64,000 bases of DNA, from the NCBI GenBank assembly GCA_965240325.2, contig OZ251227.1, forward strand, positions 3,100,001 through 3,164,000, read 5' to 3'. This document shows positions 1-64,000 of this stretch, piece after piece. The notes under the pieces were generated by a model. That model saw nothing but the letters and a program-made list of their open reading frames with translations, was not told the origin of the DNA and searched no databases. Every line of letters begins with the position of its first letter. Within the stretch, counting starts at the first letter, position 1. Origin of the DNA: Rebecca billardiae RCC1528. Its lineage: Eukaryota; Protista; Haptophyta. The position numbers and the translations under genes are program-made.

Positions 1-248
1 ACGTGTGTGAACTGCAGTGTCTGAGATCGACGATCGTCATCGTCGCCTAGCTACATTCGGGTTCCAGTGCGTTGTTGCTTGGGGCCGCCGCTGCGGTCGC
101 ACGGTCGCTCACGCGCTCAGCAGCCCATGAAGACTTGAGGCGAAGAACTGGGCCCACACGGCAGGCCTCAGCTGGCTCCGGTAGTCGTATCTTCGCTGTG
201 CTTTCGACAGCCCCGCGCGGGCGCGGATTGACCATCGTTCGGGCAATC

Positions 249-2453
249 ATGTCCGCCGCGCGCTCGGGGCGCCGGCTCGTTGTTGCTGCGTGCGTGCTGC
301 TGCTGCCGCACTGCCAGGCGGGGCTGCGCCTCGGCCCAGTGCTGCCACCGCGCGCGCCCGCGCCAGCTCGCGCCGTGGACGAACGCCTCGCCGTCCTCTT
401 CGTCCCCGGCATCGACGGCACCGGCCGCTGCGGCCAGCGGCAGTGGCGCCGGCTGCAGCACTGGACGCGGTCGATCGACGCTCTGACGATCGACCCGGAT
501 GACCGCTCGTCCTTCGAGGAGATCGTTGCGTTCGTCCTCGAGGGCCTGCGCGAGCGCCGCGCTGCCGGGTGCCGCACCCTCCTCGTCGGCGAGAGCCTCG
601 GCGGCGTGATCGCCCTGGGCGCCGCGATCGCCGAGCCGCGGCTCATCGACTCGCTCGCGCTCTTCAACCCGGCGACGTCGATCACGCGCTCGTGGATCCG
701 GCCGGTGAGCCAGCTCGTGGCGAGCTACCTGCCCGACTCGCTGTACACCTCGCTGCCCGGCGTGATCACGCCCCTGTTTGGCGGGATCTCGTGGCCAGAG
801 GCGCTCGTCGGCCGCGAGGTGGGGCTGCCCGCGCCCGCGGAGCTGCTCGAGGTCGGGCGCGCGCTCTCGGCGGTGCTCCCCGCGCAGACGCTGGCGCATC
901 GGCTCGGCGTGCTCGAGGACGGCAGCGCGCGCGTCAACGCGCGCCTCGACGCGGCGGGCGCGGCCGGCGGCGCCTCATGGCCGTGGGCGGCGCGGTGCGC
1001 GCTCGTCGCCACCAGCGCCGATCTCGTCCTGCCCTCGGCGGAGGAGACGGCGCGGCTGCAGCGCTGCCTCCCCGGCGCGTACCGCGAGGTGGTGGATGGC
1101 CCGGGGCACGTGTGCCTCGACGACGAGCGCGTCAACCTCGTGCAGCTCCTGCTCAGCGCCGGCTGCTTTGACGTGCCGAGGGCGGCGGCTGCGCCGCCCG
1201 CGCCGACAGCGCCGCAGCCACCCGAGCGGCCGCAGCCGCCGCCCGTGCAGCCGCCACCAGCGAAGCAGGAGGCGCAGGCGGCTGCGCCGCCCGCGCCGAC
1301 AGCGCCGCAGCCACCCGAGCGGCCGCAGCCGCCGCCCGTGCCGCAGCCGCCACCAGCGAAGCAGGAGGCGCAGGCGGGCGTGCCGCCCGCGCCGACAGTG
1401 CCGCGGCCACCTGAGCGGCCGCAGCCGCCGCCCGTGCAGCAGCCGCCGCCGCAGCAGCAAGCGCAGGCGGGCGTGCAAAGCGCGACGCGCGCCGCGCGCG
1501 CGGCGCAGCGCGTCGCCAAGCCGGCGGGTCGGCTGGTGCCGCCGTCCCCGCTCGCGGACGAGCGGATCTCGCAGCTCGAGGGCGTGGCCAAGCTGGTGAG
1601 TCCGGTGTTCTTCAGCACGCGGCCGGACGGCTCGATCGAGCGCGGCGTGCACGCGGTGCCGCTGCCGTCCGAGCTCGGCGGCCGGCCGGTCCTGTTCGTC
1701 GGGAACCACCAGCTGATGGGACTGGACGGACCGCTGCTGGTGCGCGAGCTGCTGCTTGAGCGCGGCACGCTCGTGCGCTCGCTCGTCTTCCCCGCGCTGA
1801 TGGACGGCAGCTCGCCGCTCGAGCCGCTCGAGTACCCGCCGCGCGGCACGGCGGACGTCTTCAAGGCGTACGGCGCGCGGCCCGCGAGCGCGCGCGCGCT
1901 GCTGTCGCTACTCGGCGCGGGCGAGGCTGTGCTCCTGTTCCCCGGCGGCGGGCGCGAGGTGTTCAAGCGCAAGGGCGAGCGGTACCGGCTCTTCTGGCCG
2001 AGCGCGCCGGACCTCGTCCGCCTCGCCGCGCGGTGCGACGCGCTGCTCGTGCCCTTCTCCGGCGTGGGCTCGGACGAGCTCGTGGAGCTCCTGCTCGACA
2101 CGGACGAGCTACTGGCGTTACCCGGCCTCGGGCCGTGGCTGCGCGAGCGCGCGAGCGCGCTGCCCTCGCTCGTGCCAGACGACTACTTCGTGCCGCCGCT
2201 GATCGCGCCGCGCGCCGACGGGCTGCCGCGGCACTACTGGCTCTTCGGCAAGCCGCTGGACACGCGCCAGCTCGACGCGACCGACGCGGGCGCGGTGCGC
2301 GCCGCGTACGACGGCCTGCAGGCGAGCGTGGCGGAGGGCGTCGAGCTGCTGCTTCGCAAGCGCGAGGAGGACCCGTTCGCCAACTTTGCGCTGCGCACGG
2401 CGTACGAGCAGCTCGTCGACGGCAAGCAGGCGCCGAGCTGGACCCCGCAGTAG
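249..2453 (+). CDS. Esterase/lipase-acyltransferase fusion (phytyl ester synthase / ELT-like): alpha/beta-hydrolase + DGAT/LPLAT domain
   Basis: In-frame ATG at 249. Hydrolase motifs PGIDG, GESLGG and GPGH; acyltransferase motifs VGNHQLMGLD and FPGGGRE; hydrophobic N-terminal presequence. Confidence 0.85.
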   Translation: MSAARSGRRLVVAACVLLLPHCQAGLRLGPVLPPRAPAPARAVDERLAVLFVPGIDGTGRCGQRQWRRLQHWTRSIDALTIDPDDRSSFEEIVAFVLEGLRERRAAGCRTLLVGESLGGVIALGAAIAEPRLIDSLALFNPATSITRSWIRPVSQLVASYLPDSLYTSLPGVITPLFGGISWPEALVGREVGLPAPAELLEVGRALSAVLPAQTLAHRLGVLEDGSARVNARLDAAGAAGGASWPWAARCALVATSADLVLPSAEETARLQRCLPGAYREVVDGPGHVCLDDERVNLVQLLLSAGCFDVPRAAAAPPAPTAPQPPERPQPPPVQPPPAKQEAQAAAPPAPTAPQPPERPQPPPVPQPPPAKQEAQAGVPPAPTVPRPPERPQPPPVQQPPPQQQAQAGVQSATRAARAAQRVAKPAGRLVPPSPLADERISQLEGVAKLVSPVFFSTRPDGSIERGVHAVPLPSELGGRPVLFVGNHQLMGLDGPLLVRELLLERGTLVRSLVFPALMDGSSPLEPLEYPPRGTADVFKAYGARPASARALLSLLGAGEAVLLFPGGGREVFKRKGERYRLFWPSAPDLVRLAARCDALLVPFSGVGSDELVELLLDTDELLALPGLGPWLRERASALPSLVPDDYFVPPLIAPRADGLPRHYWLFGKPLDTRQLDATDAGAVRAAYDGLQASVAEGVELLLRKREEDPFANFALRTAYEQLVDGKQAPSWTPQ
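1183..1475 (+). repeat. Three imperfect ~85-100 bp tandem repeats encoding a Pro/Gln-rich interdomain linker
   Basis: PPAPTAPQPPERPQPPPVQPPPAKQEAQA repeated about three times at DNA level between the two enzyme domains. Confidence 0.85.
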
Positions 2454-3110
2454 CCAGTACGCATGTCTGATCGTCAGGCATCTCTGCCGAAGCGCGCCGC
2501 GCGCGCGCGGCCGCCGCTTCGCTCTTCGGTCTTCCTAGTCTTCCGCCCCGCTCGAGGCCAACGGACGGCTCGCGTCCGTCCGCACAGCAGCACGCCAGCG
2601 GCCGCAGAGTCTGGTCGAGTCTCACGCAGACGAGAGTCTGAGGCGCCTGCCTGGCAGCTGTGCGCGCAGCGACCGTGCCGCCGCTCCCCAGTGGCGAGGC
2701 TGAAGCCTGCTGGCCGCCGGGGGCCGCTGCGGCTGCCCCGCCGGCGCCGCCGCCAGCGCAATGCGTGCGTGAACCGTTATTGAATATTGCCGTGATCTGC
2801 TATGATAGACCAGCTGCCGTGTGATAGTGGCGCGGTGTCGATCGGCGGCCGTCGTTATCACGCCTTAACCAAGTGTTAGATACAAAGTGAGTAAAGTCGG
2901 TGACTGTTCATGGGGGTATCTAGTAATTGACCACCCGGACTCGCACGCATCCGATCCGCTGCTGCTCACCACCTGCCGGATCCAGAGCAGCAGAAAGGAG
3001 CAGCAGAGATCAAGAGTTTGCGCGGTGATCAGCGCAAGTTCAGGCGCAAGTGGGGGGTCTGTGAAGGAGGCTCAACCGCTCCGCCCCCGTCGAGGCGGGG
3101 AGCAGGGAAG

Positions 3111-6002
3111 ATGCCGTCCCAAGCGACGTCGCCGGCGCCGGCGAGGGTGGCGCGGACGGTGGACATCAAGACCTCGCCCCGAGCAGGCGAGGGCGTGGAG
3201 GAGGTGTGGGCCTTCTCCGCCTCCGACAACCCGCCCGCGAGCGCGCACGAGACGCACCGCTCGTCCCAATCCGACCCGGTCGAGCCGCACGAGAACGGTT
3301 CGGGCGAGAACGCGTCGCCGAGCAGGAAGGCGCGGCTCTCGTCGAAGTCGTTCTACGCGCGCCGCGCGCGCACCAACCCGCCCACGCCGAAGCGCGGCTC
3401 GACGACCACGTGGGACCCCACGACCGCGCAGCAGGCGCACGCGCAGACGGAGGCTGGGTCATCAGCGGGCCCGGCGTCGCCCTCGAAGTTCACCTCGTTC
3501 TATCGGCGGAAGCAGCGGGAGCAGCACAAGGACCCGCCGACGCCCAAGACGAGCGCGGGCCGGGACGAGGAGGTCTGGTCCTTCGCGAGCGAGGAGGTGC
3601 CCGGCGCCGAGGGCGCGCAGGGGCAGGGCGGGCGCGCGTACCGATCGCAGTCGTCTCGCTTCTCACAGCCCGCGCAGCGCATGCTGCTGGGCACGTCGCT
3701 GCTGCGGCGGCAGCAGCGGTTCGTGAGCGTGCCGCTGCAGCTCACCGACGAGCACACGGTCAACCGCATCAAGGCGTGCGTCAACGTGCGCGGCTCGGTC
3801 ATCCCGCGGATCATGGGCTCGCTGGTGGTGTGCGCCGGGCTCGGGATCCTGGGCGCGTGGTGCGCGATGGAGGAGATCTTCCGGATCCCGCCGTACTGGC
3901 ACCAGATGGTGGTGATGCCGCTGGGCTTCCTGCTCGTCTTCCGCTCGACGCTCGCGTACAACCGGTACTGGGAGGCGCGCGGCCACATCGGCGTGTGCAT
4001 GAACACGCTCGACAAGTGGGCGATGTGCGTGCGGGCGTTCGTGCGGAAGAACGCCGACGACCCGAGCGGCGAGGTGAAGGGCGTGTTCAGCAAGTCGGTG
4101 AGCGCGCTCGTGCTCGACGAGGCGCTGCGGCTGTCGAAGGTGCTGATCTACCTCTCCATCAAGGAGCTGCAGCAGGACCGCGACTACGAGGACTTCCCGG
4201 GTGCGCGCGCGTGACCACGGCCGCGCGCGCGCGCATTCATTCCTCGGCGCGCTTCTATCGGCCAGGCCCAGCGCAGCGGAGCCTGGCGCCCGCGACGCCC
4301 GCTGCGCCCGCGCCGTGCGCCCGCGTGCGGCGCGCGGCCGGCGCGCGCGCGCGGTGGCGACGCCGCTCACGACACTCGCGCCCCCACGCGCCCCCGCCGC
4401 GCGCGCGCGCTCCACGCGCCGCCAGTCCAACTGACGCCTGCGGAAGTGGACCAGCTGCGCACCAACAGGCAGATGATTGCGGTGGTGATTGCGTGGCTCT
4501 CCGACCTGAACGCGGCGCTGTTCCACACGCGGATGATCGGCGACCAGCAGCTGGTGTGGCTGCAGGAGACCATCCAGAACTACGGGCTGGCGATCGCGGG
4601 CGCGCTCAAGATCAAGTCCACGCCGCTGCCCATCGCGTACGCGCGCGCGCTCGAGCCGCGCGCGCGCGAGCCTCGCGCAACGCGCGGCGCGCGCGCGATG
4701 ATTCGTGATGTGCTGTACCTCTGCTCTGTCCTCTCCGCCTCCCTCCTGCCGCCTGCCTGCGTGCCTGTGTGTGCGCGTGAATGCGGACCGCGTGGTGCGC
4801 GGTGCGCGCGCCCCGCCGTGACGCTCACGCGCCTTCGTCCCTCCGCCCCGCTTCCGCCCGCTCGCGCCGGCCGGCCGCGCGCGCGCTCGACCACGCGCGC
4901 GTCGGTGCGTCCTCTCTCGCTCTGTGTCTGTCCGGCCGTGCGCTGCTGCAGCTATGCTCAGATGCTCACCTGGCTGCTGTACATCTTCGTGCTCTCGATC
5001 CCGTTCGTCTTCGCGGGCGTGTTCAAGGACTCCCTCGCCGATCTCGAGGGCGAGCGGCGCGGCGGCCGCTTCGACGAGTATGGCCGCCCCATCGCGCCGA
5101 CCGTGCCGCTGATGATTTTCAGCGCGGTCGCGTCCTTTTTCCTCGCGTTTGCGCTGCTCGGAATCAACGCGACCGCGGAGGAGCTCGAGGACCCGTTCGG
5201 CAACGACGACAACGACCTGCCGATGCGCGACTTCCTGCAGGCGACGACGGACACGCTCGAGTTCGTGCTGCAGTCCTCAGACCTCCTCTCCGACCCGACG
5301 CAGGCCGACGAGGCAAACTCGGAGCACGACACGCCGGCGGGCTCGCCCACGCGCCGAAAGTCGCAGCGGCCGGCGGCCGACCGCAACATCCCGGACAAGG
5401 CGATCAGCCACGCGCCGAAGAAGTCCATCTTCAAGACGGTGCAGCTGGCGAACCAGCTGCGCAGGCGAATGCCCTCGGTCGCGCGGCTCAACCTGCCCGG
5501 CGCGCCCGCGGCCGAGACGCCGCGCGGCTCGCGCAACGAGACGCCGCGCGGCTCGAAGCGCGACACACCGCGCGGCTCGCGGCAGCCGTCGCGCGAGCGC
5601 GAGGGCGGCGTCACCACGCCGCGCGAGCGCACCGGCAAGCGCTGGCACCCCTTCGACCGCGGCGGCAGCTCGAGCGTCAACGCGGGCACGGCCGTCACCC
5701 GAGCTGTCTTCTCCGCCGTACCAAAGGAGGCCAAGTCAGTGCGCATCGCGCCGGACAGCACGGCGCGCGCGGGCTCGCCGTCCGAGGCGGCGCGCGGCGC
5801 GACGCGCACGGGCTCGCGCGAGACGGATGCCGGCACGGCCGCGGGCGGCGCGCACGACCACGCGCAGGACGTGGCGGACGCCGATGGCGGGCAGGTGGTG
5901 AGGATCATCCACCTAGGCGACAGCCGAGCGACCTCCAACTTCGGGGCCACGTCGAATGACGACTCGCCCGACGTGCGCAGGTTGATACCGCCGCAGGTCT
6001 GA
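3111..6002 (+). CDS. Bestrophin-family (YneE/VCCN-like) anion channel, 3 exons (3111-4200, 4426-4636, 4952-6002)
   Basis: Motifs GFLLVFRSTLAYNRYWEAR, TPLPIAY and AEELEDPFGNDDNDLP. GT-AG introns 4201-4425 and 4637-4951 restore a continuous frame (FPVQLT.., PIAYAQM..). Confidence 0.88.
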
Positions 6003-6386
6003 CGAGCATGGCAGCTATGATTATTCACGAGTGACGGCGGCGGTGGCGGCGGATGTCGGCGTGCGCAGGAGGCGGCCCGGCCCAGTGCCGTGCCCGCTAC
6101 CCCGCGACCAGCGAGCTCGCGCGTGCGCCACGCCGAGGGCGCTGCCAGTAGCCGTCACGTCGAGGCGCCCGGGCAGACTCGGGCGAGCGGACTGACCGGT
6201 GGGCTCGCCAGGAATCGCAGCATCAGTAGACAGTACCGTCTGAGACTGAGTGCAGACTTTTCGGCATTAATGGGACCCTGTCCCTGGTGCCGTCGTGTGT
6301 CAAGCTGCTCCGGGGACGAAACCGAAATCGGACTGTCGGACTCGACGTTACTTGTGCCGGCAACCGGCGGCGTCGTTCGATGAACC

Positions 6387-7245
6387 ATGGCAGACCTCGA
6401 TGCGCGCCAGCGCATCGAGGCCGTGCACTCGATGCCCGCGGCGGGCAAGTCCACGCGATCGCTGAATAACTCGTCGTACGCGTACTTCGATCCGCACCAG
6501 AAGAACACGGTCATCATCGAGCAGTACACAAAGCCGTTCCGCAAGCCGTCGACCGAGGCCCAGCACGGCACGGCGCACTCGACGCCCGAGATGTGGCAGG
6601 TGATGCAGTACGACCACAGCGCGACGTGGAGGCCGGAGCAGGGGCTGGCCTCGACGCGCTTCGGCAAAGGGTTCACGCGGAGGCAAGCCAGTGTCATCAA
6701 CCCGTACGCCGACCGTATCAGGCACGAGGAGGCCAGCCAGCAGCGCTCGGAGGCGATGCGCGAATTCCGACGCGCGTACCTGACCGAGAAGGTCACCTTC
6801 CGGCAGAACGGGTACAACGTGATCACGGGCGAGGAGCTCGCGCCGGAGAAGGCGGCCCGGCGCCCTGAGCGTCGGCACGTGCGCGACTTCGACCGCTCGA
6901 GCGGGCCGGGCTCGGACAAGCCAGCGTTTCGTCTGAAGGACTCGACAGCGCGCTTCCACGCGACGGGTGCGTGCGAGCGTCAGCGCGCGCGCGCGCGCGC
7001 GCGCGCGAGCGCGGGCCTGCCGGCGCGGCATTGACGCCCGCGCCACCGGCCGCGCGCGCGCCGCTCGTCCTGCCGCGCGCTCGTGCGCAGCGGAGCAGAT
7101 GCCCCGCCGCCCGGCACGCACGGCCAACCTCGTGCGCGAGGGCATTCAGCCCTCGCAGCGCACATCGACCATCATCGGCGTGGGCAAGACCATTCGCCAC
7201 GAGATCCCGAGCAAGGGAATAGCGGATGCGTTCCCTCCCGAGTGA
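6387..7245 (+). CDS. Hypothetical protein, 2 exons (6387-6966, 7091-7245)
   Basis: Normal-composition ORF; the CG-rich GT..AG intron 6967-7090 joins in frame to AEQMPRR...AFPPE*. Confidence 0.65.
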
Positions 7246-8410
7246 GGCGCGGGTACGCCTGCCGCCCGTGCCGAGCTGCCGTGTCCAGCACGCCGAGTGA
7301 GCCCCGCAGCACTCGCAGACCGCGACGGCCTGTCTGCCAGGCCTGTTGCCGCATGCGTCCTGGCGGCTGGCCTGCGACAGCACCGGGTGACCTGTGACTC
7401 GCAGGCTGGGTTGTCTTTCGGACGGCGCGATTACGTGTCGTCGTGAGGCCCACGGTAGCCTCATCGCAGGCAACAAGTCGCTGCGCGACGTGGAGCCGCC
7501 GACAGATTGAGATGGCACGGACGAGACGGCACGGATTCGAAGATCACATTGGATCAATGGATGGAGTGACGCGATGATTCTGAACTTGAAGGAGTGAATA
7601 AGGACAATCTGATCGTCGTGATTCGTGATTCGTGTCAGCCGTAACCGTGGTCGATGCTTCGGCGCAGCAGTGGCAATGACAGTGGTGTGAGCACGTTATT
7701 TAGATTTTAGTAGTTAGCAGCTGATTAGTAGACGTTATATATGTGGTGTTATTGGTACAATAACTGAGTGTGTACGAGCTGCGTGACGGCGGGGCTCGCC
7801 GTGTGGCCTCTCACTCTGTTGCACCCAGTTCGCAGAATTCGTCATGAACCTTCTACGGGTACACGGCTGGCTGCTGCATCACCTGGAGTGAGATGGCTTC
7901 TCGGCCACTCGGGCGCTTCCGAGCCATTCCACTTCTTCGCAAGGCGAGCTGCTCTAAGGCGGCTCTTGTCGCCCCCCTCGGAGCCCCAAAGGGCATTCGG
8001 CGGGTATCATCGGCGCGCACCTCGCTCCTCGATCGCGCGAGGTAGGACTCGGCAGCGCACAACAGCTGCGCGCCAGACACCTCTCGCCTCGACCTCCAGC
8101 AGAGGATGCCCAACTCGTCTCAGCAAGCCGCTCGGCTGCGCACCTACCGCCGCACGCCCGAGCCGCGCATTGCCACGACCAGCAGCTGCTTTGTTTGGCC
8201 CGCCCTTCCCGCCCATGTCTGTCTGTCTGTCTGGCTTGCCGGTCCTGCCAGCCAGAGGCCTGTTCATCACGGTGGGCGCGCGGACAGCGCCTGATGCGGG
8301 TCCAGACCACAGTGAGTGCCTCAACGAGGATCACCGAGCCGGCCACTCCCACTGCGGACACGCGCCACTCGTCTGATCAACGATCCCCACATATATATAT
8401 ATATATATAT

Positions 8411-9287
8411 GATCCGCGTGCTGGCGGGGTTCTTCCGCACGTACGCCGGTGTGTACGCCGTGCCGGAGGACACCTGGATCTTCGGCTCGGTGCACGCCCA
8501 GTCCACCGCCCAGGCGCAGGCGGTGCTCGGCACGGACCGCAAGCGCGTGCCGGTGGTGGACCTGAGTGCCGAGGTGCACGGCAACTGTACCCTGTTCGAG
8601 GTCAAGACCATCTCGCTGAGCCAGTCGCGCTACAGGGTGAGCGACGGCCGCAACGGTGCGGTGCGCCACCGCGCGGAACTCGTCCCGCGCGAGCGGCGCA
8701 AGCAGCTGCAGCTCCTCGACCGCGAGGTCTACGGCACGCTTGAGGGCCAGGTGGGCCCATACGAGGCGCGGCTCGACACCTTCCCCGCGATCGTCCCGAT
8801 TGTCGTGGGGGCGTTCGGCGAGTGGAGCGCGGAGGTGGACCTCACCCTCAAGAAGATCGCCAAGATGGGGCGGGACACGTGGCGCGCGCGCCTCAGCGCG
8901 CCCTCGCGCCCGGCCGCCGAGCGCGCGCTGCTCGGCACCATGCGGCGCGAGCTGGGCATGCGCTGCCTGCGTGGCCAGGCCAAGATGCTCATCGCCCGCG
9001 CGCGCATGGCGCACGTGCGCCCGGGGGCACGCGCCCGCGGGGGCGCTGCATACGACGACTACTTCGAGACGACGGCTGACGACGCGTGGCACCGCGACCA
9101 CCGCGGTGGCGCGCGCGCGTCGACGCCAGACGGTGCGTCGAGCTTCCGCTCGGCGATGGAGTGATGGGCGACTACGAGGGGGGGGGGGACGACGGCGAGG
9201 AGCGCTGATCCTGGTGTTTGTCTCTGCTGCTCGATCTGCTGCTACATTCTTGCTGACTCTGACGCCTGCCCGTTGCATACCACGTCG

Positions 9288-9290
<3 letters not shown>
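8411..9290 (+). mobile_element. 5'-truncated non-LTR retrotransposon (restriction-like endonuclease type, CRE-like), copy 1, flanked by (TA)n on both sides
   Basis: ORF remnant with PD-(D/E)xK-like VDL..FEVKT, IVPIVVGAFGEWS and RELGMRCLRGQA, typical of the C-terminus of REL-encoding retroelements. (TA)n at 8391-8410 and ~9290-9361. Homologous copies at ~24.3 and ~40.6 kb. Confidence 0.75.

Positions 9291-9361
<71 letters not shown>
9290..9361. repeat. (TA)n microsatellite
   Basis: Perfect TA run. Confidence 0.95.
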
Positions 9362-9364
<3 letters not shown>

Positions 9365-12039
9365 GGCCCGCGGTGCAGGGCGGAGCGCGTAGCGTGGAGC
9401 CCCGCCGGGGGCCCTCACTACGTTGTCAAAAAGATCTTTTGATCAAAGAAAAGGGGACGGGGGACGATTTTTACGGTTGTTGGAGGGTGAGTTTTCGCTT
9501 TTTCGAGGGGTAGATAGCTCTCTATCGCAAGATGCGGTTGACGAAATAGGCGCGCCCGGACGTGAGTAATAAGAAAGATCGAAGGCCGCTGGCCGTCACT
9601 TTGTCAGTAAAGTTTAGTCATCGTGTCATCGACGCTATTGAAAACTTGGTCGCCGGTCCAAGGGCCGTATTGTTTTGACAAAGTGCATGTGCATGGGTCA
9701 TATACTACGACTGTTTCAAACTGCATGTCGGCGTACCGAGCGCGCTGTTTGCCGGTTTGCATTATTTTGCGCACGCGGGGGTCATATTGAAAAAACCGTA
9801 GTAAACTGTAATCACGCCTTAACCAAGTGTGCACGTTAAAACATGGTAAATGGTAGAATATCGGGTTGAAGAATACTAACGACGAAGCTTTGCGCTCGCG
9901 TGGCTCGAGCGCGAGATGGATGAACCTCCTTTGCCATAATATGAAAGAAAAACGGGTTACCCGCCCGCCAGCGTCTCGCGACGAGGACGGGTGCCCTTAA
10001 GCGGCAAGCGCGCACATCATGATCATCGCCGTCGGCGGGCCCATCTTCGGCCGGCTCGAGCTGATGCACATCACGACGCTCAAGCAGGCGCTGTCCGTAC
10101 CGACGTTGGCGCGCCTCCAGCGGATGGTCGACAAAGCACCCGTGGGCGAAGGAGGACCACAATCATGGCCGAGTCATCGGAGACGTCGCTGACCTCGCGG
10201 CTTCAAACAATCAAACATCAACCGCTCAGCCGGTTGCCACCGCGGCCGAGCGGTGCGCGCTCGCCACCGCGGCCGGCGCTGTGCACGGGCGTGCTGAGCC
10301 CGGGCCGCGTGAGCTCGCCCACCTCGCCCGGCGCGCACGCCGACGCCGCCACCGCGGCTCGGCGGCCGGACTCATCTCGGCCCGCAGCGCTTGCGTCCCC
10401 CCGCGGCGGCGCGCGCCGCCGTCGCCGCCGCGCAGGCCGTGCACTCGGTGGATGAGGAGACGGCCCTGCTGCGCGCGGAGCGCTGCGCGCCGCGCGCTGC
10501 TCCTGCTGCGGCGCGCAGTAGTCCGCTCGTCCGCCCCGCGGGCTCGCCACGGAGCCGACGAGCGCGATGACGACAATCGAATGAGCACGAGTGCGCACGG
10601 AGGCGCTGGGCGCCGAGCTGGCGAAGCGCGGCGCCGAGCTCGACGCGCTGCGCGACGCGGCGACGGACGCGCTGGGCGCGCGCGGCGCCCTCGTCGCGAC
10701 GCCCCGTGCAGCAGCTCGAGCAGCCAGCTGTGGAGTAGACGGCCGTCGACTCGAGGGCGCCACCGTGCCGGGTGAGTGAGCACGCACGGGCTCCGCCTCG
10801 GTCGGAGGCTGGCTGGCCGCCGCCGTGGCTTCGAGGCCGACGCGGCGGAGGAGGCGGCGGGCGAGCACGGTGGCGCGGTGGAGCAGGCGCGCACGCGCGG
10901 CGGCAGGCGCGACCCACCGCTCGCCTCGTTCCACCCCGAGCTCCGCTCGGTCTCGCCTCTCGGTGCGCGGCTGCGCAGCGCCGTGAGCGCAGGCCGTGGG
11001 GCCGCTGGGGGTGGGGCCAGCAGAGTGGTGCGCGCTCTCGCTCTGCCGGCACGAGGCGCGCCGGCTGAGCGACCAGCGGCCCGTCGTCGAGCGCGTGGCG
11101 CAGCGCGAGCACCTCAAGGCAGGCTCGCCCTGCGCGCGCGCGCCGCTGCCCCGGCCGCCGTCCGTACTTCTTCGCGCGGGCCCGCGGCGACAGTCCTCAT
11201 CGGCCCGCCATGTTGACCAGACTGAGACAGCAGCCGACGGAGGGTGCACCGCGGGCCCCTAACTACGTTGGTTCTACGGAAGGACCGCGGAACGCGGTCA
11301 TATTACTAATTTAGCTGATCTGCTGATGCCGCAATTGTTGATTGAATAAAATTGTTGGACTTGGTGGCGGCCACTCTGACTCAGGGTTGATGATGATGAT
11401 CATGTTGTTGTCGTCGTCGACGTCGTCACGGGCCCGCCAGGAAGTGCAAGTATGGGAGTGGCCAAGATAGACGACATAGTCAGAGTGTAGCCTGGCAATT
11501 TGTAGTATAAGTAACTAGTCCATCAGTCTCTGATGACTCTGCCCTCTAGCTGCCGCAGGTGCTCGAGCAGGAGGCGGAGGACGCGACGCACCCGCGCGCG
11601 CACGGCGCGCTGGCGTACGACGCGCAGCAGATGCGCACGCCGGACAAGCAGCGCTCGACGCACGGCCCCTCGCCCGCCACCTCGCCCGGCCGCGCGCCGC
11701 GCGACGGCTTCGGCGCCGCCGCCGCTAACGAGCCAGATGGCCGTGACAACGGCGGCGGCGCGGAGGGCGCGGGCCCGTCGCAGATGCCGTCATCGGCCAC
11801 CTGCTAGTGCCTAGTGCTAGTGCCTAGTGCTGACGATGTACTGCTAGCATGAAGAGCATACAGTCGTGGGTCGTTGCGCATCATGAATGCTGCAGGTCTG
11901 GAGTGCCGAGGCTTGGTATGGTATGGGCCGAATAAAAAGGGGCGCGATTCCTGGGGATTCCTGGCGCGTCCCGCCGGTCGACGTAGAACGTAGAGCCCCG
12001 CTGGCCGCGCGTCAGGGCGACGGGACGCGCTGCTGGTCG

Positions 12040-14511
12040 ATGGTATCGACTGCGCCACCCCCAACGCCCCTGCCGCGCGCGCGCCTCGCGCTGGTGGCAT
12101 GGATGAACGTGAGCGAGGCGCTCGTGCACACGATGTGTCTCCCATTCGCCCCCTTCATGGTGCAGCACCTCATCGGAGCCGACGACGCGGATCCTCGCAT
12201 CGCGTACCTCCAAGGCTGTCTGGTCGCGGCGGCCAGCCTGGCCGAGTTCGTTGGCAGCTACCCGCTAGGCTTGCTGAGCGACCTGATCGGCCGGCGGCCG
12301 GTCATTCTGCTGGCCTTATTCGCGACCACCATTTGCACGCCGGCGTTTGGCTTCGCCACCTCGTACGAGATGGCTTTTGCTGCCCGCACAGTGCGCGGGC
12401 TGTGCGCGGCCGTCACGGGTACGACCAAGACGTACCTGTACGAGATCACCGACAGCTCGAATCGCGACCGCGCGTTTAGCGTGCTGATGGCATGCTACGG
12501 CTTCGCGCTGTGCATCGGGCCGACCCTCGGCGGCGCGCTCTCCGAGCCTGCCCGCACGTGGCCGTCCACCTTCCCCAATGGCTCTCTCTTCGACCGCCAC
12601 CCGTACGCGCTCCCGTGCGTCGTCGTCGCGGCGTGCAGCGGGGCGGCGGGCGTGTGCGCGTGGTTCATGCTCGCCGAGACCGTGCACCGACGCTCCCCGT
12701 CGATCTGCTGCCTCGACACCCAGCCGCTCTTGGACAAGGGCGCCGCGGACAGCGAGTCTGGCGATGCCTCGAAGCAGTCGGCTCAGGGTGGGTCTGACGC
12801 GAGCGGCAGTGCCGCTGGGCGTGGCGGCAGCAGCGCACTCGGCCGCACCGCCTGGCTGGCCGCGGTGCTGTACGGGATGGTCGCGCTGGTGGTGGAGATG
12901 ATACAGGTGCTGTGGGTGCTGTGGGCCAAGCTGCCCCTCGCCCAGCGCGGCCCGCACCTTGACGTGCGCACGATCGGCCTCTTGCAGGCGGTCGGAGGCG
13001 TGGGCATGCTCTTCTCGCAGGCGGTCCTCTACCCGCATGCCGTGCGCGCGTTCGGGCTCAGCCAGACGTTCCGCCTGGGCTGGGTCGGGCCGGTCGTCGC
13101 GTATGTGGCGATCCCCTTCACGGTCCAGCTCGCTCCGCCCGAGGGCGGGTGCTGGCCCTCCCCGTTCTGCGCGTTGCTGGCGGTGCTCGAGCTGCTGCAG
13201 ATGGCAAGCAGCTCGGCGCTCTTCACCTGCGTCATCCTGATGCTCTCCAACTCGGTGCCGAGCGGAGAGCTGGGAGCCGCGAACGGAGTGGGGCAGTCGA
13301 TCGCGTCCATGGCGCGCTTCGCCGCGCCGCTCTTCAGCGCTACTCTCGTCGGCCAGCTCGCCTCTGGCGCGCCTCCGCTCGACGTGCGGCTTGCCTTCTT
13401 TGCGGTGGCAGCGTTCGCGCTGCTCTCGGTGGCACTCTCGTACGCGCTGCCGCGCTCGATCGACCACGCGTTCGACGGCGCGGCATCGCTCGCTGGGGCG
13501 CCCGCGTCGCGGCGGCCGCACGACCCGAATCGTTTGCCAGCCGCGATCGAGCAGCGCATGATGTGCGCGCCGCTGGGGGCCGCTGACCCCCATGCCGTCG
13601 CGCTCGCGCGTGAGCGGCTCTCGGCGGAAGGGATGGTTGTGATCGACAAGGGCGCCGCGTTCTCCTCAGCGGACGAAGTGCGCGCATGGAGCGCGGCTCT
13701 TTTCTCGGCTGAGTATGACTACACTCGCAGCGGCGCGGCCGCTCGCGACAACCTGGGCGGCGGCGTGCTCGCCACCACCGGCAAGGCCGAGCGTTCGGCC
13801 GTTCAGCTTCTCGAGCACCCCGAGATGAGCTACGAGCGTGAGTACCCTGGGAAGCTGCTCTTTGCGTGCTTCGAGTGTCCGCCCGACAAGGCGCAGACGA
13901 CGCTGCTCGAGACCAGCGCTCTGACGCGCGCGCTGCGAGGGACAGCGCTCTGGCACAAGCTCGAGGCGCACGGCCTCACCTACCACTTCAAGTACTACTC
14001 TGCGGACGAGGTCGGTCCAGGCGGCCCGCCGCCAGTCCTGCGCCCGTGGCAGGACTTCTTCGGAGTGCGCACGCGCGCTGAGCTCGAGGCGGAGCTCGGG
14101 CGGCGGGGCATGCGCGCAGAGTGGCTCCAGGGCGAGGCCGGTGTGGTGCGTGTCTCACAGACCCTGCCTGCCTTCGAGCTGGACGACCAGGGGGACTTGC
14201 GTGTGCACTTCACCCTCGCCGTTCACGGCTGCAAGTTCGACCCTGACCCCGCGTGGAAAGGCGTGGCGCACATCGACAGGCCGTATCACTTCACGCTGGG
14301 GGACGGCGCCGAGCTGACGCACGCAGAGCTGGAGCTTGTAAGAGGCATGTACGACACGCACCGCGTGCTGCTGCCGTGGGTGCCCGGCAGGCTTGTCGTG
14401 CTTGACAACCAGCGCTGGATGCACGGCCGTGTCGCTTTTGCACTCGAACCACACGAGACGCGCAAGATCGGCGTCTGCACAGGGGAGAAGCGCACACGGC
14501 GCCTCGTATGA
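12040..14511 (+). CDS. MFS transporter (DHA1/ZIFL-like) fused to a C-terminal TauD/clavaminate-synthase-like Fe(II)/2-oxoglutarate dioxygenase
   Basis: Multiple hydrophobic helices, MFS motif A GLLSDLIGRRPV, and IGPTLGGALSEP..HPYALP. The same frame continues with EHPEMSY..PGKLLFAC (HxE) and VLDNQRWMHGR (distal His). The ORF is open from 11887; ATG 12040 is the likelier start. Confidence 0.8.
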   Translation: MVSTAPPPTPLPRARLALVAWMNVSEALVHTMCLPFAPFMVQHLIGADDADPRIAYLQGCLVAAASLAEFVGSYPLGLLSDLIGRRPVILLALFATTICTPAFGFATSYEMAFAARTVRGLCAAVTGTTKTYLYEITDSSNRDRAFSVLMACYGFALCIGPTLGGALSEPARTWPSTFPNGSLFDRHPYALPCVVVAACSGAAGVCAWFMLAETVHRRSPSICCLDTQPLLDKGAADSESGDASKQSAQGGSDASGSAAGRGGSSALGRTAWLAAVLYGMVALVVEMIQVLWVLWAKLPLAQRGPHLDVRTIGLLQAVGGVGMLFSQAVLYPHAVRAFGLSQTFRLGWVGPVVAYVAIPFTVQLAPPEGGCWPSPFCALLAVLELLQMASSSALFTCVILMLSNSVPSGELGAANGVGQSIASMARFAAPLFSATLVGQLASGAPPLDVRLAFFAVAAFALLSVALSYALPRSIDHAFDGAASLAGAPASRRPHDPNRLPAAIEQRMMCAPLGAADPHAVALARERLSAEGMVVIDKGAAFSSADEVRAWSAALFSAEYDYTRSGAAARDNLGGGVLATTGKAERSAVQLLEHPEMSYEREYPGKLLFACFECPPDKAQTTLLETSALTRALRGTALWHKLEAHGLTYHFKYYSADEVGPGGPPPVLRPWQDFFGVRTRAELEAELGRRGMRAEWLQGEAGVVRVSQTLPAFELDDQGDLRVHFTLAVHGCKFDPDPAWKGVAHIDRPYHFTLGDGAELTHAELELVRGMYDTHRVLLPWVPGRLVVLDNQRWMHGRVAFALEPHETRKIGVCTGEKRTRRLV

Positions 14512-14776
14512 TTTGTAGCTAGTAGTATATATATGCCCCTGGTCAGGATGAGCCCACTAGTAGTAGTACAGTGGCTATGAAGCCTGCGCTATATAAGACT
14601 AATTTTTTACTATTTCAATATATATATATATATTATGTGACACTGTAATCTCGCCTGCCTGAGCTGTGTGCGTCTCTTATTCTTAGTAAACTGTAGCTGC
14701 GCGCACGGATGCGACGTGCGTGGCTCCCAGACCCAGCACCAGCACAGTCGAGCGACGGCGCCGCCGCGCGCGGCCC

Positions 14777-16537
14777 TCACCACAGGCTCTGGCCGCCCTC
14801 GATCACGAGGTTGTGTCCCACCATGTACGAGGACGCGTCGGACGCGAGGTACACGACCGCCGCCTGCAAGTCCGTCACCTGCGCTAGCCGCCCGGCCGGG
14901 ATCTGCTCGAGCCAGGTGGCGGCAAGCTTGTTGAGTGCGGGGTTGTCCCAGATCAGGGGGGTGTCCACAATGCCAGGCGAGATGCAGTTGACGTTCAGGC
15001 CGCGCGACGCCCACTCGCACGCGAGAGACTGCGTCAGCTTGACCACGGCCGCCTTGGACGCGTTGTACGCCGCCTGCTTCTGCGGGTGCGGCACGAGCAG
15101 CGACGCCATCGACGCCGTGTTGATGATCTTGCCGCTGCCGCGCGCGAGCATGTGCCGCGCCTCGTGCTGGCAGCAGAGGAAGACGCCGCGTGTGTTGAGC
15201 GCGAACGTGAGGTCCCAGTCGGCGACGGGCGTGTCCTCGGCGGCGGAGTTCTTGTTCACGCCCGCGTTGTTCACCGCGATGTCGAGGGCGCCCTTCCACG
15301 CCACCGCCGCGTCGACCATCGCCTTGACGCTCCCCTCGTCCGCGCAGTCGGCGCGCACCGCCATCGCCTCTGCGCCCTTTGAGGCCAGCTCGGCGGCCAC
15401 CGCGTCCGCACGCGCCTGGTCCAGGTCGGCGACGGCAACGGCGGCGCCCGCCTCGGCGAGCGCGTGCGCGAAAGCGCGGCCGATGCCCTGTCCGCCGCCG
15501 GTCACGAGGGCCGTCTTGCCGCTCAGCTTGAGGCGGTCGAGGATGCGCGCCCCCCCCACGCCTCGCGTCACCTCGTCCGGGCCGGCTGCGCCGCTGGGCT
15601 GCGGCGGCGGCGCAGGGGCCGCCGCCGGCACGGGCGCCGCGGCAACCTCGGCGGTGGGCACCGGCGCCGGCAGCGGTGGCGCCGCGCCCTTCAGCCGCAC
15701 GATCGTGATCCCGTCGCGAAGCGGCAGCGTGACGATCTCGACGCGCGCGTCCGCCCTCACCATCTTGTTGAACTCGCGCAGCGCCTCGCCGCCCGCGTTC
15801 CAGCTGTGCGGGTCGTGCGCGGCGCGGCCGAGGTAGGGCACGCCCTTGAAGAGGACGTTGTCGATCACGATCACGCCGCCCGGCGCGAGCAGCCCACGCG
15901 AGAGCACCGTCTCGTAGTACGCCGCGTACGAGCCCTTGTCCGCGTCGATGAACACCATGTCAAGCGGCTGCGCCTGCGGCCACGCGCGCAGCGTCTCGAG
16001 CGCGTCGCCGATGCGCACGCGGATCTTGTGCCCGTGGGGCGACTTGTCGAAGATGGGGCGGGCAAAGGCCTCAAGGAACGGGTCCACCTCGCACGAGATC
16101 ACCTCGCCGTCCTCGGGCAGCGCCTCGGCGATCGTGAGCGCGCCGTAGCCGGTGAACATGCCGACCTCGAGCACGCGCCGGGCCTTGAGCATGTACGCAA
16201 ACATGGCGAGCGTCTTGGCCTCGACGATGTCCGTGGTCCACCGCTCGGAGAAGCGGAACACCGTCTTGCCCTGCGCGTGCAGCTCGTCCCACGGCGCGCC
16301 GCGCGTCTTCCGCTCGAGCTCGGCCGCCTCGGGTGACGGCGCAGACGTGCACTCGACCAGGTACTCGTCCAGGCCACGCGAGAGGCTGGCCGCCTCGTCG
16401 AGCAGGGCGGTGAGCCGCTCGTTGGGCGTGTCAGGCACGAACGCGACCTCCTGCGCGGACGGTGGCGCGGACGACTCCGCTTTCGCCGCAGCGGCGCCGT
16501 GCGCGCGAATGCCCGCGACCGAGCTGGCCTGCTCCAT
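14777..16537 (-). CDS. O-methyltransferase-SDR oxidoreductase fusion (MT-Ox-like, gadusol pathway)
   Basis: N-half: LEVGMFTGY, FIDADK, VIDNVLFKG (caffeoyl-CoA/MysB-type OMT). Pro/Ala linker. C-half: TGGGQGIG, NNAG, YNASK (classical SDR), ending GHNLVIEGGQSLW. The architecture and C-terminus resemble vertebrate MT-Ox as I recall it. Confidence 0.85.
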   Translation of the reverse strand: MEQASSVAGIRAHGAAAAKAESSAPPSAQEVAFVPDTPNERLTALLDEAASLSRGLDEYLVECTSAPSPEAAELERKTRGAPWDELHAQGKTVFRFSERWTTDIVEAKTLAMFAYMLKARRVLEVGMFTGYGALTIAEALPEDGEVISCEVDPFLEAFARPIFDKSPHGHKIRVRIGDALETLRAWPQAQPLDMVFIDADKGSYAAYYETVLSRGLLAPGGVIVIDNVLFKGVPYLGRAAHDPHSWNAGGEALREFNKMVRADARVEIVTLPLRDGITIVRLKGAAPPLPAPVPTAEVAAAPVPAAAPAPPPQPSGAAGPDEVTRGVGGARILDRLKLSGKTALVTGGGQGIGRAFAHALAEAGAAVAVADLDQARADAVAAELASKGAEAMAVRADCADEGSVKAMVDAAVAWKGALDIAVNNAGVNKNSAAEDTPVADWDLTFALNTRGVFLCCQHEARHMLARGSGKIINTASMASLLVPHPQKQAAYNASKAAVVKLTQSLACEWASRGLNVNCISPGIVDTPLIWDNPALNKLAATWLEQIPAGRLAQVTDLQAAVVYLASDASSYMVGHNLVIEGGQSLW

Positions 16538-16668
16538 CCTTGTTGATTGCTCGTTGGCCGGCGATCAGCGAATTGATGAGAATGTACCTGAACCTTCATC
16601 AATGCATCAACGCGTCTGACCTTCCTCGTGACCTTCCTTTGATTCCGCGCATCCGCTACTTGATCCCT

Positions 16669-19600
16669 GAGGGACCACGACCGAACTCGTGCCAGAGGAG
16701 GTGGGGGTCGCACTGGCACCTCCTCTGGCCGACCCCCACCTCCTCTGGGGCTCCAGAGGAGGTGGGGGTCAGTGGCGCCGCGGCTGGGAGGCGCGGGGCC
16801 GACGCGGGTGCGTGCCGCGAGCCCTCGTCTCGGGCGCGCATCACCGCGTGCACAGCGCGCGCGGGCGCCCTGGCGCGCGCGCATCGCCTGCGTGCACTGA
16901 GTGAGCCTCAATCTCCCGCTGCGCGCTGCCTCGAACGCGCATCGCCACTCGCACGCGCAGGCCTGCCCCGCACGGCTTGGGCTTTTGAGCACCGGCTGGC
17001 GGCGGCGCGCCGGGTCAGGGCTTGGCCGGTGATGCGGCCTTCGCCCTGACCGAGACTTGGCGGAGGCGTGGGTAGTGCCATCGCCTGCCCGGATCCCGGG
17101 CCTCGCCGTCAGAGTGTACACGCGAGGCGCGCTGTCGTGGTTGACAGGTGAGGCGGTGCGCGCTCGCCCTCGAGCAGGCAGCGGACGTACCGGCAGGCGC
17201 GCGCGAGCACAGCGGGGCTGTCGAGCTGCTTCCGGCTGGGTAGATCGACGGTGCATGCCCTGGTCCTGGTCTGGGAGGCCTGCGCGGGTTCGGAGACCGG
17301 TGAACGCTCGGCGCGGACCCATGTCTTGCTGGGCACGGTTGCGCGACAGCTCAGCAGCCAGTCTCGAGGATGAGTGGCATCAGAGCGCTTGCCGGCGTGC
17401 TGGCGGACTCAACCACCGGGCCGATGCCCACGCCTTGGCCGGGATGCGACCAGCCCCGGAGTCCTCCGCAGCCGCCTGCCGCCGTCGACCCGCCGCCCAA
17501 GGCCCGCGGCCGGCGGGCCGCGCTGTCCTATAGCCCGCGGCACGCAGCAGGCCGCAGGACGCGCTGCGTCAGCGCGAGAGGGCTGAGTTCGTGAGGGATA
17601 TCCTCACCACGTCTGGAAGAGTTCTAGGAGCTGACGCAGGTTCACGGACCGTAGGCTGCTCGTCATTCGTCCCGCGACCCGGCAGCGGGCAGCATCAGGC
17701 TCAGCTTCCCAGTCGTCGGCTGACGACTTGACAATCAATCCTTGATCGCGGTCCTTCAGTCAGCTGCGAGCGCCCGGCGCCATCGTGCCCGCGCGGCGCC
17801 GGCTGGCTGCCGACGACAGCGACCTGAGACGGCCGGACGGTGGTGCATGCTGCTCATTGCCGCGTCCGAATGTACGTGGCGCCGAGCGCGTCACGGCCGG
17901 TCGTTCTATACGCGATAGATCCGCCGCACTAGCCTATGGCCGCACCACCGGCCACCGGGTGTTCGTTGCCATTGGGCCCGGCGGTGCGGCGCGCGGCACC
18001 GGCCGGCGGTCCACTGCTGACACTCGTTCCGTCACGGCAGCTTCTAGGATGCCAGTCGCGTGGGCATAGCGCGCCTCTCTGCCCGCGCGGCATGTGGGAT
18101 GATGTCAGGCTGCCGGATGTGACTGGCTTGGACCACTGACCAGGCCGCGGGAGCATGTCGCTGATGCATTCCAGAAGACTTCTCAGGGGAACCAGACGAT
18201 GACGGACGAGTGTAGGCTATACTTCTAATGCTGCTGAACTTGCTTGAGAAGGGCCACTCGTCGTGATCAATCGAGTCGTCACGTGATACTGACGCCAGAA
18301 TCGACGCGCCACTTGCCGGCAAAGTTAGAAGGCAGAACAACTCGCGTGTAGTTCCGTTGAGAGCGTATGTACGGTATGGCTGCGGCTGCAACGCGCAGTC
18401 GTCTGACGCAGTCATAATCAGCCAGCACTCAGCAGGAGCGCAGATTTTATGATGCTGGCCCGCCGTATCGTCTGCAGGCGCTTGCCCAAGGTGGTAGTGG
18501 GGCGGGTGGGACGCGGTTGAGTGGCACGTGACGAACTCTGAGTCGCGATGACATCTTATGCTGCTGGTCCGCGCAATGACTCAATAATCGATACGTACTG
18601 CGCCGCGCTGGTGCTAGGTCGGATGCCGAGCAGCAGCCTACGGTCGCTAAGTAGTCTAAGTCAGTTCATCAAACTTCACCAGACTGGGCGGTGGCGATCG
18701 TCTCTCTCATTGACTCGGCCTTCCTGAGGTGACGCAGCGATCCCGCAGTGCCCTCCTTCATGTCTGGGCAACCCTGCCGCCCGAGCTTTGCCGAGTGGGT
18801 GGCCTGCGGCCCGAACCTGGCGGCAGCGCCAACGCCCGGAGCTTGGCCGCGCTGTGTCCCTGCCAAGCTGTGACCAAGGGTGACAGTGACGAAGGAGTCT
18901 CGCCCCGCACCGCCGCCCTAGCCGCCTCACAGCCCGTCTCCGTCGCGGCCGCTGAACCCGCCGCCGAGCCAGCCACCGTTCCCAAGCCACCGTCACCGCT
19001 GCCGAGCTCACGGCCACTCCGCCGCTCACAGCCATCGTCGCCAAGTCGCCGCCACCAAGCCCACCACGGACAACCAAGCCCGTCTCATCAACCCCAGCGC
19101 CAAGCCTAGCGCTGGGTTCGCCCCCTTCGCCGCCACCGACTCCGCCCCCGAGCCCACCGCCGCTAAGTCCATCGCCGAGCCCGGCCGCCATCACCGCCAC
19201 TAAGCCCACCTCGAGCCTGCCGCTGCCGTCGCCGCTACCGACCCCGCTGCTGAGCCCACCACCGTCATCACCGCCTACATCGCCGCCACACAGCCCGCCG
19301 CTGAGCCTGCAGCCGTCGCTGCCTACATCGCCACCAACAAGCCCGCTACCATCATCGCCGCCATCAGCACCGCCTCCGACCACGCCGCCGAGCTCGCTGC
19401 CGAGCCCGCTACCGTCGCCGCCGCCTGCGCTGCCACCAAGCCGGCAGCCGATCCCACCGCCAAGTCTGCCACGTTAGCCACCGCCGAGCTCACCGCCGAG
19501 TCCACCGTCATCGCCGGCACCGAAACCGCCATCCTCGCCGCCGCCAAGCCCGCTATCAAGCCCGCCTCCGCCGCCTCCGCCGCCGAGCCCGCCTCCATCC

Positions 19601-20511
19601 CCACCACCCTCGCTGCCGCCCAGCCCGCTCGACCGCCTGTTCCTCTGGCCATCCGCCGCGCGGCCCGCCGGCCGCGGGCCTTGGGCGGCGGGTCGACGGC
19701 GGCAGGCGGCTGCGGAGGACTCCGGGGCTGGTCGCATCCCGGCCAAGGCGTGGGCATCGGCCCGGTGGTTGAGCCCGCCAGCACGCCGGCAAGCGCTCTG
19801 ATGCCACTCATCCTCGAGACTGGCTGCTGAGCTGTCGCGCAACCGTGCCCGGCAAGACATGGGTCCGCGCCGAGCGTTCACCGGTCTCCGAACCCGCGCA
19901 GGCCTCCCAGACCAGGACCAGGGCATGCACCGTCGATCTACCCAGCCGGAAGCAGCTCGACAGCCCCGCTGTGCTCGCGCGCGCCTGCCGGTACGTCCGC
20001 TGCCTGCTCGAGGGCGAGCGCGCACCGCCTCACCTGTCAACCACGACAGCGCGCCTCGCGTGTACACTCTGACGGCGAGGCCCGGGATCCGGGCAGGCGA
20101 TGGCACTACCCACGCCTCCGCCAAGTCTCGGTCAGGGCGAAGGCCGCATCACCGGCCAAGCCCTGACCCGGCGCGCCGCCGCCAGCCGGTGCTCAAAAGC
20201 CCAAGCCGTGCGGGGCAGGCCTGCGCGTGCGAGTGGCGATGCGCGTTCGAGGCAGCGCGCAGCGGGAGATTGAGGCTCACTCAGTGCACGCAGGCGATGC
20301 GCGCGCGCCAGGGCGCCCGCGCGCGCTGTGCACGCGGTGATGCGCGCCCGAGACGAGGGCTCGCGGCACGCACCCGCGTCGGCCCCGCGCCTCCCAGCCG
20401 CGGCGCCACTGACCCCCACCTCCTCTGGGCCCCAGAGGAGGTGGGGGTCGGCCAGAGGAGGTGCCAGTGCGACCCCCACCTCCTCTGGCACGAGTTCGGT
20501 CGTGGTCCCTC
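16669..20511. mobile_element. 3843 bp non-autonomous foldback/DNA transposon with ~855 bp terminal inverted repeats and 5 bp target-site duplication TCCCT
   Basis: 16669-17523 is the near-perfect reverse complement of 19658-20511. Ends are GAGGGACC...GGTCCCTC, with TCCCT at 16664-16668 and 20512-20516. No transposase motif seen inside. Confidence 0.9.
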
Positions 20512-21374
20512 TCCCTGATGATTCCCTGGGATGAAAAGCGGCGTGGTAGTCATATCATAATGATGATGATTACCGTGGGCGTAAAACATACTTTAGTTAA
20601 ATAAATCACGCCTTAACCAAGTGTGCACGTTAAAACATAGTAAACTGTATCATCACATCATTCATTAAATAGTACGTTGAACGTGTACGGTATTGATGGT
20701 GCAAGAAAACCTAGAGCCCCGACCGTTACACGGGTATATTAGGTCTCAGCGGCATGATGGGCATCCGGCGAATAAGTCATTCTGGGTCTCCCTGACACCA
20801 TGATACAGGCCCAACACCTCCAGGGACCTGAGCATCACCCTGGGACCTAATATTGCAGTCTGAAGTTGGGTGGGTCACTCTCGACGACGGCACGGCGGAC
20901 GGTCGTGATGCACGCGGGACAGCACATCAGGGGCATTCGGTGCACTAGCGAGGGTGGCATACGATGTCATCCCGACGTATGCATCCGTAGTATACTTGCC
21001 CGGCCCCAGGCGCCCTGTCATCCGGCACAATGTCACGTGCGCGGGCTTCACGCGGTCGTGATCGCGGGGTTCAACATGCTGTTCCGAACGAGCGCACGCA
21101 CGCGCGCCGGCGCGAGGCTAGCGAGAGGAATGCACCCCTCGCGTGCTCGCGCGGGCAAACGCACTTCGAGAGCATCCCACAGGCGCCAAGAACTTCCTCC
21201 GATGGCGATGCGCAAGCCGCTAGCCCCCACAAGCGCGGGGCGAACCACGCCGCAGGGCGGTGTCGCCGCTTCCCGCGCTGGGCCGGGGCTCTAGGTTTTC
21301 TTGCAACGTCAATATTTCCTCCGGACTGTCCATCCCGGATCGGTGAACGTTCGCGCGATTCACGGGGGACGAAG

Positions 21375-22808
21375 ATGGTGGGCCCCGCCACCTTCCAACT
21401 TGCCTGCGTGCTCCTTGCCGGCGTGCACTCGCCGCTGCACACCTCCACGCGCGTTACGGCGTTGCGCGGGCACGCCGACACGCTCGCGTTCTATGACGAC
21501 GCCTGGCACGCCCACGCCGACCCATCAACCGTGCCGCCGCACGCCGTGCGCTCGGCCGCGACGATCAAGGAGGACTCGCTGCCGTCCTCCTCCTCGCCCG
21601 GGACCTCTACGACCGAGTGGGCCGTGCGCGCGCCGCTCACGTTCGAGTACCGCGTGATCGAAGCGCCGCGCCTCTTCCACCCCGACAACGACGCCCTGCT
21701 CTTCGGCCACCTCGCCCCCGGCTCGGCCGCGCGCGCGCGCGCGCGCGAGCAGCGGCAGCGGCGGCTGGTTGTGATCGACCAGACCGTCGACGAGCTGTTC
21801 GGCGACGGGCTACGCGCGTACCTCGAGGCTCGGCGCGTGGATCACCAGATTGTCGCACTGCCCATGCTCGAGGAGACCAAGGACGTCGACCTCGTTCTCC
21901 AGGTCGCCGAGGCGATGAAGCGCTTTGAGCTCGCGAGGCGCGACGAGCCGGTGATCGCGATCGGCGGCGGCGTCTGCCTCGACGTGGTCGGCCTCGCTGC
22001 GACGCTCTTCCGGCGCGGCACGCCGTACATCCGCGTGCCCACGACGACGCTCTCGTACGTCGACGCCTCGGTCGGCGCCAAGTCCGGCGTCAACTTCATG
22101 GGCTCCAAGAACCGGCTGGGCGCGTATGTGCCGCCCGCGGCCGCGCTGCTTGACCCGAGCTTCCTGCGCACAGAGTCGGCGCGAGGCGTCTCGTCGGGCC
22201 TCGCGGAGATGGCGAAGATGGCGCTGGTCAAGTCGCCCGAGCTGTTCGAGCTGCTCGAGGCGCACGCCGAGCGCCTCGTCGCGCACCGCTTCCAGCCGCT
22301 CTCCGCGCGCGACGGCGTGCCCGGCCGCGTGCTCGGACTGTCAGTCCGGCTGATGCTGGACGAGCTGGCGCCCAACCTGTGGGAGGCGTCCCTCGACAGG
22401 CTGGTCGACTTTGGGCACGTGCTCGGGCAGGAGCTCGAGCTGCGCACGCTCGGCACGGAGCACGAGCTGACGCACGGCGAGTCCGTCGGCGTGGACATGG
22501 CGTTCATGACCGTCCTCGCCGCCGTGCGCGCGCAGATCAGCGAGGCGCAGCGTGACCGCATCCTGGCGATGCTGCGCCGCTGCGCCATCCCGGTGTACAG
22601 TGCGATGGTCGACGAGGCGCTCGTGCTCAGCGCGATGGTCGAGCGCCGCGCGCAGAGCATGGGACAACGACTGCCACTCCCCGTCGGGGTGGGCAAGGCA
22701 CGCATCTTCAACGACGTGAGCGAGGACGAGCTGCTTGGGGCACACCGCGCCTGGACCGACCTCTGCTGCACGCGACCGCCACCGGCGACACCGGCGACGC
22801 GCCGTTAG
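21375..22808 (+). CDS. Sedoheptulose 7-phosphate cyclase, 2-epi-5-epi-valiolone synthase (EEVS)-type
   Basis: GGGVCLDVVG, YIRVPTT, DASVGAKSGVN, KNRLGAY, MLDELAPNLWE, RLVDFGH and HGESVGVDM. In-frame ATG 21375 followed by a signal-like peptide. Confidence 0.88.
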   Translation: MVGPATFQLACVLLAGVHSPLHTSTRVTALRGHADTLAFYDDAWHAHADPSTVPPHAVRSAATIKEDSLPSSSSPGTSTTEWAVRAPLTFEYRVIEAPRLFHPDNDALLFGHLAPGSAARARAREQRQRRLVVIDQTVDELFGDGLRAYLEARRVDHQIVALPMLEETKDVDLVLQVAEAMKRFELARRDEPVIAIGGGVCLDVVGLAATLFRRGTPYIRVPTTTLSYVDASVGAKSGVNFMGSKNRLGAYVPPAAALLDPSFLRTESARGVSSGLAEMAKMALVKSPELFELLEAHAERLVAHRFQPLSARDGVPGRVLGLSVRLMLDELAPNLWEASLDRLVDFGHVLGQELELRTLGTEHELTHGESVGVDMAFMTVLAAVRAQISEAQRDRILAMLRRCAIPVYSAMVDEALVLSAMVERRAQSMGQRLPLPVGVGKARIFNDVSEDELLGAHRAWTDLCCTRPPPATPATRR

Positions 22809-23155
22809 TTGGAGCGCGCGACCACGCGGCGAGGAGGGCGTGCCCATTCGCATCGCACGGGTTCGATGCTGTACCTTTCCTAGATGACGGAATCAGATGA
22901 GGCGGCCGCTGCACGCGCCTTCATCCAGGCGTAGCTACGCCTGGATGAAGGGTGGACGGACGAATACTGTACACCACCGACGTCGGGGGTCCGCCAGATG
23001 AAGTTGGGGACTGTCTTCGGAGCGGGAATCAGAGCAGCCGAGAGACACCCTTCCGACCGGTATGATAGAGCATCAGCGGCTTCGTCAGTACAATACAATG
23101 ATGAGTTCACCCCAGATTCACCCCAGCCACTCCGCTCAGCCGACGCCACGTCACG

Positions 23156-24151
23156 ATGCTCTACGCTGTCACTGGCGCGAACGGCTTCATCGCCTCCCAC
23201 GTGGTGAGCAAGCTGGTCGAGCAGGGCCACAAGGTGCGTGCAACGGTGCGCAAGCCCGACGACGAGGCCAAGCTCGCCCACCTCAAGTCGCTCGGCGCGC
23301 CGGTCGAGATCGTCGTGCTTGCCGACCTCACGTCCGCAGAAGAGGTGGCGCCCGCGCTCAAGGGCTGCGACGGGCTCTTCCACATGGCGGCGGTGCACCC
23401 GACGTACGGCTTCGAGGAGACGCCCGAAGGCGCCGATGCGATCATCGCCCTCGCGGTCGAGGGCACCAAGGCGGTGCTCAAGGCGGCGGCCGCCGCGGGC
23501 GTGAAGCGTGTCGTCCTCACGAGCTCACTCGCGGCCGTCGAGTGTGGCAACGACACGGGCGTGCTGACCGAGGCGACATGGTCAAGGGAGGAGGTGTACA
23601 ACAGCTCAACATCGACGCAGTGGAAGACGCATCACGCGTACGTCAAGTCCAAGACGCTGCAGGAGCGCGCCGCGCTCGCCGCCGCCGCCGAGCTCGGGCT
23701 CGACCTGCGCGTGATCGCGCCGGGCAACCTATGCATCGGGCCAATCCTCAGTACACACATCAACGGCACGATGACGCGCGTGCGCGACGTGGTGCAGGGC
23801 TCAAACACGCTGAAGGGCTGCGCAGACCTCGGTGTAGTCCACGTCTCCGACGTCGCGCACGCGCATGTCGCCGCGATGACCACCGACTCCGCAAGCGGCC
23901 GTTACATCGTCGCGCAGAGCATGGTGCGGCTGGAGGACGTGTTCAGTGCGCTCAAGGAGCTCTGCCCGGACCGGCCGGTGGCGCCGATGACGAACATGGA
24001 CTACGCGTCGGGCACGCCGGGCAAGGCGCGCGCGATTGAGAGCCGCACCGAGGCTGAGCTGGGCGTGCAGTACGTGCCACTCAAGCAGACGCTCAAGGAG
24101 GCGGTCGACTCGATGGTGAGCAAGGGCTTCATCCAGGCCGCCGCCGCGTGA
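23156..24151 (+). CDS. NAD(P)-dependent epimerase/dehydratase / aldehyde-reductase-like extended SDR (DFR/CCR-like)
   Basis: VTGANGFIASHV, FHMAA, VLTSSLAAV and YVKSK catalytic motif. Confidence 0.88.
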   Translation: MLYAVTGANGFIASHVVSKLVEQGHKVRATVRKPDDEAKLAHLKSLGAPVEIVVLADLTSAEEVAPALKGCDGLFHMAAVHPTYGFEETPEGADAIIALAVEGTKAVLKAAAAAGVKRVVLTSSLAAVECGNDTGVLTEATWSREEVYNSSTSTQWKTHHAYVKSKTLQERAALAAAAELGLDLRVIAPGNLCIGPILSTHINGTMTRVRDVVQGSNTLKGCADLGVVHVSDVAHAHVAAMTTDSASGRYIVAQSMVRLEDVFSALKELCPDRPVAPMTNMDYASGTPGKARAIESRTEAELGVQYVPLKQTLKEAVDSMVSKGFIQAAAA

Positions 24152-24171
24152 AGACTGAATATAAGAACGCA

Positions 24172-24173
<2 letters not shown>

Positions 24174-24254
<81 letters not shown>
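24174..24254. repeat. (TA)n microsatellite
   Basis: Perfect TA run just after the reductase stop codon. Confidence 0.95.
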
Positions 24255-24256
<2 letters not shown>

Positions 24257-24748
24257 CGACGTGGTATGCACTGACGGGCAGGCGAGTCAGAGTCAGCAAG
24301 CTGTACAGCAGCAGATCGAGCAGCAGAGACAGCAAACACCAGCGGATCACAGCGCTCCTCGCCGTCGTCCCCCCTCCCCCTCGTAGCCGCCCATCACTCC
24401 AATCTCCATCGCCGAGCGGAAGCTCGACGCACCGTCTGGCGTCGACGCGCGCGCGCCACCGCGGTGGTCGCGGTGCCGCACGCGTCGTCCGAGCCGTCGT
24501 CTCGAAGTAGTCCGGTCGTACGCAGCGCCCCCCGCGGGCGCGTGACCCCCGGGCGCACGTGCGCCATGCGCGCGCGGGCGATGAGCATCTTGGCCTGGCC
24601 ACGCAGCCGCAGGCAGCGCATGCCCAGCTCGCGCCGCATGGTGCCGAGCAGCGCGCGCTCGGCGGCGGGGCGCGATCGGGCGCGCTGAGGCCGCGCGCGC
24701 CACGTGTCCCGTCCCCTCTTCACGGGCGTGATCTTAGTGAGGGTGAGG
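24254..24748 (-). mobile_element. Degenerate, more truncated copy 2 of the (TA)n-associated non-LTR retroelement
   Basis: Reverse complement matches ~8841-9290 (AAERALLGTMRRELGMRCL; 3' end ..CATACCACGTCGTTA) with indels; TA-rich runs on both sides. Confidence 0.85.
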
Positions 24749-24956
24749 AATATATCTATATAGATATATATAGATATATATACATATCTATCTATCTATC
24801 TATATTCGGAGTATTACTCCTGCTAAGACTATAGGCTACAATTCAGCACTCAGCAGCTGCAGACTGTAGTAGCTACGGAGTACCGTATGATCGGGCCGGG
24901 CTGCGTGTAGCAGGCTGGGCACCACTCCTCGTCCAGCGACCGCGGGCTGCGCATCG

Positions 24957-26438
24957 TCAGTCGCCGTTCTCCTCCGTCATCTTGCCGATGCACAGGTCGA
25001 CCTTCGCCCAGCGGTTGCCCGACCACACGTTGCGTGCGAGCAACACGGGCACGTGTACGCAGTGCTGCGCGATGAATGGCAGCGGGTCAGCAGCGTCCCA
25101 GTACGCATCCTTCTTGCTTGCGAAGATGTGCAGCGCTGCGCGCGCGCGCTCGAGCACCGAGAGCCCGCGCGGCGCGAGCACCTCGTAGTACAGATCGGCC
25201 AGCGTCCAGTTCACCTCCTCCGCGGCCGGCACCGGCTGCACCGCGTCCGCGGGCGCGTCCGCGTTGGCCGCCATCGCACTCGGTTCCGCGAGCAGCGCGC
25301 GGCCAAAGTCGGCCATGTTGCGGTGGTACGAGGTGACGTTGGACGAGAGCCGTGGGTTGCACTCGATCGCGCGCGCCACGCCGTCCTCGCCGACGAAGAA
25401 GTCGATGCAGACGATGCCGCTCAGCTTGTACGTGCGCACGAAAGCGCTCACCCAGTTGAGGATGGCCGAGTTGCCCGCGTGCGTGTAGTTGAAGCACGAG
25501 ATTGACGCCTGGTTGTCCGTGAAGGTGAGCACGCGCCCGTCAGTGCACAGCGCGCACGAGGAGTACTCGACGCCCTCGAGCACCTCCTGCACGAGCCACG
25601 GCGCCTCCGCGCTCACGGCGAGCCCCGAGACGTACGCGCGCAGCTGTTGCTCCGCGCACGGCAGCTGGAAGAGGTCGAGCCTGCGCATCGGGTCGTAGTT
25701 GCACGACTTGAGCAGGTAGCGCTTGGGCGAGTGGCGCGGGAGAGCGGCGTTGAACGCGAGGATCTCGTCCATCGAGCGCATCCGCTGCGTGTCCGGCATG
25801 GGTAGCCCCGCCTCCTTCGCCTTCCGCGCGAACACGACCTTGTCGTCAAGCGCGAGCACGTCCTGCTCACAGAGCGACCAGCTGCGCACGCCCGGCGGGA
25901 GGCGCGAAAAGGCGCGCGCCTCGTACCGGCTGGCGGAGGGCGAGGTGACCGGCACGACGAGACTTGCGCCCTCGCGCTCGACCAGCTCGCTGATCGCGCG
26001 CTCGAACGCCTCGGACTGCTGCTCGGGGACAGGCACCGTCACAAACCTGTCCACGTGCCTGGAGAAGCGCGACGCCACCATCCAGTACTTGCGCGTCTCG
26101 ACGAGGATGACGCGGCAGCCCGCGGCGCGGAGCGCGCGGCACATGACGAGCGACTTCGTCATCTTACCGCCCGTCACGATCGCCGTCTTGCCGTTGAGCG
26201 CCAGCGGGCGCTCGCGGCCGCGCTTGCGCAGCCACTCGAGCGCCGCGCCGACGATCGCAGCCGTCACGACAAGGGGCGCGAGCATGGCGAGGCAGCCGAG
26301 GCAGAGCAGAGACCACGCGCGGGGCTCAATCATGTCGCGCAGGGAGCGCGCATGCGTTGCCACCGGCGAAGCCTCGCCCTGCTGCGCGCGCAGCGCATCC
26401 CCGACTCCGCGCGGCTCGATCGTGCAGGGCAGGCACAT
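24957..26438 (-). CDS. mysC: ATP-grasp ligase, MysC-like (mycosporine-glycine synthase type)
   Basis: TGGKMTKSL, ETRKYW..SRFS, LDDK, LKS..YDPMRRLDL, IECNPR, DPLPF and K.DLCIGK, all characteristic of MysC. The start could be 26438 or 26333. Confidence 0.88.
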   Translation of the reverse strand: MCLPCTIEPRGVGDALRAQQGEASPVATHARSLRDMIEPRAWSLLCLGCLAMLAPLVVTAAIVGAALEWLRKRGRERPLALNGKTAIVTGGKMTKSLVMCRALRAAGCRVILVETRKYWMVASRFSRHVDRFVTVPVPEQQSEAFERAISELVEREGASLVVPVTSPSASRYEARAFSRLPPGVRSWSLCEQDVLALDDKVVFARKAKEAGLPMPDTQRMRSMDEILAFNAALPRHSPKRYLLKSCNYDPMRRLDLFQLPCAEQQLRAYVSGLAVSAEAPWLVQEVLEGVEYSSCALCTDGRVLTFTDNQASISCFNYTHAGNSAILNWVSAFVRTYKLSGIVCIDFFVGEDGVARAIECNPRLSSNVTSYHRNMADFGRALLAEPSAMAANADAPADAVQPVPAAEEVNWTLADLYYEVLAPRGLSVLERARAALHIFASKKDAYWDAADPLPFIAQHCVHVPVLLARNVWSGNRWAKVDLCIGKMTEENGD

Positions 26439-26639
26439 CGTCGTCAGAATCGTCGGGAGACTACGAGAATACTACTACAGTCTTAGGAATCATCTATCGA
26501 TCGAGGAATCCGAGCGCGCGGGAAAAGCTGGTACTGTACAACGCGCGGATTCTCACGTCCTCGAGTCGCAGCGGCCCCGTTGTCACAGGCGACCACCCCA
26601 GTTCTCCAGGATCGTGATCCTTCCGCGCCGTGCGCGACG

Positions 26640-27782
26640 ATGCCAGCGGCCGAGGACAAGATGCGCGTGGTGCATCTGATGGGCTCCGCCGTGTCGGCGT
26701 ACTACGAGAGCCTGAGCACATTCTACGCGCAGGGCTGCGTCGACGGCGCGCAGGACGAGCTGACACGCGCCCACTTTGACTTTGCGTTTGCGATCGTGCA
26801 CGCGACCGCGGATGGGCCGCGCTGGTCGTTCCCAGCCGAGCTCTCCGAGAAGGCGATCGCGGCCGCGCCGCGTCTGACGCACGCGGAGGGTGTCCAATGC
26901 CTTGCCGCGATCGACGCCGACGTGTGCGTGCCGCACATGTTCTGCTACCCCGGCATGACCACCTATCGCGCCCTGCTCGACATGCTGGGCGTGCCGATCC
27001 TGGGTTGCCCGCCGGCGTGCATGGCGCTGGCGACGGACAAGTTCCAGACGCGCGCGGTGGTCGCGGCGGCGGGCGTGCGCGTGCCAACGGGCGAGCTCCT
27101 CCGCGCGGGCGAGCGCCCCAGCCTCGCGCTTCCCTTCGTGCTCAAGCCGTGCCGCGAGGACAATTCTATGGGCGTCTCGGTCGTGCGCCGGCCAGAGGAG
27201 CTCGACGCGGCGCTCGCCGAGGCGTTCCGCTTCGACGAGCGCGTGGTGTGCGAGCAGTTTGTGCCACCCGGCCGCGAGATCCGCTGCGCCGTGATCGAGG
27301 ACGAGCACGGCGAGCCCACGCGCGTGCTGCCGTGCCTCGAGTACTTTCTGAGCGAGGAGCACCCGATCCGCACGCCAGGGGACAAGCTGGCGAGCAGCGA
27401 GGACGGCAAGGTGACGGGGCTCGCGTCCGGAGCGCGCAAGTGCCCGGCGGAGCTGTCGGACGAGCTGCGCGCCAAGCTCGCGGATGCCACGATCCGCTCC
27501 CACCGCGCACTGGGCTGTCGCGACTTCTCGCTCTTCGACTTCCGCGTCGACCCGGAGGGCGAGGTGTTTTTTCTCGAGGCGTGCCCGGTGTGCTCCTTCT
27601 CGCCAAAGAGCGTGATCGTCTCGCTGGCGGACGCGGCGGCCGACGCGGATGTGGCGCACCCGGCGCTCTTCCACACGCTGCTCCGCCGGGCAGCTGGACG
27701 AGGCCAGAAGTGCAAGCCCAAGGCCAAGCCAGACGAAAAGCCAGTGCAGGTCTTTGGCATGCATGCAGACTGTGCGCGGTAG
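26640..27782 (+). CDS. mysD: D-Ala-D-Ala ligase-like protein, MysD-like (disubstituted MAA synthase type)
   Basis: HLMGSAVS.YY..LS..YA, PHMFCYPGMTTYRALLD, KPCREDNSMG, SLFDFRVD and FLEAC..CSFSPKS; divergent from mysC. Confidence 0.88.
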   Translation: MPAAEDKMRVVHLMGSAVSAYYESLSTFYAQGCVDGAQDELTRAHFDFAFAIVHATADGPRWSFPAELSEKAIAAAPRLTHAEGVQCLAAIDADVCVPHMFCYPGMTTYRALLDMLGVPILGCPPACMALATDKFQTRAVVAAAGVRVPTGELLRAGERPSLALPFVLKPCREDNSMGVSVVRRPEELDAALAEAFRFDERVVCEQFVPPGREIRCAVIEDEHGEPTRVLPCLEYFLSEEHPIRTPGDKLASSEDGKVTGLASGARKCPAELSDELRAKLADATIRSHRALGCRDFSLFDFRVDPEGEVFFLEACPVCSFSPKSVIVSLADAAADADVAHPALFHTLLRRAAGRGQKCKPKAKPDEKPVQVFGMHADCAR

Positions 27783-30700
27783 ATAGTTATCTTAGAAGTA
27801 TATCTATGGCAGGCTTATTGGCCACGCCAGCCGGGGCGGGAGATGACGGGCCTGGCCTATCCGAGCGTCCCGCTGCCATCAGCAGGCCCAAGCGTAGGGG
27901 CTCCGCCCGGCTCCGGCCTACTATTGCCTATTATGGCTATTGATGGTCCGCGCCACCCGAATCGCGGACCTCGCCCTGACACTCTGAAGCGCCATGCTCC
28001 GAAGATATAACTTATATATAAGCTCCAGCCGCCCTGGCCGAAGCCATAGTGTGCCGAAACGGACCATGCAGTCCAGGCTGCAGTCCCATCCGACCCCCGG
28101 ACGGCGAGCACACAGTGTTGTTCAGTGACTGACGTCGACGACGCGACACCGCCGAGTACTCCGTAGAGCCCGTACTCACGTAGTCCGTACGACTAAGCTA
28201 CGACGACGTCGTACTGATGACACTGATGATGCTGTGATGACGACAAAGCTCTGTCATGATGCTGCGATCATTATTATCGGTAATGGCGCACGCCCCCCCC
28301 CCCCGAAAGGTCTGAGCGTGAGCGAAAGCCGGGGGGGGGGCGGCGCACGTGCTCCGCAAAATCAAAAAGAGGATGCGCGCAGGATTTTGGGGATCGATTT
28401 TTGTGGGTGGCCTTACCGTACGTATGAGTGGATTTAACTGCCAATGATTGCGTTTGTAGTAGATGATGCTAATTTTAACGATAGTAACACTTAGGGGAAT
28501 GCCGGGTGGAATAGCACATAGCACCAGCCGTGTGTTCGAACATTCCGTCATAGTAAGATGCTTGAATTGTAAGAGCCTGAAACAGCTCGCCAACCATAGA
28601 AAAGAGAGGTTGAGTCAGATTTTATGTCGCTTGAAGTAAAGAATTATTATGCCAGCATCTGAAGTCATGATTCATGAACCGTCGCTTCTCAGTGGCGGAT
28701 ATCATCAGGTTAAGGCCGTTAACTCGTTAAGCCCCTTGTTAAAAGCCCCTTGATTACCCTTGATTCATACACGGGTAATGTCTTTTAAAGCCGGAAGGCG
28801 CTCAAAATACCCAAGTGGGCACTGGGTGCCGGGTGGCCCGCGAAGTAAAGTACAGTTTATTTGTTTTAACGTGCGTAAGGCTCACGGTGGCAGGTTGCCG
28901 CGCCATCCTTCATCGCACGCTCTCCGAAGAGAGACCTGGAAACTGGGGGTTTGAACCCATGACCTCAGACGCAAGAGCACGCCAGTACTCCCACAGTTTA
29001 CTATTCTGGTGAACACAGCTTTAAACAATTTCAATTCGTGACAAAGCCCTGGGAGACCCAGCTCCGACCCCCTTTAATTGTGTGTCACCTACTGCTGAGC
29101 AAAGTAATACCGGAGTAGGAATACGAAGAATGGGGCCTCAAACGTTTTTTGATTAGGCACGCCTCGGGAATCGAGAACGCATGTCGTTACCTTTTTGAGC
29201 GCGCGCCATAGGGATGTCGTTGCGACTCCCACAAATCTGGCGGCGATCTTACCGGTACCCCCTTACCCGGTACCGCCTTACGCCCTTCCCCAAACTCCCG
29301 CCTCGAGAAGCGCGGAGGGGTTGTCTTGACCGTGCTCGACATGGCCGCGTCGGCTGGCGATATCGTGCACGAGATCGATTTGTTCGTGCTGTACGCGGCG
29401 TGTGTCATGCAGATGAGGAAGCGGAGCGCGGCGGCGTGCGCGCAGTTCGCCAACGTGCGTGCAGCCCTGGCCATTCTCATTCGCCGGTACCGCGGCGTGG
29501 GCGACGCGGGCGACGCGCGCATTTCGAACACAACCTCCAACAACGTCGCGCGCTGGGACGAGCGCGTCGCCGGGCTGCGCGCGGCCGAACTGCGCGACGA
29601 GCCGTTTGTCGAGCTGGCGCGCCTCGCCGTGCAGCCGCACGACGCCACGCGTTCGGGCGCGCGCGCGCCCGCGGCCTCGCACCCAAACTGCGAGACGCCG
29701 GCGGCGCTCGACGCGTGCCTCGCGCAGCTGCGCGCGCGGCTGGCGAGCACGCTGAACGACGTGGACGAGGCGCGCAACGCGGAGCGTCGCGACACACGCC
29801 GCGCGCAACGAGCCGCCCCGCGCGTGGCGCGCGACCCCGCCGCGACCGACGCGGTCGCGCGCCAACACGGCGCGCAGCGGCAGCAACGCGCACGACGCAC
29901 GCGCAACCCCACGCGCCGGCCAGAGCTGCAGTTGCTGCACGACTACCACGCGTCGACGGGCGGCTTCCGCGTGGCGAACAGCATGCGCCTCGCCGCGCGC
30001 CCGCCCGACGCGCCGGTCAGCGACGGCTGCAAGCCTACGCCATGCAGTCGGTTGTGCCCCGTGCGCCGCTCGCCCCGCACCTGCAGACCCGAGACCGGTG
30101 GGTCATCCGCGGTGCGTGCCGTTGCCGCGCCGTCGTGCCCGAGCGGCCGTGCGCAGCGACGACTGCATCGACGGGCGCCTCGCCGTGCGCCTCGGTGGGC
30201 TGCGTGCAGAACCGCGGTGGCGGTGCGGTACCGTGCTGCCGGCGTCGCGCGCGCGCGCCTGCGGCGCGCCACCGGATGATACCGTTAGTCAGCGCTGAAC
30301 GGCCAACTCGTCCCATCGTCTTCGGGTATGCCGGCCCTAACCAGCTTAGGACGCGCTGTGTTCGACCAGCCCCACCGGGAAAAGGCCGCTAGGCCCCCGC
30401 TGTTTTATTAACGTGCACACTTGGTTTACATTTTACTAAGAATAAGAGACGCATCACACAGCTCAAGTCAGGCAGGCGAGATTGCAGTATCATAATATCT
30501 CCCTTGATGATATGTACCCTGGTCGCGCGGGCAGGCAGTGGCAGGAAGGAGTTGGAGTGCTGAACCGAGGCAGCTCGGAGGGTGTCCACCGCCCACGCAG
30601 GCCGCTGCCGCACGATCGTTCAATCCGACAGACTCAGCGCAGGTGCGCGCAGCTGCGGCGGGTCCCAACGGCCGTCGGCATCGCATTCGTGCCTCGCTCA

Positions 30701-31817
30701 CCCCGCGCGCCCCGCCCTGCCGACCCGCGTCCACGCGCGTGCGCGCCTGACGTCGCGCAGCCTTTTCGGTGCAAGCTCCGTTCTGCTGGTGTTCGAGACT
30801 GTGGCTGGCGCAGGCGCACGAGGAGAGGGCAGCGCGAGTGTCTGCGTGCTCGCTGCATCTTGCTGCGCGATGGTCCGCTCGTCTGCTCCCACGATCTCGA
30901 CCGATCTCGTCTGGGAGCGGCGAGCGCACGATCAGCTTGCAGCTGCCAACACAGCGCTCGGCGTGAGCAGCCCGCGGGAGCGGTGGCAGTGACCGAGCTG
31001 CGCCGCACCGCCGGCCGCACGCGCGTGCGCCAGTTGGGTGGCGTCGTGGTCTCGCCTTTCAGCCGTTTCATCCGCCGCTCAGGCCGATTTTACGCCGTCA
31101 GCAGCCATTTGTCGACGCGCTACGCGTCAGACGGCTGACGAGCCGGGTGAGCCGCATGTGGGCCGTCAAGCCGCATCACCCAGCGCAGCTTCGCCCGCGA
31201 CGACGGCTTCGCCTGGCTACCACTGCTCATCAGCCGCGTGCTCGGCGGGCTCGGCGGGCGTCGTTCGGCCCGTAGCACGGCTGCAGCGCAGCACGCGTAA
31301 GTAAGAGGCCGTGGAGCCTGGAGCGCCCCGACTGTGACGCGGATGGCGGAGGCGCCGGGCTTTGCGGGAATTGGGCTCGGGCTGCCATGAGCCGCCACGG
31401 GCTCGGGGCTGTACCGTCTGCGCAGATCGCGCTCGGCCCGGCCGCAGCCCTCCTGAGCCGCGCGCCTCAGAGCTGAGACTGATCACGGGCCGAGGCGCAC
31501 GAGCGACACTGCCATGCGGCTCGGTGTCGAGCCGCGCCCGCTGCGTGTGAGGCTCGAGGCGCGGCGCTCGCACGGGCTCAACGCGGGCGCAGCGGGTGCG
31601 CGCAGCTGGCGCACGCAGCCACGCGCGGAACTAGCTAGGGCCGTGCGCCCTCAACTTCGTTGTATTTATTTACTACCCGAAGATCGGCGTAGCCGATCAT
31701 ATATTAGGAATATAGGCGGATCCGTAAGGCGCATTGCCATTGGCGGTCGTTAGGCTGTTGGCTCGGGCTGCTACTTGAACATACAACAATCAACAGCATA
31801 GCGCTCGCCGTTTCTTA

Positions 31818-32660
31818 CTACTCGTCGTCATCGTCGTCGTGCACGATTCGCCGCCGCCGCGAACTGTTCGCACTCGAGCACACAGTGTTGTTTCGCCGCT
31901 GCTCGGATGATTCCTCCACCGCGCGCGCCGCCGTCTCCTCCTTGCCGCCGTCCTCGGGAGCGCACGGCTTGCCGTCCGCTTCAGAGCGCCACCGCTTGGT
32001 GGCTGCCGTGTGCGTGACCGCCGTCCCCACCGTAAGGTGCTGGTCATCCGCGTCCGCTGCCACGGAGTGCTGGCCGCTGGCGGGGCGCGGCGCGGCGAGG
32101 AGCAGGCGGAACGGCATGAACGCGCAGACGAACGGGTGGCTGAGGGCCTGCAGCGGCGTGAGCCGGCGCGAGGGCTCGTACGCCAACATGCCAGCAATCA
32201 GGTCGCACAGGCTGAGCACGTCATCCGCCCGATGCGCTCCTGACGTGCGCAAGGCTCCAGACCGACCGCCGCCGCCGCCGTCGGCGCCGCCCGCGCCGAC
32301 CACGTGCCTGCTGAGCGAGAGGACGACGGCGGAGTGCGGCCGCATCGCCTCGTACGCCGCCACGCGCGGTGCGAGCTGGTCCCACCGGCTCGCCTCCGCG
32401 TACGCGGCCGGCGGCCGGCCCAGCAGCTCCGCCCACGCCCCGACGAGGCCCGCCGGCGCCGTCGGTGCCCCAAACAGGGGCGCTCCGCTGCCGAGCTCTG
32501 CGAGCACGCACCCGAGGGACCACATGTCGACGGGGTACGAGAGCCGCGGCAGGCCGTACGCCGTCTCGGGCGCGCGGTACGCGAGCGTCTGCAGCGCGCC
32601 GTCCTCGTACACCTCGGCCTCCTCCGGCGTGCACGCGTTGCCCATGTCGATCAGTGTCGG
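31818..32660 (-). pseudogene. C-terminal part of a CMGC (DYRK/HIPK-like) protein kinase; N-lobe and catalytic loop not found
   Basis: LIDMG (DFG position), QTLAYRAPE, DMWSLGCVLAEL..G.PLF and RRLTPLQALSHPF. No HxDxKxxN recognised upstream. Confidence 0.55.
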
Positions 32661-33733
32661 CCGCCATGAGCCACGTCTAGGTAAGACTGTAGTCTTGACT
32701 CAGTGTAGTCCGGTCACATTCCGCAGCAGAAAGAATCAGCAGCACTCTCTGAGCAGGACCGTTCAATCGGTCACAGTTCTGGATTCGGCACGGCGCCAGC
32801 GCCACTCGGAGACTCGCGGTGAGTCGCGTTCGGGGGCAGGTGGCGCCGTCCGGCGCGGCGCGGCGGCTCCGGCTCCGGAGTCCGGTCCACGCGGCCCCCA
32901 GCTCCGCCCACGTCTTGGCCCCGCGCGCACCGTGGACGGGCAGAGCCGACTCGGTCGCCGCTGACGATCGGCACTGTCACAGTAGTGGCATCACGTCGTC
33001 GAACGCCTATACTTACGCGGTGGCGATGCAGACGACACCACATGTGCCGTAGCTACAGCGCATAGTTAACTAACAACTTGCGCAGTCGCCTGTAATCTAT
33101 ACAATCGCCTAGCTAGCGGCGCAGCCGCCACGGAGGGCGAGGCCGCTGCGGCTCTGCACGGTCTGCACTACGACAGCAGCTTGCACTCACACGTAGTCAT
33201 GTCACAGTACGTCATCGGGTCATCCGGCGGTCCCGGACGCCCCGGATCATATCATCAATGCTGTGACAGACAACGACAATCATTCACAATCGGACGACAG
33301 TTGTGAGTTGACGGACTTGACGGCGCACCTGACCCCGACGTCCGACGCGGCCGCAGCCGAGAGCTATTAATATGGCGCCGCAGACCCGACCAGTTATACC
33401 GTTGCGCGACGCATGTCCCGAGGAAAGACCAGGGGCGCGTCACGCCACAGGCAGAGATTCATCCGATTCATACAGCATCACACATCTCTGAACGCTCGCA
33501 TCAAGTCGCTCCGGGATGCATCAGCCCGAGCCAGACGATGCAGGTGGCGAGAGTGAACGCGCCGACGATGTGCCGACGCCGGCACTCCCACCGCGAGCCA
33601 CGCTTGCCGCCCCACCCCTCGGCGGCGAGGTGGCCCGACCGGAGCCCGTGACGGTCGCCGCACGGGCGCGAGCTGGTCGGCGCGCCGTCACCGTCCAGCG
33701 GCGCCCGCGCTCACGGGCGTCCGCGCGAGGCGC

Positions 33734-34776
33734 CTAGTCCTCGTCGTCGTCGTCGCCGCCGGCGGCCGCCGCCTGCTTCTTCTTGTACGCCGCGATCTTC
33801 TGCCGCACCCGGTCCTTCCTCTGCGAAAGCTTCATCTTCTTCTTCTTCAGGTCCGGGTACGAGTCCTGCTTGTCGGTCGGCTCCACGGACGGGTCCTCGC
33901 GGATCTTCTCGTGCGCGTTCTGGTACATCTCCTCGAGGTCGTCCGGGCCGATGTCGTTCTCGATGTACTTGGCGAACTGCGACTGGTAGCGGTCCTCGTC
34001 CTGCGCGGCGAGGGTGCGCGGCCGGGCGGTGCGGGACGCGCGCCGGGGGCGGTGAGATGCGCGCGCGCGCGCAGCGGCCCGCGCATGCGGCCGAGGGCGG
34101 GCGAGGGGAAAGGCGTGGTCGCTTGCGCACGCACGTCCTCCTGGAGCATCTCCATGTACTCCTGGACGTGGCCGCCGAAGATGTACTTGCGGCACGTCTC
34201 CGCATCGAGCTCCTTCTCCTCCGGGTCGTAGCCTGGCAGGCGCTTCTCGTTGTGCGGGATGTCGAGGCCGCCGTCCACCGCGCCCTTGAGCGCGCCAAAC
34301 ACGCGGTTGCCCGTGGTCGTGCGCACGAGGCCGACGTCGAGCACGCAGGTGAACGGGCGCGGCCCGTCGTCCTCCTCCTCCACCTGGTACATCTCGCCGT
34401 CCGGCTCGGTCTGCCCCTCGTACTTCTCGTCGAGGCCAAACTTCTGCAGCGTTCGCCGCGCCAGCAGCAGCCCGGTCGCATAGCACGCCGACCAGTTGGT
34501 GAGCCCCACCTTGATCCCGTAGCGCGGCAGCTCGTGCGAGTACGCGGCGCAGACGACAATGTCGCCGTGGATCTTCGCGTCGATGATCTGGCAGATCACG
34601 TCCTTGTTCGTGATGCGCACGACCAGGCGGTACTTTGACGACTCGTACTTGTTCTTGTCCTGCACGATCAGCCGCTTGCGCGCGTAGTAGTCCGTCTTGC
34701 CCTCGCGCCGCCGGCGGTACTTCACCTGGAACTCCTTGAAGTACTGCGCCGTCTTCTGGACCTTCATGACACCCAT
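33734..34776 (-). CDS. RPL5: 60S ribosomal protein L5 (uL18), 2 exons (34776-34135, 34000-33734)
   Basis: [32 protein letters not shown] and [19 protein letters not shown] intron 34134-34001 gives ..[13 protein letters not shown]. Confidence 0.96.
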
Positions 34777-34921
34777 GGTGGCCGAGCGACCCGCGCGCGC
34801 AAGTCCCGACGACGGGGCCTGCTCAGGTCTCCTGGCACACACGCGCTTCCGCTGTGTGTGGGCACGGCGATGGCTCTTGCTCACGTGGACATCGGCGCCT
34901 CCCGGACCGCCCCGGACTACG

Positions 34922-35719
34922 ATGGCGGCGGCGATTACGAGCACGCGCGCTCTGCTGCGGCCGCGAGGCCGCCCCGCGCGGCTGCTCTGCACGGCGCCCA
35001 CGGCGGCGCAGCTGCTCGCGAGCTCGCAGCGCCTCACGGACGCCCTCGCCTCGCCCCCCGTCGTCGCGCAGCTCGAGCACGTGCGCGACCGCGGCGACGC
35101 GCTCACCAAGTGGGTCACGTGCAACATGCAGCTCACGCAGCAGGCGGCGGTGGCGTGCCAGGGGCTGCCCAGCTTCGGGCCGGACCCGACGAGCGTCGGG
35201 CGGTATCTCGAGCTCCTCCTCGGGGGCGCCGAACCGGCCGACGCCGACGACGCCTCGCGCGAAGCCCTGCGCGAGCACCACCGCGTGCGCTGGTCGATGC
35301 TACTCAACTCGGCGTTCCGGTGCGAGCTCGGGCCGCGGCGCGACCGCGAGGAGGCGCGCGGCATCGTGATCGGGATGGTCGACGCGCTGCAGGCGCCGGG
35401 GTTCCTCTCGAAGGTCTCCGACCTGATGCGCGGCGAGCTCATGGGCCAGCTCTCGCCGATGGAGAAGCAGCAGGCCGTCGCGAGGCTGATGATCATGCAG
35501 CAGAAGGAAGCCATTGTGCCGTTCGGGTACGACAGCTCGGACCAGGGGTACGCGCAGGCGCAGGCGGCGCTGCAGGAGCACGCGCTCGACGCCGTCATCC
35601 AAGGGAGCATCATGCACGTGACGCAGCGCGTCTACCTCAGCGCCGGCATCGACATGCAGGAGCTCATGCGCACCCTGAGCGGCGGCGCTGGCACGCCGGC
35701 ACCCTTGCCCAGCGTCTGA
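34922..35719 (+). CDS. Hypothetical helical protein with a mitochondrial-like presequence
   Basis: ATG 34922, Arg-rich non-acidic N-terminus, coding-like codon usage; divergent from RPL5 (145 bp apart). Confidence 0.65.
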
Positions 35720-36028
35720 GCTCCAGCTCGGTCGCCGCCGCTGCGGCTGCGATGTTTTTGCATCGGCGCGCTTGCGTGGGACCGGTTCTGCGGCTGGGCG
35801 GTTCAGATCCAAGCGGACTAGCGGAGCCAGACGACTCGCGTGACGCCGCGTGGCGCACTCCGATGGAGTGAATGAATTCATCTTCAGCTCACCCTCTGTC
35901 CCTCAGGTTCAGCTCTTGATCAGCCTGTTGATGACGAATGACGATTGGAGAATTGTGACCGGGTCTTCAGATTTCAGTATTTCGATCCCTTGCGGCGGTG
36001 CGGCCTTGCCGATCAAGCGACGACCTTC

Positions 36029-36973
36029 ATGATGGCGGCGCTCCTCGCGATCATGGGCGTGCAAGGCATGGCGGTGTACCGCCATGCCTTGCCGCGAGGG
36101 CGGGTGTCAGCGGCCGTGATGATGACGGCGGTGGAGATGGTGGGGAGCGTGGACGACGTCATCCATGGCGTCCTGCCGGCAGAGGCTGAGCACCGGGTGC
36201 TCGCAGCCGACGCCCTGCGCTCTGCGTTCATTGTGGGCTCACCAACATCTGTCGATGACATGGGCGAGATGCTCACGGTCAACGGCAAAGCGTACTGCTG
36301 CTCGACGGCACCAGGGGCTGCCAAGCACGCGCTGCGTGTCGGCGACGCCGTCTTCACCACCGGCGCGTGCGTTCTGCCGCTCCATGCACAGGCAGACGCG
36401 CGGCTGGACTGGAGCGCAGCCGCGGAAGGCCCCGCCGATTGGGCCGCCGTCTGCGCGCGCGCTGTGCAGGCGGCTGGTGGGGTCGCCGTCGTGCTGAGCG
36501 GCTTCGTCACCTTCGAGCGGCTCGTCGCCGTCCAGATTGCCGAGCCACCCATCCGAGGCGAGTTCATCTTTGCGCCAGACGTGCGCTCGCGGTATTACTC
36601 AGTTCAGCCATGCGAGGTGCCGGGCGCGCGCTGCTTCGTGATGGGCGCAGCGTGCCCCGTCGAGCTGCTCGCTGAGGGCGCGCGCGCGCCCGAGCTCCAG
36701 CGCATGCTCTACGCGGGTGGCGCTGGCATCGCAGGCCGGGACGCGCGCCGCGAACCAGGCGTCGATGCAAGCACATCACACACGCACGCGCTTGAGCTGG
36801 ACCCCGCGTGCGGCGCGCGCGCGGAGGCGGAGATCACGCCAGACATTGTGCGCCAGGTGTTACATGTCTCGGCAGAGAGTGCCGTCGCCGAGGCCAGGCT
36901 GGAGCTGTTTCGTGTTGACGAGGTCGTCGAGCACACTGAAGGGCTCGAATACGTGCCAAAGGCCTGCTGCTGA
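36029..36973 (+). CDS. Hypothetical protein, possibly acetolactate-decarboxylase-like metal-binding fold, with a targeting peptide
   Basis: Intact ORF; GEMLTVNGKAY, SHTHAL (HxH) and a downstream LHV loosely resemble ALDC motifs. Confidence 0.45.
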   Translation: MMAALLAIMGVQGMAVYRHALPRGRVSAAVMMTAVEMVGSVDDVIHGVLPAEAEHRVLAADALRSAFIVGSPTSVDDMGEMLTVNGKAYCCSTAPGAAKHALRVGDAVFTTGACVLPLHAQADARLDWSAAAEGPADWAAVCARAVQAAGGVAVVLSGFVTFERLVAVQIAEPPIRGEFIFAPDVRSRYYSVQPCEVPGARCFVMGAACPVELLAEGARAPELQRMLYAGGAGIAGRDARREPGVDASTSHTHALELDPACGARAEAEITPDIVRQVLHVSAESAVAEARLELFRVDEVVEHTEGLEYVPKACC

Positions 36974-37167
36974 TCGGTGATCTGATCCGGAGGCTCGGGG
37001 CGCTGCGGGACTCGTCCCCCGCCTGACCCCCGCTACTTTTGATAGGCGGGTGAACCGGAGCTGAAGCCAATAGACAACGCAATATAACGACGACATCACT
37101 GCGCTAGATTCTGATGCATGTAGCGCACTACGGTCCGTGGCATCTCACTCGCTCACTCTCTCATGAG

Positions 37168-37171
<4 letters not shown>

Positions 37172-37206
<35 letters not shown>

Positions 37207-37280
37207 CTCGTTGTGACTCTCTCTCTCAGTCTGCTCTCTCTCTGTCTCTCTATATATATAGCTCTGCTCTCTCTCTTTCA
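37172..37280. repeat. (CT)n-rich low-complexity microsatellite
   Basis: CT runs interrupted by short TA runs. Confidence 0.85.
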
Positions 37281-37570
37281 TCATCTGACTCTCGATCATC
37301 ATGACGATCATCATCTCTCATCAATTCGATCTCATCGAATCTCGCGATGATCGTCTGGCAGCGTCATCGTCAGTCATCGTCAAGCGTCTCACCGAATTCT
37401 GATGCTTTATTTCCGCCGCGTAGCCGTAGTGCAGCATCAGTTATTTTCCGGCGACCCGAGCGCGTAGAATAAGTGCCGTCGTGGCGCCCGAGTGGTAGCA
37501 ATAAGTACCGGCACGAGGCTCATCAGGCTCAACACTTGATGATTATATTAGCAGCATACGACGCATAGCT

Positions 37571-39370
37571 TTACCGCGGCGGCTGCGTACAAATGGGCTG
37601 CAGCATTGCGCGCGCGCCCTCCGGGAGGCAGTCAGCAAACGGCGTCGTTGGGTCCGCGTCGTCTATCATTGACGGTGCCGCCCCGGCTCGCACCCGCGCC
37701 AACGCCTTGCTGAGGTTGAACGATCTCGCCTTGACGTACACTCCGTACGGCGCGCTGAGCTTGGCGCGCCGCTCGGACACCCACTGCCGCCGCAGCGCCG
37801 GCGGGATCACTGCGAACTCCGCCACATCCGCTGCGGCCGCGGGCGCGCGTGCGCTTGGGCGGCCGCCCGCATCGCCAGGCGCGGGGCCGGCAGCGCCCGC
37901 TCGCGCCAAAAGCACCATCCCGTCGAGCTCGCGCGCCACGCGCTCCGCGAGAAGCGCCCTGCTTTCGCGCGTGCATGCGTCGCGCGGGTCGCACAGCCCC
38001 TCGTACCAGCCGTGCAGCCTGCGCTTCGAGTAGCAGCGCAGCCTGAGCTGGTCCACTGGCGCCTGGCGCCCAGCGTGCACGCCCACGGCCTGCACATCGC
38101 GCGCGGCGCACTCGGAGAAGAGCGGCGGCGTCGCAATGTACTCGTGCCAGGCGCCCGGAGGCGACGGCTCGCCGCTGCGCGCCTCCTCCGCCGCCTGCTG
38201 CGGCGTGCGCGCCGGTCCGTAGAGCGCGTGGTTGACGATGCAGTTGTCCGCCGTCAGCAGCGGCAGCGGACCCGGACCGCCCGGACCGACACCCGGACCT
38301 CCGCCCGCAGCGGCGCGGCCCACGAGCGCCCTCCGGCCGTGGCCACCCTTCATCGCTCGGCGTACCTCGGCGCGTACCTCGGCGGCCCGCACAAGCTTCC
38401 ACCATGGCTGCCTGCACTGCGCCACAAAGTCCGCCGGCGAGTAGCACGCGCGCTCGACGCGCACGCGCACGCCCGCGGACACGTCGGCGGCGAGCGTCAC
38501 GGGGAACATGTCGCGCACGAGCGCCGCCGCGGCAGCTGGTGACACGAGGTACGCCACCGTGCTCCACGGCAGCGGGTCGAGGTCGCACGCCACCTCGCGC
38601 GCCGCGGTCGGCCATGCGCGGCGCTTTGCTGTGGGGGGTGCCCCGGCTGCGCTCACGTTCCGCAGGAGCGCGCGCTTCTCGAGCAGCGGCGGCGAGCCGC
38701 GTGCGCGCCACAGCTTGACGAGTCCTGACCACCGCCGCTTCGGAACGACCCGCGTCTGGCCGATCAGCGCCCCAAGCTGGACGAGCGACCAGCCCGCGGC
38801 CGCCTGGGCCGCGAGTGCGCGCAGCGAGCTTTTTTCCGGGCCATGCACGCGCGCGTGCCCGCCGCGCACGCCGGCGAGCACGGCGTGGTAGTGGGTGAGC
38901 GGTGCGAAGTCCACGTCATCCTCAAGGATCAGAAACCCCGGCGCGTCGGGCGGCTCGAGCGCCAGCGCGGCGAACAGCGCCTTGAGGTGCGAGAACGTCG
39001 TCGCCACGATCCCTGCGGGGATGCCGCCGTGATCGGCGCCAGCGCGCGCGCCGGAGCGCCACAGCCGCGCAAGAAACGCGCCTGTGCCGCTTTCGCGCGC
39101 GTCCGCCTCCGAGAGCGCGCGGATGCGGGTCGCGCAGGCGCCGTCGCGCAGGCGTGCGTGCAGGTGCAGCTCCATCAGCCTGCGGCGCGCGGTCGCGCCG
39201 TCCGAGTTGATCCAGTACGTGCTCAAATCGATGAAGCGGTACCCCGTGGCGCGCAGGGCAGGGGGCGCGCAGATCACGTCGTCCTCGGCAATGCGCAGCG
39301 CGTGAGCGATCTCGTCGCGCCCTGCGACGAAACTCGTCGCGAGCAAGGCGAGGGCAGCACACATCCGCAT
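37571..39370 (-). CDS. Glycosyltransferase family 25-like protein
   Basis: Signal-like N-terminus; YWIN...RR..M, TTFSHLKA, LILEDDV, STVAYLVS and TAD. Alternative ATG at 39424. Confidence 0.7.
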   Translation of the reverse strand: MRMCAALALLATSFVAGRDEIAHALRIAEDDVICAPPALRATGYRFIDLSTYWINSDGATARRRLMELHLHARLRDGACATRIRALSEADARESGTGAFLARLWRSGARAGADHGGIPAGIVATTFSHLKALFAALALEPPDAPGFLILEDDVDFAPLTHYHAVLAGVRGGHARVHGPEKSSLRALAAQAAAGWSLVQLGALIGQTRVVPKRRWSGLVKLWRARGSPPLLEKRALLRNVSAAGAPPTAKRRAWPTAAREVACDLDPLPWSTVAYLVSPAAAAALVRDMFPVTLAADVSAGVRVRVERACYSPADFVAQCRQPWWKLVRAAEVRAEVRRAMKGGHGRRALVGRAAAGGGPGVGPGGPGPLPLLTADNCIVNHALYGPARTPQQAAEEARSGEPSPPGAWHEYIATPPLFSECAARDVQAVGVHAGRQAPVDQLRLRCYSKRRLHGWYEGLCDPRDACTRESRALLAERVARELDGMVLLARAGAAGPAPGDAGGRPSARAPAAAADVAEFAVIPPALRRQWVSERRAKLSAPYGVYVKARSFNLSKALARVRAGAAPSMIDDADPTTPFADCLPEGARAMLQPICTQPPR

Positions 39371-39490
39371 CCGCGCCGCGGGGAGCACCTCCACGCGGTC
39401 TGGTACCCCAGGCTCAAATTGCATGCCGTCGTCGGTGACAATCGAGTAAGGACGAATCCCCCAGCTAGGTCCGTGGTAAGCCCCGCGTGG

Positions 39491-40591
39491 ATGTTGCTCG
39501 CCGGTGTGGCGGTGCTGGTCGTGCTGAGGAGCGCCGCGGGCCCGAACCGCACCGCCAGCGGGAACCCGGATGATGCGTTTGTCGTAGCGAGCCTCACGAC
39601 AACGCCCACACGGCTCCCGCTCATGGAGGACGTGCTCGTGTCCCTCCGAGCGCAGTCACGCCCAGTTGACGCGCTTGTGCTCAATCTGCCGGACAGGTAC
39701 AGCCAGGATGACTCCGCGTACCCGGAGTCCATTCCGCAGAGGATCGCAAGCCTCGCGCACGTACACCGCTGCGGGAGGGACTGGGGTCCCGCCACGAAGC
39801 TCATCCCGACAGTGCGATGGCTCGCCGCCCAGCGAAGCAACTCGACGTCCCGAGCCGCTGCTGCGCACCTGAGCAGGACGTTCATCCTGATCGTCGACGA
39901 CGATCACACGTACCCGCCGCGCATGGTGGAGACCCTCCTCCCCCACGTGGGCCCCAGGTCATCTGTGGGTGCCAAGGGGCTGAGCGCCGTATTGCAGGGC
40001 GCTGGGAGGAGGAAGTTCATCGCGTCGTTCATGTCGAGGACTGGTGCCCTCCGGCCAGTCATTGCTGACTTGAAGGACAAGCAGATTATCACGCCCGCTG
40101 GCGGTCCGCCCGTTGCTGTGGACATCCTCGAGGCCTACGCGGGGTGGCTTATCCCAGCGGAGGCCCTGCTAGGAGCCTCTGGCGGCCTCGAAGCCCACTT
40201 CGAGCGCGTGCTCCAAGATTCCACAAAGCACACGAGAGTGCCAACAAAGGCCGCCCTCCGCTCGGACGACCTGACCATCTCCGCCTACCTAGACTCGCTT
40301 GGCGTAGGGCGCTTCCAAGTGGCCGCTGCGCACTACAAAACAACGGCGGCATCTGGCCTCCCACCCTTCGTGGCGGATCGTCCCCCTGGCGATTTCTGGC
40401 GCGAAGCCCAGTACCTGCACAGGAGGGATGCGTATGTGGTGCCCAAACGGTACGAGGTTGGTCCTGGCAGCCTCAAGACGTTCGGCGGGGGCTCGCTAAT
40501 GCGGTACATCAAGCTGCTCCGCGCAGGGGTCGTGCGTCTGCCGAGGCTTGTTGGCTGGTCGCCCCCGGAGATCGCATATACGGCTGCTTGA
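39491..40591 (+). CDS. GT-A fold glycosyltransferase-like protein (type II membrane)
   Basis: N-terminal anchor; SLTTTPTR, SLRAQS..VD..VLNLP, DWGPATKLIP, IVDDDH.YP and SDDLTIS. Confidence 0.75.
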   Translation: MLLAGVAVLVVLRSAAGPNRTASGNPDDAFVVASLTTTPTRLPLMEDVLVSLRAQSRPVDALVLNLPDRYSQDDSAYPESIPQRIASLAHVHRCGRDWGPATKLIPTVRWLAAQRSNSTSRAAAAHLSRTFILIVDDDHTYPPRMVETLLPHVGPRSSVGAKGLSAVLQGAGRRKFIASFMSRTGALRPVIADLKDKQIITPAGGPPVAVDILEAYAGWLIPAEALLGASGGLEAHFERVLQDSTKHTRVPTKAALRSDDLTISAYLDSLGVGRFQVAAAHYKTTAASGLPPFVADRPPGDFWREAQYLHRRDAYVVPKRYEVGPGSLKTFGGGSLMRYIKLLRAGVVRLPRLVGWSPPEIAYTAA

Positions 40592-40603
40592 CGGTAGTAT
40601 ATG

Positions 40604-41009
40604 CGTGGCCAGGCCCTGCCCGCCCAGGCCAAGATGAGCTCATCGCCCGCGCGCGGGCGCATGGCCGGGCATGGCGCGCGTGCGCCTGCGGGGGCACGCG
40701 CCCGCGGGGGCGCTGCGCACGACGAGTCGACGACTACTTTGAGACGACGGCTGACGACGTATGGCACCGCGATCACCGCCGCGGTGGTGCGCGCGCGTCG
40801 ACGCCAGACGGTGCGTCGGGCTTCCGCTAATGAGTTTAGGCTAATCCGCTCGGGCGATGGATGCAGGATGGACTTAGAGTGATGCCCACTGCCCAGGCGA
40901 AGCCTACGACTAGTACGAGCCGGGGGATGAGGACGAATGCGAGGAGCGCTGATCCCGGTGTTTGTCCCTGTTGACCGATCTGCTACCGAGCTAGTACTGA
41001 CTCTGACTA
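40604..41009 (+). mobile_element. Degenerate copy 3 of the non-LTR retroelement 3' end, interrupted by a DNA transposon; the probable remainder 42528-42611 runs into (TA)n
   Basis: Matches ~8970-9263 (GCGTGGCCAGGCC.., GACTACTT.GAGACGACGGCTGACGACG, GAGGAGCGCTGATCC.GGTGTTTGTC). Confidence 0.8.
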
Positions 41010-42527
41010 CCAGGTCGTTCCCCCTGCACTGGGAATCCGCGGTTTGGACATACAAGAAAAACAGCCGGAGGACGCACCCGTCGCTACCCGCGAATAAGAT
41101 TTTCAGGTCTCGCGGGTGCGGATGTGCGTCAATCGATGAGCTGGTCTCGCAATCCCAAAATTGAGCCGCAACGAGATAGAGGGCAGGGAGCCCCCGGTGG
41201 CGGCTCGGCAGGCGAGGGCCGACCAAATCTTGACCTTTTGCCCTCGGCGGCAGGCGGCAGCGGCGAACGCGGCCGAGCGCCGTTGGCGGGGCGCGCCCGG
41301 GGCACGGCGCTGCGGGCGCGGATGTGCTCGCGGAGCCGGCTTGCGTGGACAGGCTGTCGCGGGAGAGTATCTGGCGCCCTCCTGTGCCGCGCGTCTCGCG
41401 CCACGCCTCTTTTCGCCGCGGCTCAGGGCAGCGCGCACGCGCGCGCCGCCTCGAGGCCAGCACAGCCGCGCCGGCAGCCAACCGCGCGCGCGCCGTGCGC
41501 GGCGTGGTCGGAAAGGAACGGGGGGTGCTGCCGGGCGAGATGACGACATCATGTGCGCACGCTATGCCGCCCCGCGGCGCCGCGAAAGGGCACGATAACG
41601 GATCCGCACAGCTGTTGACGAGTGCTGATTTCTTCGGTCGTGCCTGAAGCCAGACCTGAGCTCGAAGAAGATGATGAAAGTGCATCCGCGCGAGGAAGCG
41701 TCGCACCCAGCACTTCTACATGACCACGCGGTGATGAACATTCATGGAAGAGTATCCCGCTTGCCCGTCTGGCACTGTTCTGTGTCTCAATGATCGTCCC
41801 GACAAGGGTCACGACCGCGAGGCCGTGCCGCACACCATTTGTGACAACTCGAAGAGGCGTGCAAACGGACCGGCGACACGCTCGGCAAGGCGTGGCGGGG
41901 CGGCATGGCGTGCGCACATGATGTCGTCATCTCGCCCGGCAGCCGCGCCCGTTCCTTCCCGACCACGCCGCGCACGGCGCGCGCGCGGTCGGCTGCGGCG
42001 CAGGCAAGGCTGGCCAGTTGAGGCGGCGCGCGCCGTGCGCGCTGCCCTGAGCCGAGGCGAAAGAGGCGTGGCGCAAGACGCGCGGCGCAGGATGGCGGCA
42101 GATACTCTCCCGCAACAGCCCGTCCACGCACGCCGGCTCCGCGAGCACATCCGCGCCCGCAGCGCCCTGGCCCGCATCGCACTCGCCGCCGCCCGGCCGC
42201 AGGCCGGCGGGTCAGAAATCGGTGCTCGCACCCGCGAGGGCTCCCGCCTCCGGTCGCACGCGAAGAACTCATTCCTAGAGCATCGATTTCGTGAGCGGAC
42301 TATCGCTGACGAGGCTGATTACTGCTGTTCCACGGCTTTGCCGCGCTCGGGATTTGGCTTCTCGAATGGATGGATCTGGTTTCGTCATTTTTAATTGGAA
42401 AGCTCGATTAGATCGTTCAAGTGGTCTGATAGAGCAATCGGAAGACTAAATCTGCGTTGCTATGCCGCGGCCTCGCGCTCTGAATAGTGCGAAACCGCGG
42501 ATTCCCAGTGCAGGGGGAACGACCTGG
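41010..42527. mobile_element. 1518 bp non-autonomous Tc1/mariner-like element with perfect 36 bp TIRs and TA target duplication
   Basis: CCAGGTCGTTCCCCCTGCACTGGGAATCCGCGGTTT at 41010-41045 and its exact reverse complement at 42492-42527; TA on both sides. Confidence 0.88.
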
Positions 42528-42608
42528 TAAGTGACTAATCGCCGCCGCGTGCCCGTCGTTCACGTTGCAAGTGCCGCGCGCACGCGGGATTGGCCGTTTA
42601 GTTAGATG

Positions 42609-42611
<3 letters not shown>

Positions 42612-42681
<70 letters not shown>
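42612..42681. repeat. (TA)n microsatellite
   Basis: Perfect TA run. Confidence 0.95.
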
Positions 42682-42686
<5 letters not shown>

Positions 42687-44282
42687 TATATTATATTATA
42701 TGTGGCGTTATAACGGAGTTATAACCGAGTGTGTCGGGAGGCTGGAAAGGCGACGCGCAGCTGGTGGACAAGGGCCGCCATCGTCTTCTAGAATCTAGGT
42801 CCTGCAGGTAGTTGTAGCCGATTTCCGGAGCTCATCGGCCACTGAGCTATCCTTTATCATCATCATGGCGGCCGCTGGTCCTTTCATATCGGCCAACCAC
42901 ACTGGCTCCTCTATAAGTACCCGCTCCACTCCACTATCCGGCGCTCGAGATCATATCCAAGATCATCTTAAGTCGGCATGGCAACGTATTACCAAAGTTC
43001 ATCAAGCAGCCCACCTATCAGAGCTCGCTCGATCATCGGTTACACGACCTTTCCGCTTTCGGGCCAAGCTGCTCATCTCTAGGCCACCCCTGCTTGCCTG
43101 CGCATCGCCATCAGCAAAGCCCGAGGTCTCATCTCCTCTGCGTTCCTTGCTTGTGCTCGTTTCCCCACCATGCGCAAGTATATATATACATCACCATTTC
43201 TGCATGGCGTGTATCATCGGCATTTATTGCTGCATGCTCACATATGTGCTGCAATACCTGCCCTCGCATGCAGGCTCTGGTCACTGTCCGGGACGTCCAG
43301 CAGGGGTGCATTTAACCATTTGGGGGGGTCGGGGGGGGGCTCCCCCCAGCCCATCGAAGGACCAAATACGCCTCAATAGGGGCCCAACTCGCCAGATTTG
43401 CATGGGGATGGGCGCAGACTGCCGCAAATGCTGCGCTGAGCCTGAGGGCCGGAGCCGTGCAGCGGCGTCGATTGACAGCGTCAGCTGTGCGCCGCCTCGC
43501 GACGACCATGCGACGCCTCGCACAAAGCCCTGATCTCGGCGTCTCCCTCGCTAGTCAAGACGTAGCGTAGTGCTGGATCGAGCGACGCATCAGTGACCGC
43601 CGCCGCGGCCGCCGCACCTCGGCGCGCTCGCGAACTCGCTGAGCCGTCAGCCAAGCGCGAGCTCGTGCGCACGCCCGCGCCTCCGCGAGCTGACGGCACG
43701 GCCCGGGGCGCGAGCAGCTCGAGGAGCACGTCTTCCTCCGTGAAGCGCTTGTGAACGGTGCTGGCGGCAACCATGACGTGCTTCGGGCAACGGCAATCCG
43801 TATGGCCAGGGCAAGCCAGGGTCACCGTGTACCTGCGCTCGTTGGGAGATGCGCGCGCATTGTCCCACCCACGCGAGCGCGTCAACGAGCCCGTCGTCAT
43901 CGGATGGTCCTCTGTCTGCTTGGCCAGCTGACGTCTCCGCGCGCCGGGCGCGGCTGCGACACCCGACATGGCCGCAGCTCACCGTTGGAGTCCGGGAACT
44001 TGAAAAAAAAAGTTCAGCACGATGGAGTCCTCCGTGTTCGACGTGACGACGCCTTCGAACACGTCGAGGCGTGAGAAGACGTCGATTACTTCGATGAGGA
44101 CTACGTTACTTCGTCCGCCGCCCCGGAGATCTTTCGATTGGTACCCTCATCGCTCCCTGGCTCCCAGGGGTTCGACTAAATGCACCCCCCCCATAGGGTC
44201 AGTGGACGTCCCTGACTGTGGCTGGAGCCTGCACGTCACGCAGATTGTGGGTGATGTTCGTCCATACTCAATGGCGTCGCGT

Positions 44283-44496
<214 letters not shown>

Positions 44497-44604
44497 TGCT
44501 GCGTACTGTCACTGTAGTCAGGACGCGCCGTAAAGGCGTGACGACACACGTTTCGGCAATGCCAGCCGGCCCAGCCGCGGCCGGCGGTCACAACTACGCT
44601 TAGC

Positions 44605-45447
44605 TTACACGGCCGACGAGGCCTTCGCGGCCTGCGCCGAGCCAGGCGCGTCCGAGTCCTTGTACACGAGCGCGGCGCACACGACGGCCACCCAGGTCGA
44701 GAAGAAGCCGTTGCCCGCCCAGACGAACGGCGCGACGAACGTGAGGACGATCGCACCTGCCAGCCACCAGAGGAAGAGGAGCAGCACGACGTACGGGATG
44801 GCCTGGTTGAGCTTGTCGGTGCACTTGGGCACGAGGACGATCAGGATGCAGAGCGCGAGCGACACCGCGCCCACCGCCACCGCGTACGCGGTGAAGTGCT
44901 GGCAGTTGTTGCAGAAGACGGACGCGGCGATCAGCTCGATGATGGACGCCAGGACGACGCCTGCCATTGCCGGGCCGGTCTTCTCCATCTGCCCGGAGAA
45001 GGCGCCGACCACCGTCTGCACAGCGGAGGAGACCTCCAGGCCGTACAGGACGGAGCCGAAGAACGCGATCCAGCTCCCGAGGTAGCCGTTCGACACGACC
45101 GTGTACGGCCCGGCGAACGTGATCACGCCCGCACCAAACAGCCACCACACGCAGAAGAAGATGGCGACGAACGGCGCGGACTTGGAGGTGCAGTCGCGCA
45201 GCGCGCCGATCTTCTCGCCGATGAGCATGAAGAAAGCGACCAGCATGCTGATGAGGCCCGCGCACAGGGCCCACGCCGTGTACGAGCTGCAACCCTCGTT
45301 ACCCCAGGCATTGCCGTTACCCCTGCCGCTGTCACCGCCCCAGCCTTGCGCGCGCCCACAGCTGAACGCCCCGGCGAGGAAGACGACGGCGGAGGCAACG
45401 AAGATCAGGACCAGAAGGCCCCTGCCCGAAGGAGCCGAAGGAGCCAT
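44605..45447 (-). CDS. Multi-pass membrane protein made of two internal repeats
   Basis: About 8 hydrophobic helices; repeated WWL.GA.V.TF..P....NG....W.A motif. Confidence 0.8.
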   Translation of the reverse strand: MAPSAPSGRGLLVLIFVASAVVFLAGAFSCGRAQGWGGDSGRGNGNAWGNEGCSSYTAWALCAGLISMLVAFFMLIGEKIGALRDCTSKSAPFVAIFFCVWWLFGAGVITFAGPYTVVSNGYLGSWIAFFGSVLYGLEVSSAVQTVVGAFSGQMEKTGPAMAGVVLASIIELIAASVFCNNCQHFTAYAVAVGAVSLALCILIVLVPKCTDKLNQAIPYVVLLLFLWWLAGAIVLTFVAPFVWAGNGFFSTWVAVVCAALVYKDSDAPGSAQAAKASSAV

Positions 45448-46061
45448 GACGCTTTGAGGCTTGGCTTGGAAGGCGGCTGGCGAGAGAGGTATCCGCGCGC
45501 GAGGCTGGCTCTCGGCGTCGTCGATCGGCGCCGCAGTTCGGGAGCTCCCGGCCGGGTACGGTCTTGATGGGATTTGGGGCGTGAGTGAGCGTTTGGCCGG
45601 GCGGGCCCGGGCGGGCGGACGAAGCGAAGCGGACGTTGAAGCGGGTCGGAGATGATGGATTATTCATTATTCAGAGAATCAGAGTTGATGAGCGCGCCGG
45701 AGCCCGGCTGCGGAGCGGCGGCGGTCCGCCTCCGCAGTCCGCTCGAAGTCGAAGCGGCCGGAACGGGTACTTTATCAGTCTGAACAGGCGGTCAGGCGCT
45801 ACTATTCTGATTATGATACGCTATACTCACATTGCATACAGTGACAATACAGTCCCGGCGAGCCGGTCAGCGACCGTGATCGGTGATGCCAGCGTGTCTG
45901 CGTGAGCGTGCCACCACGGTGACCGTGTCCGATCGAGCCGCCGATGCTGTTATGTCATCATCACATTATAAGCATGCCCCACCCGCACGGCCACGCTCGT
46001 AAGATTCGTAACTGTCACTCAGTGACTGACTGCCAGTGCTCGGCAAGCGTGATCGGACGCC

Positions 46062-46933
46062 CTACACGGAGGGGCCGCGCGGCCGCGCGCTCAGGATGCG
46101 CTCGCTCATCACGTCGATCCACCACAGCGCAAGCACGAGGCGCTCCGCGGTGCTCGGCGCTTGCAGCACGGGCGCGAGGCTGTCCCCCTCCGTCCCAATC
46201 GCCTCCCACACCTGGTAGCTCAGCCGCGCGCTGCGCCTCCGCTGGGGGTAGTCTGGCGCGGGCGGCACGTGGCCGCACAGGCTGCCGTTGGCGGCGGCGC
46301 GCGCGTGCTCCACACGCGCCGCCTCGAGCGCGAAGCCCGGCGGCCAGCCCTGCGCGGAGCCCGAGCGCACACCGCCAGCGTCTGCCCGGCCGCTGCCACC
46401 CTCCGCGCCATCCAGGCCGCCGCCGTCCACTGGCGTCTCCTGCTGCGCTGAGCCAGACCGGTCGTCGACGGACCCCCCGCCGTCGTCGGCCTGGCCATCG
46501 CCGGACCCGCCGTCACCGGACTGGCTGTGGCCGGACTGGCCGGAGCCGGGCTGGCCGGAGCCGGACTGAGTGCGAGTCGTACTCCCGGGCTGGCCGCCCG
46601 GGGGCTGGCCGCCCGGCCGTGGGAGCAGCGCGAGGAGCGGCGTGGGCACGGGCGCGGCGGCGCCGCGGCCGTCCGGCTGAATCGCGCGCAGGAGCCGAAG
46701 CAGCGAATCCACGGCAGTCCACAGCTCGATCTCGAGATCGGGCAGGCCTGCGGTGGCCCGCGCGGCGGGCGCGGCGCCGGCTGGAGGCGGCCGCGAGGCC
46801 TGTGTGGAGCCGGCGGCCGGCGGCCGCGCGGGCGAAGCCGTGAGCGCGGAGAGCGCGCGCGTGGCGCGCGAGCGCCTCGAGAGCTCGGCCACATCCTCCT
46901 CCCACCGCGCGCGGAGCGCTGCCCACGCGTCGT

Positions 46934-47004
<71 letters not shown>

Positions 47005-47882
47005 CCGGCACCATCGGCCCGATCGTGAGCGGCGCCGTCCGCGCCGGCGTCGGGCTCGGCGTCGGTGTCGACGTGCCGCGCCTCAAGGGCGGCGTCGAGG
47101 GCGCGCGCGACGGCCCGCTCGGCCTCGGCGCGCGGGACCGCCGCGCTCGCGTTCAGCTGACACAGCGGATGCGGCCACGGGCCCGGCATCCCCAACACCC
47201 GCTCGGCAATCGCGCCGGGCACGAGCGACGAGTCCGCGATCTCGTAGCCGAGATAGGCCCGCGCTTCGGCGCACGCGCAGATCGTCGCGAGCGCCTCCGC
47301 CTCGGGCTCGGCGTCGGCGTCGTGGGGGTGGCGGCGCGGCGCGCGCTGAGCGCGGAACCGCGCGAGCGCGCGCCGCGCGCCGGGCAGGTGCGCGTCCACG
47401 TCCTCAGAGTCCGGGAGGTACCGGACATGCGCGCGCGCGTACGGCTCCGCTTGCGTGCGCGCGAGCACGCGCACGCGCGCCAGACCCTGCGAGACGAGGC
47501 GGAGCCGCGCGCCGCCGTCGGCGCGGCGGGCGTAGCACACACGCATCAGCGTGCCCACCCCCTCCTCCGCGCCCTCCGCGCCCGCAGCCACGTGCACGTA
47601 CGTCCACGGCGGCGGCGCGTCGATCAGCTCGGCGAACAGGCGCAACGCGCGCGGCTTGAAAATGTTCAGGTTGAGCTGAAAGCCGGGGAGCGCGACGAAG
47701 CCCCACTCGACCAACGGGAGGTCGAGCGAGACGCCGTGCAACTCGGCGGCGGGCAGCTCGGCGGCGGGCACACGCATCCGCGCGCCCGGCCGCGCGATCC
47801 CCGGCCTCCGCCGCAACGCGAGCGGCGTAGGCCCCGACGACAGAGCCAGCAGCCCGAGCGCTGGGCCGAGCGCGCCGCGCAT
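46062..47882 (-). CDS. LON peptidase substrate-binding (N-terminal) domain protein, probably organelle-targeted
   Basis: LPGFQLNLNIFKPR, VGTLMRV, LVSQGLARVRV..EPY and a C-terminal VLQAPSTAERL; low-complexity insertions including a (Gly-Ala)n run. Confidence 0.7.
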
Positions 47883-47987
47883 CGCGTCCGGGGTGGGCCC
47901 GTGGCGGAGCGCGCGGGCACGCACGCGTGCGGGGCGGCGATCTGTCGGCGAGCGCACTTGCAGGCTGATGCTCCGCTGCTGTGCACG

Positions 47988-48450
47988 ATGGCGGCCCCGC
48001 GCCCCCGCCCCCCAAAGTGCCTGCTCGGGCTTCCGCGGCGAAGCACGAGCGTGGCGAGGCGCATCCGGGAGCGCTGCGGCCGCTCGACCTGCCGCCCGAG
48101 CTGATCTTGCGCGTGGTGCTCCAGCTGAGGAGTGCGCGTGATCTCGCCGCCGCTAACGCCACGGCGAGCCTCTTCCGCGGCTCGCCCGGCGAGCGCTCGC
48201 CGGTCGAGCAAGCGCTGCGCGAGCGCGCGCGCGCGCGCGGGCACGATCGCGCGCTGCCGCCGACGCTACCCGTGGGCGTCTGCACGTGGGCGGAGGAGCT
48301 CTTTGCGCGCGAGCACGTGCTCGAGCTCGCGCACGCGCACTTGAACGTCGTGGCCGCCGGCGGGGAGCTTGAGGAGGTGTGCTTCAGCGCTTTGGTGTGC
48401 GCGGAGGGCTAGCTGCACACGTGCGGCGAGGAGCCGGTGCGGGACGAGGA
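47988..48450 (+). pseudogene. Disrupted F-box/RCC1-repeat gene fragment
   Basis: F-box-like LDLPPELILRVV..L.ARDLAA. RCC1-like VAAGG..FSALV.AEG*LHTCG with an in-frame TAG at 48410-48412. The nearest ATG (47988) is out of frame. Confidence 0.6.
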
Positions 48451-48765
48451 GAGTATGTTAATCTCCGAACTCTCAAGCGGAGTTACCAAGCGCGCCGAGC
48501 CGGTGTGGCCCGGCAGCCGCCCAGGCTCAGGGGCAGGCTTTCAAATTCAGATTCAGCTGAGACTGGCGCCAACTCAAACTGGCTGAAGAGTGAAGTTGAA
48601 TTTAGAATTATTATTAATAAAAACTCTGCGCGGGCCGCGGGCGGTGCCAGCATACAGCGCATATTCATTAGGCAGGCGCGCGGCACTAAACCGCCGTTGA
48701 TTAGATAGCAGCGCAGTCTCAGGCAGGATAATCGCGCGCGCGTGTGCCAGCAGGCGCTGGCACAG

Positions 48766-51480
48766 TCAGGCCGCTGCGACGCAGCTGGGCGCGCCGTGCG
48801 CGGCAGCAGAGCTGCGCGGCTTGGCCGGCACAGGCGATACTCCGCCCGCGTCGGCGCCGATGAGCGGCGCGGTCGTTGTCGTGCCCGGCAGCCCGGCAGC
48901 AGCGGCGGCGCGCGGGCCCGCGACGCCACCGGCCCGCGGCGAGGGCATCAGCGCGATGTGCGCGGCTGCAGCCAGTGACTGGAGCTGGGCGCAGCCGGCG
49001 GCCGAGGCGGAGGCGGGCGTGGCCCAGTCATTGGTGCGCTGCGCGCCGCCCGCCGCCGCGCCGCGCTCGGCGCCGCCAGCGGTGCGCCGCGGCGTGCCGT
49101 GCGCGGCGACGCACAGCGCTGCGGCCGCGCTGGGGAAGCACTGGGCGGCGCTGGCCGCGGGCGAGAGCGGCGGCGCGCTCTGCGTCGCGCGAGGCGGTCG
49201 CGGGCGCACGCCGCCGCTGTCGAAGGCTGCGCCGTGATGATGATGAGCGGACTCATCGCCGCCCTCGCACGTTCCCGCCGCCCACGCGCCGTGCTCGGCG
49301 GCGCCAGCGCGCGTGCCGGCGCGCGCCGCCGCAGCGCCGCCCGCGCTCACCCCCGCCCACGCCGCACCCGCACGGCCCGGCCGCGCGCCACCTTCGGCTT
49401 CGCGCAGCGCGAGCGCCAGGCTGTGCACCTCGGAGCCGTGCCGGAGCTCCCGCTCTCGGAGTTTCGTCAACGCGGCCCTGTGCGCGGCCTCGAGCGCGGC
49501 GGCGCGCGTGCCCTCGTCCGAGCGCGCGCGCGCGCGCCACGCGTGCAGCTCACCGCCCAGCGCGCGCAGCTCGCGCTCCGCCGCGTCGGCGCGCGCACCC
49601 TCGGCGCACGCAACGCGCAGGCAGTCGTGCGCCACCCACGCGGCCGTCTCCGAGGCGGCGGCGGCCGCGACGAGCGCCTCTCTCGCCTCGGCGAGGCTGA
49701 CGCCGACGGGGACGGTGACGGGCGGCGGCGGGCGCGGCGCAGCGGGCACGACGGTGCTCGCCGCCGCCGCCGCGCACGCCGCGTGCGCTCGCTCGGAGGC
49801 GCGAGATGTCGCCGTGCTCGGCAGCGGCGCCAGGCCGCTCACGCCGTCCGCTCGGCGCGCGCCCGCGCTCGCGCCCGCCGCGCCGCCGCCGCCGCCGAGC
49901 GGGCCGCCGCCGCTCGGCAGCGGGTGCTGCACGGCGGGCAGCGGCGGGCGCGCGCCGGCGGCCATCGCGTGCTCGTGCGTGAGCGCGTTGAGCACGCCGC
50001 GCGCCTGCGCCAGCTCCGCCTCGAGCGCCAGCGCGCGCCGTTGCCACGCCGCGGCCGCGTCTACATCCGCTAGCCGCGCGCGCTCGGCGCGCGCGGCGCT
50101 CTGTAGCTCCTGCCGGAGCGCTGCGTTCTCCGCAGCGTCGGCGGCGGCGCGCTCGCGCGCGCGCTGGAGCTCGGCCTCGGCGCTCAGCGCGTGCGCCACG
50201 CTGAACGCGCCGCCCGCGGCGCCGCCGCCCTGCGCAGCCGCGGGCTCCGCCGGCGCATCGTCGCGCTTCGACGGAGCGGCCGCGCGCCTTGCTTCCAGCG
50301 GCCTGCGGCGCGCGCCCGCGGCCGACGCGGCGCGCGTGGTGCGCCGGCCGCTGCGCGAGGCGCTGGCGGCCTCCGCCTCCGGCTCGGAGCGAGGCGTCGG
50401 CGACGCCGGCGCCTCGGCCGGCGGCAGCGTCGCCGCGGCGTGCGCCCGCTCGAGCGCGGCGCGCAGCAGTCCGGCTTCCGACGCGGCAGCCAAGGCGTCT
50501 GCGTTCGCGCCTTCAGCCTCCGCGATGGCTGATTCCAGCTGGCGCAGGTGTCGGAGCTCGCGCTCGCGCACGGCGGCGGCGACGCGCGCGGCCTCGGCCG
50601 ACGCGGCCTCGTGCGCCTCGCGCACGCCGCGCGCGCCCTCCGCCTCGGCGGCCGCCCGGCCGCGCGCCAGCGCGGCCGCGTCGCCCTCGGCGAGATCGAG
50701 CTCAGATTTCAGCATGGCTGCCTCCGCCGCCCACCGGCTGCCGCGCTCGTGGCCCTGTGCGCGGCCGCGATCGAGCTGCTCGCGCACGCCGGCCAGCTGC
50801 GCGTCGAGCTCGGCGAGCCGCGCGCGCGCCTCCTCGCCCGCCGCGCTCGCCTCGGCGCTCGCCTCGGCCGCGTCGGCGCGCGCGCCGCCCAACTCTGCGC
50901 GCAGGCGGTCCAGCTCGGCGCTCGCAGCGGCGCCGCGCGCCTCGTGCTCGGCGACGAGCGCCGCGGTGCGCGCGTCGTGCTCGCTGGCGAGCGCGGCACT
51001 CCGCGCCTCGTGCTCCGCGGCGAGAGTCGAGGTGCGCGCCTCGTGCTCCGCGCGCGCGCGCTCGAGCGTCGCCCTGAGCTGATCGCGCTCCGCTTCCGCC
51101 TCGCTCAGCGCCGCGCGGACCTTGTCGAACGCGGCGCGGAGCTTGCCGAGCTCGTCGGACCACACGCGCTCGGTGTTGTGCATCGCGCGCTTGTACGAGT
51201 CGCGCTCCTCCCTCGCGCTCAGCACGTCGGCCTCGGCCCACGACTTGGCGTCGGCGAGCGACGCCTCGGCCGCGCCTAGCGTGCGCCGCAGGTGCGCGTT
51301 GTCGACCTCCGCCTGCGAGAGGCGCTCAGCGAGCGCGTCGCGCTCGAGCTCGAGCGACTCGACCGTCGCGACGATCGGCTGGAGAGTCTCCAGCTGCGCG
51401 CGCGCGGCGCCGAGCGGTCGCTGCGACGCCGGCGCAGCGCCCGCGTCGTCATCAGCGTCGGTGGCCTCGGCGGCCGCCAT
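48766..51480 (-). CDS. Long coiled-coil protein of unknown function
   Basis: ATG 51480; heptad-rich Glu/Ala/Arg/Leu sequence with repeated AEHEAR units. 3' exon structure uncertain. Confidence 0.65.
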   Translation of the reverse strand: MAAAEATDADDDAGAAPASQRPLGAARAQLETLQPIVATVESLELERDALAERLSQAEVDNAHLRRTLGAAEASLADAKSWAEADVLSAREERDSYKRAMHNTERVWSDELGKLRAAFDKVRAALSEAEAERDQLRATLERARAEHEARTSTLAAEHEARSAALASEHDARTAALVAEHEARGAAASAELDRLRAELGGARADAAEASAEASAAGEEARARLAELDAQLAGVREQLDRGRAQGHERGSRWAAEAAMLKSELDLAEGDAAALARGRAAAEAEGARGVREAHEAASAEAARVAAAVRERELRHLRQLESAIAEAEGANADALAAASEAGLLRAALERAHAAATLPPAEAPASPTPRSEPEAEAASASRSGRRTTRAASAAGARRRPLEARRAAAPSKRDDAPAEPAAAQGGGAAGGAFSVAHALSAEAELQRARERAAADAAENAALRQELQSAARAERARLADVDAAAAWQRRALALEAELAQARGVLNALTHEHAMAAGARPPLPAVQHPLPSGGGPLGGGGGAAGASAGARRADGVSGLAPLPSTATSRASERAHAACAAAAASTVVPAAPRPPPPVTVPVGVSLAEAREALVAAAAASETAAWVAHDCLRVACAEGARADAAERELRALGGELHAWRARARSDEGTRAAALEAAHRAALTKLRERELRHGSEVHSLALALREAEGGARPGRAGAAWAGVSAGGAAAARAGTRAGAAEHGAWAAGTCEGGDESAHHHHGAAFDSGGVRPRPPRATQSAPPLSPAASAAQCFPSAAAALCVAAHGTPRRTAGGAERGAAAGGAQRTNDWATPASASAAGCAQLQSLAAAAHIALMPSPRAGGVAGPRAAAAAGLPGTTTTAPLIGADAGGVSPVPAKPRSSAAAHGAPSCVAAA

Positions 51481-51613
51481 GGACGACTTCGAAAAGTCCG
51501 GAGTAGTCCGTGACAACGGGCCGGGCGAGAGTCCGGGGTTTTATTTCAAGCTTGCCGCAAGAAGCGCTGAGCGGCGCGGTGGCTGATCGAGAGTGTGGCG
51601 GCCTGCAACCGCC

Positions 51614-53586
51614 ATGCCGCCGGCGCGCGAGGTGACCGCGGCGATGGTGCAGGAGCAGCTCGACGAGGAGGCGGGTGAGGCGCCCGGCAGCGTGGTCGAG
51701 CTCCTCCTCCACAACGTCGCCCTCGAGCGCGTCGGCCCGGCGCTCGGCGCCTGCGCCGCGCTGCGCGTGCTCGACCTGAGCTTCAACCGGCTGAGCGGGA
51801 TCGACGGGCTCGAGGCGCTCAAGGAGCTGCGCGAGCTGCGGCTGTACTGCAACCGGATCACGCGGGTGTCGGGGCTGCACGGCTGCGCCAGCCTGCAGGT
51901 GCTGCAGCTCCACGGCAACGCGCTCGGCGACGAGCCCGCGGGCGCGGGTGCGGCCGACGGCGTGAGGCCGCTGGTCGCGCTGCGCACGCTCACGCTCGAT
52001 CGGAACGCGCTGGGCGACGGCGGCGTCGCCGCGCTCAAGCTGTCTTCGAGCGCGCAGCTCGAGACCCTCCGCCTCTCCGACGCCAAGCTCACCAGCCTCG
52101 CCGCGCTCGCCAAGTGCCCCGCGCTGAGCACGCTCGAAGCCAACTCGAACGCCATCACCAGTGCGGCCGGCCTCGGCGCGAGCGCGGGCTGCCTGGCCGA
52201 GCTGCAGCTCTCGTCGAACCGCGTGGCGGATCTGCGCTCGCTGCGCGCGTACACGCGGCTGAGCATCCTCCACCTCAACGACAATGCTCTCACCTCGCTC
52301 GAGTGCGCGCCGCCGCGCCGCCGCGCCGCCGCGCCGCCCCTCCCCTTGCCGCCACGCCGCCGTGCGCTTACGCGCGCGCGCACGGACGCCGCCCCCTCTC
52401 GCCGCCCGACACGCCTGCAGTGGCATGCCCCGCCTGCCAGCGCTCGTGGAGCTCCAGCTCGCGCACAACCGGCTCGCGTCGCTCGCGCCGCTCGGCGCGG
52501 CCAAAGACCCGCCACGTCCGCCGCCCGGCGCCGCCCCCGCCGCCTCGGGCTCGGCCGGCGGCGCCGCGGCCGGCGCGCCCACCAGACCTGGGCGGATGCG
52601 CGCGGGCTCGAGCGCGGGCTCGAAGAGTGGCGCGGGTGCGTCCGGCTCGCGCGGCGGCAGCGCCGCGTCCGAGCCCGCGGACGCCGCCGCGGCTACCGAG
52701 CCCGGCGCCCTCCTCCCCGCCCTCGAGGTGCTGGACGTTTCCGGGAACCTTCTCGACGGCGCGCCCGCGCACGCGGTCGCGCCGCTCGCGGCTCTCAGCT
52801 GCCTCGTCGAGCTGCGGCTGCAGGGCAACCCGCTCTGCGCGCACGACGGCTGGGCGGGCGCGGTGCACGCCGCCCTGGCCGAGCGGCTCGAGCGGCTGAA
52901 CGACGTGCCGGCCGCCGAGGCGGCGCTCCTGGCGACCGCTGAGCTCGAGGGCGAGACTGAGCGCGCGGCGCTTGCGCAGCAGCGGCCGGCGACGGCGGCG
53001 GGCGCCTCTCGGCCGGCGACGGCGGCGGGCGGCTCGAGGCCGGGGACGGCGGCGGGCTCGAGGCCGGGCACGCCGGCCGCGGGAGGCCCGCCCGGCACGC
53101 CCACTCGGCGCGCGCCGCCGTCCGCGCCGCCCACGCCGGGCGAGGGCGGCGCGGGCGGCCGCGTGGCGATTCCGCTTGTCCGGCCGCCGTCGGCGCGGCG
53201 CGCCGAGCGCGCCGCGGCGCGCCTGCCGAGCAGCGCGGAAGACGCGCTGCTCGAGGCGGAGCGCAGCGCGGTGGACATGCGCGCGCGCATGGCCGCGCGG
53301 CTCGAGCGAGCCAAGAGCAGCCTCGGCGAGCCCCGCGAGATTTATATCTCCCGAGAGCAGCTGCAGCGCGAGATTGCTCGAGATTGCATCTCGCGAGAGC
53401 AGCCGTCCGCGCCTGAGCGCGGGGAGGCGACCGCCGACGGCGCCGACGCGCAGCCGCTCGCCACGCGGACGGAGGGCGCGGGGCCGGCGGGGCCGCGCGT
53501 GGGGGCCGCCTCCGAGGAGCCGCCGCGCGCGTCCGCGCGCGCGCGAGCGGCGTTGCAGCCGAGTGGCTCGGCGGGCGTGGCGGCGC

Positions 53587-53618
<32 letters not shown>

Positions 53619-53781
53619 CCGGCGGCTGAGCGCAAGCCGGCGGTGGCTGCGCCCGCGAGCAAGCTCCCCGCAGCACCGGGCTGCGCCACGCCACCGTCGG
53701 CCACGCCTCAAGTCGGCCGCGTCACGCCCACCGCCGCCGGCAGCGCTGGCAGCAGCTGCGCCTCGAGTCGTGCGTCGAGCC

Positions 53782-53815
<34 letters not shown>

Positions 53816-55415
53816 GGGCGCGCGGCCGGGCGGCGCGCGCGGCGGCTCTGCGGGTGCGGAGGGGAGGCGGCCTGGCGCGGGCGCGGGCGGCCGCGCGGCG
53901 CGGGCAGGGGGCGGCGCTCTGCCCGCGCAGCCGAGCGGCGGCGCAGCCGGCTCCGCCGCGCTGCCCGCGAGCGCGCGCTCTCAGCCGCCCAAGCCGACCG
54001 CCGCCGCCGACGGCGCGGCTCGGCCCGCGGGGCCAGCGGCCGCTTCCGCAGGCAAGGCGTCACAGCCGCCGAGCGGAGCAGCCGGCGCCGCAGCCCCGGC
54101 GCGGGGGGCGCAGCCACGCCGCCGCGCACCGGCCGCGCAGGGCGCTGCCTCCAGCGCGCCGCCCTCCGCGCGCGCCGGCGCCACCGCAGGCGGCGCCGCC
54201 GCGGCCGCGGCTGATGGCGGCGCGACCGCACTCGCCCCGCCGCCCGCCGCCGTCGCCGCCTCCGGTGGCGCGGCCGCCGAAGCAGAAGGTCCCGCGTGCG
54301 GCGCGGCGGCGGCGGGCGCGCCCAAGTCGCGCGTCGACGAGCGTCTTGCTGCCGCGCGCGCCTTCTCCCGCCGCTGCTCCTCATCCTCCTCAACGGCCGC
54401 CGCCGCCGCGGCCGGCTCGGCGGCCGGCGGCTCGGCGGCGTCAACGCCCGGGCGCGGCGCGTCGCCTGCGCAGCCAAAGTTGGCCAAGGCGGCGGCGGCG
54501 CTCCCGCCCGGGATGGCTCGCTCGCTGGCGGTGCGCGAGGTGGCGGGCGCCGACGGCGGCAGCGTGCTGGTCGGCGGCGCTGCGCTGGCCGGCGCGGACG
54601 GCCGCCCGAGCGATGGCGGCGCAGAAAGCGGGAGCCCTTCGGAGACCGCAGCGCCGTCCGCGGCGGGCACACAGCGAGCGGCGGGCGCGGCCGCTGCGGC
54701 TGCGGCGGGCGCGGCGGCGGCTGCGGCCGGCTCGGCTGCGGGCGGGTCGCCGGCGGGGACGCCCCCTCGCGATGCGGAGCTCGCCGCGCTCGCCGCCGCC
54801 TCCGCCGCAGCAGCCGGCACCTCCGCAGCCGCAGCCGCTGCAGCCGCCGGCACCTCCCCAGCTGCAGCCGCAGCCGCAGCCGCAGCCGCAGCCGCTGCGC
54901 CTCACACGTCTGCGGAGCCGGCGGCGGGCTCGGACTCGGCGGTTGAGTTGCAGATGAGGGCTCTGGAGTACGAGGTGGAGGCGGCGCGCGCCGAGCTCGC
55001 GCGCGCGGAGCGTGAGAGGCAGGCGGGGATCGCGGCGAGCATCGGCACGCCCGCGCGCAGCGGCGCGTACGCCGTGTTCAGACTGCCGCCTCGCGAGGAG
55101 CAGCCCGCGCCGGCGGAGGCGCAGGGCGGTGGCGCGGCGGACGCGGCGGCGCGCGCGCTCGGCGCGGCGCACGCGGCGCACGGCGTGCCCACGCTGCTGC
55201 GCGCATCGACGTCGAGCATCACGAACGCGCGGCTGGGCGCGGGCGGCGCGCTCGCGTCGAGCCGACGGCCCTCGAGCGCGGGCGGCGGCGCGTCCAAGCT
55301 GCATGCGCGCGCCAAGCTGCTCGGCTCGACTTCGAGCGCGGTGCCTGCAGCGCTCGCGCACGCTGCAACGACCGCGACGCCGGCCCGCTCGGCGACGGCG
55401 ACCGCGATGAAGTAG
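51614..55415 (+). CDS. SDS22-like leucine-rich repeat protein with a long low-complexity tail, 2 exons (51614-52302, 52421-55415)
   Basis: Many LxxLxLxxNxL repeats and an LRRcap-like LQGNPLC..LERLND. Intron 52303-52420 joins TSLDGMPRL. Confidence 0.8.
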
Positions 55416-55655
55416 TAACAGTGCTATCGGCAGGCGGTCATCGTCATCGACAGCGCACAGCAAACTCAGACGAAAGCGGTGCTGTATACTCAACTGTAGG
55501 ACTGTCTGTAACTAGTAGCATGACTTTGCTACTACTAGGAAAATCTTATGCGGCGGAACGAAACGCACGCCCGACTGCGCACCCGAGCGAGTATTTTTAG
55601 GTCCGACGACCGACGAAGACGCGGTGCCAACTGTCGCATCGTGAGGACGTGAGCT

Positions 55656-56167
55656 GTCCGCATGGACCCGAACGTCCCCACCACGCGCGAGGCGCTCGAG
55701 AAACTATCCCTCAAGGAGCTCAAGTCGCGCGCCGAGCACCTCGGCATCGACAATCCACAAGGCCACAAGAGCCACAGGGAGACGTGGATCAAGGCCATCC
55801 TCGACGCGCAGGCCCCCGTGCCGCCCGTCCGCATGGACCCGAACGTCCCCACCACGCGCGAGGCGCTCGAGAAACTATCCCTCAAGGAGCTCAAGTCGCG
55901 CGCCGAGCACCTCGGCATCGACAATCCACAAGGCCACAAGAGCCACAGGGAGACGTGGATCAAGGCCATCCTCGACGCGCAGGCCTCCGTGCCGCCCGTC
56001 CGCATGGACCCGAACCCCACCACACGCGAGGCGCTCGAGGAACTATCCCTCAAGGAGCTCAAGTCGCGCGCCGAGCACCTCGGCATCGACGATCCACAAG
56101 GCCACAAGAGCCACAAGGAGACGTGGATCAAGGCCATCCTCGACGCGCAGGCCCCCGTGCCGCCCGC
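55656..56167 (+). repeat. Three near-identical 171 bp tandem repeats
   Basis: ATGs at 55662, 55833 and 56004, spaced exactly 171 bp apart. Confidence 0.95.
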
Positions 56168-57086
56168 CGGCCGGCCGCCCGCCCCCCCGTCTGAGTCGTC
56201 ACAGACCCCCGTGGGCACCGCCCTGCTCATCGGCGCGAGCCAGTGCCCGAATGAGTTTAAGGGCATCTCTGGACCCGAGGACCTCAAGGGCATAGAGCTG
56301 CGAAAGCGCTACTTGCCCCGCGCCGCCAGCGGCAGCCAGGCGCTCCCGGACGTGGCGCAGGACGTGGCCACCATGCGCAAGATCTTCACGGACACGTCCA
56401 CACTCCCGGGCATGGAGGTGCACGGCGCCTTTGTCGGCAAGGACGGGACGGGCGCGCTCACGCGGCGCGCCTTCCTGAACAAGGTGCAGCGGCTGCTCGA
56501 GACGCCGGGGAAGCGCCTCTTCGTGCTCTACTTTGCCGGCCACGGCACCAACGCCAAGGCGCACCCGGGCGCCCTCGCAGTGGAGGACGGCGTGGTCACC
56601 CTCGGCGACCTCATCGGCATATGGGAATCGCGGCCGATCGGGCAGCGGCGGAACCAGTACTTTGTGGTCATCGCCGACTCGTGCTTCTCGGGCGAGCTGG
56701 TGAGCCAGCTGCGCCAGCTCCCGCCGGAGCGCCGGGACGTGCTCAACATGGCCGTGCAGGCCGCGTGCGGCGCCAACGAGGTCAGCAACGGGGGCGTCTT
56801 CACGAGCACCTTCGCCGGCAAGCAGCGCACGCCTCCCGAAAAATTTGAGTGGCAGCGCATGTTTGACGATCCGGAGCGCGTGCGGCCCAAGTGCACAGAG
56901 TGCCGGGCCTTCTTCACCGAAGGCTGCCGCATGTGCCGCCGGCTCCAGCGCGCAGGCTTCTGGGCCAGCAAGGACGACATCCAGCACCCAACCTTCTACT
57001 GCACCTGGTGCAAGCCGAGCAACCAGAGCGTGGACGCGACGCGCGTACCCTTCCAGAGCGCGCCGCTGCGCTTTTTTAAGCGCTAG
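55662..57086 (+). CDS. Caspase-like (peptidase C14/metacaspase fold) protein with three N-terminal SAP/Rho-N-like helical repeats and a Cys-rich C-terminus
   Basis: LYFAGHG (His) and VIADSCFSG (Cys) dyad; ALLIG and DVATMRKIF; C-terminal CxxC..CxxC..CxxC. Confidence 0.78.
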   Translation: MDPNVPTTREALEKLSLKELKSRAEHLGIDNPQGHKSHRETWIKAILDAQAPVPPVRMDPNVPTTREALEKLSLKELKSRAEHLGIDNPQGHKSHRETWIKAILDAQASVPPVRMDPNPTTREALEELSLKELKSRAEHLGIDDPQGHKSHKETWIKAILDAQAPVPPAGRPPAPPSESSQTPVGTALLIGASQCPNEFKGISGPEDLKGIELRKRYLPRAASGSQALPDVAQDVATMRKIFTDTSTLPGMEVHGAFVGKDGTGALTRRAFLNKVQRLLETPGKRLFVLYFAGHGTNAKAHPGALAVEDGVVTLGDLIGIWESRPIGQRRNQYFVVIADSCFSGELVSQLRQLPPERRDVLNMAVQAACGANEVSNGGVFTSTFAGKQRTPPEKFEWQRMFDDPERVRPKCTECRAFFTEGCRMCRRLQRAGFWASKDDIQHPTFYCTWCKPSNQSVDATRVPFQSAPLRFFKR

Positions 57087-57387
57087 ACACGGATAGACGC
57101 GGCCGTCAGCAGAAGAAGGGCACTACGGCCTACTGGCGTGACTACTGGCGCCCGGTGACGGCGTGCCAGTGGCAGCCCGCACTCGCGAGCGTGCCATGGC
57201 CCATGAATGGCATAGCAATTATTATATTAGTAAATTATTATTAGCATGCGGCGGCCGGCCGGTGTGAGGCCGGGCGGCGCGCGGTCTGACGACGCATGCT
57301 GCCGAAGTATAGTACTCATTTATTATTTAAGCTGCTAGTAGATACTACCCGCGCTCTATTTAGGCGCCATCCAAAGCCTATATCTAG

Positions 57388-58991
57388 CTACGCGTAGCCG
57401 TCGTCACCGTAGTACACGACTGGCTCGTCTGCTTGTCTCCGGCCGTCGTCGTAGTCGTAGGCTGCTGCAGCGCCGCCTCTGTCGTCGTACTCATAGGCGC
57501 CGCGCTCGTCGTACGCGCCGTCGCCCGCATCGCCATCGGTGTACCCGCCTCCGTCCTCATAGCGATAACCGCCGCCATGATCCTCCGGGCGCGCGCCGCC
57601 GCCGGCTCCCGCGCCGCCCGAGCGCCGCGGCGTGTGCAGGTGGCTCGGCGACGCCGCGCCTTCCCGCACGTCGAGGTATCTGCCCTCGACTCTGAACATG
57701 TTCAGAGACAATGCCCTGCGGGCACGCGCGGCAGCCGCGTCGGTCGGCGTGCGGGTGGGCTGCGTGAGCGCACGGCGGCGCGCGGCGGCGCGTGCGCATG
57801 CATGCGCGCACGGCGCGCGCGCACGGCGCGCGCGCGCGGCTCGAGCGCGCGCGGCGCGCGCGCGCACCGCCGAGCAGCAATCGACTCGGCAAACTCAATC
57901 GCGGCCTCGGCTCCCCTCTCCTCGTCGAGGTCGGCGATGCGCAGCCTGACAATATCCGCCTCGCACACCGAGAAGATCCCGAGCACGCCGTCGCCGTCGA
58001 TCCCCAGCGGCAGATTACCCACATACACGCAGCGCGAGTCGCGCGAGAGGCCCTCGTATCGGACGATCGCGTCGGCATCATCGACCGGCTCGAGCGCGCA
58101 GGCCTTGCCGCCGGACTCGGGGAGCGTGATGGAGTGCAGCTCGAGCACGTCGTCGCGCGCGCGCTCGTCCACCAGCCGCACCAGCGCGCACCGCTGGTTC
58201 TCCCCGTCCACGAACAGGTCGAACTGCACCACGTCCTCAGCCCAGAGCTCGTCGCCAAAGCACTGCGCAATCTCGTCCTCGAGATTCGCGTCCGGCGCGT
58301 CGGCGGGCAGGTTGCGCACGAGCAGGCAGCGCTGCGAGCGGCGCGCGGCGGCGCGCGCGGCGCGCTCGCGCTCCTCCTCGTACACCGCGCGGAACTCGGT
58401 GTACGTCGGGTGGTCCCAGCTCGTCTCCCCGGTTTCGTCATTCGCATAGTAGACGTCGCCCTGGTCGGTGGTGTGCTCGCTCCACTCGGTCGGGAACGGC
58501 GCGTCGCGCGCCTCCTCGGCGATCCAGTGGAAGTCGACCTGGTCGAGCGGGATGCCGAGCCAGGCGAGGTGCGCGTCGAGCTCGTCGTCCGCCTCGCCCT
58601 CCTCCTCCTCGCCGTACCCATCGCCTGCGCTCTCCTCGTCGCCGTCCACGATCGGCGCGGACCTCCTAGCCGGCCGGTAGCCCACGTCGTCCGAGTAGCG
58701 GTTGTCGTGCCGATGGTCGTCGTCGTACTCGGCGGAGCCCTCGTCCTCCTCCTCCAAAATCCCATTCCCGGCCTCGTGGAGCACCGCGTGCAGCATGCCC
58801 TCCTCGAGCGCGCGGATGTCCTGCTCACTCGCATGCTGGCTACCGACCGGCGCGCCCGCCCCCTCGCCGACGCGGTCTCGCCTCTTGGCGCCGAAGCGCG
58901 CCCGGCTGAAGCGGCTGGCGGCGGGTTTCCTCCCGCTGCCGCTCGCCGCCTCGCCGTCCGGCGGCTCACGCGGCTCGCGCCGCCGCCACAT
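57388..58991 (-). CDS. WW-domain (CEP164-N-like) + RRM-like protein, 2 exons (58991-57868, 57715-57388)
   Basis: WLGI..WIAEEA..P.P.EW..GDVYYAN.ETGETSWDHP; RNP2-like LLVRNLP and VYVGNLP; intron 57867-57716. Confidence 0.72.
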
Positions 58992-59290
58992 GGCGAGTGG
59001 CGCCGCGTAGCCGGGCGCGAGACTGCTGTTGGCGCCCGCAAGCAAGCTCGCCACCTCCTTCGGCTACAGGTTTTGTCGCCTCGGACCTGTTGATCGTCAT
59101 ACTGACGAGTGAAACAGAACATCCCGGACTCCCATCCGCCAATCGTTGCACGCCCGGACTCTCAATTGAAGACGAGCTCTCGATCGATGCGGGTACACAC
59201 TACCCCCCATAGTCGGCTGCCATTCTGAGTGTTGACGACTTGAGAATCTGAAAACGGACGGCGGGTCGGGAAGACATCGGAGTCGCCAGC

Positions 59291-59992
59291 ATGGCTGGTG
59301 CGCCGGGCGCGGCCGAGGAGGAGGGCTTGGCAAAGGTTGGCCGCACGTTCACGGGGATGATTCGGCTGCTGCGCGGGTATCGCCCCATCCACGCCGATGC
59401 GCGCCCTGGCGTGCGCGGCGCCTTCGAGCGCATCGCGTGGGAGGCGCCCGTGCTCGTGCATTCCGAAGGGGAGCTCGCACCGATCCTCGCGAGCCTGAAC
59501 ACACAGACGTTCTCCAAGAACTCGAGAGAGGCGGCGCGCCCTGTCGGCCACGCGCTGGTCGAGCAGTCCCGCGCGGATGCGCTGCGCTTCCCGCTCCTCG
59601 TGCTCTTCGACCGCTCCGCGCATGCCTCGCACGCGGTGCGCGTCGAGCGCGCGGCGGGCGGCGTGCTTGACGTTCACGTCGAGCGCACCGTGCCGCCGCG
59701 CGCCGGCGCGACGCCGGTAGATATCGGCCGATACACCGCCGTCGAGCTGATCATGCCGCCGCCGCCCGGGGACGACGCGACGACCGGGCCTGCCTACGCG
59801 ACACGCAGCCGCAAGCGCATGCTGGTCATTACAGCCTCGTCAAATCCGGCCGAGCTGCGGGCATTGGCCGCCACTGACGGCGGCGGTGACGCGTCGGAGG
59901 CTCCGGAGACTCGCGAGAGGAGCGTGCACGTGCGCGTGCTGGGCTCCCTGCCTGGCGCACCAGTCGACGCTGGTCGCGTCCACGACCGATAA
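59291..59992 (+). CDS. Hypothetical protein
   Basis: ATG-initiated 233 aa ORF with coding-like composition; no confident family. Confidence 0.5.
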   Translation: MAGAPGAAEEEGLAKVGRTFTGMIRLLRGYRPIHADARPGVRGAFERIAWEAPVLVHSEGELAPILASLNTQTFSKNSREAARPVGHALVEQSRADALRFPLLVLFDRSAHASHAVRVERAAGGVLDVHVERTVPPRAGATPVDIGRYTAVELIMPPPPGDDATTGPAYATRSRKRMLVITASSNPAELRALAATDGGGDASEAPETRERSVHVRVLGSLPGAPVDAGRVHDR

Positions 59993-60263
59993 TCTCCGGT
60001 GCAGTGCGCAGCAGGAAACCTGGAGTGCGCAGCGTGATCAGTGATGATGAGGAAATCCGGGATTTGAGATTTCCTCATCAAATCCAAATCCGCCCTTTCG
60101 GCTGTCGTAGAAAATCGTCGCGCCAGAAATAATCGACAATTAAGACTTTCTGCATCGAATTTCGCCGTCCGGAAGAATCGTAGCGCGCCGCCGCCCGGGC
60201 CGGCGCGCGCGCGAGGCGAGAGATCGAAGCCGGAACGCGGCCGACGTCATTACCGACGCAATC

Positions 60264-61618
60264 ATGGTGCCGCTGGTCTCCCTGCTGGCTCTGAGCTCGG
60301 TGTCCGCGGCTCGGGGCGTCTCCGCGTTCCGCGCACCGGTCGCTCGGCAAGCGCGCCACGCCGCCGCGCGCGCGGCTCCGCAGATGGCGCTGCCCATCGA
60401 CCTGACGGGCAAGGTCGCGTTCGTGGCGGGTGTGGCCGACTCGACCGGCTACGGTTGGGCGATCGCAAAGGCGCTGGCCGAAGCCGGCGCGAAGATCACG
60501 GTGGGCACGTGGCCCCCGGTGCTCGGCATCTTCACCAAGTCCCTCGAGGCGGGCAAATTCGACGCCGACATGGTCCTCTCCGACGGCTCGAAGATGGTGA
60601 TCGAGAAGGTGTACGCGCTCGACGCCGTGTTCGACGGCCCCGAGGACGTGCCTGACGAGGTGAAGAACAACAAGCGGTACGCGGGGTGCGCCTCGTTCAC
60701 CATCTCGGAGTGCGCCACGGCCGTCGAGGCCGACTACGGCAAGATCGACATCCTCGTCCACTCGCTCGCCAACGGGCCGGAGGTGACGAAGCCGCTGCTC
60801 GAGACGAGCCGCAAGGGCTACGTACGCGCGGCGCACGCGCGCACGCGCGAGAGGCGCACGCACGCGGGCGCGGGCGCGAGGCGCACGCACACGCGCGCGC
60901 GGCGCACGCGCGCGGGCGCGGCGCACGCGTGGGCGCACGTGGGCGCACGCGCGCGTGGGCGGCCTCTGCGCGTGCGCGCGCCGTGCGCACGCGCACCGCT
61001 CCGCTGCCGCGCCGCGTGCGCTCACATTCGCTCCCGCGCGCCCCGCGCCCTCGCCGCACACGCGCGCTCCTCCGCCGCGCCCGCCCGCCCCCTCCGCCGC
61101 GCGCGCACGCGGGCGTGCCGGCGCAGATGGCCGCCGCCAGCGCCTCCTCCTACTCGTTCGTCTCGATGATGCAAAAGTTTGGCCCGCTGATGAACAAGGG
61201 CGGCAGCGCCATTTCTCTGACCTACATTGCGTCGGAGCGCGTGATTCCGGGCTACGGCGGCGGGATGAGCAGCGCGAAGGCGGCGCTCGAGAGCGACACG
61301 CGCGTGCTCGCGTTCGAGGCGGGGCGCAAGTACGGCGTGACGGTCAACACGATCAGCGCGGGCGCGCTCAAGTCGCGCGCGGCCTCGGCGATCGGCGAGA
61401 AGGGCGAGAAGAGTTTTATTGAGTACGCCATCGACTATGCCAAGGCGAACGCGTGCCTCGAGAAGGACCTCTACTCGGACGACGTCGGGCAGGTGGCGGC
61501 GTTCCTGCTCTCGCCGCTCGCGGGCGCTGTGACGGGCGTCACGATGTACGTGGACAACGGGCTGCACGCCATGGGCCTCGCGGTCGACAGCAAAGCGATG
61601 GAGGGGTCGATGAAGTGA
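60264..61618 (+). CDS. fabI: Plastid-type enoyl-ACP reductase (FabI/ENR), 2 exons (60264-60821, 61127-61618)
   Basis: Signal plus transit peptide; [27 protein letters not shown] and [15 protein letters not shown]; intron 60822-61126. Confidence 0.95.
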
Positions 61619-62290
61619 GCGCGACGCGCGCTCGGTCAGGCGGGCGGCGGCGCGAGCAGCGCCGAGCAGCGGCGGCGCGCGCGGGGCCCCGCGGCATCCG
61701 GCCAGGGGCTCGCTGGCCCGCCGCTGACGACGGCGTGTGCCACCAGGCACCGTCATCGTCCGCGTGCGCCCCGCCGTCCCGGTAGTGATGGCCATATTGC
61801 CGCGCGCGAGCGTGGGCAGCGCGATCGCGCCCGCCACGCCTGCGGCGCGTCGTGTGTTGTCCTCCGCAGCGGGCCAGCGGCAGCATACTGTATGAGATTC
61901 GTAGCAGCAGCAGCGCGTCGTCGTCGCGTATCGCACTCGACGGCGTACTACTACCTAGCTATTATTCGTCCATATACACTGTCTGATGTCCACCACCGGC
62001 GCCTACGCGCCTCGGTCAGCTGCCAATAAGGCGCCACGGCCCACGCCGCAGCCGGTCCGGCGGACCGGCGAGCGCGCCCTTCGGCTTCCCTCCGTCGGGC
62101 GTATGCCGGGCGCCGCAGCCCCGGCGCTCGCGTCTTGCGGCCAGCGTCTACTGTGATGAAGAACACTGTGGTCGTCCACCGCCGGGCCTGGTCCACCCCC
62201 GCCCCGTGTCGTGGTCGCCGCTGCATGTAGCGTGGCTGCATGTAGACATCCTCGGCTGCTGTGAGTGTGACGCAGGCGCTGCGTCCCGCG

Positions 62291-63207
62291 TCACAGCACT
62301 GATGAGTGAGAAGCTGTGCTGCAGGGAGGGGCCCATGTTTGCGTCCAGCATCGCGGCTGAGCTGTCAGCTTGGAACACGCCACTTGATGGCATCTGCCTG
62401 CAGTAGAGGAATCAATCAGTCGCGAAGAGCGTCGCCGCCCCTGCGCCCGTCGCAGGATCCGCTGGTGAGCCAGTCTGAGCGCATAGGCCGCACCACCACC
62501 GAACACAAAAGCGACGAGCGCGGCGGTCAGCGCAACCGGCTGCCACGTGCGCTTCGCGCCAATCGACTGCAGGAAGGCGAACATGCCCGCCGTCCCTCCC
62601 TTGTATGCTACCGACTGCCAAAGAGCCGCGAGGGAGCCCTTGGTGACGCCGGCCGTGCCGAAGCCCAGCAGTGGCACGGCGACTGCACCTGCCAACACCG
62701 CGATCGCCACCACTGCGACGATAAGGGCAGGACACCAACCGGTGGCAGGCTGAGTGTGCTCGGCACTGTCGTACGAGATCAAGAAGTGCTCCCAGGACTG
62801 CCGCACTGGCGCATGGGCAGTCACGCGGTCGCGGATGGTGCCGAGCCACTGGTGGCCATGGCAGGTCAGATAATAACCGTGCGCCGAGCGTAGCGCCCAC
62901 TTGCCGTTGGCGCAGCGCTCGAGCGTCCACTGCTCAAACTCACCGAGCGTCTCGCGGTCGGCAAGCACATGGCCACTTGCAAACGCCGTCAGCCACTGAT
63001 CGTAATGGGAGCGTAGCCCGATGCGAGCCGAAGTCTCGGAGAGCCACTCGAGCACGTGCGCCACTGCTCAGACGTGTGACCGTCCCCAAAGTGATTGCAC
63101 TGCACCAAGCCCGACGGGTGGGCGCACAGGGCGGGATGGCCTCGATGGGAGAATGAGGTCCTAGCCGCGCGTATGTAGCAGGCGCGTGGCACTGGCCCGA
63201 GCTCCAT
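62291..63207 (-). pseudogene. Fascin-like beta-trefoil + IFI27/ISG12 (Ifi-6-16)-like membrane domain, frameshifted near 63060
   Basis: Fascin-like GLRSHYDQWLTA..EQWTLE..ALRSAHGYYL..WEHF. Ifi-6-16-like LGFGTAGVTKGSLAA.WQS..G.FA.LQSIGA. A further trefoil repeat (LCAHPSGLV..EQW) lies upstream in another frame. Confidence 0.6.
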
Positions 63208-63783
63208 TCCGGCTTAGCCTCGAGCGTGGATGAGGCGCTCCGAGCGGACGTGATCGGACCCGCCGGTCGGCCGGAGATGCTTGACCTTGTCCTTGAACCG
63301 GCGCGCGGGCGTGACCCCCCCGTTTGTTACCAAATCACTGGTATTGCTGACAGTTAATGACTGTGTCGCTGTGAGACGACAGACGTCATCTGATTCACTG
63401 ATCAATGCCCATTCTCAGATTCTGCTCGTACTGTCTACTGACTACTTCGGAGTAACAGTGAGAGCTTATAGAACTGACTGAGGGTCCGACTCACACCTCC
63501 AGCAACTGTCCGCTCTCGGACGCGGTGCTAAGAGCCGACGTAAGCCCGCGGACCCGGCGGTGGCCGGTCCCGGAGCCGGTGCCGCATTCGCAACGCGGCA
63601 CTCGATTTCGGCATGAGTGCCTTGTGAGTTGTGGCCCGGCGGCCCGTGCCAGCCCGCATGCACCGATTCGGCACGGTGGCAGAGGTGCCCACTGCCCAGT
63701 CCGGACAACGGACAAGGTGGCGCCGCGCGCGACCCCGAGCCCTGGCACCGCGGCTCGGCCGGGCAGCGCATCGCAGCGCCCGA

Positions 63784-63999
63784 TCAGAACGGCACGAACT
63801 CCTTGTCGATGATGTGCTTGTGCGAGCCCATCTTGCCGTGCGCGACCATCGAGCCGAGCGCGTCGACGATGATCCGGAGCGCCATCAGGCTGGTGATGTC
63901 GGAGACGTCGTACGGCGGCGAGACCTCGACGATCTCCATCCCGCACAGGCCCTCCTTCGCCACGAGCCCGACCAGCTTCAGCGCCTCGCGCGGCAGCAG
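63784..63999 (-). CDS. C-terminus of an agmatinase/ureohydrolase-family enzyme (gene continues beyond the window)
   Basis: Own translation: LLPREALKLVGLVAKEGLCGMEIVEVSPPYDVSDITSLMALRIIVDALG...FVPF*; the VEVSPPYD motif is typical of ureohydrolases. Confidence 0.8.
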   Translation of the reverse strand: MLPREALKLVGLVAKEGLCGMEIVEVSPPYDVSDITSLMALRIIVDALGSMVAHGKMGSHKHIIDKEFVPF

Positions 64000-64000
64000 G

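Follow-up and report, generated by a model that had tools for sequence, protein, structure and literature searches.

Does an alga join the gadusol route of vertebrates to the amino acid ligases of bacterial mycosporine-like amino acid (MAA) synthesis? The question is raised by a locus of Rebecca billardiae RCC1528, which was analysed within a stretch of 64,000 nucleotides (hereinafter referred to as the window). An ORF and Pfam search recovered, all intact, the six adjacent genes that an earlier note on this DNA had described at 12040-27782, each as an uninterrupted reading frame with recognisable domains (Table 1). The window is eukaryotic nuclear DNA, since it also contains a gene for the 60S ribosomal protein L5e (33850-35613). 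With rather better than even confidence, the locus is regarded here as a putative nuclear biosynthetic gene cluster for gadusol-derived MAAs.

Table 1. Features of the candidate cluster and the evidence for their assignment.
Feature	Coordinates	Strand	Evidence
MFS transporter fused to TauD-type dioxygenase	12040..14511	+	Pfam, one ORF
MT-Ox (O-methyltransferase-SDR fusion)	14777..16537	-	Pfam, identity to zebrafish
Insertion, no pathway gene	16670..21312	.	Inverted repeats; absent from L090/L091
EEVS-type sedoheptulose-7-phosphate cyclase	21375..22808	+	Pfam, PDB scores, residues, tree
CCR/DFR-like extended SDR reductase	23156..24151	+	Pfam, solved relatives
MysC-like ATP-grasp ligase	24957..26438	-	NCBIfam, bacterial loci
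MysD-like D-Ala-D-Ala-ligase homologue	26640..27782	+	Pfam, bacterial loci

The cyclase (477 aa) contained the Pfam domains DHQ_synthase and DHQS_C, and its DHQS-like fold carried E, H, and H metal-ligand motifs aligning with those of ValA. It scored 286 bits against ValA (4P53) vs 190 bits against the DDGS of Anabaena (5TPR). The residues discriminating EEVS from DDGS (Leu and Asp vs Glu and Ala) have been located at ValA positions 267 and 281 (PMC10666671; see also PMC4426668), and both positions are backed by mutagenesis (PMC10666671). Leu331 and Asp345 of the present cyclase aligned with L267 and D281 of ValA, which is the EEVS type; in an alignment of 214 rows, the cyclases from mys contexts had Glu at the first site (69 of 69) and Ala at the second (Ser in one). 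Three of the 14 sites of the EEVS fingerprint, all of which are conserved in animal EEVS, were compared, and at the third, ValA His360, the cyclase had Gln427 in place of the His of EEVS. This position was Q, L, F, N, or H across the marine-eukaryote clade, whereas the fish enzymes keep His. Because it is Gln here and variable in the algal clade, 2-epi-5-epi-valiolone (EEV) is not guaranteed as the product of the cyclase.

In a phylogeny of 64 rows (IQ-TREE), the cyclase fell inside a 23-row clade together with fish EEVS (support 100/99*), and the branch parting this clade from mys-context DDGS was supported at 100/98*; the zebrafish EEVS and ValA sequences themselves were outside this tree, ValA being compared via PDB scores only. 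The cyclase shared 64% amino acid identity with its Aureococcus counterpart and 47-50% with the fish enzymes, but only 30-37% with MysA in most bacterial loci. Judged by scores, residues, and tree position, the cyclase is of EEVS type and not DDGS; the earlier note had proposed this type, and the grouping with DDGS that would have spoken against it was not recovered. The clade also contained OMT-cyclase fusions without any oxidoreductase domain. The locus is also relevant to how the gadusol genes of vertebrates arose: the fish enzymes were sister to this marine-eukaryote clade.

The protein encoded next to the cyclase combined an N-terminal SAM-dependent O-methyltransferase (Methyltransf_3, 2e-44) with a C-terminal NAD-dependent classical SDR (adh_short, 7e-54), and TGxxxGxG, YxxxK, and a D-D-N metal motif were present in its translation. 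It exhibited 56% identity over 92% of its length to zgc:113054 of Danio rerio (50% in the MT domain and 66% in the Ox domain) and 68-72% identity to the Aureococcus protein. By this homology, the fusion is an MT-Ox orthologue with both domains intact, as previously suggested. In nearly all bacterial mys loci, MysB shared 41-49% identity with the MT domain. MT-Ox and EEVS were divergent neighbours in the window and also at loci L001, L004, L007, and L174.

The MysC-like ligase contained an ATP-grasp domain (Pfam) and an N-terminal hydrophobic segment, and it matched NCBIfam PRK06849 over the full length (E 2e-69), yet under the curated cut-off of that model. Compared with the ATP-grasp genes from the 80 bacterial loci closest to it, it showed 32-40% identity (median 34%); in these loci, the ATP-grasp gene was accompanied by DDGS (71 of 80) and OMT (73 of 80), mostly directly upstream. 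The MysC alignment (A1) had 66 invariant columns, and the motifs GGKMTK and IECNPR were invariant. The gene for the MysD-like protein, which contained Dala_Dala_lig_C (1e-23), was the divergent neighbour of the MysC-like gene; its mechanically called ORF runs from 26580, with the start codon probably the ATG at 26640 or 26661. A Ddl-like gene occurred near mysC in 48 of the 80 bacterial mys loci, mostly directly downstream, and the MysD-like protein was 37-48% identical to it (median 43%, 232 bits), vs only 86 bits against the best genuine Ddl in PDB. Since their closest bacterial relatives sit in canonical mysA-B-C(-D) clusters, the two ligases are assigned by homology as MysC and MysD homologues, which upholds the earlier naming. 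In MAA synthesis, MysC joins glycine to the 4-deoxygadusol core. The present MysC-like ligase grouped with eukaryotic sequences only, and a long branch with full support (1.35 changes per site) parts this clade from characterised MysC, so that the substrate of the ligase may differ. All three members of the clade whose gene context was read (this window, L004, and L007) adjoin EEVS/MT-Ox.

A search for synteny, which had been proposed earlier as a check, found EEVS/MT-Ox beside a MysC-like gene in two metagenome lineages and in Pycnococcus provasolii. The marine metagenome locus L004/L005 contained EEVS, MT-Ox, a MysD-like protein (51%), an orthologue of the reductase (54% identity), an MFS gene, and a MysC-like protein (52%), with MysD fused to an OYE reductase in L004. 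Locus L007, also from a marine metagenome, contained EEVS, MT-Ox, and a MysC-like protein (48%), and that of P. provasolii (L174) contained an MFS gene, MT-Ox, EEVS, and one gene fusing MysC to MysD. The gene orders differ among these loci, and this recurrence in differing orders argues that the linkage is not due to chance.

EEVS and MT-Ox together yield gadusol (Osborn 2015, PMC4426668), and gadusporines were obtained when bacterial mysC/mysD were expressed alongside the gadusol genes of vertebrates (Osborn and Mahmud 2019, as cited in PMC7826186). In the proposed pathway, the EEVS-type cyclase would convert sedoheptulose 7-phosphate into 2-epi-5-epi-valiolone, which MT-Ox would oxidise and O-methylate to gadusol; both steps are proposed because the two proteins are orthologous to the characterised zebrafish enzymes. 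The MysC-like ligase would then couple the ring to one amino acid, probably glycine, and the MysD-like ligase would add another, giving a disubstituted imino-mycosporine in which the additional C6 hydroxyl of gadusol is retained. Homology and clustering suggest these ligation steps, as does the reported finding that bacterial MysC/MysD accept gadusol in engineered strains. It is a reasonable inference that the alga makes amino acid conjugates of gadusol. The product is most likely a gadusol-core MAA, and it probably bears two amino acids.

Two other accounts of the product were considered. The cluster may make ordinary MAAs with a 4-deoxygadusol core, either because the cyclase does not stop at EEV or because a tailoring enzyme, for instance the CCR/DFR-like reductase, removes or avoids the C6 hydroxyl. 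The Gln at the ValA His360 position, unconserved in the algal clade, would fit such a product, as would the OMT-cyclase fusions, which indicate that an Ox step does not always accompany this clade, and the conservation of the reductase in two clusters. However, both positions backed by mutagenesis are EEVS-type and the Ox domain is intact, with its close similarity to that of zebrafish; to our knowledge, moreover, no enzyme deoxygenating gadusol has been described. This account is considered quite improbable. Alternatively, the locus may hold two separate neighbouring functions, with gadusol as an end product, as in fish, and the ligases acting on another substrate, for instance 4-deoxygadusol supplied by a DDGS gene at another site, or an unrelated acid. 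The EEVS/MT-Ox pair can stand alone, since no ligase was found within 10 kb of the pair in Aureococcus, and the strong divergence of the eukaryotic MysC clade is in line with a separate role. Against this, the ligases adjoin EEVS/MT-Ox in four independent loci of differing gene order, one of these loci has MysC and MysD joined in a single gene, and no DDGS-type gene was present in this window or in the L004/L005, L007, and L174 loci, so that separate functions appear unlikely.

A further possibility concerns expression, as the divergent promoter between MT-Ox and EEVS carries a 4.6 kb insertion. Its inverted repeats (16669-17523 and 19658-20511) have arms of 855 nt that are 99% complementary. 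In Logan contigs from the same organism (L090/L091), position 16669 was joined to 21313 via an AT-rich sequence of 86 nt. The 12040-27782 span of the earlier note was correct in its coordinates, but its length of 15.7 kb is partly insertion, and the cluster reaches this span only because the inserted DNA separates MT-Ox from EEVS. The insertion may disturb expression of this copy. That this copy is silenced or decaying, so that any product would come from a second copy on a different piece of the assembly, is suggested by the position of the repeat-bearing insertion between both core genes and by the existence of a copy without it. We regard this as highly improbable, since all six reading frames are intact, the copies differ at only 3 of 477 residues in the cyclase and 5 of 493 in MysC, and the two may simply be haplotypes.

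The preferred reading, a natural cluster for gadusol-core MAAs, is not without precedent, contrary to the earlier note, which had ascribed gadusporines to engineered expression only. EEVS and MT-Ox are adjacent in Aureococcus and Coccomyxa (Osborn 2015, PMC4426668). Foflonker and Blaby-Haas (2020; PMC7826186) reported that EEVS, MT-Ox, a MysC-like gene, and an OMT are clustered in Klebsormidium nitens, Chromochloris zofingiensis, and Coccomyxa subellipsoidea; they interpreted this arrangement as a likely hybrid, occurring in nature, between the vertebrate route and the bacterial one, and referred to the gadusporines. Further, natural gadusol-core MAAs, prasiolin and klebsormidins A/B, are known from green algae (PMC7118736). 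In the literature searched, biochemical tests of a natural cluster combining EEVS/MT-Ox with MysC were not found, and what was proposed for green algae in 2020 is still a hypothesis.

The present cluster resembles the green-algal neighbourhood (PMC7826186) in that EEVS, MT-Ox, and a MysC-like gene are clustered in a eukaryotic nuclear genome, and it leads to the same hypothesis of a gadusol-core MAA from a natural hybrid of both routes. It differs in its MysD-like ligase, CCR/DFR-like reductase, and MFS-dioxygenase fusion, and in its cyclase, which belongs to the fish/marine-eukaryote clade and not to the green-algal one; the fourth green-algal member, a Methyltransf_2-type OMT related to cyanobacterial ones, was absent from the six genes and ten large flanking ORFs. 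The nearest named relative was Aureococcus, which makes a green-algal host improbable. Both core enzymes are orthologous to those of the vertebrate pathway (zebrafish EEVS LOC100003999 and MT-Ox zgc:113054), whose genes likewise adjoin, and the pair of Aureococcus anophagefferens adjoins and is divergently transcribed as here; unlike the present locus, neither vertebrates (PMC4426668) nor Aureococcus have MysC or MysD there. With the canonical mysA-mysB-mysC-mysD clusters of Anabaena, Nostoc, Microcystis, and actinomycetes, the locus shares nearly full-length MysC and MysD homologues, whereas it has an EEVS-type cyclase (L/D for E/A), a methyltransferase fused to an SDR instead of a stand-alone MysB, and an expected core of gadusol rather than 4-deoxygadusol. 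The engineered gadusporine pathways, as reported through PMC7826186 and PMC10666671 (Osborn and Mahmud 2019), likewise combine EEVS, MT-Ox, MysC, and MysD, but in those accounts fish and bacterial genes were assembled in Streptomyces, whereas here they are natural neighbours with tailoring genes of their own.

What is new relative to these precedents is the MysD partner, the transporter-dioxygenase fusion, and the reductase; the lineage carrying the cluster is probably also new. We tentatively propose, at somewhat less than even confidence, that this alga, the L004 and L007 organisms, and Pycnococcus make disubstituted gadusol-core imino-mycosporines (natural gadusporines) via a dedicated, long-diverged MysC/MysD clade, and that this alga adds steps by an exporter-fused dioxygenase and a CCR-like reductase without described counterpart. 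If so, natural gadusporines would constitute a class of abundant sunscreens of the ocean without earlier description, since prasiolin and the klebsormidins carry a single amino acid. What predicts this class, a gadusol core bearing two amino acids, is the presence of both ligases at the locus; the literature searched described such compounds from engineered strains only. Given that marine metagenomes and a prasinophyte contain related clusters, gadusol-core compounds could be widespread in ocean picophytoplankton and could be missed by MAA screens for deoxygadusol-core masses only. Stepwise expression of the locus should be easy, as it is compact and its six uninterrupted reading frames give no sign of introns.

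The remaining two genes may encode tailoring and transport, the weakest inference of the pathway: the CCR/DFR-like reductase and the TauD-type dioxygenase would probably tailor the core or an amino acid side chain, and the fused MFS domain would probably carry the product across a membrane. The MFS-dioxygenase was a single ORF with no internal stop, open from 11887 with the likely ATG at 12040, and contained MFS_1 (E 4e-24; residues 79-229 and a second stretch) and TauD (E 1e-8; residues 631-864). [quoted passage not shown] The MFS-TauD fusion was not found in the other sequences searched. The MFS proteins of L004 and L174 are encoded by separate genes and are barely similar to that of the fusion, which is linked to the pathway by adjacency in this one genome only. 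The reductase, an extended SDR by Pfam (Epimerase/3Beta_HSD/NAD_binding_10) whose best solved relatives were cinnamoyl-CoA reductase (155 bits) and dihydroflavonol 4-reductase, is a candidate tailoring enzyme. In addition, a fragment of an extended-SDR gene was present on a 54 kb contig of P0105.

Six long reading frames, all uninterrupted, were found between positions 12040 and 27782 of the window, which has a G+C content of approximately 68%. The Pfam and NCBIfam domains of these frames bore out the earlier note's claim of six adjacent genes of the stated kinds. A eukaryotic gene for 60S ribosomal protein L5e lies 6 kb downstream of the cluster, and the G+C content of the cluster matches that of its flanks; the window is therefore eukaryotic nuclear DNA, and a bacterial contaminant is excluded. 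The L5e domain starts at residue 293 of a 588-residue reading frame (33850-35613, minus strand), of which the part upstream of the domain is probably non-coding or has another exon structure.

Genes of the six-gene cluster
Feature	Position	Strand	Basis
MFS transporter and TauD-type dioxygenase in a single stop-free frame	11887/12040-14511	+	Pfam
Class-I O-methyltransferase fused to a classical SDR (MT-Ox)	14777-16537	-	Pfam
DHQS-like cyclase	21375-22808	+	Pfam
Extended SDR	23156-24151	+	Pfam
ATP-grasp protein	24957-26438	-	NCBIfam PRK06849, full-length, 2e-69, under the model's cut-off
D-Ala-D-Ala-ligase homologue (probable ATG 26640 or 26661)	26580-27782	+	Pfam

The divergent promoter between the MT-Ox and cyclase genes contained a 4.6 kb insertion (16669-21312) with 855-nt inverted repeats that were 99% complementary. 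In two Logan contigs of the same organism from other runs (L090 and L091), an 86 nt AT-rich sequence takes its place. The insertion can accordingly be explained as a structural polymorphism, as a feature in which two copies differ, or as a palindrome created in assembly. Between them, the Logan contigs L089-L093 (ERR14847148-51) matched all but one of the six genes, at 99-99.9% identity. They were not counted as expression evidence, since several of them terminate in (AT)n repeats and they may derive from either RNA or DNA.

Among solved structures, the cyclase scored 286 bits against ValA (4P53) and 190 bits against the DDGS of Anabaena (5TPR). Three active-site differences between these enzymes have been described in a 2023 review (L267/D281/H360 in ValA, E254/A268/T347 in DDGS), of which the first two are backed by mutagenesis (PMC10666671), and EEVS was told from DDGS by two sites in Osborn 2015 (PMC4426668). 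In structure alignments, the window cyclase was of the EEVS type at the first two discriminating sites (Leu and Asp), and its third residue, Gln427, was like neither the His of ValA nor the Thr of DDGS; this fingerprint covers three of the 14 sites. For comparison with cyclases from genuine mysA-B-C contexts, gathered by a MysC-alignment scan of bacterial genomes, the set also took NCBI-named fish EEVS, the Aureococcus and Pycnococcus sequences, and about 100 cluster representatives. In the resulting 214-row alignment, E followed by A (S in one) was found at the two sites in all 69 mys-context cyclases, whereas all others had L (or I) followed by D. In an IQ-TREE phylogeny of 64 rows, the DDGS group was separated at 100/98, and the window cyclase fell within a 23-row clade (support 100/99) of fish EEVS and marine-eukaryote sequences, including that of Aureococcus, to which it was 64% identical. 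The proposed EEVS type thus holds on the tree, the two sites, and the ValA score, and a grouping with DDGS, set beforehand as refuting it, was not seen.

In marine metatranscriptomes (P0046, P0054, P0412, and P0088), the EEVS-type clade also included N-terminal OMT-cyclase fusions without an oxidoreductase domain (fingerprint LDN or LDF), and one transaldolase-cyclase fusion, which would link the cyclase reaction to sedoheptulose 7-phosphate supply. Further, a cyclase 63-67% identical to that of the window, with the same LDQ fingerprint, was encoded on contig L002 (411-1799). This contig looks bacterial because its genes, including those for a glycosyltransferase, PIG-L, phytoene desaturase and synthase, and lycopene cyclase, are tightly packed on one strand; as its cyclase is nested in the marine-eukaryote/fish EEVS clade, gene transfer in either direction is likely.

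MT-Ox exhibited 56% identity across 92% of its length (50% in the methyltransferase domain and 66% in the Ox domain) to zgc:113054 of Danio rerio, which has been demonstrated to convert 2-epi-5-epi-valiolone (EEV) to gadusol (PMC4426668). The nearest named relatives were Aureococcus, whose protein shared up to 72% identity, and coccolithophores, whose transcripts shared 61-64%; cofactor motifs were readable in the translation. The methyltransferase domain was 41-49% identical to MysB in most bacterial clusters. When metagenome contigs were scanned with an MT-Ox alignment, most hits were bacterial OMTs or SDRs of a single domain; one canonical mysABCD locus was also recovered, and no new synteny emerged. 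Stand-alone SDR genes with 60-64% identity to the Ox domain were present in soil metagenome contigs (L095-L097); no cyclase or methyltransferase gene was found near the SDR gene on the 12 kb contig L095.

The ATP-grasp protein had no relative among solved structures. Its best 80 bacterial matches aligned over nearly the full length at 32-40% identity, and their genes were accompanied by DDGS in 71 and by an O-methyltransferase in 73 of the 80 loci, mostly directly upstream, which is the defining arrangement of mysC. A Ddl-like gene was located near mysC in 48 of these loci, mostly directly downstream; its products were 37-48% identical to the sixth window protein (median 232 bits), which scored at most 86 bits against true cell-wall Ddl. 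From this context and these scores, one ligase is placed in the MysC family and the other in the MysD family. In a phylogenetic tree, 45 eukaryote-type MysC homologues, including those of the window, Chromera, and Calcidiscus, grouped together as a single clade apart from the bacterial DDGS-linked MysC, and the branch leading to this clade was long and had full support.

Related gene sets were detected elsewhere. Two marine metagenome contigs (L004/L005) encoded a protein in which OYE and MysD are fused (51% identity with the window MysD), EEVS, MT-Ox, an EamA transporter, a CCR-like reductase (54%), an MFS protein, and a MysC-like protein (52%). Another (L007) and a related 54 kb contig carried EEVS, MT-Ox, EamA transporter, and MysC-like (48%) genes. 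In the green prasinophyte Pycnococcus provasolii (L174:4885-14490; CP150553.1), MT-Ox and EEVS were accompanied by an MFS gene and by a single fusion gene whose 870-residue product has a MysC-like (27% identical) and a MysD-like (38.5% identical) part; no published description of this locus was found. The four independent loci, with differing gene orders and two gene fusions, argue strongly that EEVS/MT-Ox and the ligases form one pathway. In L004 (431-2734) and L005, from a marine eukaryote, the partner of the MysD-like ligase is an Old-Yellow-Enzyme-type flavin reductase, a hint that the enone ring is reduced in that version of the pathway.

The extended SDR was nearest to cinnamoyl-CoA and dihydroflavonol reductases; it was kept in L004/L005, and an extended-SDR fragment was present on the 54 kb contig related to L007. 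The dioxygenase domain retained the HxE...H iron triad and resembled At3g21360 and SyrP-like amino-acid hydroxylases. Since it had no detectable similarity to any gene of 80 bacterial mys loci, including that of Nostoc linckia NIES-25, detectable homology to MysH was rejected, and the domain, if it acts on a mycosporine-like amino acid (MAA), would be an analogue of MysH at most. No exact match to the MFS-dioxygenase fusion was found in assemblies, and no relatives in metagenome contigs; by adjacency alone, it is a candidate pathway member.

In the proposed route, the cyclase would convert sedoheptulose 7-phosphate to EEV and MT-Ox would convert EEV to gadusol, as suggested by orthology to tested enzymes. 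The MysC-like ligase may then attach a first amino acid to gadusol and the MysD-like ligase a second, consistent with homology, clustering, and the acceptance of gadusol by bacterial MysC/MysD, as relayed in PMC7826186. Tailoring and transport of the product would follow, at a guess. We consider this complete route to gadusol-core MAAs fairly probable. That two unrelated functions are merely neighbors appears unlikely; in its favor, the divergent MT-Ox/EEVS pair of Aureococcus occurs alone, with no ligase within 10 kb, and against it, the recurrent loci and fusions point to a single pathway. It is quite unlikely that the cluster reaches ordinary MAAs by a new route, and a silenced copy of the cluster seems very improbable.

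The earlier note's view that amino-acid conjugates of gadusol are known only from engineered expression was not sustained. Osborn 2015 had placed EEVS and MT-Ox side by side in Aureococcus and in Coccomyxa and suggested that the vertebrate genes came from algae (PMC4426668). Neighborhoods of EEVS, MT-Ox, MysC-like, and OMT genes were described in three green algae by Foflonker and Blaby-Haas 2020, who proposed a gadusol-core MAA, cited the engineered gadusporines, and termed the hybrid naturally evolved (PMC7826186). Moreover, prasiolin and klebsormidin A/B are isolated natural gadusol-core MAAs, the klebsormidin structures being given with one amino acid (PMC7118736). The concept is therefore not new. 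Unlike the green-algal cluster, the window cluster possesses a second, MysD-like ligase, which predicts disubstituted products. Its other additions are two more candidate enzymes, a fused transporter, a host that probably does not belong to the green algae, and evidence that extended clusters recur among marine eukaryotes.

In addition, the cyanobacterial locus L013 (5871-10443; Gloeocapsopsis crepidinum LEGE 06123) encoded a ValA-like cyclase with an LDH fingerprint and a score of 398 bits against 4P53 and, following it, a Methyltransf_3 OMT, a homologue of MysC, and an OMT of the Methyltransf_2 type; it represents a predicted bacterial combination of EEVS and MysC. The OMT encoded last is reminiscent of the additional OMT in the green-algal cluster.

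Follow-up and report, generated by a model that had tools for sequence, protein, structure and literature searches.

The vertebrate genes for synthesis of the sunscreen compound gadusol, EEVS and MT-Ox, have been proposed to derive from an algal donor (Osborn et al. 2015, PMC4426668). A preliminary description of a locus in the haptophyte Rebecca billardiae RCC1528 noted an MT-Ox-like gene divergent from a cyclase gene and suggested that a fuller ancestral algal cluster, from which the two-gene vertebrate module came, may be preserved there. The locus raises the question of whether this alga carries the enzymes of the vertebrate route, and whether its lineage was their source. We examined a stretch of 64,000 nucleotides (contig OZ251227.1, positions 3,100,001 to 3,164,000), referred to below as the window.

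The MT-Ox gene

The candidate gene is an uninterrupted reading frame with an in-frame stop 10 codons 5ʹ of the ATG, and its parts are as follows:

14777..16537, minus strand: MT-Ox coding sequence, 586 aa plus stop, single exon (from the ORF list and its translation)
15689..16426, minus strand: helical N-terminal extension and cation-dependent class I O-methyltransferase domain, aa 38-283 (from Pfam, motifs and pLDDT of 80-97)
15581..15688, minus strand: Pro/Ala-rich interdomain linker, aa 284-319 (from composition and pLDDT)
14780..15580, minus strand: classical SDR (Ox) domain, aa 320-586 (adh_short_C2, E 1.5e-59)
14669..14776, minus strand: probable 3ʹ untranslated region of MT-Ox (contigs L014-L016 end there)

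The Pfam domains Methyltransf_3 (aa 101-281, E 1.9e-44) and adh_short_C2 (aa 350-583, E 1.5e-59) were found in one frame, and these domains, the 586-aa ORF and the linker composition agree with the first reading of the gene as an OMT, a Pro/Ala linker and an SDR in a single frame. The AlphaFold2 model consisted of two confident domains and a disordered segment (aa 286-317, pLDDT <50). Residues 284-322 (39 aa) include 13 Pro and 13 Ala, and the linker differs in length and sequence among homologues. A protein identical to that of the window was called on three public contigs. The three independent public contigs L014-L016, which all terminate at window base 14669, are probably transcripts.

In an alignment of 41 algal, chytrid, chromerid and fish MT-Ox sequences, the SAM motif VLEVGMFTGYG, the FIDADK motif (D198, D200, K201) and D226-N227 of the MT half were unchanged in all 41, and in an alignment the metal/SAM motifs correspond to FIDADK and DN of 3CBG, an O-methyltransferase and the nearest solved structure to the MT domain. 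The Ox half was invariant in the same sequences at TGGGQGIG 346-353 (TGxxxGIG), D371, NNAG 423-426, N448, S476, Y491 and K495. D371 is the acidic residue ending strand 2, and from it a preference of the Ox domain for NAD+ would be predicted; the best solved relatives of this half are sugar and polyol dehydrogenases of the SDR type. All cofactor and catalytic motifs of MT-Ox are therefore intact, and since the protein matches hundreds of full-length homologues at E <1e-170, a chance origin of the ORF is excluded.

Comparison with vertebrate zgc:113054 proteins, which are 54-56% identical to the window protein over 92-95% of its length, upheld its MT-Ox-like identity. The zebrafish enzyme (zgc:113054, LOC541322; 56% identical over 92% of the window protein, E 2.4e-176) has the same domain order, is collinear with it along the whole span between the helices at the N terminus and GGQSLW at the C terminus, and has all the cofactor and catalytic motifs as well as the divergent EEVS neighbour in common with it. 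The identity rises to 66% in the Ox domain. Unlike the zebrafish gene, the window gene has a longer Pro/Ala linker and a single exon. The closest named relative is AURANDRAFT_30097 of Aureococcus anophagefferens (72% identical), which groups with the window protein in one clade of the tree and also forms a head-to-head pair; attention had already been drawn to Aureococcus MT-Ox and its adjacent EEVS (Osborn et al. 2015, PMC4426668). Both the MT-Ox and the cyclase of the window are nearest to those of this pelagophyte, the two cyclases being 63% identical.

Like MysB of cyanobacterial-type MAA clusters, the MT half is a member of the Methyltransf_3 group. MysB is a single-domain OMT without an SDR, acting on the DDGS product, which needs no oxidation. 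We rejected a standalone OMT of the MysB type, as the window OMT shares its polypeptide with an SDR and lies next to a cyclase gene of the EEVS type, not the MysA type. An OMT of a myxobacterial MAG, encoded directly 3ʹ of a DHQS-like cyclase gene, was 46% identical to the window MT half.

The divergent cyclase and the intergenic region

The region upstream of MT-Ox contains the following features:

16538..16668: MT-Ox proximal upstream region, 131 nt, collinear as far as the site of insertion with the insertion-free contigs L014 and L015
16669..20511: transposon of the foldback (long terminal inverted repeat) type, separated from the MT-Ox ATG by 131 nt
20693..21312: 620-nt Stowaway/mariner-like MITE bounded by terminal inverted repeats and a duplicated TA
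21375..22808, plus strand: EEVS-type sedoheptulose-7-phosphate cyclase with DHQ_synthase and DHQS_C domains (ORF 21030-22808, likely start 21375)

Because the DHQS-family ORF lies on the opposite strand, MT-Ox (minus, 14777-16537) and the cyclase (plus, 21375-22808) are arranged head-to-head, as had been described. In this assembly the ATG-to-ATG spacer is 4837 nt. The arms of the foldback element (16669-17523 and 19658-20511, about 855 nt) are 99-100% complementary, and it is flanked by a 5-bp duplication, TCCCT (16664-16668 and 20512-20516). The element is missing from contigs L014 and L015, where the target site is single. The preliminary description had estimated a gap of about 1 kb after removal of the transposon, and indeed 989 nt are left without the foldback element; however, it had overlooked the second, 620-nt element at 20693-21312. 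The 34-nt inverted ends of the latter are 91% complementary, with TA at 20691-20692 and 21313-21314, and it is also missing from L014 and L015, which carry one TA. In public contigs free of either insertion the two start codons are only 279 nt apart. The foldback transposon, situated 131 nt from the MT-Ox ATG, might disturb the regulation of the gene. A search against Rfam found no RNA family in 9000-29000.

Neighbouring genes and conservation of the locus

Further genes lie around the pair:

11887..14511, plus strand: MFS transporter and TauD-like ORF, convergent with MT-Ox (MFS_1 and TauD domains)
23156..24151, plus strand: accessory extended-SDR/epimerase-type reductase (Pfam Epimerase, NAD_binding_10)
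24957..26438, minus strand: accessory ATP-grasp gene, MysC-like (ATP-grasp_3, E 3.1e-06)
26580..27782, plus strand: accessory D-Ala-D-Ala-ligase-type gene, MysD-like (Dala_Dala_lig_C, E 1.3e-23)

Homologues of the reductase (54-58% identical) were present near MT-Ox in loci L001 and L005. The MysC-like protein was 50-52% identical to homologues in the same two loci and 25% to that of the Pycnococcus locus. For the MysD-like protein, identity was 51% with the ligase half of an OYE fusion in L005 and 38.5% with the MysC-MysD fusion of Pycnococcus, whose locus also holds a cyclase, MT-Ox and an MFS gene. The related loci contained no close homologue of the MFS/TauD-like ORF; the MFS genes close to the cyclase/MT-Ox pair in L001, L005 and L098 are not related to it. 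We list this ORF as a neighbour with, at most, a putative role in the pathway.

The divergent cyclase/MT-Ox pair was found in zebrafish, Aureococcus, Pycnococcus and two environmental algal lineages, with gaps of 1567 bp in zebrafish and of 410 and 690 bp in the environmental contigs; the adjacent, divergent arrangement described for vertebrates is the one seen in the zebrafish locus. In other algae, genes of the MysC-like, MysD-like and reductase types are again found near the pair, in an order that differs in every locus. They have no counterpart in the zebrafish locus, and Aureococcus carries the pair alone, with no homologues of the three within 10 kb. The divergent pair is therefore the sole constant feature, and the conserved core of the locus, among green algae, haptophyte-/pelagophyte-type algae and fish. 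The pairing of MT-Ox with a cyclase is not universal: environmental contig L007 and the locus of the chytrid Rhizophlyctis (L097) have no cyclase within reach.

Clusters of four genes, EEVS, MT-Ox, ATP-grasp and OMT, have been described in green algae, with a gadusol-core MAA proposed as product (Foflonker & Blaby-Haas 2021, PMC7826186). Like the window, the green-algal cluster combines the vertebrate-type gadusol pair with MAA-type ligase genes; the window differs in its MysD-like and extended-SDR genes, in the lack of an extra standalone OMT and in its lineage.

A bacterial origin of the Ox half was also considered and rejected. Its nearest standalone bacterial relatives (SDRs of Caldilineaceae, 51% identical to the Ox half, and one metagenomic SDR, 56%) adjoin unrelated genes and not a cyclase, and a bacterial EEVS-MT-Ox operon was not found in the neighbourhoods of the closest of them. 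A metagenome scan with the family alignment and two SDR motifs matched almost exclusively standalone bacterial SDRs, and an MT half or a cyclase was present in none of the 80 loci.

Proposed function

Most probably the ORF encodes an algal orthologue of MT-Ox of vertebrates, the enzyme that carries out the second and final step towards gadusol, and lies beside an EEVS-type cyclase gene. The cyclase would convert sedoheptulose 7-phosphate to 2-epi-5-epi-valiolone (EEV). The C-terminal, presumably NAD+-type, SDR domain would oxidise a ring hydroxyl of EEV and, after enolisation, the N-terminal metal- and SAM-dependent O-methyltransferase would transfer a methyl group to the enol, forming gadusol; this order, oxidation and then methylation, is the route postulated for the zebrafish enzyme. 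Both genes are transcribed divergently from a short shared spacer (279 bp in the insertion-free allele), which would act as a common promoter, and gadusol would probably be passed to the nearby MysC-like and MysD-like ATP-grasp ligases, yielding gadusol-core mycosporine-like amino acids. The gadusol-forming activity is predicted here from the sequence of the window protein; conversion of EEV into gadusol in vitro, with SAM and NAD+, was demonstrated for the zebrafish protein only (Osborn et al. 2015, PMC4426668).

The cyclase is the point at which another product could be argued for. Its best solved match is the EEVS ValA (4P53, 285.7 bits), which outscores MysA/DDGS (5TPR, 189.6 bits) by 96 bits. 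It keeps the equivalents of ValA Leu267 and Asp281, whereas the third diagnostic residue, His360, is replaced by Gln. At this position the algal cyclases have Gln (window), Leu (Aureococcus), Phe (clade B) or Asn, in contrast to His in zebrafish. In the cyclase tree the sister group of the algal sequences consists of dinoflagellate proteins in which an OMT, but no Ox domain, is fused to the cyclase. The cyclase halves of these fusions are 52-57% identical to the window cyclase, but their OMT, joined to the cyclase with no SDR, is just 31-41% identical to the window MT half; we rejected a fusion of this type for the window, where the cyclase has a gene of its own on the other strand. Because of the missing His360 equivalent and the sister position to fusions without Ox, it is not certain that the cyclase product is EEV. 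The pair could then make another C7-cyclitol, 4-deoxygadusol or some other oxidised and methylated cyclitol, with the SDR acting at a different step than in fish, as the algal cyclase would not be a strict EEVS; the additional reductase gene within the cluster would fit such a scheme. We nevertheless consider it unlikely, given the better match to the EEVS structure and the Leu267 and Asp281 equivalents, which are EEVS-type in all the algal cyclase sequences and in zebrafish, and whose importance was confirmed by mutagenesis (PMC10666671). Moreover, no catalytic residue of the Ox half differs between fish and algae, a point in favour of a common chemistry.

Relationship to the vertebrate genes

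The preliminary description had named a separate branching of the OMT and SDR halves from vertebrate MT-Ox as grounds for giving up its evolutionary inference. The Ox halves of all fusions, the vertebrate ones included, formed one group (support 94/82). The inference is not refuted on these grounds. An independent fusion of methyltransferase and SDR in algae and vertebrates, with a merely convergent resemblance of the loci, could be read from the MT halves, which were interspersed with standalone OMTs of a myxobacterial MAG, smut fungi and oyster, and whose strict monophyly against standalone OMTs was rejected (AU p 1e-14); further OMT/SDR and OMT/cyclase fusions also exist. Such convergence is highly improbable in view of the single Ox group, the same divergent cyclase partner in algae and fish, and the collinearity of the algal and fish proteins, including a pre-SDR segment D-x-V-x-GV-x-x-x-x-ILDR. 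In addition, an MT clade of fish, the window's algal group and one standalone OMT (P0142) was not rejected (p 0.16).

That the multi-gene locus of this lineage is itself the ancestral cluster, from which vertebrates took their two-gene module by horizontal transfer, is suggested by the head-to-head pair common to algae and zebrafish and by the identities to the window MT-Ox (54-56% for fish vs 48-50% for Pycnococcus and Vitrella), and it would agree with the algal donor that had indeed been proposed (Osborn et al. 2015, PMC4426668). A quick cyclase tree placed a zebrafish exon between two algal groups. Since the zebrafish cyclase is spliced and its exons were taken singly (L003:4656-5267, 2130-2366, 1589-1825), vertebrates are represented in that tree by one 204-aa exon. 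A grouping of all algae to the exclusion of zebrafish is not rejected by the cyclase data (p 0.19). Vertebrates were sister to all the algal and chytrid fusions (99/93) and not nested among them in the rooted Ox tree, and a clade of vertebrates with the haptophyte/pelagophyte-type group was disfavoured (AU p 0.027 for Ox; p 0.0065 for MT with P0142 excluded). The trees were computed without Coccomyxa, Chromochloris and Klebsormidium, and tetrapods were represented by one frog only. The MT and cyclase trees do not resolve the vertebrate origin. We regard a derivation of the vertebrate module from this lineage as quite unlikely.

Of the proposed fuller ancestral cluster, one part holds: besides the pair, the window contains MysC-like, MysD-like and extended-SDR genes, and this larger set is seen again in other loci. 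The analysis does not, however, establish this locus or lineage as the vertebrate source. Because the accessory order differs in every locus and Aureococcus has only the pair, an ancestral full cluster cannot be reconstructed. It is conceivable, though unlikely, that head-to-head EEVS and MT-Ox with their short common promoter form an ancient mobile two-gene unit, preserved intact from prasinophyte green algae by way of haptophyte- and pelagophyte-type algae to vertebrates, and that clusters of four to five genes like the present one (the pair with MysC, MysD and a reductase) are ancestral in algae, vertebrates and Aureococcus having retained just the bidirectional core. Algal copies and their possible role as a source of the vertebrate genes are already published (PMC4426668, PMC7826186).

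Significance

The locus adds another algal lineage with the EEVS/MT-Ox pair and connects the pair with ligases of the MysC/MysD type beyond the green algae; from this, gadusol-core MAAs would be expected in abundant marine phytoplankton. The trees do not single out this lineage as the one from which vertebrates received the genes, and so temper a tempting story. The compact, intron-free genes may be usable for expression tests and for sunscreen bioproduction.

MT-Ox architecture and relatives

The MT-Ox gene was read as one frame, in which a stop precedes the first ATG by 10 codons, and its product could be divided into the following parts:

14777-16537, minus strand: MT-Ox ORF, 586 codons, uninterrupted
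Residues 101-281: O-methyltransferase (OMT) domain, the MT half (Pfam Methyltransf_3, E 1.9e-44)
Residues 284-322: interdomain linker, 13 of 39 residues Pro and 13 of 39 Ala
Residues 350-583: classical short-chain dehydrogenase (SDR) domain, the Ox half (Pfam adh_short_C2, E 1.5e-59)

The AlphaFold2 model, built from an alignment of 41 sequences, had a mean pLDDT of 83, with two confident domains (mostly pLDDT 80-98) on either side of residues 286-317, which were modelled as disordered (pLDDT < 50). Its pTM was low (0.50), because the relative orientation of the two domains is undefined. The preliminary description, in which OMT, Pro/Ala linker and SDR share a single frame, is correct.

All homologues returned by a word-indexed search of 5.8 billion proteins were full-length. 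The nearest named one was AURANDRAFT_30097 of Aureococcus anophagefferens (72% identity), transcripts of the coccolithophores Calcidiscus and Coccolithus were 62-64% identical, and dozens of fish proteins annotated zgc:113054 were 54-56% identical over 92-95% of the query, among them Danio rerio LOC541322 (E 2.4e-176). The name zgc:113054 denotes MT-Ox. Given SAM and NAD+, recombinant MT-Ox from zebrafish turns 2-epi-5-epi-valiolone (EEV) into gadusol; in the postulated route, oxidation of the C-2 or C-3 hydroxyl is followed by enolisation and O-methylation (Osborn et al. 2015, PMC4426668).

The alignment with the homologues was collinear throughout, N-terminal helices and C-terminal GGQSLW included, and the linker was its sole variable part. 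In all 41 sequences compared (algal, chytrid, chromerid and fish), the SAM loop, D198, D200, K201 and D226-N227 of the MT half were invariant; these residues represent the FIDADK and DN motifs known from cation-dependent OMTs and align to structure 3CBG. In the Ox half, whose closest solved relatives were polyol/sugar dehydrogenases and FabG-type reductases, T346-G353 (TGxxxGIG), D371, N423-G426, N448, S476, Y491 and K495 were invariant. Strand 2 ends with D371, which suggests that NAD+ would be preferred over NADP+. The observation was confirmed, and the predicted function of the ORF as MT-Ox is well supported.

The partner cyclase

The cyclase gene lies in a DHQS-family ORF:

21030-22808, plus strand: DHQS-family ORF, likely start 21375

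Its best solved match was 4P53 (EEVS ValA, 285.7 bits), compared with 189.6 bits for 5TPR (MysA/DDGS); both identities are confirmed in PMC10666671. We told EEVS and MysA apart at the equivalents of ValA Leu267, Asp281 and His360. The first two were EEVS-type in the window cyclase, all its algal relatives, a dinoflagellate and zebrafish. At the His360 equivalent, the window cyclase has Gln (22650-22690, residues 426-438), Aureococcus Leu, a second algal group Phe, a dinoflagellate Asn and zebrafish His, and this change is a reservation on the predicted product.

Many near relatives of the cyclase were OMT-cyclase fusions (P0406, P0407, P0415, P0439, P0450), which grouped with a cyclase of the dinoflagellate Pyrodinium, had the EEVS-type Leu/Asp residues and carried no SDR domain. 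We also noticed that the cyclase N-terminus is hydrophobic and signal-like (MVGPATFQLACVLLAGV...; window 21375-21500) and that MT-Ox has no such presequence (16420-16537); the two proteins may possibly reside in separate compartments.

The intergenic spacer and an insertion-free allele

The two ATGs are 4837 nt apart in the window, with two insertions between them:

16669-20511: foldback element, 3843 nt, arms of about 855 nt that are 99-100% complementary, flanking 5-bp duplication TCCCT
20693-21312: Stowaway/mariner-like MITE, 620 nt, 34-nt terminal inverted repeats, TA target duplication

The cyclase ATG lies 62 nt downstream of the MITE, which the preliminary description did not include. 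Degenerate GC-rich direct repeats in 41- and 31-nt families (7-10 copies, 64-81% identity) occur in the middle of the foldback element (18900-19630).

For comparison we used three public contigs in Logan (runs ERR14847148 and ERR14847151), L014 (1-2521), L015 and L016, matched to window 14669-16669 and 21313-21747. They encode an identical MT-Ox (99.95% nucleotide identity) and continue into the cyclase gene, of which they cover the first 373 nt. Both insertions are missing, each target site is present in a single copy, about 88 nt of AT-rich spacer are also missing, and the spacing between ATGs is only 279 nt. An insertion-free allele or strain therefore exists, and the unexpanded pair is tighter than the roughly 1 kb proposed for the locus after removal of the transposon; the head-to-head orientation proposed with it stands. 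The three contigs share an end point at window base 14669, which suggests that the MT-Ox mRNA 3' end lies 108 nt past the stop codon.

The divergent pair and its neighbours in other genomes

Nine related loci were compared by gene calls and tblastn.

Cyclase/MT-Ox arrangement in related loci (gaps measured from one gene range to the other)
L003, zebrafish: head-to-head, gap 1567 bp
L002, Aureococcus: head-to-head, gap < 0.9 kb
L098, Pycnococcus provasolii (green prasinophyte): head-to-head, gap 1585 bp
L001, environmental algal contig: head-to-head, gap 410 bp
L005 and L006, two near-identical environmental algal contigs: head-to-head, gap 690 bp
L007, environmental contig: MT-Ox without a cyclase neighbour
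L097, chytrid Rhizophlyctis rosea: MT-Ox without a cyclase neighbour
L004, zebrafish-type transcript contig: gene only

The adjacent and divergent arrangement stated for vertebrates was confirmed in zebrafish, and distant algae share its orientation. In the window, three further genes follow downstream of the cyclase:

23156-24151, plus strand: extended-SDR reductase
24957-26438, minus strand: ATP-grasp (MysC-like)
26580-27782, plus strand: D-Ala-D-Ala-ligase type (MysD-like)

Homologues of these accessory genes (50-58% identity) were located near the pair in L001 and L005, the latter with an old-yellow-enzyme and MysD-like fusion of 768 aa (L005:428-2734). In Pycnococcus a single MysC-like and MysD-like fusion gene of 870 aa adjoins the pair (L098:3926-6538), and in Aureococcus no reductase, MysC-like or MysD-like homologue was found within 10 kb of it. 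The order and orientation of the accessory genes were unlike in every locus compared, and the divergent pair alone was constant. The window locus is comparable to the hybrid neighbourhood of EEVS, MT-Ox, ATP-grasp and OMT genes in Klebsormidium, Chromochloris and Coccomyxa, for which a gadusol-core MAA was proposed as product (Foflonker & Blaby-Haas 2021, PMC7826186).

On the other side, an ORF combining an MFS transporter and a TauD-like dioxygenase (11887-14511) is convergent with MT-Ox. It had no close homologue in the related loci; unrelated MFS genes occur near the pair in three other algae.

Distribution and phylogeny

When 1.84 billion cluster representatives were searched exhaustively and names looked up afterwards, the fusion also appeared in Pycnococcus, the chromerid Vitrella, the chytrid Rhizophlyctis and a frog. 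The frog protein (Pseudophryne corroboree P0280) has an Ox half 65% identical to that of the window, but identity falls to about 24% in the MT half, whose Pfam match is weak (7.7e-12); possible explanations are decay or remodelling of this half and an incorrect gene model. The fungal fusion (L097:10001-12198) is 51% identical and has introns, no cyclase was found within 10 kb of it, and its MT half groups with standalone Tilletia OMTs.

The closest standalone OMTs to the MT half came from a Myxococcota MAG, in which the gene lies directly downstream of a DHQS-like cyclase gene (L011), Tilletia fungi and the oyster Pinctada. For the Ox half, the closest standalone or otherwise fused SDRs belonged to Caldilineaceae bacteria, a foraminifer and a nemertean. 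The SDR domains of the last two (Nonionella stella P0134, Lineus longissimus P0138) are 52-58% identical to the Ox half and branch just outside the MT-Ox fusions; no methyltransferase domain was detectable in their N-terminal regions.

In a quick full-length tree the vertebrates formed one clade (99) and the core algal group another (99), the latter split into a window and Aureococcus clade and a coccolithophore clade. A more careful Ox-half tree with outgroups united all fusions (94/82), and in it the vertebrates (100/99) were the sister group of the algal and chytrid sequences as a whole (99/93). In the MT-half tree the deep branches were poorly resolved and standalone OMTs were interspersed among the fusions. 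The cyclase tree represented vertebrates by single, unjoined zebrafish exons; the 204-aa exon fell between the two algal groups in a quick tree.

Constraint groups for the AU tests were picked after the trees had been seen, several branches are long, and published green algae and tetrapods other than one frog are missing; the tests are therefore indications only. Forcing the vertebrates with the core algal group in the Ox half cost 11.5 log-likelihood units (AU p 0.027). For the MT half, strict monophyly of the fusions was rejected (AU p 1e-14), as was fish with core algae alone (AU p 0.0065); the same group with standalone OMT P0142 added was not rejected (AU p 0.16). All algal cyclases as one clade were not rejected either (p 0.19; single zebrafish exon). 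The OMT and SDR halves did not demonstrably branch apart from vertebrate MT-Ox, and equally no result put the vertebrates within or adjoining the window's lineage.

Relation to earlier work

Bifunctional MT-Ox next to an EEVS gene was described in Aureococcus and Coccomyxa by Osborn et al. 2015 (PMC4426668), who also proposed that the vertebrate genes came from algae, as the preliminary description had stated. Separate MT-domain and Ox-domain phylogenies and a larger green-algal neighbourhood were presented by Foflonker & Blaby-Haas 2021 (PMC7826186). We found no report of the EEVS/MT-Ox pair or cluster in haptophytes in our literature search. The further idea, that this locus represents a fuller ancestral cluster behind the two-gene vertebrate module, is partly supported, was already published in outline and is not particular to this locus. 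Neither the type of system nor the evolutionary idea is new. New in detail are a further algal lineage in which MysC-like, MysD-like and reductase genes accompany the pair, the head-to-head orientation kept across six lineages, the range of the fusion widened to include a prasinophyte, a chromerid and a chytrid, and the transposon-free allele.

Follow-up and report, generated by a model that had tools for sequence, protein, structure and literature searches.

An EEVS-like cyclase gene beside MT-Ox, MysC and MysD homologues in a haptophyte, and the altered pocket of its protist relatives

Described systems and the haptophyte locus

Zebrafish EEVS (LOC100003999) makes 2-epi-5-epi-valiolone, or EEV, and in fish its gene has as a neighbour MT-Ox, of which zebrafish zgc:113054 is the characterised gadusol representative (PMC4426668). 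Vertebrate EEVSs match ValA, the bacterial EEVS of validamycin biosynthesis, at 14 of 14 pocket sites, and this match served as the criterion for an animal EEVS (Osborn 2015, PMC4426668), in a study that also described EEVS/MT-Ox pairs in Aureococcus and Coccomyxa. A green-algal neighbourhood of EEVS, MT-Ox and MysC has since been proposed to give mycosporine-like amino acids (MAAs) with a gadusol core (Foflonker and Blaby-Haas 2020, PMC7826186). The cyanobacterial counterpart of EEVS is MysA, or DDGS, which leads to MAAs by way of desmethyl-4-deoxygadusol. According to a review, three residues are exchanged between ValA and MysA/DDGS, namely Leu267 to Glu254, Asp281 to Ala268 and His360 to Thr347, and mutagenesis backs the 267/254 and 281/268 pairs as discriminators of the two enzymes (PMC10666671). 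In the curated sequences of the Osborn 2015 supplement, these differences appear as ML.EL.PNLWE...R[LI]VD[FY]GH in EEVS entries and ML.LE.PNLHE...RVIA[YF]GH in DDGS entries.

The locus described here lies in a 64-kb window, by which we mean the whole stretch of DNA analysed. The window is eukaryotic, has a GC content of 59-81% and bears the gene for ribosomal protein L5e of the 60S subunit, along with part of a protein kinase; between 46000 and 56000 its GC content is 76-81%, well over that of the remainder. It contains a coding sequence (21375-22808, plus strand) for a 477-aa protein that we assign, by Pfam, HMMER, tree and strain comparison, to the sedoheptulose-7-phosphate cyclases of the eukaryotic EEVS-like clade. 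The vertebrate EEVS (zebrafish LOC100003999; P0126 in our trees) resembles this protein in having the validated pair of residues, Leu and Asp, an N-terminal extension and an MT-Ox neighbour, whereas MysC, MysD and an extra reductase are additional in the algal locus. The green-algal neighbourhood is closer in gene content, since it too combines an EEVS-type cyclase with MT-Ox and a MysC homologue, and its cyclases form the sister clade and likewise have no His360; the haptophyte cyclase, however, falls in a distinct clade that has Gln in place of Pro288, and its locus has, beyond this gene set, a conserved reductase and a homologue of MysD. With DDGS/MysA (Anabaena Ava_3858, PDB 5TPR; Nostoc sp. 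HK-01, L001) the algal cyclase has its fold and substrate class in common, and MysC and MysD occur in those clusters too, but the cyanobacterial enzymes carry Glu254, Ala268 and Thr347 at the sites occupied in the alga by Leu, Asp and Gln, are 31-33% identical to it and stand far from it in the tree. Our literature search found no report of an EEVS/MT-Ox locus in haptophytes. The chemistry of the cluster is nevertheless less unusual than a sequence-only reading of the window had implied, because a hybrid gadusol/MAA neighbourhood has already been proposed in green algae (PMC7826186).

The cyclase gene and its neighbours

In the translation of 21030-22808, the cyclase runs from an ATG at 21375 to a stop codon at 22806-22808, and the resulting 477-aa protein contains a full-length pair of Pfam domains (DHQ_synthase N, 3.9e-30; DHQS_C, 2.8e-18). 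A 477-aa product is also called on a contig from another strain (L004), which is 99% identical and colinear through the coding region, so we regard the coding sequence as intronless. A MITE-like insertion of about 620 bp (20691-21314, no strand assigned) ends about 60 bp upstream of the ATG and is missing from the other strain. It is bounded by 34-nt terminal inverted repeats that are 91% complementary around a perfect 21-nt core (TGCAAGAAAACCTAGAGCCCC), with TATT at both junctions. We rejected a longer cyclase reading frame beginning at 21030, since its added 5' part falls within this element, which gives rise to the spurious extension. We likewise rejected the reading of the strain difference as an intron, since neither a GT-AG nor a GC-AG boundary is present at the junction in L004 and the piece that it skips bears the terminal inverted repeats.

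The protein begins with a disordered, partly hydrophobic stretch (FQLACVLLAGV; residues 1-31, 21375-21467, pLDDT <50; all cyclase features are on the plus strand). Hydrophobic N-termini are found in aligned relatives too, and we consider this stretch a candidate targeting presequence, from which we infer plastid targeting. Residues 35-70 (21477-21584) are of a different kind. In the AlphaFold model they form a folded beta-strand extension (pLDDT 79-95; strands at 35-40, 43-47 and 58-69) with a conserved DDxW, which is common to the protist relatives and not seen in the aligned bacterial cyclases. As modelled, then, the N-terminal extension is more than a plain transit peptide. The model as a whole has a pLDDT of 88.7, and its top structural match is ValA (4P53; target-normalised TM-score, TMt, 0.94, 42% identity), as compared with a TMt of 0.88 and 31% identity for DDGS. 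ValA, the best match among solved structures, differs in being bacterial, in lacking the N-terminal extension, in having His360 and Pro288, and in serving the synthesis of a C7N-aminocyclitol rather than of a sunscreen. The glycine-rich motif GGGV (residues 197-200, 21963-21974) occupies invariant alignment columns, and we take it, from general knowledge of DHQS-type enzymes, to be NAD+-binding; the predicted metal ligands Glu278, His348 and His367 are intact and invariant in the alignments.

Divergently oriented from the cyclase is MT-Ox (14777-16537, minus strand), a fusion of an O-methyltransferase and an SDR (Methyltransf_3 and adh_short_C2) that is orthologous to the zebrafish enzyme, being 56% identical to Danio zgc:113054 and 72% identical to an Aureococcus protein. 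The spacing between the two genes is about 4.8 kb, to which the MITE-like element is one contributor. The same head-to-head pair was found on each of the seven related contigs whose flanks were long enough (P0004, P0035, P0059, P0105/P0285, P0114, P0117 and P0125). MT-Ox homologues are also present in the transcriptomes of two coccolithophores, Calcidiscus leptoporus and Coccolithus braarudii (P0336, P0339), which suggests that many haptophytes may have the gadusol pair of genes. Just past MT-Ox, a single open reading frame (11887-14511, plus strand) encodes an MFS transporter together with a TauD-type Fe(II)/2-oxoglutarate dioxygenase.

On the other side of the cyclase lie a reductase assigned by Pfam to the NAD-dependent epimerase/3-beta-HSD/NmrA type (23156-24151, plus strand), a homologue of the MysC-type ATP-grasp ligase (24957-26438, minus strand; 34% identity and 6e-84 to Nostoc MysC) and a homologue of MysD (26580-27782, plus strand; 43% identity and 1e-82 to Nostoc MysD, with Pfam support). 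The MysC and MysD homologues are both full-length and both within 5 kb of the cyclase. In a distant marine alga, the pathway genes are gathered into one 11-kb cluster (L098, Logan SRR31805820, 1-11650; also L097). Here MT-Ox and the cyclase are accompanied by a reductase that is 58% identical to the one in the window, a 538-aa protein, a ligase resembling MysC (50% identity) and an EamA transporter; a MysD homologue was not seen among them.

Active-site residues, phylogeny and the protist clade

The sequence-only reading had assigned the cyclase to the EEVS type, and not to MysA/DDGS, on the basis of two motifs, both of which are indeed present: MLDELAPNLWE at residues 327-337 (22353-22385) and LDRLVDFGH at residues 340-348 (22392-22418), the latter ending in the predicted metal ligand His348. 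Lying as they do inside a full-length domain pair, these are motifs of a conserved enzyme and not chance words. The family signatures on which that assignment drew agree with the Osborn 2015 entries for EEVS and DDGS, except that the W/H difference in PNLxE cannot be read as strictly diagnostic, since PNLWE occurs in one entry of that set that is otherwise, at both remaining sites, of the DDGS type, and GNLHE occurs in a Bacillus EEVS-type cyclase in our alignment.

ValA and DDGS numbering was placed through HMMER alignments to 4P53 and 5TPR with constant offsets of +6 for ValA and +34 for DDGS, and these offsets recover all three review-named residues in each chain. By both HMMER and MAFFT, the cyclase is EEVS-type at two of the three sites, with Leu331 (22365-22367) at the position of ValA Leu267 (Glu254 in DDGS) and Asp345 (22407-22409) at that of ValA Asp281 (Ala268 in DDGS). 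At the third, which corresponds to ValA His360 and DDGS Thr347, the two methods agree on Gln427 (22653-22655), neither the EEVS His nor the DDGS Thr; this residue stands beside a one-residue deletion, and disallowing the gap puts Ala426 at the site instead. Leu and Asp at ValA positions 267 and 281 are shared by all 149 aligned relatives and anchors except MysA, AroB and one sequence with Ile (P0199). Over a wider set of 14 ValA pocket positions, which we drew from general knowledge of DHQS and mapped from DHQS pocket residues, the cyclase keeps 12, including the metal ligands, Leu267 and Asp281, the exceptions being Gln427 and Gln352 (22428-22430), the latter at the position of ValA Pro288 and of His275 in DHQS. 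On this mapping, the cyclase would depart from the strict published EEVS fingerprint.

Sequence scores and phylogeny place the protein on the EEVS side. The HMMER comparison with ValA gives 6e-84 and 286 bits, and that with DDGS 9e-55 and 190 bits, about 96 bits lower. ValA and DDGS were compared through the HMMER alignments to their PDB entries (4P53, 5TPR), and our trees were anchored by a context-defined Nostoc MysA, annotated bacterial sedoheptulose-7-phosphate cyclases and fish EEVS P0126. The closest relatives of the cyclase are 50-66% identical and come from marine protist metagenomes and metatranscriptomes. The cyclase falls within a clade with 100/100 support that includes fish EEVS (representative P0126, about 47% identity); the sister group is made up of EEVS-like proteins from green algae (Trebouxia, Pycnococcus), with EEVS-type cyclases of cyanobacteria coming next, and bacterial EEVS-type cyclases branch just outside the clade that holds the cyclase and fish EEVS. 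Among the bacterial EEVS-type cyclases of 720-950 aa (P0159, P0136, P0130), many have an N-terminal ROK kinase or AMP-binding (adenylation) domain. MysA is remote in the tree, and an AU test rejects its union with the protist clade (p=0.0004, log-likelihood difference 34.6), the DDGS side being represented by a single, long-branched anchor, the MysA of the plasmid-borne mysABCD cluster of Nostoc sp. HK-01 (L001). A place in the DDGS clade, which the sequence-only reading had named as the outcome that would speak against it, is thus not where the cyclase falls, and the EEVS-type assignment itself, with which all tests made here agree, is supported on sequence grounds by Leu331 and Asp345, the 286 as against 190 bits, the clade with fish EEVS and the adjoining MT-Ox. 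The best bacterial genome matches reach at most 50% identity over the best segment and at most 46% over near-full-length matches, in a scan whose pattern contained VD[FY]GH and which returned only EEVS-type bacteria and no DDGS; such low identity argues against contamination or recent transfer.

The two pocket substitutions are not peculiar to the window. The protist relatives caught by a motif search (119 of 120) all have DFGH and, after it, at the Pro288 position, Gln in 113 cases, Met in five and His in one; at the His360 site, the roughly 120 protist relatives have Gln, Asn, Leu or Phe and never His, which is also missing from the green-algal EEVS-like proteins. Fish EEVS, on the other hand, retains both Pro288 and His360 (in DFGHLISP and RLQHSGG), whereas the alga has Gln at both and the one-residue deletion, so that the assayed vertebrate relatives do not share the altered pocket of the algal cyclase. 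No assayed member of the protist clade, algae included, was found in the accessible literature. By alignment, the altered pocket across this clade is a small new observation.

The clade also contains fusion proteins (among P0088, P0058, P0046, P0078 and P0124), in which the cyclase is joined to a transaldolase, to a glutathione S-transferase or to an O-methyltransferase. Transaldolase makes sedoheptulose 7-phosphate, and the cyclase-transaldolase fusion is therefore a hint that the substrate is sedoheptulose 7-phosphate. The O-methyltransferase-cyclase fusions, which come from metatranscriptomes, lie inside the protist clade and have no oxidoreductase domain; the named member of their subclade is the dinoflagellate Pyrodinium bahamense, whose own protein is unfused. 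Their methyltransferase domain is 37% identical to MysB and 37% identical to the methyltransferase part of MT-Ox, so that on identity the comparison is uninformative as to which of the two it resembles.

Proposed function and its alternatives

Phylogenetic placement makes the cyclase a member of the EEVS clade that very probably acts in an EEVS-like manner, and we think it likely that it is an EEVS proper, with EEV as its product, and hence the algal counterpart of the vertebrate enzyme. For its substrate, its product and the later steps, we infer the following scheme. The cyclase would convert sedoheptulose 7-phosphate to EEV, the known substrate of MT-Ox; the divergently transcribed MT-Ox would then oxidise and methylate EEV to gadusol, and the MysC- and MysD-like neighbours could attach amino acids to the gadusol core. 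These two neighbours also count against the scheme, since the canonical substrate of MysC and MysD is the 4-deoxygadusol core, and so do the altered pocket, the O-methyltransferase-cyclase fusions of the clade and a search for RNA evidence, which found none.

The presence of full-length MysC and MysD homologues so close by speaks for the view that the cyclase is instead a DDGS, equivalent to MysA, whose desmethyl-4-deoxygadusol would be methylated by the methyltransferase half of MT-Ox and passed to MysC and MysD to give ordinary MAAs. The O-methyltransferase-cyclase fusions of the clade, with their missing oxidoreductase domain and a methyltransferase as close to MysB as to MT-Ox, have an architecture that would suit a route through DDGS and MysB. 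Nevertheless, we regard a DDGS as quite improbable, because all three of Glu254, Ala268 and Thr347 are missing, because the DDGS score falls so far below that of ValA, and because tree and AU test set the cyclase apart from MysA. The conserved oxidoreductase domain of MT-Ox would, moreover, be left without a role. Gadusol-core compounds, termed gadusporines, have been shown to arise when the gadusol genes of vertebrates are put together with mysC and mysD from bacteria (Osborn and Mahmud 2019, as cited in PMC7826186). That the cyclase should be an ordinary 3-dehydroquinate synthase of the shikimate pathway is scarcely credible, despite the Pfam DHQ_synthase families to which it belongs and the label '3-dehydroquinate synthase' that JGI gives to its relatives, just as the sequence-only reading had expected of automatic annotation. 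Against the aroB model TIGR01357 the protein scores 181 bits, where the cut-off is 305; it is about 31% identical to E. coli AroB; and the DHQS residues Asn268, His275 and Lys356 (A. nidulans numbering), which E. coli AroB keeps, are replaced by Asp, Gln and Gln, in a gene context of MT-Ox, MysC and MysD. The EVS clade has been noted as one that would resemble DHQS were biochemical data lacking (PMC5133447); the present cyclase is far from DHQS in sequence scores.

A remaining alternative accepts the EEVS ancestry and places the change within it. Here, the remodelled pocket (Gln352, Gln427 and the one-residue deletion) would lead to another C7-cyclitol, or to EEV mixed with a dehydrated product, and the protist clade, with Gln or Met for Pro288 and no His360, would be a functionally distinct branch of EEVS that makes a DDG-like or second cyclitol alongside EEV or in its place. 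Differences at two of the 14 ValA positions across a whole clade, with the Gln at the first so prevalent and the loss of His at the second extending to green algae, speak for such a branch. However, both mutationally validated residues are of the EEVS type, these cyclases are found time and again in a tight pairing with MT-Ox, a known user of EEV, and the variety of residues at the His360 site is more suggestive of a loosened constraint than of a newly gained catalytic residue. We accordingly judge a changed product for the haptophyte enzyme unlikely, and are similarly doubtful of a functionally distinct branch. If it were true, a distinct protist branch would explain how dinoflagellates and haptophytes have MAAs without a DDGS of the cyanobacterial type.

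We conclude that the cyclase is a plausible and modestly new haptophyte addition to the known EEVS/MT-Ox theme. Its assignment matters for the annotation of the family, as well over a hundred sequences from marine protists probably bear the label '3-dehydroquinate synthase' wrongly, and for these a simple residue check, Leu/Asp versus Glu/Ala, offers a means of relabelling. The published 14-residue fingerprint is unsafe to apply uncritically to algae, since algal members have lost His360. For the alga itself, the identity of the cyclase sets the start of the locus, which either proceeds from EEV to gadusol as in fish or begins with desmethyl-4-deoxygadusol as in cyanobacteria. Vertebrates are thought to have acquired the gadusol gene pair from algae. 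If the EEVS assignment is true, this pair is held by haptophytes as well as by pelagophytes and green algae, and the adjoining MysC and MysD homologues would point to natural mycosporines built on a gadusol core.
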